From: Leptospira sp.
GTDB taxonomy: Bacteria > Spirochaetota > Leptospiria > Leptospirales > Leptospiraceae
NCBI GenBank assembly: GCA_034439575.1
Contig: JAWXAQ010000030.1
Location: forward strand, 218,475-282,474
Reading direction: 5' to 3'
DNA: 64,000 nt
Numbering within the stretch: position 1 is the stretch's first letter; every line of letters starts with the position of its first letter. Both the position numbers and the translations under genes were made by a program. The notes under the pieces were generated by a model. That model was given only the letters and a program-made list of their open reading frames with translations. It made no database searches and was not told the DNA's origin. Positions 1-64,000 of this stretch are shown piece after piece.

Positions 1-273
1 GATGATAGGTGCAATTGGTGTTCCATAATAATTTCCATGTACAAGAGCCCATTCATAAAAACCACCTTCATCGATTCTCTTTTTAAACTCATCTGGACTT
101 AAGAAATAATAGTTTTTTCCTGGAACATCCCCTGGTCTTACATCACGAGTCGTACAAGAAATAGAAAAATAAAAATCAGGATGCGTTTTTAATATTTTTT
201 CAATGATAGTAGATTTCCCGCCACCCGCAACAGAGGAAATGATATATAAATTCGGGACTGGATTACCTTTCAC
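1..273 (-). CDS. gmk: Guanylate kinase (N-terminal part; runs off the window edge)
   Basis: Not in the ORF track. Manual translation from GTG at 273 gives [24 protein letters not shown]...FSISCTTR...GKNYYF...[15 protein letters not shown], with the P-loop and GMP-kinase motifs. Confidence 0.93.
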
Positions 274-555
274 TTAATCTTCTTCCTCTTCTTCTTTTCC
301 AATATTGTTATCCGCATTTTCTAATCTCTTTGTCAAACTATCCGGTCGTATCGCAGACAGTACAATGTGTCCGGATTCTAAAACAATGATAGACCTAGTT
401 TTTCTTCCTTGAGTAGCGTCTATGAGTCGAGAAACATCTTTTGCCTCGGAACGCAATCGCTTCGCACCTGCTGATTCCGCTTGCAGGATCACAAGAATTT
501 TATCTTTGAAAACAATATTTGAAAACCCGACATTTAAGACGGGAAAGGAAGACAT
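274..555 (-). CDS. remA: RemA/DUF370 family protein
   Basis: LNVGFSN...SAGAKRL...[26 protein letters not shown] is the typical RemA signature; it sits directly upstream of gmk. Confidence 0.88.
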
Positions 556-567
556 GATTCCAGATTA

Positions 568-1530
568 CTATATTCTTCGTGTTCGATCAAGCCGAATCGT
601 TTCGATCAAATGAATTTCATGAATTCCGATATTCATAAAATCTGAAATTTGATCATGAGAGTAGCCTTTTTTTAATAAAAATACTACCTTATCTATTTTA
701 CTCGCACTTGAGGGCAATTCCAACATAACCGATTGCATGGATAGATCAATTTGGTCTTCAAAATTATTCTGATACATTGCAAATGCGGGGTCACTTGCCG
801 CAGATAAGGATGTTAAAAATTCTTTCTGAAGTATACCTTCTTTATTTTGATCTCTGATTATGACTGATTTACTCTTCTCTTCCGAAAATGGATTTCCACC
901 AACCGTATAATCCGTCTTAGGTCTGTACTGCGGAAGAACTACATTACTCTTTGCTTCGTCTGTTGGTGTTTGGTTCTCTTCCATTCCCATCATACCTTTC
1001 ACTGCACGTCCGATTTTTGAAAATACTTGATTCACAGCTCCGTCGGTTGTTTGGATATCACTCTCAGAAATGATATGTTGATTTGCTTGGTAAGCTTGCG
1101 CAATACCCGATCTTTGTTCTTTAAGTAAAGAGCTCGGAACTTCCAAAACTTCTGTTTTTTGTTCTAATTTGGATTCTATATTTGAAAGTTCGGATTCCAT
1201 AGATAAACCCATTTCATAATAGGGTGGAACTTCATCTATTCTTTGTTTTGTGTTAGGTTGTTCAAATTGATCATTCTTTTGATAATGTTTGAATTCTTTA
1301 GCCAATAATTCTGCTTTTTCAATCATTGTCCTTAATGCAGAAAGTCTGGATTCGATAATAGAGACAGTTCTATCTAGTTCATTCATCGTTTCCGATGTTG
1401 CCATCTCTATAGCACGATTTAATTTTTTATCATAATATTCTGATACAGCTTTTTGGACTTTAGCAGAGATGAATACATAAGTAACACCTAAACAAAGTAA
1501 ATTGATTAATACGAGAGAAAAAAGCTCCAT
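568..1530 (-). CDS. Membrane-anchored protein with coiled coil and C-terminal HTH-like motif (SwrB/DUF6115-like)
   Basis: N-terminal TM helix, heptad-rich segment, C-terminal KVVFLLKKGYSHDQISDFMNIGIHEIHLI; located at the end of the flagellar operon. Confidence 0.55.
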   Translation of the reverse strand: MELFSLVLINLLCLGVTYVFISAKVQKAVSEYYDKKLNRAIEMATSETMNELDRTVSIIESRLSALRTMIEKAELLAKEFKHYQKNDQFEQPNTKQRIDEVPPYYEMGLSMESELSNIESKLEQKTEVLEVPSSLLKEQRSGIAQAYQANQHIISESDIQTTDGAVNQVFSKIGRAVKGMMGMEENQTPTDEAKSNVVLPQYRPKTDYTVGGNPFSEEKSKSVIIRDQNKEGILQKEFLTSLSAASDPAFAMYQNNFEDQIDLSMQSVMLELPSSASKIDKVVFLLKKGYSHDQISDFMNIGIHEIHLIETIRLDRTRRI

Positions 1531-1584
1531 AAAGAAGTCTCCGCAGGGAACATTTCCAACAACATTCCTGTAGGGCTTTATGAA

Positions 1585-1872
1585 TTAGACTGATGAATCG
1601 AAAAAGGAACCCTTCGCCTGATTTACGTTAGCGGATTCTAATCCTTTTCTAGTGTAGGAAATTAACTCTTCTTTCTCACCTTTAGCTTTCAAAACATTTG
1701 AGCTGGTGGAAGTTTTTGTTTCTGGAACCACCTGCGATTTATATTGGCTCGTAATTGCCGCTTTTTGCAATTCTACGACTTGGTTTTGGTGCGTGAAAGG
1801 AGTCTCACTTTGGGCACGCCTGGCGATCTCAAAATGATGTGTGTTACTGGCAAAAGTTTCGTTTAAAATCAT
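1585..1872 (-). CDS. Hypothetical protein
   Basis: 95-aa ORF starting 8 nt after the fapA stop, co-oriented; C-terminus KGSFFDSSV. Confidence 0.6.
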   Translation of the reverse strand: MILNETFASNTHHFEIARRAQSETPFTHQNQVVELQKAAITSQYKSQVVPETKTSTSSNVLKAKGEKEELISYTRKGLESANVNQAKGSFFDSSV

Positions 1873-1880
1873 GGCAGTAC

Positions 1881-3875
1881 CTACTCTTTCTTAGGTCTAC
1901 CACGACCTCGTTTTTTTCTCCAGTCATTTTTATCTTCGTCCGGATCTTCGTAATTTGTACTGCGGACCTGGTTGTCTTCTTCGAAAAAAGTTTTTGCCTT
2001 AGTTTCGTGTCTAAGTTTAAAATCAGCATTGCGGATGCGGATGGAAACGCCCGGAAAGATGGTTTTTTCGACAGAAACGCGCCCACTAGCCGCTTGTTCG
2101 TCCATATAGGCAGTGAGTGTCTGAATTTCCTTTTCATACTCAGCGATTCGTTTTTCCAATTTTTTTGTCGCCGCTTCATATTTGAGGAGAGAGTCATTAT
2201 TTTCGGAAGAGAAAGTGGCAGGATCTGAATCTTTTCTAGCTTTCAGAGTCCTCATGGTTTTTGTCAGAGTTTCCAATTTGCCTTGGTTCTCACCCTTCTT
2301 CGCTTCATACTCGCCAATTTGTTTTAGAATCTTGGGATTTACACCCACGATCAGATCTGTTTGTGGATTTGCCTGAGAGCCAATGATCTTTGCGGATATC
2401 AATTGAGCTGCTTGGATGGTTCCACCTACGATTTGTCCGCGTTTGCCCTTGCAACTGATCTTGCCACCTGCCATGAGATGGGAATGTAGAATTCCTTCTT
2501 GGACTACGATATCCTTCTCGGTAATCACTGTGGCATTCTGGATGAACTTGGCAATGATATTGCCCCCAGTGGACTCAACGCGCGCTTCCTCACGTCCAGT
2601 GATCCCTTGGCGGACGATGATGTCCCCATCTGCTTCGACGATGGCTTTTTGGACCGTTCCATATATTTCAATGTTACCTGCGGCTTTCACCGAATAATTA
2701 TCTTCTACGTTTCCTGTAATGACAATGGACCCAAGGAAAGTTACATTTCCAGTGCGTACACCTACATCTCCATTGATACGGTAAACGGTCTCGACCGAGA
2801 GTCGTCCCGCGACATACAATACTTGTCCATTTACTTCTGCCGTGAGACGTGATTTGTCTTCTGAAAGGATAGTACCTTTTCCTTGTTTCAGTTCAATGTC
2901 ATTGCCATCTTTGGCAGGCAAAACCATTCCAAATAAGTTGCGACCTAACTTGGCTTTTTCGGCAGGAATTTTTTCTGCTAATGTTTGACCGACAACAACG
3001 TTTTCAATCATATCCAAATCTTTGTAATCGACGCGACCTGATTGGTCTTCTTTGAAATTTATTTTCTTTTCCGTTCGAACAAAGTATTTGATTTCCGCAT
3101 TCTTTCCGTTAACTGGATAATCACCTTCGGCGGCAACAAATGGAGAATTTGTTTTGTCTTCATCTAAAGCTTTTTTGATATCATCTTCTTTTAAACCGTA
3201 AGAAATACCCATATTTTTTAATGCGACGGTGATATCGTTTACTTCTAAATCACGTCCGCCTGGTCTCGCTGGAAATACTGTGACCATGGCTTGCATTTTA
3301 TCAGAATCAATTTCGACATGGCAACTTGAGTCATTGCCTTGTTTTGGTTTTTGATTTGAAATGAGAACTGGTTCGCCTTTTTGTTCTTTGACGATCTTAT
3401 TTATAAGGGCCGGATCAGCTCCAGCCACTCCTCTAAAGGCAAGGCGTTTTGAAACATCTGGTAATGTGATGGCCAATCCTTCGCCTTGCGGAGGATAAAC
3501 AGTAACAAATACTCCGCTTCTATAAATTTTTACAGATACCCTTCCGTCTTTGTTTTTCGGAGTGACTAAATCTTTTAAATCTTTGGATACTAATTTCCCA
3601 CTACCGCCCGTTAGTTTTTCATCTAGGGCAGACAACTCTTCTAAGATTAAGTCTTCAGGGATTAGTGAAACGCGAATGTGGTAAGGTTCTGAGAAAAAAA
3701 GTCTCTTTTTCCCGCGCTTTAAAACAACGTAATCTAATTCGTGAATTTTTTTTCCAAAGTGGTTTGCCGCAAGGGACAAACACTCTTCGATCGAATCAGC
3801 TATTACTTCTACTTCTTCGTTTTCTTTTTTTTCGAACTCACTGAGTTCTTCTTTGAGATATCCCGTTAAGGACAC
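1881..3875 (-). CDS. fapA: FapA (DUF342) family flagellar-associated protein with N-terminal Jag_N-like domain
   Basis: [34 protein letters not shown] beta-helix repeats and C-terminal IFPGVSIRI; directly downstream of fliA. Confidence 0.85.
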
Positions 3876-3881
3876 GGTAAA

Positions 3882-4682
3882 TTACCTTTTTTGAATGGCG
3901 GATTTAACTTTTGATAGTTTGCTTCGCAAACGAGCTACCGCTTTAGTATGGAGTTGTGAAATGCGGGACTCAGTTACTTCCAACACTTCGCCTATCTCTT
4001 TTAAGGTGAGATCCTCGTAATAATAAAGAACAATAACTTTTTTTTCTTTTTCGGGAAGCCCTTTGATCGCGTCAACAATCACGTTTTTGATTTCTTCTTT
4101 TTCTATGATGTTGTCAGGGTTCATATTCATCGGAGATTCTAAAGTTTCCATAAAAGAAACTTCATCGTTTTCATCCCCGAGAAACCAAATGTCATTTAAA
4201 GAAACAAGTGATGTGCCAGATAACTTCGCAAGAAGGGAATTGTATTCTTCCATGGAAACGCCGAGTTCTTTGGCGATCTCTTCGTCTTCGACTTTTTTGC
4301 CTTCTTTATTTTCCAACATCGCAATGATGCCTTCCAACTGTTTTGCTTTTTGACGAATGGATCTCGGAATCCAGTCGACTGATCTAAGTTCGTCGAACAC
4401 TGATCCTCGGATCCGAGTCATGGCATATGTTTTAAATTTTATTTCGCGAGAAGGGTCAAATTTTTCGATAGCGTCTAACAATCCAAAGACACCATAACTG
4501 ACCAAATCCTCAAACTCTACGTTTTGGGGCATACCGATGGCAATTCTTCCAGCAACGTGTTTTACAAGCGGAGAATACTTCTCCACGAGGTAACTACGTA
4601 TTTCGGGGTTCTTGTTGACTCGATACTGTTTCCAGAGATCGGTCTCATCGAATTGATTGTATTTGTCTAGCAATCTTGACAT
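3882..4682 (-). CDS. fliA: RNA polymerase sigma-28 factor FliA/WhiG
   Basis: [58 protein letters not shown]. Confidence 0.97.
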
Positions 4683-4790
4683 AATTGACCGGTTGCCCGG
4701 AAACTCTTCACTTTATAGTAGAAATCGTATGAAAAGCAAAATTACAAGAGGATTTTTTTTCTTATGTCATGTAAATGCGATAAAAATTAA

Positions 4791-5267
4791 TTACTCTTGG
4801 GGATCGTCCTTAGCAAGCATGGTTCTGATCGCTTCCGCCATCAATTTTGGCTCATTTTTGATGGCAATTTTGTCCACAATGATATGATCTCCAAATTTCC
4901 CAGACCTTGCCCGGGCCATACTGGCTTCCATGGCTTGCTCGTGAGGAGAAAGACTGGAGGCCATTTCTTCTTGACTGGCCATTCCGACATCGCCCGCAGC
5001 ACCTGAATCCATAGATGTGTCATCAAAGTCGCCTTCTCTATCTCGAGTTCCAAATCCACCGAGGGAAAAACCAGTGATGAATTCTAGAAATTCAGGAACC
5101 TTGGTTTCAAGGACAGTGTAGATTCCAAATCCCAATCCACCAAAAGCAATCGTAGAAATTCCAGAAACAAACAATATATAGGTAAAACGATTTCCTACAA
5201 GAAAACCACTTAAGGTGCTAACAAGGGCACCAATCACTGCAAAGGCGAGTACGAATCCGATTTGCAA
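4791..5267 (-). CDS. Hypothetical membrane protein (two N-terminal TM helices)
   Basis: Two hydrophobic helices, an acidic linker and C-terminal NEPKLMAEAIRTMLAKD; lies between flhG and fliA. Confidence 0.7.
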   Translation of the reverse strand: MQIGFVLAFAVIGALVSTLSGFLVGNRFTYILFVSGISTIAFGGLGFGIYTVLETKVPEFLEFITGFSLGGFGTRDREGDFDDTSMDSGAAGDVGMASQEEMASSLSPHEQAMEASMARARSGKFGDHIIVDKIAIKNEPKLMAEAIRTMLAKDDPQE

Positions 5268-5272
5268 GGGTT

Positions 5273-6196
5273 TTAAACCTCATCGTCCATTTCTTTTTCC
5301 ATTTCCTTTTCTTTGAAATCTACAAAGCTAAAGAATTTTTTGAAAAAACCAGTGAGACCTTCTTCATCATCAAAACTTCCTTCCGTCTGCAATAGATTAT
5401 GAGTAACGCGCGTTAAGCAAGCGGCAGCTTTTGATCTTGGTGAATTTAAAAAGAAAGGTTTTTGTTCGCGGATGGACTTTTCTACTTCCTCATCCTGAAA
5501 GATAAATCCCAAGTTTTCCACTTGGACTTCTAAAAATTGACCAGATATATCAATCACTCGGTCTGCCACTTTTTTTCCTTCAATGGCACTTCTTACGCGA
5601 TTCACGATGATCTTGAGATTTTTATCTTTCGATTGAGAAACGATAGATTTGATCAGTCCGTAAGAATCTGTAATCGAAGTGGGCTCAGGCGTTGTCACCA
5701 CGATGACTTCATCCGCTGGCATCACAAGCCCAATCACATTGGCAGAAATCCCAGCACCAGTATCTATGATCATTACATCATAACGATCCAAGTCCGTGAA
5801 TCCTTTGATTAAATTATTTCTCTGAGTTTCATTCAAATTTGCAAGTTGGGAATATCCAGATGCACCTGCGATGATGTCCACTCCTTCGGGAGTTGATATC
5901 ACGATATCTTTGAGTGATTTATGGCCTTTGACTACATGGTATAAATTGTACTTGGGGATGATTCCTAGTAGAACGTTAACATTTGCTAGCCCCAAGTCTC
6001 CATCAAAGATCAGAACCTTGAGTCCAGTCCTTGCAATGGCTATGGCTAAGTTGACAGAGACCGTACTTTTTCCGACCCCACCCTTACCTGAAGCTATGGC
6101 GATGATTTTAGTTTTTTTCACTGTCCCAGGAGCTTGAACTAATTTCAAGCCTGGGTTTGGGTCTGTAAGTTTTCTTAAATTTGCCGCTTGGTCCAT
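5273..6196 (-). CDS. flhG: MinD/ParA-family flagellar number regulator FlhG/FleN
   Basis: N-terminal DQAANLR motif, deviant Walker [35 protein letters not shown]. Confidence 0.95.
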
Positions 6197-6240
6197 CGCT
6201 TTGCACTTCCCCTACTTTCCGCAAGGGATAAACAAAGCGA
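6196..6240 (-). promoter_or_regulatory. Predicted mRNA hairpin sequestering the flhG ribosome-binding site
   Basis: On the minus strand TCGCTTTG/CAAAGCGA forms an outer stem and TCCCTTGC-GGAAA-GTAGGGGA an inner stem. Together they cover the SD-like AGGGGA and the A of the AUG. Confidence 0.5.
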
Positions 6241-6243
6241 CCT

Positions 6244-7563
6244 TTAAGTCTTTTCGAAGACTTCGCCTGCTATCCCTTTTAATTTCTCAGGGTAAATTAC
6301 ACACTCTGCAAGAAGTTTTTTCGAAGCATTAAGAATGTCGAAAGGAACATCTTGGCCTACACTAAAGAATGCGTATTCCCTGTGAATAGTATCGGCTAAT
6401 TCAACCATGGAACCTAAAAAATCTGCTTCATCAAGCTTAGTTAATAAAATTCTTTTATATCCGAGTACTTCGTAGGCCTCTGCAACTGACCTTGCATTCG
6501 ATGGAGAGACAGTGGAAGAAAGTACTAGAATGTTTTCAATATAGTCTTTTTCCCCAAAAGCTTGGTAGAAATCCTTAAGTTTCAAAATATTTTCGGGATT
6601 TTTGTGAGAATACCCTGCTGTATCCACAAGTATCAACTCAGAACCATCACGGTGTAATGCCTCTTTCAATTTCCGAACATCTTTTACTGGATAAAAGGGA
6701 AGTCCCATAGCATCAGCATAAAACTTTAATTGGTCAATCGCCGCAATACGGTAGTTATCCGTCGTATAAAGGGAAACTTTTTTACCCATATGCAATGAGT
6801 ATTTAGCTGCCAATTTAGCAATCGTTGTGGTTTTACCAGCACCCGTTGGCCCAATAAAGAAAATAACTTTTCTTTTGCCTCTAGGTGTTCCGCTAAAAAG
6901 ATCAAAATCAACTTGGATACGATCTTCAAGTAGAGCCACAGCCTTATCACAGACAGTTGAATACTTTGAAAGATCAACCGAAGAAAGATGACCTTCTAAA
7001 TTAACGATAAATTCTTCTATATAAGAATCACTCATCCCTTCTTTTTTAAACTTGTCTGCCAACTTATCTAAATTTGGTGATCGTTTGGGAATTTGCGGAA
7101 TTTCCTTATAAACAGTAGGTTTTTCATAAATTTCAGTAGAGTTCGCCAAGGACAATCCAAGGTTAGAATTTCTACCGACATATTCTTCTTCGTCTATGGC
7201 GATTGGTTCGTAACTTTCTACAAGGGTATTGGTTCTTTTTCGTCTTTCAGAATAAGGCCGAACTGCTTCTATGGAACGTGCATATTTTTTTTCAACAAAC
7301 GCAGATGATTCTTCTGGTTTTTGTTTTTGTTTAATTAGTTCTTTGAGGTCTTTTAATTTCTTCTCGATTCGTTCTTTCGAGTTTTGTGTTTCAGGGACAC
7401 CTACATCAATTTCGTACATCTTGGAGGCCATAAGTCCAGTGCCGAATAACCCACCTTCGGTGATAACTCGGTGATCATAAATATGAGCCTCTGGCCCATG
7501 TTTCATTTTCATCTGCATAATGCAGTCTTGTAAGTCTTTGCCTCGGATTTTCACAAAATCCAT
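6244..7563 (-). CDS. flhF: Flagellar SRP-type GTPase FlhF
   Basis: GPTGAGKTTTIAKLAA, DNYRIAAIDQL, DTAG, TKLDE, GQDVP. Likely start is the ATG at 7563 (MDFVKIRG) with GAGGG upstream, not 7692. Confidence 0.95.
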   Translation of the reverse strand: MDFVKIRGKDLQDCIMQMKMKHGPEAHIYDHRVITEGGLFGTGLMASKMYEIDVGVPETQNSKERIEKKLKDLKELIKQKQKPEESSAFVEKKYARSIEAVRPYSERRKRTNTLVESYEPIAIDEEEYVGRNSNLGLSLANSTEIYEKPTVYKEIPQIPKRSPNLDKLADKFKKEGMSDSYIEEFIVNLEGHLSSVDLSKYSTVCDKAVALLEDRIQVDFDLFSGTPRGKRKVIFFIGPTGAGKTTTIAKLAAKYSLHMGKKVSLYTTDNYRIAAIDQLKFYADAMGLPFYPVKDVRKLKEALHRDGSELILVDTAGYSHKNPENILKLKDFYQAFGEKDYIENILVLSSTVSPSNARSVAEAYEVLGYKRILLTKLDEADFLGSMVELADTIHREYAFFSVGQDVPFDILNASKKLLAECVIYPEKLKGIAGEVFEKT

Positions 7564-7778
7564 GTATTCATTCCCTCTTGTGGGGAAAATTTGCTTCCTA
7601 GGCCAAATTTGGAAAGCATTTTTTATGTGACATAATACTGTTATGTTGGCAGGATTGGTGAATCGTAAAAGGGTTAATTTTATGCCACGCAATAATTTAA
7701 ATCTGAAAACGAATCCCTTTATTTAGGTTTATAATTTATTAAATAGATACGTTAGATGATAAATAAAAGCAAACCAGC

Positions 7779-8663
7779 ATGAATAGGAGAACCATTTTAA
7801 TCACTGGGGGAAATTCGGGTATTGGATTACAATGTGCATTGCAATTGGTAGAGCAAGGTCATAAAGTGATCATCGCCTGCCGCAATACAGATCGCGCCCA
7901 AACAGCAGTTAAAGTCATTCAAGAAATTTCTAAGTCGGAACATATTCACTTTTTAAAAATGGATATGTCTCTCCAATCATCCATTCATACTGCCTGGTCA
8001 GAATACCAAAAAGAATATGGAACCTTGGACGTATTAATTCACAATGCAGCAGATTTTGATATCAGTAGGACAAAGGCAGAGTATACGGAAGAAGGAATCG
8101 AACGCCTATGGGCGACAAATCACATAGGTCCCATTCTTTTAACCAAACTGGCTCTCCCCTTACTAAAACAAAGTCCAGATGCCAGAATCATTACTATAGC
8201 TTCCAAAGGTCTAATGATTCACCCTTTTTTAAAAATTAATTATGAAGATATAAATTTTTTAAGAAAAAAATACAGAGTCGATATAGCTTATTATCAATCC
8301 AAATTAGCGCAAATGATGTTTAGTTACTGGCTCGCCAGACAACTAACAAAAGATAATATTTTAGTCAATTGCATCCGCGTGACAAACGTTAAAATAGATT
8401 TAAATAGATATCCGAAGTTAAGTAAACTACACAAGTTTTTATATTCCATTAAAAAGATTTTTTCCATTCCACCATCCAAGATGGCAATTATATATACTTA
8501 TTTAGCCACATCTAACCATGCCTTGGCGACAACTGGAAAATACTTTGATGAGAATGGAAAAATGGTAAGGTCCTCATCCTATTCCTTAGATGAAAACGAA
8601 CAAAATACATTGGTAAAATTTTCATTCCAATTTTTAATTAACCATACAGAACCATATATTTAA
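7779..8663 (+). CDS. Short-chain dehydrogenase/reductase (retinol dehydrogenase-like)
   Basis: TGGNSGIG Rossmann motif, HNAA, YYQSK catalytic YxxxK, TGKYF. Confidence 0.9.
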   Translation: MNRRTILITGGNSGIGLQCALQLVEQGHKVIIACRNTDRAQTAVKVIQEISKSEHIHFLKMDMSLQSSIHTAWSEYQKEYGTLDVLIHNAADFDISRTKAEYTEEGIERLWATNHIGPILLTKLALPLLKQSPDARIITIASKGLMIHPFLKINYEDINFLRKKYRVDIAYYQSKLAQMMFSYWLARQLTKDNILVNCIRVTNVKIDLNRYPKLSKLHKFLYSIKKIFSIPPSKMAIIYTYLATSNHALATTGKYFDENGKMVRSSSYSLDENEQNTLVKFSFQFLINHTEPYI

Positions 8664-8667
8664 TAGT

Positions 8668-9372
8668 ATGACGCATGATTTTAAATCAAAGGAATTTGAT
8701 GATATATATTTTTCAATCGATGATGGGCTTGCAGAAACAAAATATATATTTATTGATAGCAATCATTTAACAACAAGATGGGATACATTCGCAGAAGAAA
8801 TTTTTCGTATAGGTGAGCTCGGATTTGGAACGGGGCTAAATTATTTTATCACTCTTGATGAATGGTCTAAACAAAAAAATGTTCCGAACCTAACATTTTA
8901 TTCATTAGAAAGATATCCACTTATTGTATCAGAATTAATTGCATTGCCGAAACTCTTTCCTTCCCTCAAAGTTTGGGGAAGTGAATTATTACTTAGTTAT
9001 CAAAATTTTTTAAATCAATATTCAAACCATAAAGATAGTCAAAACCACTTCACATGGGAAACAGCTCATCCCACTCAAAATAAAAAATTCATATTAAATT
9101 TATATATTGGAGATATTTTATCAACGCTCCCTCTTTTTGAAACACCGATACACGCATTTTATTTAGATGGATTTGCACCTAAAAAAAATCCAGATATGTG
9201 GTCAGAAGAAGTATTTAACTGTATAGATAAACTCTCGTTACCTGGCACGACAGTTGCTACTTTCACTGCGGCTGGATTTGTCAAAAGAAATTTAGAAAAG
9301 ATTGGTTTTACTGTAAGTAAACAAAAAGGCTATGGCAGAAAACGAGAGATGTTAGTTGGTTTTCATGCATAA
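8668..9372 (+). CDS. mnmD: tRNA mnm5s2U34 methyltransferase (MnmC N-terminal half, MnmD-type)
   Basis: FDDIYFS, ELGFGTGLN, LDGFAPKKNPDMW, ATFTAAGFVKRNL, GYGRKREM. Confidence 0.92.
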   Translation: MTHDFKSKEFDDIYFSIDDGLAETKYIFIDSNHLTTRWDTFAEEIFRIGELGFGTGLNYFITLDEWSKQKNVPNLTFYSLERYPLIVSELIALPKLFPSLKVWGSELLLSYQNFLNQYSNHKDSQNHFTWETAHPTQNKKFILNLYIGDILSTLPLFETPIHAFYLDGFAPKKNPDMWSEEVFNCIDKLSLPGTTVATFTAAGFVKRNLEKIGFTVSKQKGYGRKREMLVGFHA

Positions 9373-10585
9373 TAAAAAAAACTATGATGCGATAGTCATA
9401 GGTGGTGGTATCGCTGGTCTGTCCATTGCCTATGCTCTATCAAAAAGAAAATTAAAGACTGTCCTACTCGAACGAAGAGAAGATACCGCTCTAGAAGCAA
9501 GTGGCAATCCCTCGGGAATGATCTATCCGCTCCTTACAAAAAATAAAACTCCTGAATCCGAATTCTCCATTGCTAGTTTTGATTTTACTTTAAATACAAT
9601 TTCTGATCTATATGACAGTCAGCATCCAAATTTTACTATTCCCAACCTGAACGGAGCCTTTCTCATCCCTCAAAATGAAACAGAAATCATAAGATACAAA
9701 TCTGCGATTACTGCGAATCACTTTGGTGATTCAGACTTAACTTTTACAAACGACCCATTTTCCCTTCAAAATGGATTTTATTTTCCCAAAGCAAAAGTGA
9801 TTTCTCCGCGTCACCTCATTCAATCTTTGTATGAAGCATCTAAAAAATTTACCACCTTACATAAATTTTCAAATATTAGAAGTTTTTCATATAATTCTGA
9901 ATCCAATATTGAAGTGGATTTAAATCAATTAAATGCCCCATTGTTATTTTTCTGCCATTCAAATTCTATGTCAGAATTTAAGGAAACAAAATGGCTTCCG
10001 ATTCGCAAAGTCAGGGGTCAATTAGTTATCTTACCTAGTTCTAAAGAATTATCTGAACTACCGTATTCGTATTTGTTTGGCGATTATATAACAAAAGATT
10101 TAGGACAGGGTTCGGTACTTGGAGCAAGTTTTGACGAATACAATTGGGAAGAAGAAAAAAGAGATGCAGAGACAATTTCTTTCTTAGAAAAAGCCGAAAA
10201 GAATCTCCCGGTTTTATCATCACATTTTAAGTCTTTTTCAAATTCTATTTCGAATCTACAAACAAGAGTTAGTTTTCGTTCTCAATCTCAAGATCGACGT
10301 CCCATATTTGGTTCCTTGCCAAATTATGAAGTATTTAAAAATTCGTTTGCAAAATTGCCAAATCCATCTAACAAACAATTACCAAACATTCCTTTTTATA
10401 AAGGAATTTATTTACTAGGTGCCCTTGGGTCGAGAGGACTCACCCACTCACTCTTCTGCGCAGAAATTCTAGTACGCGAAGCATTAAAGGAAGATAATAT
10501 TATATCTTCTGAATTGTTTTCTAATTTTAAACCTGAGAGATTTCTTTTTCGTAATTGGAAACGAGGGAATCTAATAGACGTTTAA
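9365..10585 (+). CDS. mnmC: FAD-dependent cmnm5s2U34 oxidoreductase (MnmC C-terminal half)
   Basis: VIGGGIAG, ASGNPSG, VRGQL, DRRPIFG, LGSRGL. Likely start is the ATG at 9365, overlapping the upstream stop by 8 nt. Confidence 0.88.
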   Translation: MHNKKNYDAIVIGGGIAGLSIAYALSKRKLKTVLLERREDTALEASGNPSGMIYPLLTKNKTPESEFSIASFDFTLNTISDLYDSQHPNFTIPNLNGAFLIPQNETEIIRYKSAITANHFGDSDLTFTNDPFSLQNGFYFPKAKVISPRHLIQSLYEASKKFTTLHKFSNIRSFSYNSESNIEVDLNQLNAPLLFFCHSNSMSEFKETKWLPIRKVRGQLVILPSSKELSELPYSYLFGDYITKDLGQGSVLGASFDEYNWEEEKRDAETISFLEKAEKNLPVLSSHFKSFSNSISNLQTRVSFRSQSQDRRPIFGSLPNYEVFKNSFAKLPNPSNKQLPNIPFYKGIYLLGALGSRGLTHSLFCAEILVREALKEDNIISSELFSNFKPERFLFRNWKRGNLIDV

Positions 10586-11603
10586 GTTTTTCTTCTTCAT
10601 TTAATTCCATATTGATTTTCAAAACAAATAATGTGTATTTTAAATTTTTAAAAATTTCTATAAATTTATGTAAGGACTTCCATTTAACCCAGTCTTTTTC
10701 TGTAGTGACGATCACTTCGCCATCCTTTAAGTTTGAAGTAAGACTAATTAATTCATCATCTGTATACGCATAATGATCGGGGAATGTAATTAGATTCATT
10801 TCCATATCGCCAAATGTTTCCAATGCAGATGCGAGAACTGAATTTGGATTTCCAACACCAGTAATAATATTAAGTTTATTTAATTTTTGAACTTCGCCAA
10901 AAATTAATTTTTTCGATGCATTGAATGTAGAATAAAAACAAAGTAATTTTGGATTTATCTTTTTCACACTTGATTCAAATGTTTTGGCATTTGAAATATT
11001 TGCATCGTTAACCTTTGTAAATACGACAAGATCCGCTCTGAGAAGAGATGTTTTTTTTTCACGCAATGTCCCAAGTGGAATGGTAAATCCATTTCCTTCC
11101 GGATCACTGGTATCAATCAAAACAATATCAAAATCTCTCTTTAGTTTGTGATGTTGAAAACCATCATCCAAAATAACTATATGTTTTTTATCATCAATCT
11201 GATTGAATTTTTTGAAACTTTCGATTCTATTTTTTCCGATGATGACTTTTACATTTGGATGCGTAATCTTATGTAACAAAGGTTCATCGCCCACTTCATT
11301 CGGAAGAGAATCTACTTTTACAATTGCCCCATCTTTTGAATGTAAGGCTTTGTAACCTCGGCTTAGAACGGTTATTTGGTAATTTGGAAATTTTTCATTT
11401 ATGATTTTGATCAAATATTGAACAAAAGGTGTTTTCCCTGTCCCACCCATAGTTAAATTTCCAACACTGATCACCAAACAAGAGCCTAGCTTTTGCGCAT
11501 TGGCTCTTTTGCGATCTACAAAAAATAACAGCTGATAAATATAAGATAGGGGGGAAAGTGTCCATAATAAAACTCTAAGAAAGAATGAAATTATGGACTT
11601 CAT
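10527..11603 (-). CDS. lpxK: Tetraacyldisaccharide 4'-kinase
   Basis: VGNLTMGGTGKTP, LSRGYK, GDEP, LDDGFQH, FPDHY, TTEKD. Confidence 0.96.
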   Translation of the reverse strand: MKSIISFFLRVLLWTLSPLSYIYQLLFFVDRKRANAQKLGSCLVISVGNLTMGGTGKTPFVQYLIKIINEKFPNYQITVLSRGYKALHSKDGAIVKVDSLPNEVGDEPLLHKITHPNVKVIIGKNRIESFKKFNQIDDKKHIVILDDGFQHHKLKRDFDIVLIDTSDPEGNGFTIPLGTLREKKTSLLRADLVVFTKVNDANISNAKTFESSVKKINPKLLCFYSTFNASKKLIFGEVQKLNKLNIITGVGNPNSVLASALETFGDMEMNLITFPDHYAYTDDELISLTSNLKDGEVIVTTEKDWVKWKSLHKFIEIFKNLKYTLFVLKINMELNEEEKLKRLLDSLVSNYEKEISQV

Positions 11604-11616
11604 GAAAATTAGAAAT

Positions 11617-11895
11617 TTAGCTATGTCGTTTTTCTAATTCTTTGGATATGATATCTAAGTTAAGACCTTTTTCGACGAGTAAGACTTCGATATGAAAAAT
11701 AAGGTCTGCGATCTCATGAATTAACTCTTTTTCATTTGTATTTTTGGCGGCAATGATGACTTCACTTGCCTCTTCGCCGATCTTTTTTAAAATTCTATCG
11801 ACTCCATCGCGAAATAACTCTGCTGTATAAGATTTATCCGGTAACTCGGCTTTACGTTTGCGAAGAACTTCTTCTAATTTGATTAAAAATTCCAT
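11617..11895 (-). CDS. hisE: Phosphoribosyl-ATP diphosphatase
   Basis: [29 protein letters not shown]. Confidence 0.95.
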
Positions 11896-11985
11896 AATTT
11901 GATTTCTCTCTACCAGTGAAATTCCAGACTAAAAATCCAAAAAGCGAAAATTACCTATTGAGTAGATTTCAAATGGGTCGAGAGT

Positions 11986-12822
11986 ATGCTTATGAGACAA
12001 TTTTTTAGATTTTTATTGATCTCATTCCTATCCTTCACCCTTCCCATTTTTTCGGATACGAATTGGGAGTCCTCAATCCAATCAGCTATGACTCGGTCAA
12101 AGTTGGAAAAAAAACCGATATTGATAGATTTGTATGCAGATTGGTGTACTTATTGCAAAATTCTAGAAAAGGAAATTTTTCCAGATCCAGAAGTCGCCAA
12201 AATATTAGAATCTTTTGTGACGGTGCGTTTGGATGGAGAAGAATATCCAAATCTTCGAAAAAAATATGGTGTCGAAGGTTACCCAACGATCTTATTTATA
12301 GATAGCGAGACAAATTATCTAAATAAAATCTCGGGGCTCGCCACAAAACCAATGGTAATGAGAGTAGCAAAACTTGTGCTAGCCGAACCAGATATCGAAG
12401 TATCCCTCAAAAAAACATTAGAAAAGAATCCCGAGTCAGCCCTAACTTATTTTCGTTTAGGGACACTTTACTACCAAAGAAAGGATTTCCCTTCTGCTAA
12501 AAATCAATTTTTAGCAGCTATTCGATTTGCAAAAAATAATGAGCAAAAAATTAAAGAAGACTCGTCATTTAATTTAGGAATTATCTATATTCAAGAAACT
12601 GCATGGTCACAGGCCATTGAAATTTGGAAGTCATTTATAGCTAGTTATCCAAAATCAAATAACTTCAATTCTGCGAACATCTATTATGGAATTTCTCTCA
12701 AAGAAGCTGGAGAGCGAAAATTAGCATCTCATATCTTACAATCTGTGAGACCCAAACTCACAGATGTGGATGATATCGAAACTGTAGATCAAACTTTGGA
12801 AGAAATAAGAAAAGGTTTCTAA
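11986..12822 (+). CDS. Exported thioredoxin-fold protein with C-terminal TPRs
   Basis: Signal peptide, WCTYC active site, GYPT cis-Pro loop, TPR-like helices (YFRLGTLYY, FNLGIIY). Confidence 0.85.
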   Translation: MLMRQFFRFLLISFLSFTLPIFSDTNWESSIQSAMTRSKLEKKPILIDLYADWCTYCKILEKEIFPDPEVAKILESFVTVRLDGEEYPNLRKKYGVEGYPTILFIDSETNYLNKISGLATKPMVMRVAKLVLAEPDIEVSLKKTLEKNPESALTYFRLGTLYYQRKDFPSAKNQFLAAIRFAKNNEQKIKEDSSFNLGIIYIQETAWSQAIEIWKSFIASYPKSNNFNSANIYYGISLKEAGERKLASHILQSVRPKLTDVDDIETVDQTLEEIRKGF

Positions 12823-14123
12823 CGATTTCCGATCGAAAAATAACTGTATCCTATCTCTTTCATATAAGCGGGTTTGTATTGGTTCCTACCATCAAAGATA
12901 AGTGGAGTTTTTAATATTGATTTCATTCTATCAAAATCAGGTTCCCTAAACTCTCTCCATTCAGTTAACAAAAGCAAGGCGTCAGCTCCTTGGATCGCCG
13001 AATAAGGGTCTTTTTTATATTCAATTTTACCATCAAAATAATACTTTGATGTTTCCATTGCCGCGGGATCAAAAGCTTGGATCTTAGCTCCATTTTTATG
13101 AAGTTCATAAATCAATGGAATCGATGGAGCTTCTCGCATATCATCTGTTCCAGGCTTAAAAGAAAGTCCCCAAACTCCAAAAGTTTTTCCCTTCATATCT
13201 GAAGTTTTATAATATTCGAAAATTTTATCCGTCAAACGAGTCTTTTGTTTTTCGTTTACATCTTCTACTGATTGAATGATATTCATAGTAGAATTAAATT
13301 GTTCTGCAGTACGAAGAAGAGCCCGAACATCCTTTGGAAAACAAGAACCACCATATCCGATTCCTGCATATAAGAACTGCCTGCCAATACGAGAATCAGT
13401 TCCCATACCCTTTCTTACATCTTCAAAATTGGCACCAACCGCATCACATAAATTAGCAATTTCATTCACAAAAGAAATTTTGGTAGCAAGAAAGGCGTTA
13501 CATGCGTACTTTGTGAGCTCAGCACTCCGTATACCCATCGTTAGTATGGGGTTTCCGTTTAATACAAATGGAGAATACAATTCACTCATTTTTTTGGCAG
13601 CTTTTTCAGATTCGGCACCGATCACAACTCTTTCTGGGCGCATAAAATCATCAATGGCTGCACCTTCTTTTAAAAATTCAGGATTTGAGACAACATCAAA
13701 AGGATGTTTCGTGTGTTTTGCGATGATTTCTTTGACTTGGTCTGCAGTACCCACTGGAACAGTTGATTTATCCACGATTATTTTATAGCCGTTCATCGCT
13801 TTTCCCACTTCTTCTGCGACCCCGAATACAAAACGCAAGTCCGCCGAACCATTGTCAGATGTAGGAGTCCCAACAGCGATAAAAACAAATTCTGATTTTT
13901 CTACACCATCTTTTAAGGAGGTTGTAAAATGAAGTCTGCCTTCACTATGATTTCGTTTCACAAGTTCCGATAGCCCTGGTTCATAAATGGGGATGATTCC
14001 ATTTTTCAGATCAGAGATCTTTTTTTCATCTTTATCGATACAGATCACTTCATTACCGTATTCGGCAAAACAAGTACCCGCTACAAGACCTACATAACCA
14101 GTTCCAACTACGCAAACTTTCAT
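12819..14123 (-). CDS. ugd: UDP-glucose 6-dehydrogenase
   Basis: GTGYVGL, IAVGTP, KSTVPVGT, NPEFLKEG, GYGGSCFPKD, FKPGTDDMR. Confidence 0.95.
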   Translation of the reverse strand: MKVCVVGTGYVGLVAGTCFAEYGNEVICIDKDEKKISDLKNGIIPIYEPGLSELVKRNHSEGRLHFTTSLKDGVEKSEFVFIAVGTPTSDNGSADLRFVFGVAEEVGKAMNGYKIIVDKSTVPVGTADQVKEIIAKHTKHPFDVVSNPEFLKEGAAIDDFMRPERVVIGAESEKAAKKMSELYSPFVLNGNPILTMGIRSAELTKYACNAFLATKISFVNEIANLCDAVGANFEDVRKGMGTDSRIGRQFLYAGIGYGGSCFPKDVRALLRTAEQFNSTMNIIQSVEDVNEKQKTRLTDKIFEYYKTSDMKGKTFGVWGLSFKPGTDDMREAPSIPLIYELHKNGAKIQAFDPAAMETSKYYFDGKIEYKKDPYSAIQGADALLLLTEWREFREPDFDRMKSILKTPLIFDGRNQYKPAYMKEIGYSYFSIGNR

Positions 14124-14168
14124 ACTGCCTCCAGACTTTTATATTTTCTTTTTTCGGAAACTGTTTTT

Positions 14169-15374
14169 CTAAGACAGAATCTGCGATTCTACAGAAACAG
14201 GTAGGTAAACAATGCCGACAGAACGAGGCAAATTGACTCGTTCCACTTCAAAATTATATATCGATTCCATCCATAAATAACTACCTTCTACGTGACTTGC
14301 ACCTTTATGAAGGGCAATGCTGATACTGTATTTTCCTTCTTTAAACTGGACAGGGAAAGAGAATGAAACACGAACCAGATCATTTTTGGCGACAGTCAAC
14401 TGTGGTGAACCAAGAAGATTTGTATTTGTTCCAAAGATGCGAATCCCTTTCTCATCATCGATATGAAATCCCACAGTCAGCAAATCCATAACTTCTGCCG
14501 CCCGAAACAAAATTTCCAATTCTATAGAATCATTTACGAACGTTAGGTTATTTAATTTTTGGCCCGATTTTTTCAAAGAAACATCGAGAGACGTGATATA
14601 ATTTCCAAATTTTGATTTATCTAATTGTTTATCAGAACTCATTTCTGAATTTCCGAGTAATAACATATACGACTCAATTCCTTTTTTTGTCTCTCCATCA
14701 AACAAGAGTTTACCGCGTTCTAATAATATGACCCGCGAACAAAAGTGAGAAACCAAACTCAAATCATGACTGACAAAAAGTACAATCGAACCTGCTTTCA
14801 AAAAATTTTCGAATCGTTTGAGACACTTTTGTTGGAACTGTGCATCCCCTACTGCAAGGGCCTCATCCACAATTAGAATATCTGGTCGTACCGCCGTTGC
14901 CAGACTAAACCCGAGACGCATCGCCATACCTGAACTATAATTTTTAAGAGGGACATTTCTAAATTCTTGCAAATTTGCAAATTCGAAAATTTCATCCATA
15001 AGGCTTTTGATTTGTTTCGGATTGTATCCCCAAACGAGCCCGTTATAATAAATATTTTCTTCACCCGACAATTCGGAATTAAATCCCACACTCAATTCCA
15101 ATAATGCGCGTATTGATCCACTAACATTGAGTATGCCTTTTTCTGCTTTTGTGACTCCGGCTATTAATTTTAAGAGTGTAGATTTACCAGCACCATTTTT
15201 ACCAATGATGCCTAATGATTCTCCAGATTTTACGGTTAGGTTAATATTATCTAAGGCAAGAAAATGTGTATCGATGCCAAAGTATCCAAAGGACAATCCA
15301 GCGATAATTCTATGAATAGGTTTTGAGAATCCCGAATATTCCTTGGTTAAATTAGATAATTGGATCATTCCCAT
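14169..15374 (-). CDS. wzt: Polysaccharide ABC exporter ATPase with Wzt C-terminal domain
   Basis: GKNGAGKST, YSSGMAMRL, DEALAVGD, C-terminal IFGTNT...GKYSISIALH. Confidence 0.9.
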   Translation of the reverse strand: MGMIQLSNLTKEYSGFSKPIHRIIAGLSFGYFGIDTHFLALDNINLTVKSGESLGIIGKNGAGKSTLLKLIAGVTKAEKGILNVSGSIRALLELSVGFNSELSGEENIYYNGLVWGYNPKQIKSLMDEIFEFANLQEFRNVPLKNYSSGMAMRLGFSLATAVRPDILIVDEALAVGDAQFQQKCLKRFENFLKAGSIVLFVSHDLSLVSHFCSRVILLERGKLLFDGETKKGIESYMLLLGNSEMSSDKQLDKSKFGNYITSLDVSLKKSGQKLNNLTFVNDSIELEILFRAAEVMDLLTVGFHIDDEKGIRIFGTNTNLLGSPQLTVAKNDLVRVSFSFPVQFKEGKYSISIALHKGASHVEGSYLWMESIYNFEVERVNLPRSVGIVYLPVSVESQILS

Positions 15375-15378
15375 ACTT

Positions 15379-16128
15379 TTATAAGTGGTCTAGTATGACG
15401 GATTGAAATTTTCTCTTAGCGAGTAAAAAAACCAATATAAAAGAAAACAAAAATGGAAAAATTCCTATCCAATCAAATTGAGGTTCATATCCGCGAATTA
15501 CTAAAGTACGGAAAATATCCAAAGGTACATTTAATGGGTTCAAAATATTGATTTCTCTAAGAAATCCTTTTGGGTAATAGAGCACGGGTATCCCCCAGAA
15601 CAAAACTTGGCTCACCAAACGGATTAATGGCGATATATCCTTTAGCAATACATTTAGACGTGAAAGATAATGTAAAAAAAGTAAAAGATACATCCCGACA
15701 AAAAAAAGACAAATAAGGCCAGTGAAAATACCAGAATAATTTAATTTATCATAATATACTAAAAATATAAATACAGGTATCGAAGTGACAATTACGTGAA
15801 TTAAGTATTGCACAAATGGTATCCAGATAAATAAATCTAAACCCAAAGATGATCTTTTCAGTAGAGAGCGATTGTCCGTTAATATACTTGTTCCTCTAAC
15901 CAAAAACTCCTGTAAAGGGATCCAAAACAAAAGTCCGCACAAAAGATAGGCGGTGAAATCATCTTGTGTATTTGGTGTTTTTAGATTTAAAAAAAGAAAA
16001 ACCACAGCATATAGAGAAATTAAAACCAAATTTTGTAAGAACATCCAAGAGATTCCAAGGAAGGATCCAGCATACTGCAGAGCATAATCCCTTCGGACGA
16101 GTGCCCAAAGGATATAGAGTTTTTCCAT
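15379..16128 (-). CDS. wzm: Polysaccharide ABC exporter permease
   Basis: LVRRDYALQYAGSFLGISW, KDI, PVLY, LNPL; about 6 TM helices. Likely start is the ATG at 16128. Confidence 0.88.
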   Translation of the reverse strand: MEKLYILWALVRRDYALQYAGSFLGISWMFLQNLVLISLYAVVFLFLNLKTPNTQDDFTAYLLCGLLFWIPLQEFLVRGTSILTDNRSLLKRSSLGLDLFIWIPFVQYLIHVIVTSIPVFIFLVYYDKLNYSGIFTGLICLFFVGMYLLLFLHYLSRLNVLLKDISPLIRLVSQVLFWGIPVLYYPKGFLREINILNPLNVPLDIFRTLVIRGYEPQFDWIGIFPFLFSFILVFLLAKRKFQSVILDHL

Positions 16129-16256
16129 ATATATATTTTCGGAGACTGGGATGCCTATCTGCAATGCCCGTTCACGAAAATCTGTACCGTACGAACTCTG
16201 GTCTTGTTTTAGACTTTAAAATGAATTTAAGTGAGACGATAACAAACGTAATTTAA

Positions 16257-16400
16257 GAATTCGGATGTATTTCTCATTTAGCGAGGCGAAACATTTAGAG
16301 TGAACTGCTACCGGGTCGCATATGCCTCTGAAGCGACCTTAAAGCTTGGTACCCCCTACATAGCGGTGTAGAGGGTTCTCATACCAGCCAAATTTGGCTG
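16257..16400. ncRNA. Candidate structured RNA (some 6S-like motifs on the + strand)
   Basis: GC-richer than its flanks, with nested stems GGTCGC/GCGACC, TACC/GGTA and CTACAT/GTGTAG, plus the perfect palindrome CAGCCAAATTTGGCTG. Confidence 0.3.
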
Positions 16401-16401
16401 A

Positions 16402-16617
16402 TTAAAGTCTCTTCAGGTTTCTTTGGCCCATTTCGGAGAGTTTTGGGGAAACCCAATCTCCTTTCTGAACCACTTCCCCTTGGAAGGCTTCTGTCAGATA
16501 CTCTTCAAAGGTCTTACCCTGAGAAGACTGGGAAAATCCCTTCTTAGGACCTTGTCCTGCGAGGCCACTCTCTTTGTGGCGGTTGTAAGCGGGTTGATGG
16601 ATGGATCTAACGATCAT
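16402..16617 (-). CDS. Small hypothetical protein
   Basis: 71-aa ORF with a strong SD (GGGGAGGA) upstream of the ATG. Confidence 0.75.
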   Translation of the reverse strand: MIVRSIHQPAYNRHKESGLAGQGPKKGFSQSSQGKTFEEYLTEAFQGEVVQKGDWVSPKLSEMGQRNLKRL

Positions 16618-16694
16618 ATTTTATTCCTCCCCGTCGCCTAATTAGACGACATAAAACTAAAAAATAGTACCAATAATTTACTATACGCTTGTTT

Positions 16695-16725
16695 ACACTA
16701 CTTAACATCCGAGAAGTTAAGTCAA
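16695..16725 (-). promoter_or_regulatory. Putative sigma70 promoter with 19-bp spacer containing a dyad
   Basis: TTGACT-N19-TAGTGT; inverted repeat ACTTAAC-N9-GTTAAGT at 16700-16722. Confidence 0.4.
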
Positions 16726-16894
16726 TGTTTTTTCGCATTCTTTATCGGTTTCTAAATACTACTTTAGCAATTCGATGAGACAAAATACCGACTTCCGCCT
16801 AATTTTTTTTTCAAAGAAGCAAATTATGCCTCATAAGCTTTAGAATAGCAAGTGAATTTAGGGACAAATATAAGAATTTGAACCCTTTTTCAGG

Positions 16895-18450
16895 GTGAAA
16901 GTCTCAAATAAGGCCAATTGGTCTTTGATCCTTGTCTTTATTTTACTTTTATTTTATGAAAGTACGGATCTCTGGTCTGAAAAGATTTACCCATTTTCAG
17001 CCAGTTTTTGGTTCAAAGAAGGTTTTAGCCTGGAAGAATCTGCAAAATTAACGCAAGCCAGTGGCAAAACGAAAGAAGAATTCCGAATTTGGCTCGATAG
17101 TTGGGAAAACAAAAAAAGAAACAAAGTATTAGCAATCCTTAGGCGAGAAAATATTATTTTAGTAGAACAAAAATCCAGAAATAAAACAGACAAAGATCAC
17201 CAAAAAAATTCTTCAACTAACGGAAATTTGAATGATAAAAAACTAAATATAAAAAGAGAGGGTTTTTTTTTATCGGAGGGAGTTACCAAAATATTGATTC
17301 AAGGTATATGCCTTTGGAATTGAGAAATCATTCCTCTGTATTCATTGGACAACAAACAGAAAGTATACGTTGGAGTCTTGAAAAAAGAGATAACAAATTA
17401 GTTGGCAGTGCCAGTTTGGAACACAAAATCTTTCATGTGCATTTGGGAAATCGATATAAACCTTTACCAAATTTTTATTTTGCAAAAGATCAAAATTTTT
17501 TTTCCAACTTTGATCATAAAGATTCACACCTTCCTCAGCCATTAAACGAATCCTATTTTGCTGGTATAAAAGTAAGTCCATCAAATCCATTTTTTTTACT
17601 TGGTGTTTATTCTGCTAAATCAGTATCCCAGGAACCAGGTGTTTATTTAGTGAGTGTGGATAAAAAATATTCCATGACTTGGTCACCTTACAGTCGTATT
17701 GGTAGTTTTTATATAAATGAAACAAAGAATTTTGCAGATTGGAAATTAAATTTGCAAGGCGAAGTTTTTGGTAGAAATGATAATTTTATTGGCTTTGCCT
17801 ATTTACGGGGCCAATCGGAAAAGCTCAATCTGAAAGTAGATGCCACAACATTTAGAGATAACCAGTTATTATCTGTTCCAACTTCGGAAATGGTGGATAA
17901 AAACACAGTCAAACAAGATTTAGGTTATAGTCGATTGCGGTATCGTGAATATTTTGTTCTGGAAGGCCTAACATCCCGCGAAGGATTGCGAATCGAACAG
18001 GGATATGGTCTGCAAGTTCCACTCATTTTTGGAGAGTATGGTGCGATTGCGGTAAGATACAGAAATTACAATGAAAATGGATTTTATGAAGATTTACAAA
18101 TCGGACGTGGACTTTTTTATGAATACAGAAAGGACAAAACAACGATTAGTCTAGGAGGCGAAAAAAGAGGAAACGTCTATCAAAATGAAGGAAAAATTGC
18201 TTATGCTCTCAATCAAAATTATTATATCGAATTTAGTTGTATTTATAGAGATTCAGGAATCAAAATGCGTTCATGGTTCGAGAACTGGAGTTATGCGACA
18301 GATTTTAATGTAAATTTAATTGACCGAAAAGAAATATGGAAAGTAAAATTTATTGGAAAAGATTTGGCTTTGAATGTAAGTATTTCCGAAAAAATGGATT
18401 CACCAACTTATATATATTATGCTAATTTTCAATTTAATTATCGTTTTTGA
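16895..18450 (+). pseudogene. Putative outer-membrane beta-barrel protein split into two ORFs (16895..17323 and 17308..18450) at a T9 tract
   Basis: ORF1 has a signal peptide. ORF2 has none but shows alternating beta-strands and ends YANFQFNYRF. Adding one T to the T9 at 17263-17271 joins the two frames. Confidence 0.55.
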
Positions 18451-18507
18451 ATTTAAAAAACTTCGCTAATTTGAATGGCAAAACATTTTGAATTGGACAA
18501 TTTATTT

Positions 18508-19050
18508 TTAATAAAGCATTTCATCCGAATATATTTCCGTAAAATTAAGCAATTTAAAAATAGGGATCGACTGCAGATCAATAAATTCTTCGGGTTTAGC
18601 AGGAAGAAGTTTTTTTTCTGAGAAAGATTTCCTTCGTCCCCTTTCATCAATCGGGAAAAAATAAAAACCAGTCCATTCCCCTTTTATCAAATATGGATTT
18701 CCAGGAAATAGATGTTTTACAAATTCTTCGCCATCCGAATCAAATTTGTTTCGCCTATACCTGTAGTGAATCTCATGTCCATTCCAATCGTAAAACACAG
18801 CGAAGTCGCCTTCTTTTGCTTTAAAAAATAATTTCCATTCAGAAGGAAAAACACCCTTCTCTTTGAATTCTAATTTTCCATCGGAAATTCTTTTTTCATT
18901 CAGAGATATTGGATGCGTATATCTTTCTCCTTTATTCTGAGAAGATAATGGGACTGAGAATTGAAAAATGAATAGATAGAATAGTAAATTATGAAGACTA
19001 TAAGTCAAAAATTGTCTATTTAAAAGAATTCCGTATAACATAAGTTTCAT
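18508..19050 (-). CDS. Hypothetical exported protein
   Basis: Hydrophobic N-terminal segment; overlaps the stop of the upstream HEAT gene by 4 nt. Confidence 0.65.
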   Translation of the reverse strand: MKLMLYGILLNRQFLTYSLHNLLFYLFIFQFSVPLSSQNKGERYTHPISLNEKRISDGKLEFKEKGVFPSEWKLFFKAKEGDFAVFYDWNGHEIHYRYRRNKFDSDGEEFVKHLFPGNPYLIKGEWTGFYFFPIDERGRRKSFSEKKLLPAKPEEFIDLQSIPIFKLLNFTEIYSDEMLY

Positions 19051-20190
19051 TTATCAGAAGTTTGGTCTTTTTCGACGGCTTCTTCTTCCTCTTCACTTGG
19101 TGTTATCTCTTTGCCTTGGATCTGATCGATAGCTTTTTTGGCCGCTTTTTGTACTTTAGGACTTGGGTCTCTATCGCGTTTGTATTCCAAAAGCTCCAAT
19201 GCTGCTGGATCTTTCATATTTCCCATATATTCAATGACTCTTAGTCTCACGTACGCATCATCATCGCGCGCAAATTCATTTAACTCTTTAATGATTTCTT
19301 TATCACCAAGTAAGACAAGTGCTCCAATCGTATAAATTTTCAGAGATTGGGCTTTTTTTCCATCTAGTTTGCCAGATGTTTTTTTCAAAGAATCCAATAG
19401 TTCAAATAACTTGGGTTTCGCGGATTGTGATTTAATTTTACCCAAAGCATTGATAGAGTAACAGCGTAAAGTCGTAGGCATCAAATCATCAAATGCTACA
19501 TCTTGTAATATAGAATCTGCGCTCCCATCTGCTACAGAACCAAAATACAATGCTATCTGTGCACGCATATCGCTATGATTGAATTTTTCACGGAACTTTG
19601 CCTGTAAAAATGGGGAAGCATCCTTTCCATTGGGCAATTCAGAGAGCGCATTGATATATAAAGTAACCGCATTGGAATTTTTTGTAAAATCCTCTTTCTT
19701 TAATTTTTCAATCAAAGGTGGTACGGCATCTTGTAATTTTAATTTTTTCGCAGTTGAAACTGCTTGTTTTGAAACATCTTCGTTTGGATCGTCAAACAAA
19801 AGTATAACGGAATCCTTGTATTCTACCAAATTTAATTCGGAAACAGTTCGAAGTATGACGATCTTCATACCTAAATCTTTTTCCGTTTTTAACATTTCGC
19901 CGAGATAAGTATATAGTTCTTTTGCATGTTCTTTTGGAAAGTGAATGAGCTCAAATAACGCTTGTTTGCGTTCTTGGGATGTGCCATATCTTAATACTTT
20001 TGATAGAACAGATTTTTTTTTATCAATTTGTTCCGTACTTAGTTCTTTTGCTTTTGGCTTAGAGCCAGGTTTGGCTTCATCTAACTTGGGTAGAGTAGTC
20101 TCATTATCTTTGATTGTAGAAGGTTTTGATTGTGAAAAGATAGGTGCGGAAAAAAGAAGGGATGAGAAAAAAAAGAAATAGATTAGGGTC

Positions 20191-20661
<471 letters not shown>

Positions 20662-20709
20662 TCTGACCCCCTAGTTCCATTATCAGTCCTAGTTCACTGC
20701 TTTGTCGAT

Positions 20710-23223
20710 CTACTTTTCACGAAAAGTGTATTTGGTTTTTGGTTCAAGCGTTGGTAACATAGGTACTTTCCAAATGTCTTCCGCGTATTCACGAATCGTA
20801 CGATCCGAAGAAAACTTGCCTGACCTGGCCACATTATAAATCGACTTTTCTGTCCACAAGTCCACATTCAAAAAATCATGCGCGATACGATCTTGCATTT
20901 CATCATACGCCTGAAAATCGGCGAGTAATAGATAGTTATCATTGTACACAAGACTGTCATATATAGGATTAAAAATACCATGTTCTGATTGTGAAAAATA
21001 ATTCTCCCGAATCATCATAAGCACTCTTTTTAATTCCTCGTTTTGATTTAGATATTCTAGTGGATTATAACCCTTAGCTTTAAGTGCATATACCTCAGGC
21101 GTTTTTAATCCAAAAATATAAATATTTTCTTCACCAACTTCTTCTAACATTTCTACATTCGCACCATCTAAAGTGCCAATTGTTAAAGCTCCATTTAACA
21201 TAAATTTCATATTACTCGTTCCTGAAGCTTCTGTTCCAGCTGTAGAAATTTGTTCTGATAAATTGGTTCCAGGAATAATACATTCAGCAAGAGAAACTCT
21301 ATAGTTAGGAAGAAACACTACCTTCAATCGATCACGAACATCTGGATCTTTGTTTACAATTTGAGCTACATTATTGATCAGCTTAATAATAAGCTTAGCC
21401 ATATAATATCCCGGTGCGGCTTTACCACCAAAGATAACAGTACGATTCGTAACACTTATAGAAGGATTTTCCTTGATTCTTCTATATAAGGCAATCACTC
21501 GCAAAACATTGAGTAATTGCCTTTTGTATTCATGGAATCTTTTGATTTGAACATCAATTAGTGAATGACTGTCGATGGAAATACCAGTCTCACTTTTGAT
21601 TAACTTGGAAAGATTATCTTTATTGATTTGTTTGACTCTTGCCCAATCATTTTTGAAATCAGCATCCTTAACAAATTTTTCCAAATCTCTTAATTGATAT
21701 AAGTCTGTTGCAAATTTATTTCCTATATTTTTTGCAATAAGGTTAGTTAGACTTGGGTTAGATTGAATCAACCATCTTCTAGGTGTTATGCCATTGGTTT
21801 TGTTGTTAAATTTCTCTGGGTAAATTTTATAGAAGGATTGAAAGATCGTTTGAACAATGAGTTCAGAGTGCAATGCGGCGACACCATTGACTTTGTGTGA
21901 ACCGATAACAGCCAGATTTGCCATTCGGATTCTTTTTTCATTTCCTTCTTGGATGATACTCACTTCGCTGATTTCAGAATCTGTAAGTTTCCCAGTCTTT
22001 TTTGCAAATTTCAAAAACCTATGATTGATTTCATAAATGATCTCTAAGTGACGAGGCAATAGTCTTTCAAATAGACTCACTTTCCAATTTTCTAATGCTT
22101 CAGGCAAAACTGTATGGTTTGTATAGGCAAATATCTTATTTGTAAGTTCCCATGCCCTATCCCATTCCCAATCTTCTTGGTCGAGTAAAACTCTCATCAA
22201 CTCAGCAATCCCAATACTTGGATGAGTGTCATTTAATTGAATCGCAATTTTATCACCTAAGAAGTCTAAGCTGGCATGGGTCTTTCTATGATTGATCAGG
22301 ATATCTTGCAAGGAAGAACAGACCATGAAATACTGTTGTTTGAGACGAAGTTCCTTTCCTTGTTCGGTGGTGTCGTTCGGATAAAGTACCTTTGATATAT
22401 TTTCAGAAATTGATTTATCTTGCACGGCTTTCATATAGTCGCCATGATTAAAATAATCTAAGTTAAATTCTTCCGAAGACTTTGCAGTCCACAAACGAAG
22501 GTAATTCACCGTACTCGTGTTAAACCCTGGTATAGGGCAATCATGTGCAGATGCAAGTACTGTTTCACCAGGAACCCAATAATGTTCCGTTTTTCCTTTT
22601 CCGGAAATGCGAGTTTCCGTATACCCATAAAATCCTATGGAATGAGTGATGTCGGCTCGAATGACTTCATAAGGTACACCATCTGCATCCCAATGGTCTG
22701 GCATTTCCAATTGTGACCCATTAGCAATGATTTGGTTAAATATCCCGTAATCGTATCTAATCCCATACCCAAAGCCTGGTATGTTAAGTGTCGCCATGGA
22801 ATCCAAAAAACATGCGGCGAGTCTTCCAAGCCCTCCGTTTCCAAGCCCCGCATCCATTTCAAACTCCAAAACTTCAGATAATTGAAATCCAAAGCCGTCT
22901 ATCATTTCATTGACGACATCGTATAAGCCTAAATTGATGAGAGCATTCAAAAGGGTCCGGCCCATAAGAAATTCTAAGGAAAAATAAAAAACCTGTTTCG
23001 GGTTTTCACTGCGATACCTTTCATTTGTTACATTCAATCGATCTATGAGAAAATCGCGGACAGTGTGTCCAAGAGCTTTGTAGATATCTTCGTTTTTTAC
23101 CGTATACCGACTCTTTCCGATCGTGTATTCTAAATGGTGAGAAAATTGTTTTTCTAGGGAATTTAGGTCAGCCTTTTGTTCTTCAGAAAGGAGAGTGAGT
23201 AGACGGGAATTTTCTAAGATCAT
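20710..23223 (-). CDS. glgP: Glycogen/alpha-glucan phosphorylase
   Basis: GLGNGGLGRLAACF, QLNDTHP, KRFHEYKRQ, EASGTSNMKFMLNG, FSSDRTI. Confidence 0.98.
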   Translation of the reverse strand: MILENSRLLTLLSEEQKADLNSLEKQFSHHLEYTIGKSRYTVKNEDIYKALGHTVRDFLIDRLNVTNERYRSENPKQVFYFSLEFLMGRTLLNALINLGLYDVVNEMIDGFGFQLSEVLEFEMDAGLGNGGLGRLAACFLDSMATLNIPGFGYGIRYDYGIFNQIIANGSQLEMPDHWDADGVPYEVIRADITHSIGFYGYTETRISGKGKTEHYWVPGETVLASAHDCPIPGFNTSTVNYLRLWTAKSSEEFNLDYFNHGDYMKAVQDKSISENISKVLYPNDTTEQGKELRLKQQYFMVCSSLQDILINHRKTHASLDFLGDKIAIQLNDTHPSIGIAELMRVLLDQEDWEWDRAWELTNKIFAYTNHTVLPEALENWKVSLFERLLPRHLEIIYEINHRFLKFAKKTGKLTDSEISEVSIIQEGNEKRIRMANLAVIGSHKVNGVAALHSELIVQTIFQSFYKIYPEKFNNKTNGITPRRWLIQSNPSLTNLIAKNIGNKFATDLYQLRDLEKFVKDADFKNDWARVKQINKDNLSKLIKSETGISIDSHSLIDVQIKRFHEYKRQLLNVLRVIALYRRIKENPSISVTNRTVIFGGKAAPGYYMAKLIIKLINNVAQIVNKDPDVRDRLKVVFLPNYRVSLAECIIPGTNLSEQISTAGTEASGTSNMKFMLNGALTIGTLDGANVEMLEEVGEENIYIFGLKTPEVYALKAKGYNPLEYLNQNEELKRVLMMIRENYFSQSEHGIFNPIYDSLVYNDNYLLLADFQAYDEMQDRIAHDFLNVDLWTEKSIYNVARSGKFSSDRTIREYAEDIWKVPMLPTLEPKTKYTFREK

Positions 23224-23280
23224 GGATGCAAATAATACACATCCTTTGATTTGTATTCAAGTAAAAGAAATCGTGAAAAT

Positions 23281-23736
23281 TTAATCTCGAGCGGAAATTT
23301 TACGATCCAAAATCAAAACCGCACCCACAGGGATTTTGTTTTTTTCATACCAACCCAAATTGACTTCCAAAGCATAACGGGCAGGATTCAGAGAATTATA
23401 AACTTCCGTGGTTTGATTTGGTTTCATATCGTGAGTTTCCAGGAGTTTGAGATTTGCATCAAAATACCCAAGAGATAACGGAATCATTGTATTTTTCATC
23501 CAAAAGGAAAGGTATTCCGATTTTGGAAATACAAACAACATCCCTTGGTCTTCACCGAGTTCAGTTCTGTGCATAAGACCGATCGCCCGCGTGGATGGGT
23601 TATTTGCCACTTCTAATTTAATCGCTTTTTCGGCTATGGAACCGAATATCATTTCCGTTTGTACTGGCGCGGAATCCGTCGGGCTACAATTTACTAAAAT
23701 TCCAAAAATTGATAAAAAAATAATTCGTATTAACAT
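23281..23736 (-). CDS. DUF192 family lipoprotein
   Basis: Lipobox ILVNC; GLMHR, GMLFVF, FWMKNT, YALEVN. Confidence 0.9.
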   Translation of the reverse strand: MLIRIIFLSIFGILVNCSPTDSAPVQTEMIFGSIAEKAIKLEVANNPSTRAIGLMHRTELGEDQGMLFVFPKSEYLSFWMKNTMIPLSLGYFDANLKLLETHDMKPNQTTEVYNSLNPARYALEVNLGWYEKNKIPVGAVLILDRKISARD

Positions 23737-23739
23737 AAA

Positions 23740-24510
23740 TTAGCCTCCAAAATTTGGCTTTCTTTTCTCCAAAAATGCACTTAAGCCTTCTTTTGTTTCC
23801 ATATCTGCGAATCTTCCACCAAACAACTGTTTTTCCCATTCCAAACCACGATCAAGACTTGTCTCAATCCCTTGGCGAATGGCCATTTTTGCTGCACGAA
23901 TCGCATTTGGTCCACGGCTTAAAATCGTTTGGATCAATTTTTCTGCTTCGTTTAGCAAATCTTCTGATGTAGTCACTCGATTGACAATCCCTAAACGAAA
24001 ACCCTCTTCTGCAGAAATCATATCTCCAGTAAATATTAATTCGCTAGCACGCCCGACGCCAATTATTCTAGGCAGGCGCTGGGAACCACCGAATCCAGGT
24101 AAGAGCCCGAGTGATACTTCAGGTAAACCTAATTTTGCATTTGTTGTAGCAAATCTCATGTCACAAGCCAAAGCCAATTCCAATCCACCTCCAAGCGCAA
24201 AACCATTGATTGCTGCGAGAGATACAAGTGGAGATAGTTCCAGTTTTCGAAATACTTCTTGGCCAAGACCTGAAAAATCTCTACCCGCTGGTTCATTAAA
24301 TTCTTTCATTTTGGCAATATCAGCACCAGCCACAAACGCTTTGCCTTCGCCAGTCAAAATGAATGCACGAATCTGTGGGTCAGTTTCCAATAAGCTAACT
24401 GCTTTACCAATTTCTCTGATCACTTCATCATTGAGTGCGTTTAATGCCTCTGGTCTTTTGATCGTCACCAATGCAAAGTTAGTTTTTTTCTGAATATCAA
24501 TAAATCCCAA
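23740..24510 (-). CDS. Enoyl-CoA hydratase/isomerase
   Basis: RPEALNAL, AFVAGADI, GFALGGGLELALACD, GLPEVSLGLLPGFGG. Confidence 0.95.
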   Translation of the reverse strand: MGFIDIQKKTNFALVTIKRPEALNALNDEVIREIGKAVSLLETDPQIRAFILTGEGKAFVAGADIAKMKEFNEPAGRDFSGLGQEVFRKLELSPLVSLAAINGFALGGGLELALACDMRFATTNAKLGLPEVSLGLLPGFGGSQRLPRIIGVGRASELIFTGDMISAEEGFRLGIVNRVTTSEDLLNEAEKLIQTILSRGPNAIRAAKMAIRQGIETSLDRGLEWEKQLFGGRFADMETKEGLSAFLEKRKPNFGG

Positions 24511-24526
24511 TTTGGTCTCCGTAATT

Positions 24527-25909
24527 TTAATCTAATTCTATAAGTAAAAACATCATATCATCTGAAAATGATTCTATGCCGAACTCAGTTTTTAAATCAA
24601 GTAAGATTGCCTTTTCTAAATCAGGCAAAAGTTCTATATTTTTGTTTCGATTTAAAATTTGTAAAAATCCGTCCGATCCAAGCTCTTCCCCTTGTGAAGT
24701 GGCACATTCAATTAATCCATCAGTATAAATGACAAATCTATCACCTGAACTTAAAGACACAATTTTTTCAGAAACGATCGGCGAACGAATATTAAAACCA
24801 AGAATGGCACCTTCGGTTTCAATTTCTACAAATTCTTTTTCGCGAGGGCAATGAATCAAATATGGATGTCCTGCATTTCCAATCGTGAGCCGTTTTTCTA
24901 AAAAATCAAAAAACAAATACACTGCCGATGCATGATAACGATTTAAATCTTTTACTAATCTTTCGTCTAAATATTCCAACAACCTAACGGGCGATAATTT
25001 GAATCGATATGGGATTGTAGAAACAAGAACTTTCATAATGGAGGCAACCATGGCGGAAGAAATGCCATGTCCTGCAACATCCGTTAAAAATACACCGACG
25101 TTCCCTTCCCTGAGTTGTACGAAATCAAAGAAATCACCACCGATCACATTGGGATTTTTTCTATAATATTTATATTTTAAGCCATGAATTTTACTTTCTT
25201 TAGGAAAGAGTGCATCTTGTACTTTTTTAGCAAGTTCCAATTCTTGTTGCATTGCCCTTCTTTCTTCGGAATACCTGTAGAGATCTGATAAGTTTCTGCG
25301 CTTATTAAAAATAAATACAGATCCTATCACAGATGCCCCTATAAAAGTAATGATAGGGAATATTCGTGAGAACAATTGAGTCTCAGATATGATAGATTGT
25401 GGCAATAGTATAACATAAACTATATGAAAAATTACAAAATAAGCCCCTGAAAATACACAGGAAAATTTTTGTAATCGCAAACTATATAATAATATCAAAA
25501 TACTACTTACCATCAAGTAAGCATTTGTTAAATAAAAATTTTCTATACTTGGGTGAGATTGAATTGTTATTCCAATTATGATATAAAATAAGGCATCAGA
25601 TATCACACCAGAAATATAAATCGCATAACTTAATTTATATTTTTTCAATAAACTAACAATAACCAAAATTAGACGAACAATCGTTATCGATAATAAATAA
25701 GGAATGATACTTGAAATTAATTCAAAAAAAGGCGGGAGGATGATTAGAAAATAAAAGAAAAAATGAATGAAAAAAGTGTAATTTGTATATTCTTTATCAT
25801 ACTTTTCGTTCATTAAATGAAGGATTTCACTTTCAGAACTTCTTCCTGATTTGAAAAGATCTAGAAAACCACGTCCAAATGAGGACCCGTGCATTAGGGC
25901 TCTCCCCAA
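24527..25909 (-). CDS. Membrane-bound PP2C (SpoIIE/RsbU-like) phosphatase
   Basis: About 6 TM helices followed by ELELAKKVQ, GGDFFD, DVAGHG, NAGHP, YTDGL and DDM. The start may be an internal ATG near 25813. Confidence 0.9.
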   Translation of the reverse strand: MGRALMHGSSFGRGFLDLFKSGRSSESEILHLMNEKYDKEYTNYTFFIHFFFYFLIILPPFFELISSIIPYLLSITIVRLILVIVSLLKKYKLSYAIYISGVISDALFYIIIGITIQSHPSIENFYLTNAYLMVSSILILLYSLRLQKFSCVFSGAYFVIFHIVYVILLPQSIISETQLFSRIFPIITFIGASVIGSVFIFNKRRNLSDLYRYSEERRAMQQELELAKKVQDALFPKESKIHGLKYKYYRKNPNVIGGDFFDFVQLREGNVGVFLTDVAGHGISSAMVASIMKVLVSTIPYRFKLSPVRLLEYLDERLVKDLNRYHASAVYLFFDFLEKRLTIGNAGHPYLIHCPREKEFVEIETEGAILGFNIRSPIVSEKIVSLSSGDRFVIYTDGLIECATSQGEELGSDGFLQILNRNKNIELLPDLEKAILLDLKTEFGIESFSDDMMFLLIELD

Positions 25910-26235
25910 ATCAAGGTCTTAATTTCTGAACCCGCGAGAGTGATAGTAAAAGATTTACCACTTTCAAGATATAGATCCAATTGACTCGCTAAATCAATGG
26001 CTTTCTTTTGATCTTCCAACCGAAAGAAAAATGGAGAAGAAACAGCTTTATAATTGTAAGGAAATCGCTCGGATACTAATAGTGTGACACGGTAGTGATC
26101 AATTCTTGGTTCCAAAACGATATGACTTACTTCTTTACGAGATAAGACTCGTGTGGTAGGGAGTCGGTTCCAAGGATTTGATTCCCCAAAAACAGATAAA
26201 AAAAGAAAAAAATAGAGACCTAAGATTCGCATCAT
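25894..26235 (-). CDS. Hypothetical exported protein
   Basis: Likely start MMRILGLYFFLFLSVFG (signal peptide). The longer ORF to 26499 overlaps the divergent gene. Confidence 0.65.
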   Translation of the reverse strand: MMRILGLYFFLFLSVFGESNPWNRLPTTRVLSRKEVSHIVLEPRIDHYRVTLLVSERFPYNYKAVSSPFFFRLEDQKKAIDLASQLDLYLESGKSFTITLAGSEIKTLIWGEP

Positions 26236-26275
26236 ATGATAGAATTTTCGGTAAACTCTGTTAAGAGAATAGTAC

Positions 26276-27307
26276 ATGATTAAATTAAACGTGCCCTTAT
26301 ACATCCTATTTCTTCTTTCCGTTCCTCTTGTCAACTGTAGACCCGATCCACCACCAATCCCGACCAATCCATATGCTGTCTGGAATTTGAATGATCCAGG
26401 TTTACAAAGAAGATCTTTAAATTTTCCTCTTGGTGAAACTTGGGACCAAAGGGCTAAAGAACTAGATGCTGTAAGAAAAAGCACACTCCTTGCGATCAAT
26501 GAAATCGATGGTATATCAGATATTCCAAGTGGTGCACCAGATGCGAATGTATTTGCTTCAAAGCTTTCAAAAATTCGTCAGTCATTTCCTGACAAAGTAA
26601 ATGAACAATTTGACCAATACGTTTTTGCCGTATATTTTGTTCGTAATTTAGGTAGCTCAGGTTTAACGGGCATTATTCGATACAACAAAGAACCTATTGG
26701 TGGCATTATATTTATTGATACGGAACGTCTTTCCAAAAAAGCAAATGAATGGGCGACTGAAAAAGAGAAAACTGTTTTTTCCTTTGCCCCAGGCCAAGAT
26801 TTGAAAGTCACTTTAGAAACGGATGAAAATAATACGATAGAAAATAGTCTCGCCTTTATTCTGTTACATGAATTTGGACATATACTTGCAACAGTGGATG
26901 CCGTTGCACCTGATTTCAGTTTAATGAAAAGAGATTTCAAATCGTTTCCATACTTCAAGGACTTTTGGTTTACGGAAGTTCATTCTGAATATGATACAGA
27001 TATCAAAGATAGAACCAAAATTAAATTTTATTCGAAAGAAAAAATTCCGTTTTCACCGAATGGATTGGATCTTTATTCTGAGTTAGAAGATTCTCCTTTT
27101 GTCACACTTTATTCGGCAAATAATGCGGATGATAGTTTTGCTGAAGCCTATGCATCTTACGTTCATGTGATTTTACAGAATAAACCTTACGAAGTACATG
27201 CGATCCAAGATTCAGAATCAAAACTTATATTTGACAATGGAATCAACCGCAGTGAAGGAAAATCGCAAAGGGAATTCTTAAATAAAATTTTCGGTCGCAA
27301 AGAATAA
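26276..27307 (+). CDS. Lipoprotein, putative zinc metallopeptidase
   Basis: Lipobox PLVNC; LLHEFGH (HExxH) with downstream VTLYS and DDSFAE, resembling the gluzincin-type third-ligand region. Confidence 0.7.
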   Translation: MIKLNVPLYILFLLSVPLVNCRPDPPPIPTNPYAVWNLNDPGLQRRSLNFPLGETWDQRAKELDAVRKSTLLAINEIDGISDIPSGAPDANVFASKLSKIRQSFPDKVNEQFDQYVFAVYFVRNLGSSGLTGIIRYNKEPIGGIIFIDTERLSKKANEWATEKEKTVFSFAPGQDLKVTLETDENNTIENSLAFILLHEFGHILATVDAVAPDFSLMKRDFKSFPYFKDFWFTEVHSEYDTDIKDRTKIKFYSKEKIPFSPNGLDLYSELEDSPFVTLYSANNADDSFAEAYASYVHVILQNKPYEVHAIQDSESKLIFDNGINRSEGKSQREFLNKIFGRKE

Positions 27308-27321
27308 TACTGATACCCGAA

Positions 27322-28704
27322 ATGACGGTGTATCAGAAATTTAATTATGATATAATTAGAAAATATTATTTAATAAGTTTTATTTTCCTTTTACATTTAC
27401 TCCCATTAGGTGCCCAAAGTACAACTAACGAGGTTGTGGCGCCGTCAGAAAAAACCAAATTTGAAGAACCGAAAGTAATTGTTGTTACAAATGTAGAAAT
27501 TGTGAGTAACTTCGTATGGCGGGGCATTGATATCGGCGGAGATATGATGCATAGAAGGAACGGAGATTCTTACAAATCTGTTTCCTTTGCACCAGCCTTG
27601 CAACCCACAATTGACATTTTTTCTCCATCCAAAAATTTCCAATTTCAACTCTTTGGAAGTTTTCAAATTTCCCAAAGACATGACCGGGATTCAGATAAAC
27701 GTTTATTTCAATCCACACCCGGTGGTGTGGGTCCAAGTTATATAAGTGAAGAGCCAAGGTTTTGGGATCCTTCAAACCAAGACAATTGTGCACAAAATCT
27801 CCAGACACAAAGCTTGTCGGGTAACGGTAGTTTTACGGGTTGTGATAGAATTCCAGGTCAAGATATTTCACCGCAAAGAGAACCAAATGGAATGAGGCGA
27901 GCCGACGGATTGTTTTCTGGATTTACCTATCATTTTGATGAGGCCAAATGGGGATCCTTGTCTGTAGGGATTTGGTTTTACAATACTTTCAACAAATCAC
28001 CTGCTTTTGGAATGGCCCCTGCATCCCAAACCCCAAATCCATATGCATCTGGCGGAGTCGGTACACCTTACTCTCCCAATGTATATAACTCTAACAACAC
28101 AAATGCGATCACTCGACTTTCCTGGCATGAATATTTTATCTTTTATAAATTACCAGTTTTGAAACAATTGGAACCGACAATTTCCTTATATACTCAGTAT
28201 TCCACCGATAATGGTGGAATTATGGCTGGTCGAAATTATATTTCTTATTCAATGGGATATGAATTTAGAAAAGGAAATTTTTTCCGCAATATGCCATCAA
28301 TAAACATTGGCTATGCGGCCGCAAATAACCTCATTGATAATCGAAATGGAATTCAAGATATCACTGGATCTTGGAGCTTTTTTTTCGGAGACTTTTTTAC
28401 AAGAATCACCGGTGTTTATAAACCAGATTTATATATTTGGGATACGAACAATGCGTACGGATATGCAGGCGGTGAACCAAATCGAGCCAATTGGAACAGA
28501 ACTTCAAAAGATGGCCTGGTGCCAGACCCAAGCAAATTATATGGAGCAGAAAATTCCTTTGTATTAAATAGTATTGAAAGTTTAGATTTTGGAAATGCCG
28601 GTCTAAACGCATTAGGGAAAACCTACCTACGCGAAATGTACACTCTCCAAAAAATCCCTGCGTACATTTTGTATTACTCCTTCGGGTATACAAAAACATT
28701 TTAA
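27322..28704 (+). CDS. Putative outer-membrane beta-barrel/porin (TorF/Gcw_chp-like N-terminus)
   Basis: Signal peptide, VSNFVWRG...PALQP motif, C-terminal YSFGYTKTF. Confidence 0.6.
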   Translation: MTVYQKFNYDIIRKYYLISFIFLLHLLPLGAQSTTNEVVAPSEKTKFEEPKVIVVTNVEIVSNFVWRGIDIGGDMMHRRNGDSYKSVSFAPALQPTIDIFSPSKNFQFQLFGSFQISQRHDRDSDKRLFQSTPGGVGPSYISEEPRFWDPSNQDNCAQNLQTQSLSGNGSFTGCDRIPGQDISPQREPNGMRRADGLFSGFTYHFDEAKWGSLSVGIWFYNTFNKSPAFGMAPASQTPNPYASGGVGTPYSPNVYNSNNTNAITRLSWHEYFIFYKLPVLKQLEPTISLYTQYSTDNGGIMAGRNYISYSMGYEFRKGNFFRNMPSINIGYAAANNLIDNRNGIQDITGSWSFFFGDFFTRITGVYKPDLYIWDTNNAYGYAGGEPNRANWNRTSKDGLVPDPSKLYGAENSFVLNSIESLDFGNAGLNALGKTYLREMYTLQKIPAYILYYSFGYTKTF

Positions 28705-28769
28705 TATCGAAATTTATGATACGGATGGATGATTCTTTGGTTCATTTACTAACTAAAAATGAAATTTTC

Positions 28770-28797
28770 TTGACAGAGATAGAAAACAGATTATAAG
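28770..28797 (+). promoter_or_regulatory. Putative sigma70 promoter of the chemotaxis cluster
   Basis: TTGACA-N16-TATAAG about 30 nt upstream of the MCP ATG; SD AAGGA present. Confidence 0.5.
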
Positions 28798-28828
28798 TAC
28801 CCCACTCTTCCTCTAAGGACTTACAACC

Positions 28829-30565
28829 ATGAAATGGTTTAGCAATCTTAAGATTCGTACCAGATTACTTTTGGGATATTTTATCGCGATTTTGTTTATG
28901 TTACTGATCGGAGCGGTTTCTCTTCATACCTCTCAACAGATATTATCAAGTTTACATACTGTTTATGCAGACCGAGTGGTTCCTATTAGTCAAATCAAAG
29001 AAGTCGGAAATTCATACCTTATTGGTATCATAGATGCTGCTCATAAAGCAAATGCGAAAAAAATATCTTATGACGTTGCCTTAACACAAATTAAAGCATC
29101 AGAAACAAAAGCTGATCGCATTTGGGCAACATACTTATCTACCTTTCTTGTGGAAGATGAAAAAGTCCTCATCGCCAAATTGGAAAAAGAATTTCCACCC
29201 CTTAAGCTAGGTATACAAAGACTTGAATCTATCTTACTCGCAAAAGATGAAAAAGCACTGGATACATTTGTTCGTGACGAAATGTATCCAGTTTTTGATC
29301 CGATTACTGGGCATTTAGAGGAATTAATCCAGGTTCAATTAAAAGTCGCCAAACACGAATCAGAATCTTCCGAACAAGATTTCAGGGAATCAATGGTAAT
29401 TTTTATTGGGATGTTTCTCCTTATCGTCTTTGTGGTGATTGTTATGGCCGTATTCATGTCTGGATCCATTTCCAATCCTATGAAAGAAATTGTGAAAGCA
29501 GCAAATGCGATTGCTATTGGTGATTTGAATGTAAGCATTTCAAAAAAATTGATCACTGACAGTGAAAATATAAATGAACAAATCGTAAGTAAATCAGAAA
29601 TCAAAATTTTGGTCTCAGCATTTCTTGAACTTGTCCAATTCATTAAAGAAAGATCAGCAATCCTTGAAAAAATTGCAATGAGTGACTTAACTTCAAATGT
29701 GGCTCTTCGTTCAGAACAAGACACATTGGGCAAAAGTTTAAAACTCATGTTGTCAAACCTTACATCCATCATAGAAAAATTAAGCTTCACCTCACAAGAA
29801 GTAGATTTAGGTGCACAACAACTTGCTGATGCCAGCACCTCCCTTTCCGAAGCGGCCAGTGAACAAGCAAGTGCTGTAGAAGAAATCTCAGCCACTCTCA
29901 CTGAAATTGGCAATAGTTTTATATCAAATGCTGATAATGCTTCCCGCATGACCCAATTATCCCAAACAACTAGCCAATTTGCGGCAGACGGAAATGAAAA
30001 AATGAGAGAACTCATCACAGCAATGCACGAGATTAGTGCAAGCTTTGAGCAAATCTCCAAAATCAATAAGGTCATTAATGATATTGCCTTTCAAACCAAT
30101 ATCTTAGCTTTGAATGCGGCAGTAGAAGCAGCGAGGGCTGGACAACATGGAAAGGGTTTTGCCGTCGTCGCAGATGAAGTTAGAAACCTTGCGCAAAAAA
30201 GTGCCAACGCGGCTGATGAAACGACCAATCTCATTGAAAATTCATTACTCAAGGTTAGATCAGGAAATTTAGCGACAGAAAAAGCGGCCGACGTATTACA
30301 AAAGATTGGTGAAAGTGCAGAAAGTGTAAATGCTTTAACGAACGATCTTTCCTTATCTATTCATGAACAAAAGTCTGCTGTTATGCAAATTACACAAGGA
30401 GTCGACCAGGTGACGACTGTTACTTCTATGACAGCGGCATCTGCCGAAGAAGTTGCTGCATCAAGTGAAACTTTAAAACGACAAGTAGAAGTTATGCGCT
30501 CTCTCATTTTGGGATTTAAAATCTCTACAGATCAAAATTCTACTGCCTTAGTTAGGTTAGACTAG
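28829..30565 (+). CDS. Methyl-accepting chemotaxis protein (4-helix-bundle sensor, HAMP)
   Basis: Two TM helices, VYADRVVP, hairpin tip IAFQTNILALNAAVEAARAGQHGKGFAVVADEVRNLA. Confidence 0.97.
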   Translation: MKWFSNLKIRTRLLLGYFIAILFMLLIGAVSLHTSQQILSSLHTVYADRVVPISQIKEVGNSYLIGIIDAAHKANAKKISYDVALTQIKASETKADRIWATYLSTFLVEDEKVLIAKLEKEFPPLKLGIQRLESILLAKDEKALDTFVRDEMYPVFDPITGHLEELIQVQLKVAKHESESSEQDFRESMVIFIGMFLLIVFVVIVMAVFMSGSISNPMKEIVKAANAIAIGDLNVSISKKLITDSENINEQIVSKSEIKILVSAFLELVQFIKERSAILEKIAMSDLTSNVALRSEQDTLGKSLKLMLSNLTSIIEKLSFTSQEVDLGAQQLADASTSLSEAASEQASAVEEISATLTEIGNSFISNADNASRMTQLSQTTSQFAADGNEKMRELITAMHEISASFEQISKINKVINDIAFQTNILALNAAVEAARAGQHGKGFAVVADEVRNLAQKSANAADETTNLIENSLLKVRSGNLATEKAADVLQKIGESAESVNALTNDLSLSIHEQKSAVMQITQGVDQVTTVTSMTAASAEEVAASSETLKRQVEVMRSLILGFKISTDQNSTALVRLD

Positions 30566-30584
30566 GTTTATTTAAATCAATATT

Positions 30585-31091
30585 ATGAAAAATAGATTCA
30601 ATGCATGGCAAGAAGTGGAGGCGGAAGACACAATGGAAGGATTGTATCTTTCCTTTTCTGTGAATCAAAGAGATTATGCTTTTGAAGTTAGAAATCTTGT
30701 CGAGATTGTTGCCCTTCCCAAAATCACATCAATCCCTGGAACTGCTAATTTTTTAAGAGGAGTTATTAATCTTCGAGGCAAAGTGATCCCAGTTATGGAT
30801 ATGCGCCTTAGATTTTTGATCGAAGCTATTGATTATTCAGATCGCACATGTGTACTCATTGTTAAACTCGGGGAAATTCTTCTTGGACTGATTGTAGACA
30901 AAGTATTGGAAGTCTTAAGAATTCCCGCAGAACATATTGATCCTGCTCCCAAAATTGGAGAATCACAAGCGAGTCAGTTTATAACTTCCACAGGCAGAGT
31001 TGAAGATAAACTAATCATCATCATTGATCTAAACAAACTTCTCAATGATGATGAATCGCAAGTGATCAAACAAGTACCCGTATCAGGTTGA
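30585..31091 (+). CDS. cheW: Chemotaxis coupling protein CheW
   Basis: GVINLRGKVIPVMD, GLIVDKVLEV. Confidence 0.96.
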   Translation: MKNRFNAWQEVEAEDTMEGLYLSFSVNQRDYAFEVRNLVEIVALPKITSIPGTANFLRGVINLRGKVIPVMDMRLRFLIEAIDYSDRTCVLIVKLGEILLGLIVDKVLEVLRIPAEHIDPAPKIGESQASQFITSTGRVEDKLIIIIDLNKLLNDDESQVIKQVPVSG

Positions 31092-33025
31092 CCATGTCCA
31101 GGGATAGAAATGATGTATTGGAATTTTTAATCGAGGCGCGTGAGATACTCACCGCTATCGAAGAGGGACTATTATCATTTGAAAAAAATCTCAATTCTGG
31201 TGCAAGGCCTGATAAAGAAATTCTAAATACTTTGTTTCGACATTTCCATACGATCAAAGGGAGCTCTGGTTTTTTTGGTCTGACTGGAATTGTTAAAGTG
31301 GCGCATGCGGCAGAAAATTTATTGGATTTTCTTAGAAATAATCCAGAAAGTCAAGATAATGAAACGTTAGAATTATTAATTGAAGGCCATGACACCTTGG
31401 TCTCGTTAGTTGATGAAGAACAAAATAATCCAAGCGATGGTGATATACATTCGGAAGCACAATTTAGCTACATTACAAAGGTAAATTATAAAAACGAAAC
31501 CATTCGATCCAATATTCCGATGATTTCTCCATTAAGCAAAGTTGAAACAGAAGAATTTGGTATTTTTTTACCACCTAAGACTGATCAATCAGAAGTGATC
31601 AAAGAAGAATTTGGACTCTTCTCTGAGTCAAAAAAAGAGACGGAAGAATTCGGTTTATTTGGAAACAATAATACGCAAAATCAAGAATTTGGATTATTTG
31701 AAGCCAAAGTTATACCTCAGAAAGTAGAAGAATTTGGACTATTCACTCAAAATATAACAGAGATTAAGTCAAATTCAAATTCTGAAGCGACAAAAATTTT
31801 AAATAATACTCCGATTAAATCAGACATTCGTATTGATACGGACAAATTGGATGCTCTACTCGACATTGTCGGGGAAATCGTGATTAACGAACCGATGGTA
31901 ACAAATCATCCTGAATTATCGGGATACCATCTTGATAACTTCCACAAAACAGCGATTCAACTAAAAAAATTAGTTAAACAATTACAAGAGATCACTCTCA
32001 GCCTAAGAATGGTACCGATTTCTGGTGTTTTTTCTAAAATGGAAAGATTGGTTCGAGATACGGCCAAAAAAACAAATAAGTTAGTCGAGCTTCATATTTC
32101 TGGTGAAGATACTGAAATCGATAAAACCATCATCGAAAAAATTTATGACCCTCTTGTGCATATTCTACGTAATGCGATAGATCATGGATTGGAAACTTTG
32201 GATGAAAGAAAGGAAGCTGGGAAAAACACAACAGGAAATATTTATTTAGAGGCGATGCAATCCGGTAAGGAAGTTTGGATTTCTGCATCAGATGATGGAA
32301 AAGGATTGAGCAAAGAGAAAATTATAAACAAAGCTAAAAAATTAGGTTTGATCCCCTATTCAACTAACGAAGATTCAATGTCAGATAATGAAGTTTGGGA
32401 TTTTTTATTCAATCCAGGTTTTTCTACTGCAGAATTTGTAACTGATCTATCTGGTCGAGGTGTCGGACTCGATGTAGTGAAAAAAAATGTTACAGCTCTC
32501 AATGGGTTTATCAATGTTAGTTCAAGTTTTGGTCAAGGAACCACATTTCTAATCCGACTACCTTTGACATTAGCCATCATAGAAGGCATGGTTGTTCAGA
32601 GAAAAGATGATTATTTCATTTTACCTACAATAGATGTCAAAGAGACCCTCTATTTAAAAAACGACCAATTCAAAGAAATATATCACAATAATTTCATGTT
32701 TGCTTATCGAAACGAAATGATTCCAATAGCCGACTTAGATCTGTTATTTGGCCTTGAGTCAAGTTTATATAACTTTGAACCAAAAAGTATTTATGTAATA
32801 ATCGTTGAAAATGGTGATAAAAAAATTGGAATCCCTTTTGATTTAATCATAGGAAACCAATCTATTGTGATCAAACCACTATCTCCTATTTTCAAAAATA
32901 TCAATGGGTTAGCCGGTTGCACAATTCTTGGGAATGGACAAGCAGGATTAATCCTAGATGTGCGTAAACTTGTAAGCAATTACTTTCAAAGCGATTTATC
33001 TAAAGTATTAACACATGAAATATAA
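31088..33025 (+). CDS. cheA: Chemotaxis histidine kinase CheA (no obvious P2 domain)
   Basis: Hpt FRHFHTIKG, HILRNAIDHG, DDGKGL, GFSTA, SGRGVGLDVV, LPLTLAI, C-terminal CheW domain. Confidence 0.97.
   Translation: MTMSRDRNDVLEFLIEAREILTAIEEGLLSFEKNLNSGARPDKEILNTLFRHFHTIKGSSGFFGLTGIVKVAHAAENLLDFLRNNPESQDNETLELLIEGHDTLVSLVDEEQNNPSDGDIHSEAQFSYITKVNYKNETIRSNIPMISPLSKVETEEFGIFLPPKTDQSEVIKEEFGLFSESKKETEEFGLFGNNNTQNQEFGLFEAKVIPQKVEEFGLFTQNITEIKSNSNSEATKILNNTPIKSDIRIDTDKLDALLDIVGEIVINEPMVTNHPELSGYHLDNFHKTAIQLKKLVKQLQEITLSLRMVPISGVFSKMERLVRDTAKKTNKLVELHISGEDTEIDKTIIEKIYDPLVHILRNAIDHGLETLDERKEAGKNTTGNIYLEAMQSGKEVWISASDDGKGLSKEKIINKAKKLGLIPYSTNEDSMSDNEVWDFLFNPGFSTAEFVTDLSGRGVGLDVVKKNVTALNGFINVSSSFGQGTTFLIRLPLTLAIIEGMVVQRKDDYFILPTIDVKETLYLKNDQFKEIYHNNFMFAYRNEMIPIADLDLLFGLESSLYNFEPKSIYVIIVENGDKKIGIPFDLIIGNQSIVIKPLSPIFKNINGLAGCTILGNGQAGLILDVRKLVSNYFQSDLSKVLTHEI
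31550..31744 (+). repeat. Five (E/Q)EFG(L/I)F peptide repeats in the CheA linker
   Basis: EEFGIF, EEFGLF, EEFGLF, QEFGLF, EEFGLF separated by 7-12 unrelated residues. Confidence 0.85.
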
Positions 33026-34052
33026 AGCAATTATTGTCGATGACCAAAGAAGTGTCCGCCAAATGATAAAAAGGTGGATTGAAAATACTGGTGAATGGGA
33101 AGTCGTTGGTGAAGCATCAAATGGAATAGAAGCATCAGAACTTTTAAACACTCAGAATGCAGACGTTATGACTTTAGATGTCCATATGCCTGGAATGAAT
33201 GGATTGGAATTTTTAAAACAAATATTTCCGAAACACTCACTCAAAGTGATCATGTTTAGTTCTTTAACACAAGAAGGTGCGAGAACTACTTTAGAAGCAT
33301 TGGAAGCTGGAGCGTTTGACTTTGTCACAAAACCCAATGGAACACCTACAAGTATAGAAGAAACAAAAATAGACCTAATTTCAAAACTAAATGAAGCAGT
33401 CAAATCACATAGCTTATATAAGGTGAATACTTCAAACGCAAGCATTAAGAAATATTTTTATCCAACAAATACTCAAACTTCTAAAAAATTAATCGCCATT
33501 GCATCATCAACTGGTGGAACAACAGCACTATCAAAAATTTTCTCAGAAATAGATGGCAGTTTACCTCCAATTGTCATTGCACAACACATGCCACCTAACT
33601 TTACGGCGATGTTTGCTTCTCGATTAGCCGCGACGTTAGGCTTGAATGTACAGGAAGCAAAGGACAATCAGCTCTTAACAAATGGTAGCATTTTTATTGC
33701 GCCAGGAGATTTTCATTTAGGGATAAAAAAGGTCGGTTCAGATTTATATACCCAAATAACCCAATCAGAAAAAGTAAATGGGCACAGACCATCAGCTGAT
33801 TTTTTATTTGAGTCAATTCTTGAGCAAGGATTGGCTAAATCTACCTTAGGGATCATACTTACTGGAATGGGAGGGGACGGAGCGAAAGGACTGTTAGGCC
33901 TTAAAAAAAATGGATCTATCACTATCGGCCAAGACGAAGCCAGTAGTATCGTATATGGCATGCCAAAAGTAGCATTTGATTTAGGTGCAGTTGATTTTCA
34001 AGTTTCCTTAGATCAAATATCAGAGAAAATTTACTCATTGGTAAACACATGA
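33015..34052 (+). CDS. cheB: Chemotaxis methylesterase CheB
   Basis: REC domain plus ASSTGG, QHMP, RPSAD, LTGMGGDGA, VYGMP. Confidence 0.97.
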   Translation: MKYKAIIVDDQRSVRQMIKRWIENTGEWEVVGEASNGIEASELLNTQNADVMTLDVHMPGMNGLEFLKQIFPKHSLKVIMFSSLTQEGARTTLEALEAGAFDFVTKPNGTPTSIEETKIDLISKLNEAVKSHSLYKVNTSNASIKKYFYPTNTQTSKKLIAIASSTGGTTALSKIFSEIDGSLPPIVIAQHMPPNFTAMFASRLAATLGLNVQEAKDNQLLTNGSIFIAPGDFHLGIKKVGSDLYTQITQSEKVNGHRPSADFLFESILEQGLAKSTLGIILTGMGGDGAKGLLGLKKNGSITIGQDEASSIVYGMPKVAFDLGAVDFQVSLDQISEKIYSLVNT

Positions 34053-35305
34053 TTCCGCATATATTAATTTTTGATAATGACAAAGATCTTAAACCTAATT
34101 TCACAAATTTAATTATAGAATCAGGTTTTACATCCGAACAAGTAACGACAGAGTCAGAGTTTTGGGAAAGGCTTAAAGTGGAAAGATTTCAAATTATACT
34201 CTTTGATCCATTGATTATTAAACCCAGCGGCGAAGCGTTTTTAGATAATATAAAGAAAAGTCATCCGGATCTTTTGGTAATTCTAACATCACATGAATCT
34301 AACTGGAAACAGGTGGCACATTTACTTAGAGAACATAGAGCATATGATTTAGTGACAAAACCAATAGATTCTGGTTTATTTAAAATTTCCATAGAAAGAG
34401 CTTTTGATTATTTAGAAGTAAGAAATAAAGCAGAAACAGTGCTTCAGGGCGAAAGTTTACTTTATAAAAACATGATTGAAATCTTCAATTGGAAGAATTC
34501 TATTTCTAATAAAGGAACAGAAAATATAGCAGGTGATTTAATTCACCAAATGAACATTAGCTTATTTCAAGGTAGCGGAATTGGTACATTAATGAGCATC
34601 GTAAGTGTATTGATGAGTAAGGCCAAACTTGATGAATCCGAATCTAACTACATTGTCCCAAAAAATATTTTTGCTTTGCTTGGTGAGAACTATGACGCGG
34701 CGCAAGGAATGTTTGATAGTATGTCTATTTCCCAAAGTGTTATTGAAGATTCGAATTTTGTCGAAACGCAAGAATCACCTAACATTTTAAATGATATTGT
34801 TGAAAATGAAATAAAGGCATTGCATGGAGCTTTGGAAATCAAAAATCAAAGAATCAAACAGAGTTCAATGCCTATTGGCATATCCAAACATCAGATCGTA
34901 TTAAGTGTGGAAAAAATGCGAAAAGCCATTCGTGAAATTCTTGTTAATGCTTTGAAGTATTCGAGAGAGAATGATCAAATATTTATATTATATTTTCTAA
35001 AAGATAATTTTTTTGAACTAAAAGTAATTAACCCTGCCTATACAAATGATGATGGAACTATCGGAATCTCAGGTAAACAAGAACAATTGGTATTCGAACC
35101 TTTTTATCGTCTATCATCCGTTATGAATGACAATTATGTTAAATATGAGTATTTCAGATTTGGCCTTGGATTACCATTAGCAAAAAAAATTGTAGAGCAG
35201 CACAAAGCAAATATTGAAATTTACACAATTGACAACAATATCCGAGATCAAAGAGCCAAAGATATTTGTCTTACCATTCGATTTCCATTAAAACAAAAAG
35301 CCTAG
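34049..35305 (+). CDS. Hybrid REC-HATPase protein with atypical kinase motifs
   Basis: N-terminal REC; EILVNALKYS (N box), VFEPFYR (F box), FGLGL (G2). H box and G1 box are divergent. Confidence 0.75.
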   Translation: MIPHILIFDNDKDLKPNFTNLIIESGFTSEQVTTESEFWERLKVERFQIILFDPLIIKPSGEAFLDNIKKSHPDLLVILTSHESNWKQVAHLLREHRAYDLVTKPIDSGLFKISIERAFDYLEVRNKAETVLQGESLLYKNMIEIFNWKNSISNKGTENIAGDLIHQMNISLFQGSGIGTLMSIVSVLMSKAKLDESESNYIVPKNIFALLGENYDAAQGMFDSMSISQSVIEDSNFVETQESPNILNDIVENEIKALHGALEIKNQRIKQSSMPIGISKHQIVLSVEKMRKAIREILVNALKYSRENDQIFILYFLKDNFFELKVINPAYTNDDGTIGISGKQEQLVFEPFYRLSSVMNDNYVKYEYFRFGLGLPLAKKIVEQHKANIEIYTIDNNIRDQRAKDICLTIRFPLKQKA

Positions 35306-35314
35306 GAGAATTAT

Positions 35315-35677
35315 ATGGCAAAAATATTAACAGTAGATGATGCACCGGCTGTTCTAAAGATACTTAATTTAGTTTTAACTACTGAAGGACATGATGTCGT
35401 ATCGGCACCTAACGGCATGGAGGCTCTAAAAATACTTGAATCACAAAAATTTGACATTGGAATTTTTGATGTGAATATGCCTGGTATCACAGGTATAGAA
35501 CTGACAGGGAAAGTTTTGTCGGATCCTAAACATAATGATATGAATATTATCATGTTAACTACTGAGTCAAGTGAAGAAATGAAAAAAAAAGGACAAGAGG
35601 CAGGTGCTATCGGTTGGCTTGTAAAACCGTTTGCAAATGAATCGCTAGCGAAGTTAATTCAACAGATTACATCTTAA
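35315..35677 (+). CDS. cheY: Chemotaxis response regulator CheY
   Basis: ILTVDD, DVNMP, MLTTES, GWLVKPF. Confidence 0.92.
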   Translation: MAKILTVDDAPAVLKILNLVLTTEGHDVVSAPNGMEALKILESQKFDIGIFDVNMPGITGIELTGKVLSDPKHNDMNIIMLTTESSEEMKKKGQEAGAIGWLVKPFANESLAKLIQQITS

Positions 35678-35687
35678 TATTTTAATT

Positions 35688-38156
35688 ATGGATTCGCTCA
35701 TCTTATTTTGGGCGGTAACGTTCAATTTAATTATAACAATTGCTCTTTTTTTTACATATCGAATTCAAAATAACCATCCAGAAATTAAACCTTTAGCGAT
35801 TTCGTTTTTCATAGCAGAGATACGCTATTTTTTAATCTTATCATTTAATAATGGTAATTTTGAAATTGAAAATTTTATATTTTTATTATCCGAGATTCTA
35901 CAAAACCTTTCTGGAATTTATGTGATAGAAGCATACTTAAAAAATTCAAATATCATAATTTCTTTATATAAAAAGATTATCTTGTTTTTTTTGTTATGCG
36001 CAGTAACTTTATTTTTTATAATTTTCACAAAAAACACAATGTATGCAAGCATTCCAAGCACATTATGTTTGGCGATAGGATACTTACTCTTTGCTATCTC
36101 CATTTTAAAAACCCCAAAATATACTCGTGGATTAAGTATTTTAATCGGAATTTTGGCGATAATTTTGTGTCTACATAGATTGGATTTCCCCTACTTTTTC
36201 TTTAATCCACATCTACGTAGTATTGGAATACTCATCAATTGTTCTCTATTATTAGCATTCGGAATTTCGATTATCATCGGCAGCTTTATACAGCAACATC
36301 ATGAATTAGAATCGACATTCAAATCATTGTTAAGTACAAGAATTGCCCTAAAAGAAAATGCTAAAAAATTAGAAGTGATAAATAATTTTTTACCGGCAAT
36401 AATCTATAGCATTGATATTAGAGAAATTCCAAAGTTTTTATATATCAACAAACGCGGCGAACAATTGCTCGGATATACCTTTGTCGAATTTTTAAACCGA
36501 AAACATTTTTTAGAAGAGATCACTCATCCTGAAGATCGCGATAAAATAGTAAACATGATAAATGGAGAAAGTTCCATTCTTATGCGATGGATATGCAAAA
36601 ATGGAAAAGTTATTTGGTTAGAACATTTCATAACTTGTTCTCAGGAATTGAATGAAGGTATAAAAACCATAGAAGGTATCGCCATTGATATTACTCGATC
36701 AATAGAAACCGAATCATCTCTGTTAACTGAAAGAAATTTCAATATAACAATTTTTGAAAATACCGCAAGCCTTATCATCCTCACTGATTTACAAGGGAAG
36801 GTTTTAAATTTTAATACTGCCGCGGAAAAATTGACTGGTTATTCTAAAGCTGACGCCATCGGAAATTTCTTTTATGATTTATTGGTATTGGAATCAGAAA
36901 GAAATAATTTTAAAGAAATCATTAGTGAAATAGATGAATTTAAAGATATTGCAGATGGTATCACTCTTCGGTTTCAATCCTCAAATGGTGAAATGAAATA
37001 TCTGGAGTGGAGAATCGGAACTGTCAGTGATACAAAAAGTAAGATAACAAATATTATTTGGCTAGGTATCGATCAAACTAAAAAAAGGAAAGCTGAATAT
37101 GATTTAAAAGAGTTAAATAAATCATTGGAAAGTAAGGTTGAACAAAGGACATTAGAAATCAATAAATCAAATCTAGAATTACGAGAAACACTTTCTACAT
37201 TAAAAGAAACACAATCAAAGTTGATTCAATCGGAAAAATTGGCCTCACTTGGTCAATTAATTTCTGGTCTATCACATGAAATCAACAACCCCATTGGTGC
37301 CATCAAAGCATCGAATGAGTACTTATCGCAAGAATGGAAAGAAAGATTGGACCTTGACCTAAAAAAATCAGACATAAAATCAAATTTGATTCAATTCATA
37401 AATGATGGTAATCTGGGAGATAATCCAGCGACTGGTTTAAAAAATAGAAAGCTACGATTAGAATTAATTGAAAAATTAAAAGAATTAGATTTTAATTTTC
37501 CAGAACTTTATGCAGAATTATTTGTAGATAACGCGCTTCAAAACATTCCTGATAATTTTTTAAATTTAATCAAATCAAATGACACAATGGAAACATTTCA
37601 AGAAATTCGTAAGTTATTATTTACCGAAAGGTCACTTCAGAATACTAGAAAATCAATAGATCGATTAACGAGAATTACATATGCGTTAAAAAATTTTACG
37701 GGGATGCAAGGAAATACAGAACTTACTCCGAATAACTTAGAAGATACGATTCTCTCTGCAATAGCAATTTATAAAGATTTTTTTCAGAAAGGAATCAAAC
37801 TACAAACAAATTTTTCTTTTACTGGACATTTTCATTGTAGTCCATCCGATCTAACACAGGCTTGGTCACAATTAATTTGGAATTCAATTCAATCTATGAA
37901 TCAAGTAGGCACTTTAAAAATAATTACCTATGTCAGTGACGATAAAATCAATATAGATTTTATAGATAACGGACCAGGAATTGCCCAAGAAATCATACCA
38001 AATCTTTTTAAACCATTTTATAGCACAAAATCAGCTGGGGATGGGCTAGGTCTCGGTCTTTACTTAGTTAAACAAATTATCGATAGACATAGTGGTTTTA
38101 TTCAGGTCAGCACAGATACGGACCAAACTAAGTTTAATATTTCATTTCCTAATTGA
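35688..38156 (+). CDS. Membrane-bound PAS-PAS sensor histidine kinase (NtrB-like core)
   Basis: About 7 TM helices, HPED PAS, second PAS, EKLASLGQLISGLSHEINNP, DNGPGI, GLGLGL. Confidence 0.92.
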   Translation: MDSLILFWAVTFNLIITIALFFTYRIQNNHPEIKPLAISFFIAEIRYFLILSFNNGNFEIENFIFLLSEILQNLSGIYVIEAYLKNSNIIISLYKKIILFFLLCAVTLFFIIFTKNTMYASIPSTLCLAIGYLLFAISILKTPKYTRGLSILIGILAIILCLHRLDFPYFFFNPHLRSIGILINCSLLLAFGISIIIGSFIQQHHELESTFKSLLSTRIALKENAKKLEVINNFLPAIIYSIDIREIPKFLYINKRGEQLLGYTFVEFLNRKHFLEEITHPEDRDKIVNMINGESSILMRWICKNGKVIWLEHFITCSQELNEGIKTIEGIAIDITRSIETESSLLTERNFNITIFENTASLIILTDLQGKVLNFNTAAEKLTGYSKADAIGNFFYDLLVLESERNNFKEIISEIDEFKDIADGITLRFQSSNGEMKYLEWRIGTVSDTKSKITNIIWLGIDQTKKRKAEYDLKELNKSLESKVEQRTLEINKSNLELRETLSTLKETQSKLIQSEKLASLGQLISGLSHEINNPIGAIKASNEYLSQEWKERLDLDLKKSDIKSNLIQFINDGNLGDNPATGLKNRKLRLELIEKLKELDFNFPELYAELFVDNALQNIPDNFLNLIKSNDTMETFQEIRKLLFTERSLQNTRKSIDRLTRITYALKNFTGMQGNTELTPNNLEDTILSAIAIYKDFFQKGIKLQTNFSFTGHFHCSPSDLTQAWSQLIWNSIQSMNQVGTLKIITYVSDDKINIDFIDNGPGIAQEIIPNLFKPFYSTKSAGDGLGLGLYLVKQIIDRHSGFIQVSTDTDQTKFNISFPN

Positions 38157-39177
38157 TATTTACTTTTCCCGAATGATCCACTTCACCGATTACAAATGCT
38201 TCTTCACCTAACATTTTTAATTTCTTCAAAATAGAATCTTCATCATTTTTCGAAACAATCAAAACAAATCCTACACCCATATTAAAAGTTGAAAACATAT
38301 CGTTTCTATCAAGTTTGTAGTCTTTTTCTAATTTTTCAAAAACTATGGATTTTGGAATTTGATCAAAATGAATTGTTACGCCCATTCCTTTTGGCAAAAC
38401 ACGAGGGATATTTTCATAAAATCCACCACCCGTGATATGAACCATACCTTTAATAATTTCAGATTCCAAAAGCGATAAGATTGATTTAACATAAATTTTT
38501 GTAGGCACAAATACATGTTCTTTTAAAAAATCTAAAGCCGATCCATTTGGTAATTTACCATCCGGCAATAACAACTTTCGGATCAGAGAAAAACCATTGC
38601 TATGCGGTCCAGAAGATTTTAGACCGATCACTGTATCTCCGACCACAATATTTTTGCCATCGATCATTTTATCTTTTTCTACGACGCCAACGACAAAACC
38701 AGCTAAATCATATTCATCAATGCCCATTAAACCTGGATGTTCCGCCGTTTCACCACCTACCAGCGAACAGTCAGCTTGGCGGCACCCTTCAACAATACCT
38801 GACACGATTTTTTCCATTTTTTGAACATTTAACTTTCCACATGCGATATAATCTTGAAAAAATAAAGATTTTCCTCCATTAACAAGTATATCGTTCACAC
38901 ACATTGCGACCAAATCGATGCCTATTGTATTATGAATATCCAATAATCGTGCGATTTCTAGTTTTGTTCCCACTCCATCAGTTCCAGATAATAAAATAGG
39001 TTGATTGTAAGATTTCAAAAAACTAACATCATAACAGGCGGCAAACCCGCCAAGTCCACCCAAAACATTCTTTGAATGAGTAGAAGCTACATTTTCCTTA
39101 ATTCTTTGAATAAATACTTGTCCCTTTTCTGTATCAACACCGGCTTCTTTATATGAAATATTTATATTTTCAGACAT
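38149..39177 (-). CDS. purM: Phosphoribosylformylglycinamidine cyclo-ligase
   Basis: YKEAGVD, TDGVGTK, GIDLVAMCVND, GGETAE, HSNGFSL, HITGGG, TFNMG. Confidence 0.98.
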   Translation of the reverse strand: MSENINISYKEAGVDTEKGQVFIQRIKENVASTHSKNVLGGLGGFAACYDVSFLKSYNQPILLSGTDGVGTKLEIARLLDIHNTIGIDLVAMCVNDILVNGGKSLFFQDYIACGKLNVQKMEKIVSGIVEGCRQADCSLVGGETAEHPGLMGIDEYDLAGFVVGVVEKDKMIDGKNIVVGDTVIGLKSSGPHSNGFSLIRKLLLPDGKLPNGSALDFLKEHVFVPTKIYVKSILSLLESEIIKGMVHITGGGFYENIPRVLPKGMGVTIHFDQIPKSIVFEKLEKDYKLDRNDMFSTFNMGVGFVLIVSKNDEDSILKKLKMLGEEAFVIGEVDHSGKVNIN

Positions 39178-39970
39178 TTATTTGATTTCCCATAGTTTGA
39201 TTTAGTGAAATAGTATATGATTTTGCAAATTCAGAGACAATATCTTCTGTTATACGAACATACTTTGAATCTAAAGTATTTAGAAAAATATCTAAGGTAT
39301 TATTTCCTTCACCAAATAGTTTAAGTGAATTTTTTATATGTGATGAAGTACCAAAATTTCCATCATAGATAAGAATTTGTGGATATTTTTTTCTAATTTT
39401 ATCTTTTAAAAATATATAGTGAGTACATCCGAGGACTATGATATTTGTTTTTTCAAGGATAGATTGGATTTTAGAATCTAAGTAGTCCCATGCTTCCTCC
39501 CATTTCCCATCATCGATCAATTTTGCGAGTCCCTCACAAGGGACTGGTATGTACTCGTTATTTTTTTCTAATTGTTCTAATAGACTTTTGAACTTTTCTT
39601 CTTTTAACGTAAGCTTGGTGGCAAAAACCGCAATGGCTTTCCCTGGATTGTCACTGGAAGCTGGTTTGACTGCGGGTTCCATCCCGAATATAGGCACCTT
39701 ATGTGTTTCGCGTAGAAAATTAGCCGCAGCGGAAGTAGCAGAATTACAGGCAAAAAGTATCGCATCCGAATTCTTTTCTAATAAAAAATCGAAAGCTGAT
39801 TTTGAAATTTGTATCACTTCTTCTTTCGTTAAATTCCCATAAGGGCCATTTTCTAAATCAGCAAAATAAATAAAATGACATCCCGTAGTCATTGACCAAA
39901 GAGTTTTTAATACGGAAAGTCCTCCGAGGCCTGAGTCAAACAATCCGATTGAATGTTTACCATTTAACAC
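39170..39970 (-). CDS. murI: Glutamate racemase
   Basis: FDSGLGGLSV, PYG, ACNSA, LGCTHY. Confidence 0.95.
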   Translation of the reverse strand: MLNGKHSIGLFDSGLGGLSVLKTLWSMTTGCHFIYFADLENGPYGNLTKEEVIQISKSAFDFLLEKNSDAILFACNSATSAAANFLRETHKVPIFGMEPAVKPASSDNPGKAIAVFATKLTLKEEKFKSLLEQLEKNNEYIPVPCEGLAKLIDDGKWEEAWDYLDSKIQSILEKTNIIVLGCTHYIFLKDKIRKKYPQILIYDGNFGTSSHIKNSLKLFGEGNNTLDIFLNTLDSKYVRITEDIVSEFAKSYTISLNQTMGNQINV

Positions 39971-39974
39971 AAAA

Positions 39975-41276
39975 CTACGATCCTAAATACTTCCGAATCG
40001 AATTTGATAAAGTTTCATAAATCCATTTGAATTTTTCAGGATTTTCTTCTAAAAGCGTAACTCTAAATCCGTTTCTCGAACAACAAAATGAGCTTAAAGG
40101 TACAACACAAATTCCGGTAGAAGCTAATAGGTGCAATACGAACCTTCTATCTAGTGCGGCTTTTGATAACAGAGGCTCTACATAAGCTTTCACATCTGCA
40201 TTATCGATCGGTAAAGACATTGTATTTTTCAACGCCCCTTCTTCAAAGAGCACAGTTAGATAAAAAGCCCCTTTGGGTTCAATGACTTTAACTCCTGGAA
40301 TTCCTTGGAATGCCATTGTCGCTTGGTGTGCCCTTTTTTTAAACTTTTCATTTCTCTCTTTTAAATGTGTGATAAATTGGGGATGCGAGTATACTTTTGG
40401 GATAGATAATTGAGGAAGAGTTGTAGAACAAACTTCCAACATTTTAGCATCTAACAAAGACTTTATGTATCTATCAAATGTAGCATCATTCTTTCTATTA
40501 AAAATTTCTAACCATCCACATCTCGCGCCTGGCCAAGGAAATTCTTTAGAAATGGATCGTAAGGCAAACCCACATACTTTGTCACCTATCACTTCAGATA
40601 AATGAACAGAACCCCACTCAGAATAATTTACATGAGCATAGGTTTCATCACAAATAAGTATGATATCATACTTTTCGCAAAGTTTAACGATTTCTCGCAT
40701 TACATCTTTTGAATATACTGCACCAGTCGGATTATCTGGATTTATAAGTAAAATTCCTGCGATAGAATCATTGTACTTAATTTTATTTTCAATATCTTCT
40801 AAATCCGGCATCCAATCGTTATTAGGATTTAATTCATACGTTAGGTGTTCGTAACCAGAGTGAGCGGCTTCTGCAGAAGATAACGTAGAATAGGCGGGAG
40901 ATGGTCCGAGAATTCGTGCTTCTCTGCGCATAAATCCAAAAATTTTTGCTACAGCATCTCCGAGACCGTTAAAGAAAAGAATATCATCAGATGATATTTG
41001 GGCTCCACCTCTTTCATTCACTCTTTCGCTTAAAAATTTTCTAGTTTCTTCGTCACCTTGTGTGGCAGTGTAGGCCCATGAACGATTTTCTTCGACTAAG
41101 CCTTGTACGATGGCCTTCATCCAAGATGGTACAGATTCGCCCTTTTGGATCGGGTCTCCAATATTTTCCCAAGTAATGGGAACGCCTAGGTCTTGAATTT
41201 TTTTTGCGATGCCTACAATTTGACGAATTTCATAAATCAATGCGTCAGCACCTGAATGGACAATATTTCTTCTCAT
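39975..41276 (-). CDS. PLP-dependent aminotransferase class I/II
   Basis: NIGDP, INPDNPTG, DETY, SISKEFPWPGARCGW, PKGAFY. Confidence 0.92.
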   Translation of the reverse strand: MRRNIVHSGADALIYEIRQIVGIAKKIQDLGVPITWENIGDPIQKGESVPSWMKAIVQGLVEENRSWAYTATQGDEETRKFLSERVNERGGAQISSDDILFFNGLGDAVAKIFGFMRREARILGPSPAYSTLSSAEAAHSGYEHLTYELNPNNDWMPDLEDIENKIKYNDSIAGILLINPDNPTGAVYSKDVMREIVKLCEKYDIILICDETYAHVNYSEWGSVHLSEVIGDKVCGFALRSISKEFPWPGARCGWLEIFNRKNDATFDRYIKSLLDAKMLEVCSTTLPQLSIPKVYSHPQFITHLKERNEKFKKRAHQATMAFQGIPGVKVIEPKGAFYLTVLFEEGALKNTMSLPIDNADVKAYVEPLLSKAALDRRFVLHLLASTGICVVPLSSFCCSRNGFRVTLLEENPEKFKWIYETLSNSIRKYLGS

Positions 41277-41288
41277 TATGCTTCTAAC

Positions 41289-42416
41289 TTAATTCCCTTT
41301 TCGGTAGACAACCTCCACCAAAGGGATGGATAATTCCAAGTCTTGGCCCTCCCTCAATATCTTCAACCGTAAGACTCCGCCAAGTCCGACAAGACCCACT
41401 TGTTCGCGGAGGTCGTTGATATTTCGCACAATCACTCCATTGGCGGATTGGATAAAGTCGTATCGCCGAAGTCCCCCTCTATCCGAAGAAGACCCAGGTT
41501 CAATATCATAAACAAGTACACCAATGAGCTGTTTGGGAATGCCGAGGGATTTTCTATGATCAGGCAGGGGAATCGTCGCCATAACTCCGAGAGTGGCCGG
41601 TCGAATATTTTGCCCTACGTTTTGTTCAATTTGACGAAGAACCTTTTTTACATAATTGATCGGAATGGCAAAACCTATGCCCGCACTAGCCCCAGTTCCC
41701 GAGCGAATCATACGGTTGATTCCGATAACTTCGCCATAGATGTTTAGAAGCGGTCCCCCACTCGACCCAGGATTAATCGTAGTATCGGTCTGGATGTGAG
41801 TCTGTCCCGTTTCATCCAAGTCTTCTCTGGACTTCGTCGAGACAACACCAACAGTGAATGTCTTCTCCAATCCATAAGGAGAGCCTACAGCGATGGCCCA
41901 ATCCCCAACTTCGATCTCGTCTGAGTTCCCTAAAAACGCAGGAATAAATTTATCATCACTAGGGATTTTTAAAAGGGCAATGTCTGCTCGTTCATGACTG
42001 CCAATATATCTCGCAGGAAAAATTTTTCCATCTGGCATGATGATTTCTATAATCTCAGCATTTTTTATGACATGATAATTTGTGACGACAAAGCCCCTTT
42101 CATCTATAACAAATCCACTACCCAATGATGAAAGTCTTTCGTCTCGCCTATCGCCAAACGCATAGGGATGGAATAACATTTCTGTTTTTTTTGTGCGGAT
42201 AGATACGACAAATTCTTGTGCAACTTTGTAAACACCGCGAAAACTATTTTGAATTTGAATGGCTTGGTTTTGTTTGCTTGCAGATATGGGTTTCGGAACT
42301 GCAAATAATTTTGTAACAGAAGATCTGATCTCAGGAAAAAAAATAATAAACAGAAGAAAGAAAACCAAGCCAAAGTTAAGGTAGACGACTGTGGGAATTG
42401 AATATTTTCTTTCCAT
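41289..42416 (-). CDS. htrA: HtrA/DegP-family serine protease with one PDZ domain
   Basis: TM anchor; LGSGF, TNYHV, DIALLK, INPGSSGGPL; C-terminal PDZ. Confidence 0.9.
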   Translation of the reverse strand: MERKYSIPTVVYLNFGLVFFLLFIIFFPEIRSSVTKLFAVPKPISASKQNQAIQIQNSFRGVYKVAQEFVVSIRTKKTEMLFHPYAFGDRRDERLSSLGSGFVIDERGFVVTNYHVIKNAEIIEIIMPDGKIFPARYIGSHERADIALLKIPSDDKFIPAFLGNSDEIEVGDWAIAVGSPYGLEKTFTVGVVSTKSREDLDETGQTHIQTDTTINPGSSGGPLLNIYGEVIGINRMIRSGTGASAGIGFAIPINYVKKVLRQIEQNVGQNIRPATLGVMATIPLPDHRKSLGIPKQLIGVLVYDIEPGSSSDRGGLRRYDFIQSANGVIVRNINDLREQVGLVGLGGVLRLKILREGQDLELSIPLVEVVYRKGN

Positions 42417-42419
42417 AGA

Positions 42420-43499
42420 ATGCTGAAATCACCTCCATTTTCGTTTGCGAGTTTACTTTGTCGAATCAAAAAGCAATACTTGATGCTGCCAATGATGTAT
42501 TTCACTTTTAACGGATGTATTCCGTATTTATTTCATGTAGGAAGTGAACAAGGAAGAATTCTTTGGCATCGTGAAAAAATCGATACAATCATAAAAAATG
42601 AAACTTTGGATACCGAAGGAATTCAAAAATTAAAATTAATCCAGAAAGCACGCGAATTTAGTATCTCCAAACTTGCATTAAATGAAAAAGGAGGATTTGA
42701 ATATTTTACAAAATTGGATCGGGAAGAAATCGGATGGAATGTAAGTGCTTGTGAACAACTTGCATTTAAATCCTATACATGGTGGTTTCCTATTGCTGGA
42801 ACAGTTCCCTACAAAGGCTATTTTGATAAAAGCTTAGCCATCGAAGAAGAAAATAATCTGAAATCCAAAGGTTATGATACTCGCGTACGTGCAATTGGTG
42901 GTTATTCAACGTTAGGTTGGTTTTCAGATCCTGTCCTTTCACCACAATTAAAATGGGAAAATTTTAGATTAGTCGGTTTAGTCATTCATGAAATGGCACA
43001 TGCGACTGCATATTTGCCGGGTGACAGTAATTTAAATGAATCTTACGCCAGTTTTGTGGAAGAGAAAGGAATGGAGATGTATTATGAATTGTTAGAAGGA
43101 AAAAATAGTAAAACATTACAAGAAGCTAAAAAATCAAAATCGCGCAGAAAAGAAATTTTTTCCATCTTGAAAAAACACGCGAATCTATTAGAATTATTGT
43201 ATAATTCAAACCAAACCAAAGAAGAAAAGTTATTTCAAAAACAAAAAATCATTTCTGAATTTAAAGAAGAAATTTTAAAATTGAAAATCATTCCCGAAGA
43301 TAAAATGAATGAATTTCGCAAACGTGAATGGAATAACGAAGACTTCTTAGGTGTTTTGCGGTATCATTCGGGTTCTGAAGAATTTGAATTATTATTTCAA
43401 AAATCAGACAGGGATTTTAAAACCTTCCACATGGAAGTTAAAAAAATATTTTCATTACCAACAGAAGAGAGAAAAAAAATTCTCAACCTACCAGATTAA
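42420..43499 (+). CDS. Predicted zinc aminopeptidase, probable lipoprotein
   Basis: WWFPIAGTVPYKGYF, YSTLGWFSDP, IHEMAH, NESYASFVE; possible lipobox FNGC. Confidence 0.85.
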   Translation: MLKSPPFSFASLLCRIKKQYLMLPMMYFTFNGCIPYLFHVGSEQGRILWHREKIDTIIKNETLDTEGIQKLKLIQKAREFSISKLALNEKGGFEYFTKLDREEIGWNVSACEQLAFKSYTWWFPIAGTVPYKGYFDKSLAIEEENNLKSKGYDTRVRAIGGYSTLGWFSDPVLSPQLKWENFRLVGLVIHEMAHATAYLPGDSNLNESYASFVEEKGMEMYYELLEGKNSKTLQEAKKSKSRRKEIFSILKKHANLLELLYNSNQTKEEKLFQKQKIISEFKEEILKLKIIPEDKMNEFRKREWNNEDFLGVLRYHSGSEEFELLFQKSDRDFKTFHMEVKKIFSLPTEERKKILNLPD

Positions 43500-43537
43500 C
43501 ACATTGAAAATTATACTTATCATCGAACGATTAAATT

Positions 43538-46500
43538 TTAATCGTCGGTGATTAGCGCAGATGTATAAAGTCTATACCCAGTCCAATACAGATCTTCTGG
43601 TGCTTCATTCCTTGCAGCCTCTTTCGCCTCATCCATTCTTAAATGAATGGGTTTATCCGATTCGAATTTTTCAAAAAACTTTTTTATAAATTTGATATTG
43701 TGGGTACCAGGTTGAATGCCTGAATGCAAGACAAACAATCCATCCAAGTTTTTTCCCAAGAAATAACCGGCAGCCGAATAATCATTCGAATAATAAGTTG
43801 ATTCACCTAGTCTATTGTTTGAAAACAAAGTGAACAATTTTTTACTTAGTAAGCCTTCTTTTGCAAGGGGAAAATTTCCATATTGAACTAGGTTTTTCTC
43901 CGAAAGATAAATTTGAGTATCATCAATTAAAAAATCTGTCTTTTCTTTTTTGGAGCCAAGTTCCCAGGCGATTAAATCCATCATAATTTTTTGATCAGCA
44001 GATACATTTTCTGAGTGATTGTAAATACTCGTAATCTTTTCTTGAAAGTTTATTTTTGATTTTTTAATATTATTATTTTCTAAAAATGATTTTGCAGAAG
44101 ATACAAAGTAATATTCTATATCTGGAAAAACTAAAGGTACTTTAGAATGTATACCTTTGAAATACAGATAATGCCTTTTACCCTTTGTTAAACGAAGCGT
44201 ATTTTTGTATTTATCAGAGATGGCATCCCTCTGCAATGTTTCCATACCACCCGCCTCAACCTCTACCGAATAACGCAGAATATCTTTCGTTAATTCTTTG
44301 TTATCCAAGAACAATTCTTTGCCAGTTGATTTTTTATCACTAAAGCTCAATAAATATGACTTTTTGCCAATGTCCACAATGGCAGAGAATTCTTGACCCT
44401 TGGGCATTTTTTCTTTAAGTCTTTCGCCTAATAAATCAAACTTGGGAAGTGAACTAACGAATACTTTTTCGCCAAGGTAGCGATCCTTATAAGAACGGAA
44501 CAGATCCCTTGCCACAGCAAGGTCAAAAAATACTTCTGAGGAATTTTTCCTTAAGGAGTTATTTAACATATGTAAGAATAGAAATTCAATTTCCATTCTA
44601 TATTGTTCAGATAAATACTCATTCTTTTCATTCTTCATTAGATCATTTAAAAATCCAATGTACAAAGCTGGTGAACTACTCTGAACCTTTGGATAAAGGT
44701 CAGCGATATTTTTTGGAATCGTATGATTGGATGGAAATTCCTTCTGATAAATATAAGCTATTTTGAATTTTAGATTATTGTACTTTTCATCCAAAAATGA
44801 ATTTCCAAAACCTAATTTAGAATAACCTTTCTCAAATAATGATAAATACCGATCAGCATGATCGATGTCACCCCGCAAGAATAAAGTTTCGGCATTTAAT
44901 AATTGAAAAACGAGAATTCTCATAGGCCGATTTTCTCTTTCTTCCTCTTCGATAATCAAATCTATCAAAGAATTAACTTCCGTTTGCTTCTGGAAATCGA
45001 TAGAATTTTTTAATAGTGAAAACATCAAAGTTCGATTTAAATGTGATAATTTTCCGAGGACGGAATCTCCCGTTGTTAAGTATTCTGGCGTTAAGACCAA
45101 TGGATCAAAATAACCTTTCGTTTGTTGCATTTTCCAACTTTGATACAATTTTTTACGGTATTGATCATAAATAGAATCTGCGTAACCATACTTTGTAAAC
45201 TCACGAGAATAAATTTTTTCATCGTATTGTTTCCATAATTTACGAAATCCCAAACTATAAGCAGAAGTTGATGTTAAGGAAGTTAAATGAATCGCCCCAT
45301 CACCGAGTAACATTCCTTTGTGGAAAAGAATTTCCAGTTCCCGATTTTTTGCTGTATTCTTTTCTTTTGGCGATTTTGCGAAACGATAGGATTTTTCTAA
45401 TTCAAGATTTGCTTCTTTCAAAAGATAATTTTGGATATATAAGGTTCCAAGTCGATATGCTTGTAAGAATGGATCTTCATTTTTTTCTAATTCTTTGCGA
45501 GCCAAGTCAAATTCTGACAAATTTGCCACCTGACCAAAACGTAACTTCGCATAAAATTTAGATGCCTTTGAATACAAATCACTTTTTTCACCTATCCACT
45601 GTTCCTTCAAATCTCCACATTCAACATAATTTTTGTCCGAATAACAACTAACAAAAAAATCATATCGAATCTTATTTTGAAACTCCGAATTAGCATATTT
45701 TTTCCATAATGGTTCGAAAAAGATTCTTTTTGGAAAATTGGGAAACAGTTCTACTTTTATTTTTGCAAGTTTTAACTCGAGTTCTGGAAGTTGTGGATCA
45801 GTATTTTCCAATAATGTTGAAGCCGAATAATATTTATCATATGCCTCTTCATAATCTTTATTGCGTTCGAATAAGAAAGCAGACTGAATAAGTTCTTTAG
45901 CTCTTGTTTGTTGATCTATGATTTTTTTATCTGACAACCAATTACCAAAAAGAAATACAGAAGAGTTTTTACTAAATTTTGATAATTCTGGATTTCCAGA
46001 TAACAATTGATTTTCTTGAGATTCTGTAGTATACCCGACTAAATTTTGAATACGTTTCGAACGTAATACTTCGAAAAAATAACCTAACCTAGTCCAATCT
46101 GCAGGCTCAGACAAATTATCAATCCGAATACCGGTAACAGAAATTTCAGAACCAGACGTTGTAAAAATTTCACGGAGTGGTAACATTTCTGAAACTGAAT
46201 CAGAAAACAAACTCCCATTAAACTTTCTTATTTTATTAGAAACTAATACATCTGTATCAAAAATGAGGGGACCAAGATTTTTATCTTTGGCAATTCTAAC
46301 CGTAGATTGAGAATACTCCTTTTCTTTGTCAGAAATGATGGTGCTCCATTTCCAATTACGCTCATTTTTCTCTGCAAATAATTCCAAATGGGATCTATCA
46401 AATATGAAAGTTGCCTCTTTTTCATTTTGAAGAAACATTGCGGAAATTTCTAAAGCCATCTTATGTGAAAAATGATTTCCCAAACTTTGAATATAAAATT

Positions 46501-49500
46501 TGTTTCCTGCAATTCTTTCCAAGCAAGCACTTAACGATTGTTCTATATCACAATTGATTCGATTGAGTTTACCATTTTCAAAATTTAATACAAAATTGAA
46601 ATTTTCACTTGTATAAATACCAAGCCAGCCATTGACAAAATTATTATATTTTGTTCTAAAAGGTTGGATAAAAGCAGACCTTTGTTCGGTAACGGAATTT
46701 ATTTTAGTTAAAACTTCTGGGAATTTTTTAAGTTCTTTTTCTTGGCTTTTCAGAATGTTTGCTAAATTTTCACGCCTTTCTGATTTTTGTTCAAGTGCTT
46801 GTTTTAAAATTTTATAATTCTTTACCCACACAAGAACATCAGAATATGCTAAATTTACTTTAGAATCTTCGAATTCAAATTGTGCGCCGATCATTTCGCG
46901 AAAAAGATCGATACTTCTTCTTTCTTCCCAAAGAGAAGGTATTTCAGAAATGTTTTGATTTTTAATATAATAATTTGTAATAGTATTTGCAAATTTATCC
47001 AATCTCAATCTTGGAGCATAAAGTCTTATTTCGGGCTTTGTCGTCCAAGAGGACATCAGACTTTCAAAAGTATTTTTTATTTCCGAGGAATTTTCTTTAG
47101 AAGAATTAGATGAATCATCCAATGCATTTTGCAATTTCAAATGAGTCAACCAAAACGATTCTTCGTCTAATCGAAATTCATATACCAATTCATTTGCTTC
47201 TTTCCATTTCTTCTGATAAAGATCAATATCACCTAATCTATGATAAATAACAGATAAATTATATAATATTCTAATTCTTTCCTTTCTTCTTAAAGGATCT
47301 GAAGATAAGCCCACTTCACGAGGGTCAATTTCACCTGGATTTTCTAAAAGTTCGGCAGCATTTGCGTAATTTAATTGAGCCTCTTCAGGTGAAATATTTC
47401 TTTTATACTCCCCTAAATAAAAATATGCAATGGCTTTAATTATATCGTATCGAATATTTGATTGTCTAAATTTTAAATCACATAGTAGATCATTACAATT
47501 TCCTAATACTGATTTTTTCCAATCTTCAAGTTCAATAAGTAACTCATTTAACTTTCCAACGGCTAATTCGGGATTTGATTGAGTTGTTTCTATAAGTGAA
47601 AAAACAGAAGCCGCATAGCGAGCGATAGCTTTATCCTTTGATTCTTTGTTCGCTCCTTTGATTACCATTTTTACAAGATTTTCAAAAGATTCTAATGCTC
47701 TGAGTGGCTCTTTATTTTCGTAATGAATTTGAGCTTCAATTTGTTTTGATTTTGCAAGTATACTTGCACCCATTATCGTTTTATCTAATGATCTATCTTT
47801 TATAAATTCATTTCTTTTATTTAGTTTATCAAGTGCTAAACCAAATTCTCTTTGTTCAATATGATTTTCAATTCCAATTCCCAGTGTAAGTAAATGTTTA
47901 AAATCATTTGGAAATTCTCCTGGGAATCTTCCTTCTCCAATCACGCGCACATCATTCGATAAAATTAAATTCCAAAAAGACCAAGATCGTAATTTAGCAA
48001 AAAAACCTGTTTTTAATTTTTCATATTCCAAATTTGCATAAGACAACATTTCATAAGAATCACGAAATCTTCCTGATTTCTGGAATGCTATGGCCAAATA
48101 ATTATAAAGATTAATCGGATTTATAAAATCAATTTGTTTATTATATGCAATAGCCGTTTGAAACGATTCAACGGCGTTCAGATAGTTTTGACTCTCTAAT
48201 TCAGATAAACCCTTTAATGAAAACAATAATGCCAACTTTGATCTAACGTTAATTAATCGATCACGGTTGATCTGATTATCATCAGAAGTTTTGGCATTTA
48301 CGGCTTGGTAATATTCATTTTTGAAATATATATCGATTGAGATATTAAATTGTTCGATAGCTTGTTTGTACTGGCTTTGGTAAATGAGGGATCTACCATA
48401 ATTGTATCTAAATACTGCTTCCTGCCTATAATTCTCAAATTGATTCTTTGATAATAATAATTTTGAATTTGATTCTACTTTCGAATAACATTCATTTGCT
48501 TTTGGGTAATTGTTTAATAAAAAATAATTATTCCCAAGATTTAGATTTAAATCTGAAACCACTTTCGGATCAGAATTTTTTTCGCCCAAAAACACGAGTA
48601 TCTGTGAATATAATTCTACATTTTCTTCTAAATTTTTCTCAGGAAAAAATCTTTTATAAAGTGAAGCGTATTTTTCTTCATCCGTTTCTGAGTCTGATGA
48701 TTTTTTACGTAACTTTAATAAATCAACGTATTGATAAAGCCAACCTAATAATTGATATGCGTCGTGATAAGTTGGATCTGCAAAAATTATCCATTTCAAT
48801 TCCCATTCTGCTTTTTTGAAATTTTCTAATATTTCTTTTTTTCGAGCATCAGTCATCGTATCTGTTGCATAATAGTAAGATTCATAAATTACATATTTAT
48901 TTATTAAAAAATACGCATAACCATAGAGTGTGGCTAAATCCAAATGTGGTCTGGCACGCGGAACTGCTTGTTTATAATATAACTCGGTCCATCGAAGTGC
49001 TTCACTTGAAAGAACCTCGATCTGTTCCAAATCTTTTAAATCGACAATGCTTCTCAAATATTTATTGTCCGTTACTATAGAAGTCGCATCAGAAATATTT
49101 CCGATTATATTGAGTTTATCTTTTCCTAAAATGTTGATTTGATTCAGAAGAGCTTTCTCTTCTTCTTCTCTTAATTTTTTTCCATAATTAAATATGGTAT
49201 CGACCATCTTTCTCTGATAATAGACCGCATACTCTTTGTAAAGCGTATCCAAATACAAATTTCTAGTTTTAACTAAAAACATATTTTGATTATTAAAAAA
49301 GTAATGAAATGATGATTGAAGCAAATTACCAGTTCTTTCAAATTCCAATGCTTTGTTTTCAAAATAAAAAAAAGCGTTTTCTATTTCTGTTGCCTTTAGA
49401 TCTACTCCTAATGTTGGATCATAGAATTCTAAATAAATTTTCATATTGCGAAGAGCATCAGAAGTATTTCCCGTGACCTTCTGATTTTGGTATTTTAGTA

Positions 49501-51496
49501 AATTAGCTCTTAGTAATATAGGATTTTTGTAAGCTGATTGAAATTGTACAATTTCAAACACAGATGGTTTGCCTGGCGGCTCAAGATCAATGTTTGTGGG
49601 AATCGGAATCACTGCATCCAAAATCGCATTTGACTCAGGGAAATTACGCATTTCGCTGTAAGCTTTCGCCTTTAGAAAATTTAAAAGCTGATAAAACAGT
49701 GCTTCATTTTTATTTTCAGGAATCTCTGCTAATTCTTCACACCAACGGACAATTTCCTCGGCTTTACGATTCTCTTCAATTTTGATAATTAAATCATCAA
49801 CTACATAGCGAAGATCACGTTTGATATCCAAATTAAATGGCCTTGAAGGGTTATTGATAAATTGATTTGATTCTAATTTCCAATTGGAAATTATCTCTTT
49901 ATACACATTAGGCAAAGTTTTAGAATTTGAAGCGAATTCATAACCACCTAACCTACGTTTCATTTCAGAAGCTTGGTGGTATTTTGGAAATTTTGATGTA
50001 ATTTCTCTTAAATAATTGGCAGTTTTGATTAAATCTTTTGTATTTTCATAATCATCAATTAAGATGTGTATTAAACTAGGGATGGTATCTATACTAACAT
50101 TTGTTTCATCCAATTTATGAATAAAGGAATCCAATTCATTGTTTCTTAAATTTTTATTTCCGCTTATCCATTTTCCAAGGCCAATTTCATATGCCGAATA
50201 TGGATTTATCGACTGATTTGTCATTTGTTGGATTATTTTCTTTGCATCTGAACTTCGACCCAATTTTTCAAAAGCGGCTATTTTCAATGCTTTGGTTTTA
50301 GCAAGATAAATTGGATATAAAGGATCTTCTGAAAAAAACAACTCGATGGAATCAAGACCAAGAAGATACGATTCTATGTTCTGGTTTTCTTGAAAAATTT
50401 TTGCATATTGGTATTGTTCTGCGATACTTTCTTGTTTTGGTATCGAACCACTTTCAGGAATAAAATAAATATTGATAGAATTGTAAAATGGTGCAGAGAA
50501 TAAAATAGAACCACCATTAAATGCAGAGTATCTAATATCAAAATAAGATGCTTCACCAGAAGAAAGGACTCTTTCCTTTCCGGTTAACAAATTTCGCATG
50601 ATAAGAAAATTTGTATCTCTCTCATCCAAAAGTCCATTTGCATTTGTATCTTTACGAATCGAAGAATAATATAGAAATATTCCTTTACTATCAACTGTAG
50701 GAGTAAAATCCAAAAAAGTATCTTCAGTTATACGAGAAGTAACTTTTGAAATCAAATCCAATTGATAAATTTCCCCACGTTTTTCATCTTTGTATGATAC
50801 AAAAAATACTTTGTCACCATTCTTTGAGAAGGATGGATTTACTGCTCCGTCTGTTGTTAGTTGACGAATGTCATTAGGTTTTTTTGGATCTATAAAGGCT
50901 AAATTAGGCAAACCTGGAGAAAATTTATCAGTCACGAATAAAATAAATTTCCCATCAGGAGACCAAACCGGATCCGTATCAATGACACGCTGCTTAGAAC
51001 TTTTTTTGATAGCCTCAGGATTCGTTAGATTGAATGTTTCCGTTTCTATAAATCGATTCCCGGCGAGTAATTCTTCGACCCATTCATCGATATTCATTTC
51101 TAAAAGTACTAAGTCTCCTTCCGAATCATATTCTTCAGAAACAAAAACTAAATACTTACCATCTGGCGAAATTGCAGGTTTTGATTCAGAAAAGGAATTC
51201 ATGGTCACAGGAACCACAATTGAACTCTGTAAATCACGAAACCATATATCATAATTGCCATTTTGATCCGTGGTATAAAATAGATACCTTCCATCTGCCG
51301 TTGTGGAACTAAATAAGTTATTTCCTCTTTGAACTGTTAGTGGGAAGGGCTTAGATTGATTAGGCGAAAAATAATTATTAGCGATCGCTTTGTAATCAAA
51401 CGTTACTGGTGAAATTTTCACCGATCTTTGCAAAAGCGTACATTGAACTAAAAGTATGATGGATAGAAAAAATAAATAATTAAATTTTCCGATCAT
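43538..51496 (-). CDS. Giant (2652 aa) lipoprotein: TolB-like PD40 beta-propeller, TPR arrays and two degenerate CHAT-like domains
   Basis: Lipobox LLVQC; PAISPDGKYLVF, PVWSPDGKFI and PSFSKNG repeats; TPRs (LNLGNNYF, YNYGRSL, YNYLAIAF); C-terminal YWTGYRLY. Confidence 0.8.
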   Translation of the reverse strand: MIGKFNYLFFLSIILLVQCTLLQRSVKISPVTFDYKAIANNYFSPNQSKPFPLTVQRGNNLFSSTTADGRYLFYTTDQNGNYDIWFRDLQSSIVVPVTMNSFSESKPAISPDGKYLVFVSEEYDSEGDLVLLEMNIDEWVEELLAGNRFIETETFNLTNPEAIKKSSKQRVIDTDPVWSPDGKFILFVTDKFSPGLPNLAFIDPKKPNDIRQLTTDGAVNPSFSKNGDKVFFVSYKDEKRGEIYQLDLISKVTSRITEDTFLDFTPTVDSKGIFLYYSSIRKDTNANGLLDERDTNFLIMRNLLTGKERVLSSGEASYFDIRYSAFNGGSILFSAPFYNSINIYFIPESGSIPKQESIAEQYQYAKIFQENQNIESYLLGLDSIELFFSEDPLYPIYLAKTKALKIAAFEKLGRSSDAKKIIQQMTNQSINPYSAYEIGLGKWISGNKNLRNNELDSFIHKLDETNVSIDTIPSLIHILIDDYENTKDLIKTANYLREITSKFPKYHQASEMKRRLGGYEFASNSKTLPNVYKEIISNWKLESNQFINNPSRPFNLDIKRDLRYVVDDLIIKIEENRKAEEIVRWCEELAEIPENKNEALFYQLLNFLKAKAYSEMRNFPESNAILDAVIPIPTNIDLEPPGKPSVFEIVQFQSAYKNPILLRANLLKYQNQKVTGNTSDALRNMKIYLEFYDPTLGVDLKATEIENAFFYFENKALEFERTGNLLQSSFHYFFNNQNMFLVKTRNLYLDTLYKEYAVYYQRKMVDTIFNYGKKLREEEEKALLNQINILGKDKLNIIGNISDATSIVTDNKYLRSIVDLKDLEQIEVLSSEALRWTELYYKQAVPRARPHLDLATLYGYAYFLINKYVIYESYYYATDTMTDARKKEILENFKKAEWELKWIIFADPTYHDAYQLLGWLYQYVDLLKLRKKSSDSETDEEKYASLYKRFFPEKNLEENVELYSQILVFLGEKNSDPKVVSDLNLNLGNNYFLLNNYPKANECYSKVESNSKLLLSKNQFENYRQEAVFRYNYGRSLIYQSQYKQAIEQFNISIDIYFKNEYYQAVNAKTSDDNQINRDRLINVRSKLALLFSLKGLSELESQNYLNAVESFQTAIAYNKQIDFINPINLYNYLAIAFQKSGRFRDSYEMLSYANLEYEKLKTGFFAKLRSWSFWNLILSNDVRVIGEGRFPGEFPNDFKHLLTLGIGIENHIEQREFGLALDKLNKRNEFIKDRSLDKTIMGASILAKSKQIEAQIHYENKEPLRALESFENLVKMVIKGANKESKDKAIARYAASVFSLIETTQSNPELAVGKLNELLIELEDWKKSVLGNCNDLLCDLKFRQSNIRYDIIKAIAYFYLGEYKRNISPEEAQLNYANAAELLENPGEIDPREVGLSSDPLRRKERIRILYNLSVIYHRLGDIDLYQKKWKEANELVYEFRLDEESFWLTHLKLQNALDDSSNSSKENSSEIKNTFESLMSSWTTKPEIRLYAPRLRLDKFANTITNYYIKNQNISEIPSLWEERRSIDLFREMIGAQFEFEDSKVNLAYSDVLVWVKNYKILKQALEQKSERRENLANILKSQEKELKKFPEVLTKINSVTEQRSAFIQPFRTKYNNFVNGWLGIYTSENFNFVLNFENGKLNRINCDIEQSLSACLERIAGNKFYIQSLGNHFSHKMALEISAMFLQNEKEATFIFDRSHLELFAEKNERNWKWSTIISDKEKEYSQSTVRIAKDKNLGPLIFDTDVLVSNKIRKFNGSLFSDSVSEMLPLREIFTTSGSEISVTGIRIDNLSEPADWTRLGYFFEVLRSKRIQNLVGYTTESQENQLLSGNPELSKFSKNSSVFLFGNWLSDKKIIDQQTRAKELIQSAFLFERNKDYEEAYDKYYSASTLLENTDPQLPELELKLAKIKVELFPNFPKRIFFEPLWKKYANSEFQNKIRYDFFVSCYSDKNYVECGDLKEQWIGEKSDLYSKASKFYAKLRFGQVANLSEFDLARKELEKNEDPFLQAYRLGTLYIQNYLLKEANLELEKSYRFAKSPKEKNTAKNRELEILFHKGMLLGDGAIHLTSLTSTSAYSLGFRKLWKQYDEKIYSREFTKYGYADSIYDQYRKKLYQSWKMQQTKGYFDPLVLTPEYLTTGDSVLGKLSHLNRTLMFSLLKNSIDFQKQTEVNSLIDLIIEEEERENRPMRILVFQLLNAETLFLRGDIDHADRYLSLFEKGYSKLGFGNSFLDEKYNNLKFKIAYIYQKEFPSNHTIPKNIADLYPKVQSSSPALYIGFLNDLMKNEKNEYLSEQYRMEIEFLFLHMLNNSLRKNSSEVFFDLAVARDLFRSYKDRYLGEKVFVSSLPKFDLLGERLKEKMPKGQEFSAIVDIGKKSYLLSFSDKKSTGKELFLDNKELTKDILRYSVEVEAGGMETLQRDAISDKYKNTLRLTKGKRHYLYFKGIHSKVPLVFPDIEYYFVSSAKSFLENNNIKKSKINFQEKITSIYNHSENVSADQKIMMDLIAWELGSKKEKTDFLIDDTQIYLSEKNLVQYGNFPLAKEGLLSKKLFTLFSNNRLGESTYYSNDYSAAGYFLGKNLDGLFVLHSGIQPGTHNIKFIKKFFEKFESDKPIHLRMDEAKEAARNEAPEDLYWTGYRLYTSALITDD

Positions 51497-52093
51497 TCAC
51501 AATCTCTCCCAATTCCCAGACGATACTTCATAAAACTCACCTTTGGTGACATTTTTCTGATATCCATCGTATAAGCTTTGTTTAATAACTTTGAGTTCTT
51601 CCTCTCTTTTGCCTTTTTTCTTTTCTTGTTCAATTTGCCGTTCGATTACAATTTTTCTAGATTCATTAACTAAACGTACTACATCTTCCACTCGTTTCTT
51701 TCTCGCGGCTGTTTCATATTCTATAAAAAATGGAGATGTATTTGCTAATGGATTTTGTTTTAAAACTCCACCTAAACCTTCACCAATGATACCATGAATT
51801 TTATAACGTTTCACTTCGACTGAAAGATAATTGATTCTTTGAATGTGACCTGAATATTCTGGATCCGTATTATCTGATCCACTCATCGGCTTTGTTTGAT
51901 TACGAGATCCAGAAGAGGATTGGATTGAGGAGACAAGCCATCCATCCTTTTCCAAATCTCGATCTTCACCAACCATTTGTTTTTCGGCGGCCGTTTGAGC
52001 ATTTGTAATAGTGAATGGAGGAACTTTGAAATTGATTAAGGCTTGGCAATTCCAAATGGGAATGATAATAAATAAAATAAGTTTTAATTTCAT
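51497..52093 (-). CDS. Lipoprotein with DUF1318 (YdbL-like) domain and YnbE-like N-terminal beta segment
   Basis: Signal peptide with Cys; YKIHGIIGEGLGGVL, VNESR and GEFYEVSSGNW match the DUF1318 pattern as recalled. Confidence 0.72.
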   Translation of the reverse strand: MKLKLILFIIIPIWNCQALINFKVPPFTITNAQTAAEKQMVGEDRDLEKDGWLVSSIQSSSGSRNQTKPMSGSDNTDPEYSGHIQRINYLSVEVKRYKIHGIIGEGLGGVLKQNPLANTSPFFIEYETAARKKRVEDVVRLVNESRKIVIERQIEQEKKKGKREEELKVIKQSLYDGYQKNVTKGEFYEVSSGNWERL

Positions 52094-52104
52094 TGGATAT
52101 TCCT

Positions 52105-55100
52105 TTATTGGTACGTCTGGATTTCCGATTGAGCTCGTTTTAAAAAATTGGCCAATGGCATCCTTTGTTGCGAAATCTTACTATCTTCTAAATTTACAAA
52201 TATAGAAAGTAAAGATCTTCTGAAATACACATCCGCATATACTAGGCCTTTTGATAAAGAAACATCTATCGTATTTACAGCATAACTATCAGCTATACGA
52301 TCTATTAGAAAGTTTTGCGGTGAGATGACATTCAATGCACTTTTGCCAAAATCACTTCCGATTTGAAAAATTGAGAAAAATAAATCCATATTGGCGATTG
52401 GTTCTGTTAAATCTCTTACAGAAATATTAAGATCGGCTTTTAATTTTCCATCTTCAATTTTATCTCTTACCTTTGGAGCCATGAGTTGCCTTAAATCGAT
52501 ATCTCTAATTTGAACATTTCCTCGAAATTCCATGGAAGCAGGGTCAGCCGAACCTACGTTAAATATCATATTTTTTCCAAGGACAATGCCATCTAACGAA
52601 TATGCTTTTAAATCTTCTATCGTCGCATAATTTTCACGATAATTGATTCGAGCCGACAAACCTGGAGCATTGCCTTGTTTTTTTACATATTCAAAGGCTA
52701 GATCATCAATACTTGGATGTGTACCAATAATTTGACTGATTTTTAAATTTGGTTCTCCAGTCCTACCATACGTTTTTATAAAAACTGATTTATCACCAAC
52801 AATCAGACTATCCTGTTTTTTCCAAGCAAGGCTATGATGAAATGGGATATTGGCTTCCAAATCCTCGATTAAAAACACCTTACAGTCGCTACCTGGACAT
52901 TTTTGATTGGTCTGAAAAAGATGAGAGTGATTTGAAATCAAATTTCCTGTGATATCAAAATCTTTTATGTCGGCATTCAAAGTCAAATCACCCAAAAATG
53001 AAATGCCTCTTAGTAAATATTTTTTTTCTGGGGATTTGATAGATAATTTTGAATTAATCAAACCAAAATATGGACCTAACGGAGCTTTGGCTACCCCTGC
53101 CCTCTCTTCTAATAATCCACTTATATTGATTGAAATAATTTTTTGAAATGCAGTCAGAGACAAATTATTAATTTTGATTTTACTATCTTTGCCTTTTAAA
53201 ATTTGCAAATCGGCAATCAGATTCAAATCTTTAATCTCTAAACCAGGAATAACCCCCGTTACATTGGCTTCGATTTTTTGTCCAGAGTCAGACAATGAAA
53301 TATGTGACTTTGCTTTGAGAGTCGGATCATTTCCTAGAGTACTTTGCAAGGGTGCAATTTTTTCTTTCAAAACGAGAGGGAGAGTTTGTAAGAGAGAAGG
53401 AATGTTTAGAGAAATATTTAAAGGATTTGTTTGGATCTCTGTGGAAGATCCGAGTCCGACAGAGCCAGTTAAATCAAGACCTAAGGCTTTTCCACCCGAA
53501 AGTGTTTTTTGCGAAAGGTTTAAACCTTCCAAGTTAATCTTTGTTAAACCAAAAGGTTTATTGAATAATAATCCTACATTGCCATTCAAAAATAACTTTG
53601 AAGAAGGAGAGCGAGAACGATCAAGTGCATAGCGAAAACCATCCACAATGATATCCAAATTTAAAGGCAAATAGGAAAAATCTGATGCAGCTACTTTGAC
53701 ACTTGCTTTTGCTTTCCCGCCAACTGCAGATGTAAATTCAGAAAAATTTAAATTTTCTATGAACAAATCTAAATTTAGATTTTCTTCGGCATCATAAAAA
53801 CCAACCAAGTTAACAACGATTTCATTATAGATTATATTTATTTTTTCAAAGACAAAAGACTTAAGAATAGGAATCGGATTCTTTGCCGTTTTTTCTTGTT
53901 TATTTCCAAAATCCAAATTAGCAGATAGTACTAAATCCAATAATCGTACAGAATGTTTTTTGGCATTTCCCATAACAAAAGAAAGGTTTTGGCCTGTGAT
54001 GCGAAGAAACATTAATGCCTCTTTCCAGGTTCCTTTGATTTTTGTATCCTGAAGAGATACATTCCCATTTACATTCATTTTTGGAAGTATGCCTTCCAAT
54101 TGACCTAAGAGTTGATTGACGGCTCCGAGTTTTATATTTGATTCTATAACGGAAATATCAATACTACGATTTTCGTTTTCAATATCTTTGATATTTCCTT
54201 TAAGGCTAAGCCATGTATCACCCATGATTCGAAGGGAGAATTTTTTAATATTTAATTCATCTTTGTCTGGTAAAAATTCAATGTGATGTGTTAAATTACA
54301 TCCTAAGAGTATAGGACGTTTTTTATATTCTAATTGGATCTGGTCTGTACCTATGTTAGATGAAGATAAAAATACTGGTGAGGAAGTATCGTTTTTCCAA
54401 TCAAATAACAAACTTAATGGTAGCGTTTGTTTCCAATTGAGATCTTTTGATTCGATTTCAATAGGAACTGACCTGTCAGGATTCAAAGCGATAAAAAGAC
54501 TATCAATTTGATCCAATATATCCGCGTTAAGCGGGAGTGAAGTAAATCGGTTTGAAACAAAATCGAATCTAAAGTTGAGATCATAGATATCAGCTATCAG
54601 TTTTTTTTCGGACTCTTTTAGGATACGAAAATGAAGTTGGCTAATATTTAAATGTGCTTCCGCCGCAAAAGGCAAATAGGTGCGTATCACTTCCAGAGGT
54701 TCAGAAATTTCTTCGGGTAGCTCTTGTTCAACTACCGAAGGTTTGGCGATACTTACATAATTCCATACATTATCTTTTTCATGCAAAAATATCGTCCCAG
54801 ACTCAATGGCAATTTCGCTGATCTTTAATTTTAAAATGATAAGTGAAAGAAGATTGTATCGTAGAGCTAATCGTTTCGCTTCGAACAGGGATTCGTTGGC
54901 AAATGGTGCTTTTGTTTTAAGTCGCACATCTTTGGCATCGAGACCGAAAAACAACGAAAAGGTTTTAACATTTATTTCTAATTCTGCATTTGTGAATTGA
55001 GAGACAAGTCTAGGGATTAGATAGTCGCCTGTAAAGGGATTGAAAATGGATTTATAGATTAAAAAAAAGACTAAGAAAAAACGAAACCAGGTTTTACTGG

Positions 55101-55137
55101 CGATGCTTCGGAGATTTTCCAAAAAAAAGGAAGCCAC
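52105..55137 (-). CDS. AsmA-like (YdbH-type) intermembrane bridge protein
   Basis: N-terminal membrane anchor, then a Chorein_N/AsmA-like segment (FGLDAKDVRL...LFEAKRLALRYNLLSL...ISEIAIE...WNY) and about 900 aa of amphipathic beta strands. Followed by a DUF1318 gene. Confidence 0.7.
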   Translation of the reverse strand: MASFFLENLRSIASKTWFRFFLVFFLIYKSIFNPFTGDYLIPRLVSQFTNAELEINVKTFSLFFGLDAKDVRLKTKAPFANESLFEAKRLALRYNLLSLIILKLKISEIAIESGTIFLHEKDNVWNYVSIAKPSVVEQELPEEISEPLEVIRTYLPFAAEAHLNISQLHFRILKESEKKLIADIYDLNFRFDFVSNRFTSLPLNADILDQIDSLFIALNPDRSVPIEIESKDLNWKQTLPLSLLFDWKNDTSSPVFLSSSNIGTDQIQLEYKKRPILLGCNLTHHIEFLPDKDELNIKKFSLRIMGDTWLSLKGNIKDIENENRSIDISVIESNIKLGAVNQLLGQLEGILPKMNVNGNVSLQDTKIKGTWKEALMFLRITGQNLSFVMGNAKKHSVRLLDLVLSANLDFGNKQEKTAKNPIPILKSFVFEKINIIYNEIVVNLVGFYDAEENLNLDLFIENLNFSEFTSAVGGKAKASVKVAASDFSYLPLNLDIIVDGFRYALDRSRSPSSKLFLNGNVGLLFNKPFGLTKINLEGLNLSQKTLSGGKALGLDLTGSVGLGSSTEIQTNPLNISLNIPSLLQTLPLVLKEKIAPLQSTLGNDPTLKAKSHISLSDSGQKIEANVTGVIPGLEIKDLNLIADLQILKGKDSKIKINNLSLTAFQKIISINISGLLEERAGVAKAPLGPYFGLINSKLSIKSPEKKYLLRGISFLGDLTLNADIKDFDITGNLISNHSHLFQTNQKCPGSDCKVFLIEDLEANIPFHHSLAWKKQDSLIVGDKSVFIKTYGRTGEPNLKISQIIGTHPSIDDLAFEYVKKQGNAPGLSARINYRENYATIEDLKAYSLDGIVLGKNMIFNVGSADPASMEFRGNVQIRDIDLRQLMAPKVRDKIEDGKLKADLNISVRDLTEPIANMDLFFSIFQIGSDFGKSALNVISPQNFLIDRIADSYAVNTIDVSLSKGLVYADVYFRRSLLSIFVNLEDSKISQQRMPLANFLKRAQSEIQTYQ

Positions 55138-55160
55138 ACCCGAAATCGCCCCAATAAAAT

Positions 55161-55502
55161 TTAATATTCGAAAGAGTCTTCCGCCTCTTCCAATGTTTTA
55201 TATATCTCAAAAACGCTAGATAACTTTGTGATTTCCATCAAATTTTCAATATCTGAATTTAAGTTAGCAAAGACAAGACGGCCATTCAAACCATCAATAT
55301 GTTTATAAATATTTAAAAACGTACCTAAGCCCGCTGAATTGATAAACGGAACTTTCTTAAGATCAATGATGAATTTAGGAACTTGGCCTTTTTTGATGTA
55401 CTGTTCGATTTTCTCGGACAATTCAAACTCATTTCCTGCTTTGATGGCACCCTCGATCTTAATGATGTGCACGTCGTTTTTACTAGTAACTTTGATTTTC
55501 AT
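55161..55502 (-). CDS. STAS domain protein (anti-sigma factor antagonist)
   Basis: IIDLKKVPFINSAGLG with the conserved Ser; LMEITKL. Confidence 0.93.
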   Translation of the reverse strand: MKIKVTSKNDVHIIKIEGAIKAGNEFELSEKIEQYIKKGQVPKFIIDLKKVPFINSAGLGTFLNIYKHIDGLNGRLVFANLNSDIENLMEITKLSSVFEIYKTLEEAEDSFEY

Positions 55503-55532
55503 AACCCTTCGGTAGGTGGTATAGGCAGTAAA

Positions 55533-55562
55533 ATTCTAGGAAAAAACGACTTTGTAAAGCAA
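55533..55562 (-). promoter_or_regulatory. Possible sigma70 promoter upstream of the STAS gene
   Basis: TTGCTT-N18-TAGAAT in the 65-bp gap. Confidence 0.35.
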
Positions 55563-55567
55563 ATTTT

Positions 55568-56386
55568 TTATGCACAGTGCAATAAATCTTTTTTATGCAT
55601 TTTCAATCGTCTTTTGGCATTGGATAGGTGCACTCTCACTTCCTTTCTGGACATTCCAAGGAGTCGAGCCACCTCTCGTTCTGAGAAAAAACTTTTGTTA
55701 ACTGCTTTTTCTCGCGCAAGAACCCATTCTTTTTTCTTTCTTAAATACCAGCTTCTTTTCTCATTCTGCGAGGCTTCCATTAGAAGTCTAGTATATCGCA
55801 ATATCCTGGAGGTACATAATTCTATTTTCTTATTTCCCTTCTCCTTCTTTTTGTCATAAATGTGCTCAAAATCAGCAAACTTTTGCCCTAAATGATTTAA
55901 GCTCCATTCCAATGCTTTTCTATGTTTACCTAATATAGGAAAATCAAATTTCAAACATACCACCAAACCTGTTTTGATGGGCATTGAGTCCAAGTGCAAT
56001 TCGACTTGGTCCGAAACCTTTGGATTCAATAGGTAACTCGCGTCAGGTTCAAATTTTGATTCCTGCCAAAGTTCCAAAAAATTTACCCTTTCATCAAATT
56101 CTATGACTTTACGATTTTGATTTCTAAATAAATTGAATGCATATGTTACAAAAAATCCGAGAACCACATTAATATCGTATTTTAAAGACATACGCCACAT
56201 AACATCAAATTTTTCAAGAATGGTAAGCACAAGTTCTGCTTTGTCATCTTCACTTAATCTTCGTTTGCGTTCAATTTTCATTCCCATCCATATTGGCAAA
56301 ATGGAAAGTAGTATGCATTTGTTATCTGTGATTCGTGCCGTATTTACAAGAGCTTTAATTTCTTCTTCGGTTTTTATTGGAAACAT
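55568..56386 (-). CDS. Atypical sigma70-family (ECF-like) protein
   Basis: C-terminal region-4 HTH SEREVARLLGMSRKEVRVHLSNAKRRL; weak region 2 (FFVTYAFNLFRN). Confidence 0.6.
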   Translation of the reverse strand: MFPIKTEEEIKALVNTARITDNKCILLSILPIWMGMKIERKRRLSEDDKAELVLTILEKFDVMWRMSLKYDINVVLGFFVTYAFNLFRNQNRKVIEFDERVNFLELWQESKFEPDASYLLNPKVSDQVELHLDSMPIKTGLVVCLKFDFPILGKHRKALEWSLNHLGQKFADFEHIYDKKKEKGNKKIELCTSRILRYTRLLMEASQNEKRSWYLRKKKEWVLAREKAVNKSFFSEREVARLLGMSRKEVRVHLSNAKRRLKMHKKDLLHCA

Positions 56387-56486
56387 AGAAATAGTATAAG
56401 CGAATCAATTTTGTTTTAAATTCCAATTATATTTGGCGAACTAAGTATTGGGAAGAAATACGAATTGAAACGGAAGTAAGGCGAAC

Positions 56487-57770
56487 TTATTTGGAAATTT
56501 CTTTTTTCCTTTTGATAACTACTAAGAATATAGCGAAAAGAATATGGATGAGATTGAACCAAACATAGGGCAAATAGGAAAGTGTTGAAACTCCGAGTGA
56601 GGTCGCCATAAAGGCACCACAACTATTCCAAGGCACAAGCGGAGAAGAAATCGTTCCCGAATCTTCGAGGCTACGAGAGACTTCCTTGGCGTCTAACTCG
56701 TATTCTGTTGCTAAATGTTTAAACGCACGCGCTGGTATGACAAGGGAAAGGTATTGATCGGCAGTTGTGAGATTTAATAAAAATGAAGAACCCATAGTGG
56801 CGAGTAGTACATCCGATTTTACTAATATCCATTTTTTAAATTTTTGTAATATCTCTTGGAGGTAACCCATTCCTTCCAATATCCCGCCGAACCAAACTGC
56901 TGATAGAATCAGTGCTTCTGTGGAAATAATGGCACTGACTCCACCCCCACTCAAAAAAACATCTAGGTTCTTATTACCAGTATCTGATATAAAACCAAAA
57001 ATCAAATTTTGAAGGATAACGAGTACAAACGGCAAACGAATATAGGTTAAAATTGAGGCGGATACGATACCGAGGCCCAGGGAAATTAAAGGATGCAAGC
57101 CAAACATCGAAGCTCCAAAAACTAAGGCCACAGGTAACAAATTCCAGAGGTCATAGACCAATTGGTTTGACTGCAGTATGGACAGGGAACCAAACTTTGG
57201 TTCTGTGAGTCCGGGCAATGTGTACACATTCCAAATATAATATAAAAACAAACAGACCAAAAAACTAGGGATTGTGGTTCGCATCATATGTTTTATGTGC
57301 ACAAAAAGTCCAACGCCAGCAAGGGAGGATGCCAGATTTGTCGTATCCGATAAAGGTGAAAGTTTATCCCCGAAGTAACAACCAGAAACAATCGCACCAG
57401 CAGAGACTTCCAATGGAAATCCAAACACTTGACCTACGCCCATCAAGGCAACACCAATTGTACCTGCTGTCGTCCATGAACTTCCAGATACAATCGCTGC
57501 CATACCAGAGACAATCGTAATCGCAGGGAGAAAAAATTCTTTGGATGTGAGTTTCATTCCTAAAAAAATAAGTGTACTAAGAACACCTGCACTTGCCCAG
57601 GCGGCAATGAGCATGCCCACAAAAAAAAGAATTAACATTGCTGGCAAAACAGATTGGAAATTTTTTTTAATCGAAAGGAATGTCGCAGATCTTACGTGAG
57701 GTCTGCCCATCCTTTGGATAAAAGAAAACAATCCTGCCAAAACTAATGCTAGTTGGTGTGAACCATCCAA
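56487..57770 (-). CDS. nhaC: Na+/H+ antiporter NhaC family (N-terminus probably extends to about 57854)
   Basis: GSSWTTAGTIG, GAIVSGCYFGDKLSPLSDTTNLAS, DQYLS, SRSLEDSGT, PWNSCG. Confidence 0.92.
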   Translation of the reverse strand: MDGSHQLALVLAGLFSFIQRMGRPHVRSATFLSIKKNFQSVLPAMLILFFVGMLIAAWASAGVLSTLIFLGMKLTSKEFFLPAITIVSGMAAIVSGSSWTTAGTIGVALMGVGQVFGFPLEVSAGAIVSGCYFGDKLSPLSDTTNLASSLAGVGLFVHIKHMMRTTIPSFLVCLFLYYIWNVYTLPGLTEPKFGSLSILQSNQLVYDLWNLLPVALVFGASMFGLHPLISLGLGIVSASILTYIRLPFVLVILQNLIFGFISDTGNKNLDVFLSGGGVSAIISTEALILSAVWFGGILEGMGYLQEILQKFKKWILVKSDVLLATMGSSFLLNLTTADQYLSLVIPARAFKHLATEYELDAKEVSRSLEDSGTISSPLVPWNSCGAFMATSLGVSTLSYLPYVWFNLIHILFAIFLVVIKRKKEISK

Positions 57771-57892
57771 GGGATCATTTTGAAAAAATAATTTTAATAC
57801 AAATATGAAAAAAATTAAATATAGTAAGGGTGAAAAACTAAGGATGACTTTTATTCTCTTTCTTATATAAAATTATTCTTTGGCATGCAAAT

Positions 57893-59149
57893 TTAGGAAA
57901 AAAATCGCATTTGTAAAAAGTAGATAGAAAATCCAAATAAAAATAAAATCCCAAACGATGATAACAAATTCATCATTGGCCCTGGTCTTTGATCATGTGG
58001 TATATCTTTTCCAAACAATATAAAATGGTGGATCACAGCCAAGATAGGAGCATTTAAAAAACTAACAGTTGTCGCAAAATCCACCAGACCCCGCATACTC
58101 GTAAGAAAGAATGCAAGTATAACAATTGCTCCGACGCCTACAACGAGTATCCACATCCAGTATAATTTTTCTGTATTTACATCTTTTAGTTTAGGGAACA
58201 CTCGTTTGGTGGAATTTGCCACGACGCGAGGATAAGCATCAAAACAAGTCAAGGTGGTAGAAAACATAGTAAAAAATGCCGCGATCAAAATGATAGGATA
58301 TGACCACGAACCAATGGCTGTGGTATAAAGATCAATCAGTTCACCAGCGAATGTTGCAGGAGCACTTGAGAATTCTTTGCCAGTATTGTACATCATATTG
58401 GAACCGAGTAACACAAAGAATACGGCAAGTATGGTAGTTCCCCAATAGCCAATTTTAAAATCCAACATAGCCCATTTCATCGGAGGCAATTCTCCGTTTT
58501 GTTCTTTTTTTGCCAAGGTCCAATCCGATTGCCAAACAGCCGCTTCGATTGGGATAGGCATCCATCCCATAAGTGCGATGAGAAAGGAAATGTCACGAGC
58601 ATCGGTGAGCGAAAAACTTTTACCAACTGATGTTGATCGTGGAACATTTGCAAAAAAAGAAAAGAATACTGCCAAAATCGTCGAAAGAGTAAGACCTATT
58701 ACGATCCATTTCATCAAATTGTCTAGTGCCGCAAATTTTCCAATAAATAACAAACCAAAACAAAATACTAAGATGATTGAACATAAAATCCAAGGTTCAA
58801 TTTGTACACCGAGCATAATACCAAATAAACCAGATGTAACCAGCGTTACTGTGGACACAACAATACACATAGTCCCCACAGAGATGATAAAAAATAACCA
58901 AATCGGCAATCGTCCTAAATTTTCATAGCCATCTAGTAGGGATTTACCAGTCACGATCGTATAACGAGTACCAATTTCAAAGAAGGGATATTTTATAATA
59001 TTGGCAAAAATGACAACGCCTAGTAATTCCAATCCGTAAACGGCACCGGCTCTTGTAGATTGAACCAGGTGGGACACACCCACAGCGGCACCAGCATACA
59101 TAAGACCTGGACCTAAGTATTTAAAAAATGAGAGTTTGGAAATCGACAT
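57893..59149 (-). CDS. NRAMP-like divalent metal transporter
   Basis: GPGLMYAGAAVGVSHLVQSTRAGA, KYPFFE, GWMPIP, MFSTTLTCFDAYPR; about 11 TM helices. Confidence 0.82.
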   Translation of the reverse strand: MSISKLSFFKYLGPGLMYAGAAVGVSHLVQSTRAGAVYGLELLGVVIFANIIKYPFFEIGTRYTIVTGKSLLDGYENLGRLPIWLFFIISVGTMCIVVSTVTLVTSGLFGIMLGVQIEPWILCSIILVFCFGLLFIGKFAALDNLMKWIVIGLTLSTILAVFFSFFANVPRSTSVGKSFSLTDARDISFLIALMGWMPIPIEAAVWQSDWTLAKKEQNGELPPMKWAMLDFKIGYWGTTILAVFFVLLGSNMMYNTGKEFSSAPATFAGELIDLYTTAIGSWSYPIILIAAFFTMFSTTLTCFDAYPRVVANSTKRVFPKLKDVNTEKLYWMWILVVGVGAIVILAFFLTSMRGLVDFATTVSFLNAPILAVIHHFILFGKDIPHDQRPGPMMNLLSSFGILFLFGFSIYFLQMRFFS

Positions 59150-59262
59150 GATTTTTCAGATAAAAAGGAAAGCGGTAAACTGGCAAATCATTTCACTTTC
59201 GATGGAAATGTAAATGGCCGAGTTGGAAAAGTAGGAAATGTTCACATAACATCAGTACAGGC

Positions 59263-59301
59263 GAAAGAGCTTAGTTCCAAAAGTATTTTCTGGAACCAAG
59301 C
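59263..59301 (-). terminator. Probable intrinsic terminator after the LipL36-like gene
   Basis: Minus-strand stem GCTTGGTTCCAGAA/TTTTGGAACTAAGC followed by TCTTTC. Confidence 0.55.
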
Positions 59302-59316
59302 ATAAACAGATTAAAT

Positions 59317-60258
59317 TTAAAACGACGAGTAACCGACTGGGCAGGCACCAATGGTTGTCGTCGCGGAAAAACCAGTTCCATAACCGCATTGGACAGGAGC
59401 AAGAGGGTTAGTTTTTAAGGTCGTTACGGCATCCACATCTGCTTGGTTGACTCCGAATGCAGTAGCCAGCCCCGAAGTGCTTGCGATAAAAGCTTTGAGT
59501 AATGTGTCTGACTCAACAACTTGTTTCGCACAAGCAGAAACAGAACTACTAAAGGCATATGCCAAATAATTGATGGAAGAAACGGCAGTGGCTTCTGTTA
59601 CACCATCTGGTTCTAAAGTGAGGATTTGTGCATCGGTAAAACCGTTTGTGGTTTTGAGGAGTGTCAAACTAGATCTTTTGGAAGTAAGACTTGTCACCAT
59701 ATCACTCGAGGCACTGGTAATCGGTAAATAGTCAGAGAGTGCTTTAACTGCCGTAATGCTAGCTTCATCTTTACAAATAAAAACACTGGACCACTTATTG
59801 CCTGATATACGGTAGCTATATGTCCCAACATTCGCACAACCCGTGTTCCCACTCATCAATGCATTTTGGGTAGTGGTGATCGTAGCTTCTGTCACTTGCG
59901 TTTTTGCCGCTACAAAGGCAGTGCCAAGACTTGTGCAAGAAGAGTGTCTATCATATACGGCTTTTATATTATCATAAAAAGTATCCACTGCCGCTTTTGC
60001 TGTCGCAGGGCTTGTCGTATAAAGTGCAGTATTCAGAGTAGCTGCATTGCATCCGCCTTTGGGAATTTTTGAGCCAGAAGCAGTAAATACTGTGCCAGCA
60101 GTGTTTTTTGTGATTTTAGCGCAATTGCCAGAGGTTTGGTCGAGTAAATAACCGAACAAAAGTGTGTTACTCGTATCATCTTCTTTTTCTTTATGACAGC
60201 TCGCAGTAAAAAGCAAAGCAAGTATCATCAGCACAGAGTATATATATTGATTTTTCAT
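59317..60258 (-). CDS. lipL36: LipL36-like outer-membrane lipoprotein
   Basis: Lipobox FTASC and acidic tether. DQTSGNC, PKGGC, CANVGT, CAK, CGYG and C-terminal CPVGYSSF align with the Cys motifs I recall for LipL36. Confidence 0.75.
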   Translation of the reverse strand: MKNQYIYSVLMILALLFTASCHKEKEDDTSNTLLFGYLLDQTSGNCAKITKNTAGTVFTASGSKIPKGGCNAATLNTALYTTSPATAKAAVDTFYDNIKAVYDRHSSCTSLGTAFVAAKTQVTEATITTTQNALMSGNTGCANVGTYSYRISGNKWSSVFICKDEASITAVKALSDYLPITSASSDMVTSLTSKRSSLTLLKTTNGFTDAQILTLEPDGVTEATAVSSINYLAYAFSSSVSACAKQVVESDTLLKAFIASTSGLATAFGVNQADVDAVTTLKTNPLAPVQCGYGTGFSATTTIGACPVGYSSF

Positions 60259-60383
60259 AAATGATTCCTTAAAAATTTTTATCCCTTTTAGATTAACATG
60301 TAAAACAATTCAGATCTTTATATAGAGAATAGTTTCGCGCTTCAACTATTTTCGCATTCTTAATATTCAAAAATCTCTACATC

Positions 60384-60413
60384 AAAAAAAAACCCCAAGG
60401 CGAACCTCGGGGT
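60384..60413 (-). terminator. Intrinsic terminator of the ompL1-lipoprotein transcript
   Basis: Minus strand ACCCCGAGG-TTCG-CCTTGGGGT followed by a T-run. Confidence 0.9.
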
Positions 60414-60443
60414 CTTTCAAAAACAAATTAAGAAATAAATTTC

Positions 60444-61856
60444 TTAGTTTGTATTTGGGAAGTCTGTAGAAGTTGTTCCCATTTCAGCAAAAATGGTAGC
60501 GTGTTTAGCAAGTTCTGCTTTGTAGAAAGCAGTATTTGCACTACCACATTCCGTGATGTTTGCTTGCGCTAATCCCAAGCCAGTTGCAAGAGTGCCTTGC
60601 AATCTACCTCGTTTAGTATATGTACTGCCATAAACGCAAAGAGATAATAAGCTAGTTGCACCACCATCTCCAGAAGTTCCTGTGATCACTGGCAATTTTC
60701 CACCACCAAGAGCCATAGAAATTGGCGACTTGCTACGGAAAGATGTGTTACATGCTTGGGCATCAGCTGCTACTGGACCTGCGTATACAGTTGTGTTTGG
60801 AGCAGAGTCAATGGACGTGCCACCAACTGTAGCTGCATATGCTGCTGCTGCTAAACCATTAGTTGATAGTGCGTATGCGACTTCAGCCGGAGGAGTCAAA
60901 GCCTTTCTAGTAGAATCAGGGGTATCAGGAGTTGTTCCTGCAAAAAGTCCTAATGAGTCACAGCTTGGTACTGGCACTACTGAAAGATTTTTTCCACCTT
61001 TGAAAGCATCAACTGTCGTAGATGTTGTGTCAGTTGGAAATGCTGTTCCAGCGTCTGCCATTGGCATTAAAATTCCAAAACCTAAACCTACGAGCGATCC
61101 AAATTTAGGATATGCTTTTTCTGCCAAAATAGTAGCAGTCGTTGCAATTCCAGTTGTTGATGTAGGTGTGCCATTCGTAGATGTGTTTGTAAAACTTCCA
61201 GTAGATAAAGAAATCGTCTGTGAGTCTGGAGCACCTCTAAAAATAGTTTTTGCTAGCGCTGAGTTATATGAATAACCAGGCTTTCTGCAATCCGTATTTG
61301 CTTGGATAGCTTCATAAATGGCAGTCGAATTCGTAATATCGATCGCTCTTGTTGCAGTCGTAACACCAGCAACACTACAAGAAGTTTTCGGGATACGAGC
61401 ACAAGCTAGGACACCCGTTCCAACGTGGTTCGCCCATGCATTACCAGTAGCTGTATCCAACGCTGTCTTTGTAGTCGCCAAACGTGCGTTTCTTTGAGTA
61501 GTTCCCCAAGAACTTGTATCTGAATAGAACGCATCATATTTTACGTTTTGTGGAACAAGTGCAAATGCTGTAGCATCTAAGCTTTTTCCAGTTGCAGCGT
61601 TATAATCTGCAAGAACGAAAGTAGCTCCAAGTCCAAAGCCTGCACAACCATTTATAGCACAATGCTGAATTTGACCATAGTATAGACCAGATGCATTGAT
61701 ACTAATTGCACAAGCACCGCTCGCAGCAGAGGATATCGCATTCGAAAGGATCAAAGCCATAACAGGCTCATCCTTGATTTTGTCGGGATGGCAAGCAGTG
61801 AGAGCTAGTGAGCTAACAAGTGCTATGCCAGTAAGTTTTAAAAAATTACGTTTCAT
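60444..61856 (-). CDS. Cys/Ala/Thr-rich lipoprotein, possible distant LipL36 paralogue
   Basis: Signal MKRNFLKLTGIALVSSLALTAC, SGAC near the N-terminus and CVYG near the C-terminus; SD AGGAG. Confidence 0.75.
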   Translation of the reverse strand: MKRNFLKLTGIALVSSLALTACHPDKIKDEPVMALILSNAISSAASGACAISINASGLYYGQIQHCAINGCAGFGLGATFVLADYNAATGKSLDATAFALVPQNVKYDAFYSDTSSWGTTQRNARLATTKTALDTATGNAWANHVGTGVLACARIPKTSCSVAGVTTATRAIDITNSTAIYEAIQANTDCRKPGYSYNSALAKTIFRGAPDSQTISLSTGSFTNTSTNGTPTSTTGIATTATILAEKAYPKFGSLVGLGFGILMPMADAGTAFPTDTTSTTVDAFKGGKNLSVVPVPSCDSLGLFAGTTPDTPDSTRKALTPPAEVAYALSTNGLAAAAYAATVGGTSIDSAPNTTVYAGPVAADAQACNTSFRSKSPISMALGGGKLPVITGTSGDGGATSLLSLCVYGSTYTKRGRLQGTLATGLGLAQANITECGSANTAFYKAELAKHATIFAEMGTTSTDFPNTN

Positions 61857-61870
61857 CTATATCTCCTAGA

Positions 61871-62773
61871 TTATAACTCGAGTTTGTAACCAACACGGTA
61901 TGTTTGGCCACCAACGATCACTGGATATGCCGCAATTGGAGCGATTGCAGATGCACCACCCACAGATTGTGTACCACCAGTTCCCATGCCGCCTGAAAGG
62001 ATAGTTTCTAATTCGAAGAAAATATGTCCTTTCGCCGCAACTTTTGTTTGAGCTCCCACTAACCAGTTTAAGCCAAAACCACTAGCACCAAATTTAATGT
62101 TTTCTTTGTAGATTCCAGGAGTAGGAGCATCAGACAAGAAAGCACCACCAGGACCAGCAAGGCCAGGAAGCATAGTTTTAAGTGCATCGCCATCAACAGT
62201 TCCAGCAACACCCCATCCACCTTTAAAGTAGTTCGCACCAGCTGCAACATAGACTGCTGTGTCATTAGTAGCATTGAACAATTTTACCCCGATGTAAGCA
62301 GGGATAGTCCAAGCAGTATATGACCATTCTTGTTGTAACCATTTGTAACCTGCTACAGTAGACTCAGTGTAACCACCAGCCGCTTTTGTAGTATAGTTTA
62401 CGTTCACTCTATAAAATAGAGAATTAAAACCAAAAAGACCTTCTTTCTCATATCCGAGGTTTAAATTGACACCTAACATAGCGCCATTTTCTTTAACCCC
62501 TACGAAACCGTTTGTAGAACGATTAAGTCCAACTAGCGTATTTTCAGCATAGATAGCTTGTTGCGTTCCGCCGGTAACATTACCTTGTGAGTTAGTTACT
62601 GGTCTAGAAGAATCAAGACCGTCTTTTAGGATCGTTCCGCCCAATCCTGCTAAGTCAAATTGGCCCCCGAGGCCAAAAGTGACGTAAGATCGAGGACCAG
62701 CTTGTGCGCTAAGGCTAGAAGCCGCAGCTACGAACACGATCCCCATAATTCCGATGCGAAGTGATTTCAACAT
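61871..62773 (-). CDS. ompL1: Outer membrane porin OmpL1
   Basis: GLGGQFDLAGLGGTILKDGLD, AIYAENTL, IFFELETIL, GGQTYRVGYKLEL. Likely start is the ATG at 62773 with SD AAGGAG. Confidence 0.92.
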   Translation of the reverse strand: MLKSLRIGIMGIVFVAAASSLSAQAGPRSYVTFGLGGQFDLAGLGGTILKDGLDSSRPVTNSQGNVTGGTQQAIYAENTLVGLNRSTNGFVGVKENGAMLGVNLNLGYEKEGLFGFNSLFYRVNVNYTTKAAGGYTESTVAGYKWLQQEWSYTAWTIPAYIGVKLFNATNDTAVYVAAGANYFKGGWGVAGTVDGDALKTMLPGLAGPGGAFLSDAPTPGIYKENIKFGASGFGLNWLVGAQTKVAAKGHIFFELETILSGGMGTGGTQSVGGASAIAPIAAYPVIVGGQTYRVGYKLEL

Positions 62774-62868
62774 TCGATGGTTACTCCTTGTGAGTTTGTT
62801 TCCTGATATTTTTATCCTGTGGACACAACCCAACATAGGTTAGGAAAATGGTTCCCACAATTGAAAGG

Positions 62869-62897
62869 AATTAAGACAGAATTTAACTTTCTGTCAA
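62869..62897 (-). promoter_or_regulatory. Putative ompL1 promoter overlapped by an inverted repeat
   Basis: Perfect TTGACA at 62897-62892 with an AT-rich -10 region (TTAATT) 17 nt away; IR GACAGAA-N7-TTCTGTC at 62875-62895. Confidence 0.5.
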
Positions 62898-62947
62898 ATT
62901 AAAATTGCATTATTGTGACGAAATTAATGTTTTTTATGGAAAATTGA

Positions 62948-63559
62948 ATGCATTACACAAAAAAAAGCGCAAATCTTACCTTTTTTAGGACAAAAACCAA
63001 AAATTATAGGAACCATTTCCTCTTTCTCATCGTCGTCATGCTTATGTCAGATCAGACCTATACGCAAGGGTCAAAAATGGTTAGGTATTCAGGCTCACTC
63101 CTAAAAATCGAACTGAACCAAACTCCTGTTTATTTTGAATATAAGGACTCATCGACAAGCAGATCCAGGCGGATTTATTGCGATGCGCGAACTTTGTCCG
63201 ATTGGAAATCTTATGTGGGAAAAGAGGAAGGAATCCAAGTGCGTGGTAAGGCAAACTTTACAGGAAAGGACACTGATTCTTTATATTGTTTGGGCAAACC
63301 CGTATTGCACAGACCTTTCCAAGTGGGGAGACTGCCTGAATCTAATTCCCAATTAAGGTATGTTTCCGGTCAAGTCTTGGAGGCAGATCCAAAAACGGGG
63401 CAGATCGTGTATAGTCAACCAAATGGGAGGCGGGCCTATTTAACGGTTTCGCTAGAGGAAGCGGAAGGGTATAAGGCACGAATTGATAAGATGGAAGTTG
63501 TGGAATTGGATGGGAATTATAAGTACAATCGGTTGAAGCGGTATTTTGAGAGGGATTGA
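62948..63559 (+). CDS. Hypothetical exported protein
   Basis: Hydrophobic N-terminal segment followed by beta-rich sequence; start uncertain. Confidence 0.6.
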   Translation: MHYTKKSANLTFFRTKTKNYRNHFLFLIVVMLMSDQTYTQGSKMVRYSGSLLKIELNQTPVYFEYKDSSTSRSRRIYCDARTLSDWKSYVGKEEGIQVRGKANFTGKDTDSLYCLGKPVLHRPFQVGRLPESNSQLRYVSGQVLEADPKTGQIVYSQPNGRRAYLTVSLEEAEGYKARIDKMEVVELDGNYKYNRLKRYFERD

Positions 63560-63571
63560 GGGGGTTATGTC

Positions 63572-63646
63572 GGATTAGGGCGGGTCCCCCGCCCGTTCTA
63601 GGGTGGGGGGTGTGGATCGTGGGCGACCCGCCCTCTTGCAAAATCC
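63572..63646. repeat. GC-rich nested inverted-repeat element (REP/MITE-like)
   Basis: Outer stem AGGGCGGGTC/GACCCGCCCT, inner stem CCCCGCCC/GGGTGGGG, flanking GGATT/AATCC. Confidence 0.6.
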
Positions 63647-63739
63647 TTCATAGCATACACCGCGCTTTTTGCCAAGAAATCGTTCTAATTTTTTTCTTTA
63701 TGTTCGCCCTTTTGGTCCCATATTTTGGAATGGAAATCG

Positions 63740-64000
63740 ATGAAAGCTTTCTTAGTTTTAGAAAATGGACAAATATTCGAAGGCACCTCGTTTGGTGCTG
63801 AAACTTCCTCCCTCGGAGAGGTTGTATTCAACACATCAATGGCGGGATATCAGGAAATTTTAACTGACCCTTCATATAAAGGCCAAATGATCAATTTAAC
63901 TTATCCTATGATAGGAAATTACGGCATTAACGCAGATGATATGGAATCAGATAAAATTCATGCCAGTGGTCTCATCGTCAAAGAATATGTAGCCAGGCCA
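63740..64000 (+). CDS. carA: Carbamoyl-phosphate synthase small subunit (N-terminal part; runs off the window edge)
   Basis: Not in the ORF track. Manual translation gives [15 protein letters not shown]...[37 protein letters not shown]. Confidence 0.97.

Follow-up and report, generated by a model that had tools for sequence, protein, structure and literature searches.

Does a compact string of four minus-strand genes in Leptospira sp. encode a device that bridges the cell envelope, comparable to the one proposed for the E. coli ydbH-ynbE-ydbL operon? The string lies in a 64,000-nt stretch of contig JAWXAQ010000030.1 (the window), and a first-pass annotation had interpreted it as a spirochaetal version of the E. 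coli bridge, an interpretation that is partly supported by the analysis described here. In the ORF listing the four genes were co-oriented and separated by gaps of 23, 11 and 0 nt, with coordinates and lengths exactly as first annotated. They encode a 113-aa STAS-domain protein (55161–55502, ATG start), a 1010-aa AsmA-like protein (52105–55137, GTG start), a 198-aa DUF1318 (YdbL-like) lipoprotein (51497–52093, ATG start) and a 2652-aa giant lipoprotein (43538–51496, ATG start), the start codon of the last abutting the stop of the 198-aa gene. Because conserved orthologues were found for all four, they are not chance ORFs.

The 1010-aa protein matched the NCBIfam model NF047499 (LIC_11026 family) at 1388.5 bits. 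Its AF2 model (pLDDT 89.7) showed N-terminal helices at residues 2–48 and then an unbroken run of about 50 beta strands, in agreement with its first description as a membrane-anchored, beta-rich protein; a single N-terminal inner-membrane anchor is predicted, followed by about 950 residues of continuous beta sheet. Pfam AsmA-clan models gave no match to the window's protein (E <= 1; whole genome at E <= 0.1). Among distant members of the family, DUF748 was matched by 25 of 45 (best E 3.1e-15), AsmA by eight (best E 1.2e-9) and YhdP by one, these matches being N-terminal and, for the eight members listed individually, all below the curated cut-offs. The family profile also matched the AsmA-like protein of an unrelated MAG (L087; E 5.8e-20), and this homologue lies above the Pfam AsmA cut-off (45.3 bits vs 29.8). 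The nearest named Atlas clusters were all AsmA, DUF748, YdbH-like or YhdP. In Foldseek the bridge-like lipid-transfer complex of LPD-3 ranked first for the model (E 1.7e-4), while structure searches with the whole model returned mostly generic curved beta sheets (porins, ApoB) at rmsd 9–13 Å. Transitive homology and the confident all-beta model indicate that the protein is AsmA-like. Membership of the YdbH family, which had also been proposed, was not demonstrable, as the YdbH-family model PF11739 gave no match at E <= 1 and hhalign of the family against E. coli YdbH found nothing.

The 198-aa protein carries a hydrophobic leader ending in Cys16, a residue invariant in 39/39 orthologues, as befits the lipoprotein that had been annotated. 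Behind it come a conserved N-terminal module (residues ∼23–60), a low-complexity linker and a DUF1318 domain (residues ∼96–197); a motif at residues 25–48 was invariant among the 39 orthologues. PF07027 (DUF1318) was matched by 18 of these (best E 6.9e-6), but the window's own protein missed the threshold (E 0.38), so that the anticipated DUF1318 match was recovered in relatives rather than in the protein itself. The counterpart lipoprotein of L087 scored 47.5 bits against a DUF1318 cut-off of 27, and hhalign aligned it with the 198-aa family over both modules (probability 96%, E 4.4e-9); against E. coli YdbL the family gave E 0.0042 at a probability of 8%. N143 and R146 were invariant and aligned with YdbL N58 and R61, the latter a YnbE-contact residue according to a preprint (bioRxiv 10.64898/2026.03.16.712125). 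The protein is best classed, from these alignments, as a lipoprotein with a C-terminal DUF1318/YdbL-like domain and a conserved module predicted to lie right behind the lipid anchor.

The leader of the giant ends in Cys19. Leader and cysteine were present in 25 of the 28 Leptospiraceae orthologues shown, the other three starting downstream, which upholds its annotation as a lipoprotein. A PD40 (TolB-type) beta-propeller region occupies residues ∼50–350 (50447–51349, minus strand; four stretches matching PF07676, E 7.2e-21); the TolB equivalog model reached only 75 bits against a cut-off of 343. Helical repeats with TPR_2, TPR_12 and other TPR matches extend over residues ∼351–2252 (44741–50446, minus strand; boundaries approximate), within which a middle CHAT-like module is conceivable, although a scan for one returned only E 0.04, near residues 1744–1790. 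The giant had been described as a propeller-TPR protein, and both elements were recovered; the label is incomplete because the C-terminus, residues 2253–2652 (43541–44740, minus strand), is a predicted CHAT-fold domain that had been overlooked. The AF2 model of these 400 residues was confident (pLDDT 89.9, pTM 0.91), and Foldseek returned 37 matches at E <= 1e-3, headed by Csx29/TPR-CHAT (5.9e-9) and followed by separases and DdvA. VIA gave Z scores of 20.9, 19.6 and 15.0 against Csx29, separase and DdvA, respectively, the first with the Craspase TPR-CHAT chain 7y83_D at rmsd 4.6 Å over 340 residues. The Pfam CHAT model did not match the giant. The motifs of the catalytic His-Cys dyad were absent from alignments of its CHAT-fold domain, and the dyad was lost in all sampled spirochaete giants. 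The C-terminus is therefore most readily modelled as a catalytically dead CHAT (caspase/separase-like) fold, a putative pseudo-protease.

A search with the giant found 120 homologues. Relatives that match it in length and architecture carry CHAT at the extreme C-terminus, as it does (P0307, E 2.7e-92; P0306, E 8.2e-71); residues 1–394 of the giant matched P0307 by BLASTP at E 2e-28. The giant belongs to this PD40-TPR-CHAT family. The dyad motifs are intact in proteins of the P0306/P0307 type and in the L087 giant, whereas the Leptospira protein appears from its alignments to be a pseudo-enzyme. With the TPR-CHAT proteases (Csx29 of the type III-E CRISPR 'Craspase', 7y83 and 8eex; separase, 5mz6 and 5u1t; DdvA, 8rot) it shares the fold of its C-terminal 400 residues and a TPR array ahead of the CHAT domain, and with DdvA the location of that domain outside the cytoplasm. 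It differs from them in being three to four times longer, in bearing a lipid anchor and, towards the N-terminus, a PD40 propeller, and in showing no connection with either CRISPR or an ECF sigma factor.

A synteny survey bore out the proposed conservation of gene order. The AsmA-like gene was present in 61/61 Leptospiraceae genomes. The lipoprotein gene lay directly downstream of it in 33/40 Leptospiraceae loci and in 15/20 loci of other spirochaete families, and all three genes were adjacent in 28/40 and 11/20, respectively, the giant gene typically abutting or overlapping the lipoprotein gene where the trio is kept. L087 has the same three genes in the same order, and each of the encoded proteins has kept its overall architecture; there they are not preceded by a STAS gene.

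The STAS gene has a different distribution. Its product was confirmed as a STAS domain of the anti-sigma-factor-antagonist type (PF01740 E 2.6e-21; TIGR00377 77.6 bits vs a cut-off of 53.45), without a signal peptide, and contains an invariant 'FINSAGLG' motif whose Ser is presumably equivalent to the phosphorylated serine of SpoIIAA/RsbV. The gene immediately preceded the AsmA-like gene, in the same orientation, in 31/40 Leptospiraceae loci, as opposed to 0/20 loci of other spirochaete families, so that its inclusion in the system holds within Leptospiraceae but not elsewhere; it is an addition to the module seen in Leptospiraceae only. Across genera the protein was 72–100% identical, as compared with 32–50% for its neighbours. 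Such slow evolution, together with its absence outside Leptospiraceae, suggests that STAS may be an operon passenger. Single STAS domains of ∼110 aa also make up the SpoIIAA/RsbV-type antagonists and MlaB, which is the STAS component of the Mla lipid transporter, but the Leptospira locus has no gene for an anti-sigma kinase, a phosphatase or an ABC ATPase, and the STAS gene is instead linked to an AsmA-like gene, a linkage for which we found no description. Co-oriented and 65 nt upstream of STAS, a gene for a 272-aa protein (55568–56386, minus strand) showed a weak C-terminal HTH (Sigma70_r4_2 E 2.9e-4, GerE E 2.5e-3, both under cut-off). It was found in 7/7 loci of its own genus and in 0/33 other Leptospiraceae loci, and is probably a genus-specific neighbour rather than part of the module.

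Set beside E. coli ydbH-ynbE-ydbL, the locus retains a gene for an AsmA-like, inner-membrane-anchored, beta-rich protein with a DUF1318 gene directly after it, tight packing, a participating lipoprotein, and the positions of YdbL N58 and R61. These features sustain the idea of a spirochaetal relative of the bridge, but the correspondence is not complete. The YdbH-like Pfam model and hhalign do not recognize the 1010-aa protein, and the DUF1318 protein, unlike YdbL, is itself lipid-anchored and has an extra conserved N-terminal module. No separate YnbE-like gene was found in the locus and the 11-nt gap is too small for one, leaving a bridge without a defined outer-membrane end. As had been stated, nothing in the E. 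coli operon corresponds to the 2652-aa PD40-TPR-pseudoCHAT lipoprotein; the STAS gene is a further addition in Leptospiraceae.

Genome compaction could place genes side by side without any shared function, and the module is indeed often incomplete: the giant is missing from 12/40 Leptospiraceae and 9/20 other spirochaete loci, indicating that the AsmA-like/lipoprotein pair can exist without it, and STAS from 9/40 and 20/20. Order and orientation are nevertheless kept, with abutting or overlapping frames, in 10 or more spirochaete families and in the unrelated MAG at 32–50% protein identity, which makes mere compaction very improbable. A TAM-like role, in which the AsmA-like protein would, as TamB, insert or export outer-membrane proteins or lipoproteins, with the giant as cargo or as an assembly factor on the outer-membrane side, seems unlikely. 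TamB was the sole match in a PDB profile search with the AsmA-like family, but at a non-significant E of 0.11; the TamB model PF04357 was unmatched in the 99.98%-complete genome (E <= 0.1), so that such a role could be vacant. The locus has no TamA/BamA-type barrel gene, however, and a DUF1318 partner is known from the YdbH system only. The FadL/Toluene_X-like outer-membrane barrel gene that follows the AsmA-like gene in paralogous loci of the L038/L039 type suits the transport of hydrophobic molecules at least equally well.

We also consider it doubtful that the locus encodes an envelope-stress or signalling device, in which a DdvA-like giant would be a periplasmic sensor or a scaffold for regulated proteolysis and the AsmA-like protein a tether or sensor rather than a bulk lipid conduit; the membrane protein would relay the signal to a partner-switching system in the cytoplasm (STAS, PP2C phosphatases). 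DdvA, which PMC11506125 presents as the only characterised periplasmic TPR-CHAT protein, was recovered by both structure comparisons (Foldseek 8rot_A, E 5.2e-5; VIA 8rot_B, Z 15.0). The frequent STAS gene upstream is consistent with this proposal, as are the SpoIIE-type PP2C phosphatase genes that follow the AsmA-like gene in two paralogous loci (HAMP-SpoIIE in L038, E 9.4e-38; kinase-AAA-GAF-SpoIIE in L050, E 1.7e-41). With the CHAT dyad lost from every sampled spirochaete giant, however, the locus cannot work by proteolytic signalling. A Pfam domain search found no transmembrane or anti-sigma domain in the giant, the module lacks STAS outside Leptospiraceae, and the pairing of AsmA-like and DUF1318 proteins is a hallmark of the YdbH-type bridge.

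The best reading, to which we give a probability of roughly 60%, is, by analogy, that the genes encode a trans-envelope module of the lipid-bridge type in which the giant is a scaffold or regulator. In the E. coli model (PMC11126948; bioRxiv 10.64898/2026.03.16.712125), biochemical proof of lipid transport is itself lacking for the YdbH-YnbE-YdbL proteins, as the introduction of PMC11126948 states. By analogy with that system, the AsmA-like protein would span the periplasm with a lipid-shielding groove. At its far end the DUF1318 lipoprotein would act as a membrane-tethered, YdbL-type helper and may also substitute for the missing YnbE. The cytoplasmic STAS protein would most likely be a partner-switching regulator co-expressed with the module, not a structural part of it. 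No published account of the AsmA-like/DUF1318 lipoprotein/giant trio was found in the literature, and the combination of STAS, AsmA-like protein, lipoprotein and giant appears to be undescribed. We conclude, from sequence comparison, that the trio is a conserved spirochaete envelope module, in which the giant may serve as a non-catalytic scaffold or gate that docks or regulates the bridge via the surfaces of its propeller, its TPR region and its pseudo-CHAT domain, the last resembling a substrate cleft.

The module lies on the minus strand and consists, in the ORF listing, of four co-oriented genes: a STAS gene (55161-55502, 113 aa), an AsmA-like gene with a GTG start (52105-55137, 1010 aa), a DUF1318 lipoprotein gene (51497-52093, 198 aa) and the gene for a giant lipoprotein (43538-51496, 2652 aa). 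This is the arrangement first described, with intergenic gaps of 23, 11 and 0 nt; the G+C content of the region is uniform at ~30–35%. A scan for promoter and terminator consensus sites gave counts no different from those in shuffled sequence (57 as compared with 57.7, and 9 as compared with 7.0), and is therefore uninformative on transcription units. The search for RNA evidence listed no RNA data set containing the sequence, and two wastewater runs contained only 5–6% of the words. By the source names of its orthologues, the window belongs to Leptospira.

The six flanking genes scanned were unrelated in kind to the module. Upstream are a Na+/H+ antiporter, an Nramp-like transporter and, 65 nt from the STAS gene, a gene on the minus strand (55568-56386) whose 272-aa product carries at its C-terminus a weak HTH of sigma-70 region 4 or LuxR type; this gene was present at 7/7 loci of the same genus and at 0/33 other Leptospiraceae loci. 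Just downstream of the giant gene are a convergent PF10023 aminopeptidase gene (42420-43499, plus strand) and a gene for an HtrA/DegP-type trypsin-PDZ protease (41289-42416, minus strand), as well as an aminotransferase gene. The G+C content of the 1-kb window 41000-41999 is 45.6%, as compared with ~31–36% around it. Free YdbL is degraded by DegP in E. coli, according to a preprint (bioRxiv 10.64898/2026.03.16.712125); a corresponding link at this locus would be hypothetical.

The 1010-aa protein belongs over its full length to the uncharacterized NCBIfam 'LIC_11026 family' (1388.5 bits), and the window's own copy had no Pfam match at E ≤ 1. Exhaustive phmmer searching returned 174 cluster representatives at E ≤ 1e-3, mostly of 900–1100 aa. 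An alignment of 73 full-length representatives (A2) was assembled, and its 45 most distant rows (A3) were scanned against Pfam. DUF748 was matched by 25/45 (best E 3.1e-15), AsmA by 8/45 (best E 1.2e-9) and YhdP by 1/45. In eight A3 members inspected singly, the matches were N-terminal (profile positions ~8–155 of 1037) or fell within the C-terminal portion of AsmA, and all were below the curated cut-offs. A homologue on a contig of an unrelated MAG from outside the phylum (L087) was matched by the A2 profile at E 5.8e-20 and itself scored 45.3 bits against Pfam AsmA (cut-off 29.8). In Atlas, a language-model search, the only named neighbour clusters were AsmA, DUF748, YdbH-like or YhdP. The AsmA, DUF748, YhdP, TamB and YdbH-like families form one Pfam clan; homology of the 1010-aa protein to this clan is transitive only, through the distant members and the L087 homologue. 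No conserved stretch of 7–10 columns was present in alignments A2 and A5.

An AF2 model built on A2 (pLDDT 89.7, pTM 0.67) has helices at residues 2–48, then an unbroken series of ~50 β strands reaching about residue 970, and ends in a conserved helix; a single N-terminal membrane anchor is thus predicted to precede a long, almost purely β periplasmic domain. The best Foldseek match was the LPD-3 bridge-like lipid-transfer complex (E 1.7e-4, but TM 0.15), with LptD next. The wide VIA search and a second look with VIA returned porins, TonB-dependent receptors and the ApoB β-belt at rmsd 9–13 Å, matches that reflect a long curved antiparallel sheet and nothing more; none of the VIA matches listed for the whole model was a TamB, YdbH or other AsmA-like chain. 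Taken with the transitive homology, the all-β model identifies the protein as a predicted AsmA-like protein of the repeating-β-groove type.

The first-pass annotation had proposed a YdbH/AsmA-like bridge, of which the AsmA-like part is supported and membership of the YdbH family itself is not. PF11739 found no match at E ≤ 1 in either the protein or the genome, and hhalign of A2 to E. coli YdbH gave a probability of 0.3%, so the protein cannot be filed under YdbH. Like the E. coli operon, the Leptospira locus has its AsmA-like gene adjoining a DUF1318 (YdbL) gene; unlike that operon it has no YnbE lipoprotein gene, and unlike YdbH its 1010-aa protein is unmatched by PF11739.

Thirty-nine orthologues of the 198-aa protein were found, all from Leptospira-type sources, and Cys16 behind a hydrophobic leader and a striking motif at residues 25–48 were invariant among them. 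The window's own protein scored 11.7 bits against PF07027 (E 0.38, cut-off 27), while 18/39 orthologues matched this profile at E ≤ 0.01 (best 6.9e-6) and many are labelled DUF1318 by NCBI. The counterpart adjoining the AsmA-like gene in L087 is a canonical lipoprotein with a DUF1318 score of 47.5 bits, above the cut-off; it aligned with the Leptospira family at an hhalign probability of 96%, with the N-terminal module as well as the DUF1318 domain included. Because of the orthologue matches and the L087 alignment, the 198-aa protein is classed on sequence as a lipid-anchored YdbL-like protein of two modules. The proposal of a YdbL-like lipoprotein is thus upheld through relatives, the window protein itself falling below the DUF1318 threshold. 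The direct hhalign match to E. coli YdbL, covering residues 96–197, was weak (E 0.0042, probability 8%) and placed N58 and R61 on the invariant N143 and R146, and E60 on S145. The YdbL pocket that binds YnbE comprises E60, R61, L68, K70, N72, A83 and L87, as given in the preprint (bioRxiv 10.64898/2026.03.16.712125). The lipoprotein family profile gave only chance-level matches to PDB sequences (Pex14, E 0.03).

A search of the genome with PF13617 (YnbE) gave no credible match (best E 0.09, away from the locus), the 198-aa protein itself had no PF13617 match, and at the locus the spacing (11 and 0 nt) is too tight for a YnbE gene. The N-terminus of the 198-aa protein (residues 1–31, signal peptide included) aligned with E. 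coli YnbE at an hhalign probability of 26%, and an Atlas search with residues 17–96 returned only its own family, at 0.76. That the N-terminal module might be a fused YnbE equivalent is speculation. A complex prediction with residues 560–1010 of the AsmA-like protein and 17–198 of the lipoprotein scored 0.00, which says nothing either way.

The giant has a lipoprotein-type leader ending at Cys19, with leader and Cys present in 25/28 of the Leptospiraceae orthologues printed, and carries PD40 and TPR repeats by Pfam. Its homologues (n = 120) represent every Leptospira group, pathogenic species included. In public records, orthologues often go by the names 'biopolymer transporter TolR' or 'translocation protein TolB'. 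Nothing in the giant resembles TolR, and TIGR02800 (TolB) scored 75.2 bits, well short of its cut-off of 343, with only the PD40 repeats in common; both names look like annotation errors. The most distant homologues are of equal length, have the propeller in common and carry a Pfam CHAT domain at their C-terminal end (P0307, E 2.7e-92; P0306, E 8.2e-71). In the window's giant, PF12770 (CHAT) found no match at E ≤ 10 on four pieces spanning residues 354–2652, nor on the protein as a whole at E ≤ 1, and hhalign to CHAT gave a match confined to the final 49 columns (E 3.7e-4, probability 36%).

Because Pfam CHAT was absent and the profile match limited to those 49 columns, the last 400 residues were folded, with 20 orthologues from the fetched loci as input alignment (A4). 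The resulting model (pLDDT 89.9, pTM 0.91) had 37 Foldseek matches at E ≤ 1e-3, the top ones all TPR-CHAT or separase: Csx29/TPR-CHAT ranked first (5.9e-9), ahead of separases and DdvA's periplasmic TPR-CHAT. VIA, which is independent of Foldseek, aligned 340 residues with the Craspase TPR-CHAT at Z 20.9 and rmsd 4.6 Å, and gave Z 19.6 to separase and 15.0 to DdvA, the first unrelated match having Z 8.9. The C-terminus of the giant is accordingly modelled as a CHAT (caspase-like) fold behind TPR.

In the alignment, the catalytic motifs 'H..CHG' (His) and 'LSAC.TG' (Cys) were present in 7/8 non-spirochaete relatives. Both were absent from P0004 and the 19 other Leptospiraceae-type or intermediate sequences aligned, and from 11 giants of other spirochaete families; A4 contains no conserved Cys. 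Since both catalytic motifs are missing from all the spirochaete giants aligned, the spirochaete protein is classed as a pseudo-CHAT. The CHAT-bearing relatives are predicted to have both a middle and a C-terminal CHAT module; a scan of the giant for a middle CHAT with sliding hhalign windows reached at best E 0.04 and a probability of 1.4%, near residues 1744–1790. Two CHAT stretches each were matched in the L087 giant (L087:5183-13528) and in P0307.

The STAS protein scored 77.6 bits against TIGR00377 (cut-off 53.45) and matched PF01740 at E 2.6e-21, the profile of a bona fide anti-sigma-factor-antagonist-type STAS protein. Across Leptospiraceae genera (loci L032-L082) its identity to the window copy is 72–100%, as compared with only 32–50% for the adjoining AsmA-like protein, and the 'KKVPFINSAGLG' segment is invariant among these STAS ORFs. 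Such constraint is unusually strong for a small regulator. The first-pass annotation noted that STAS proteins can also be transporter subunits (MlaB); such a role is unsupported here, because the locus contains no kinase or phosphatase and the six flanking genes scanned include no ABC ATPase (MlaF-like) to bind.

Conservation of the gene order, which the first-pass annotation had proposed to survey, was assessed by scoring the ORFs at each locus by phmmer. The AsmA-like family was present in 61/61 sampled Leptospiraceae genomes from 14 genera, some with two or more copies, and in 87/201 sampled Spirochaetota genomes at E ≤ 1e-10, a count that includes partial matches to shorter paralogues. For Leptospiraceae, 40 loci from 36 genomes were compared, with at least one per genus, extra loci from large genera, and second copies partly sampled. 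All four genes occurred at 24/40 loci; another 4/40 had the AsmA-like, lipoprotein and giant genes without STAS, and 5/40 had STAS, AsmA-like and lipoprotein genes without the giant. STAS and AsmA-like genes alone were found at 2/40, and the AsmA-like gene by itself at 5/40, one of these at a contig end. The lipoprotein gene was directly downstream of the AsmA-like gene at 33/40.

In other spirochaete families (20 loci, 20 genomes), the lipoprotein gene followed the AsmA-like gene at 15/20 loci and the giant came next at 11/20; a co-oriented upstream STAS gene was found at 0/20, so that among the spirochaete loci sampled the addition of STAS to the module was seen only in Leptospiraceae. One family (f14/g27; four loci, L098-L101) had only the pair of AsmA-like and DUF1318 lipoprotein genes, with no giant. 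At two of these four loci a weak STAS-like ORF lies on the opposite strand ~2 kb upstream. L087, outside the phylum, has the AsmA-like, lipoprotein and giant trio with an intact CHAT domain, and no AsmA-like neighbour was present at L085 and L086, closer relatives of P0307. The order of the trio thus recurs across Leptospiraceae, other spirochaete families and L087, and the giant appears to be dispensable in many lineages.

What the parts are, how they are built and that their genes stay side by side is observed; beyond this, taking the YdbH-YnbE-YdbL bridge of E. coli as the analogue (PMC11126948; bioRxiv 10.64898/2026.03.16.712125), we read the module as a whole as a trans-envelope module of the lipid-bridge type (probability roughly 0.6). 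The AsmA-like protein would cross the periplasm and shield lipids in its groove, the lipid-anchored DUF1318 protein would assist or cap its distal end, and the giant lipoprotein may scaffold or gate assembly, its former protease cleft now only binding; the STAS protein is probably a co-expressed regulator. Against the bridge reading stand the window's own proteins, which have no direct profile match (to the AsmA clan, or to DUF1318 above the cut-off), the missing YnbE gene and the many lineages that do without the giant. Even for the E. coli proteins, biochemical proof of lipid transport is still awaited, according to PMC11126948. That the genes are merely adjacent, in the face of an order that recurs at so many loci, we regard as very improbable.

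The module might instead be a signalling device, a reading we consider unlikely. Paralogous AsmA-like loci of other Leptospiraceae genera (L038/L039, L050 and L045) have no giant. At L038:5520-11458, and also at L039, the AsmA-like gene is followed by genes for a FadL/Toluene_X-like outer-membrane barrel and a TPR binding protein and, at L038, a HAMP-SpoIIE PP2C phosphatase; at L050:6120-14079 and L045:6706-9330 it is followed by genes for a 1761-aa kinase-AAA-GAF-SpoIIE protein and a VIT-domain protein. These SpoIIE-type neighbours hint at a recurrent tie of the LIC_11026-type AsmA-like family to partner-switching signalling. At the present locus neither a kinase/anti-sigma factor nor a PP2C phosphatase was found. 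A TAM-like assembly role is in our judgement likewise improbable. The only match of the A2 profile among PDB sequences was TamB, at a non-significant E of 0.11; in the window's own genome (99.98% complete), PF04357 (TamB) had no match at E ≤ 0.1, while control genomes do match. The further AsmA-like ORFs of that genome encode proteins of 697 aa (contig C36), 687 aa (C30:59666-60556) and 483 aa (contig C27).

Within the bridge reading, a more specific proposal is possible, though doubtful. The giant PD40-TPR-pseudoCHAT lipoprotein would be built into the bridge as one of its subunits, making this a new class among the AsmA-like intermembrane bridges, and, with the lipid-anchored YdbL-like protein, would replace YnbE as outer-membrane dock and gate, a former protease turned clamp; in Leptospiraceae, the flow of lipid at the outer membrane would be tied to cell signalling through the STAS protein, a near-invariant cytoplasmic partner-switching component. 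To our knowledge, the partners of AsmA-like bridges known in E. coli are all small (YnbE, YdbL and TamA).

A full-text literature search, with supplements holding Leptospira proteomic or transposon-mutant tables outside its scope, returned nothing on LIC_11026, neighbouring locus tags or the gene combination. Full-text searches on AsmA-like proteins in Leptospira or spirochaetes found nothing on this locus; those on DUF1318 found nothing relevant, and those on a CHAT domain together with AsmA found DdvA only. The results specific to the window and its spirochaete relatives are the near-invariant STAS protein confined to Leptospiraceae, the finding that all sampled spirochaete giants have lost the CHAT dyad, and the module census.

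The route by which phospholipids reach the outer membrane is an open question, for which AsmA-like bridges are the leading candidates. A conserved version of such a bridge with a 300-kDa lipoprotein partner would widen the picture of AsmA-like systems. Because some lineages have this partner as an intact caspase-like protease and spirochaetes as a dead one, the comparison suggests that proteolysis, or a fossil of proteolysis, may control bridge assembly. The envelope of Leptospira is atypical, and important pathogens belong to the genus. With several AsmA-like paralogues but no TamB match in the genome, the module is a concrete target for envelope biology, and a connection between partner-switching signalling and the envelope can be tested through the near-invariant STAS gene.
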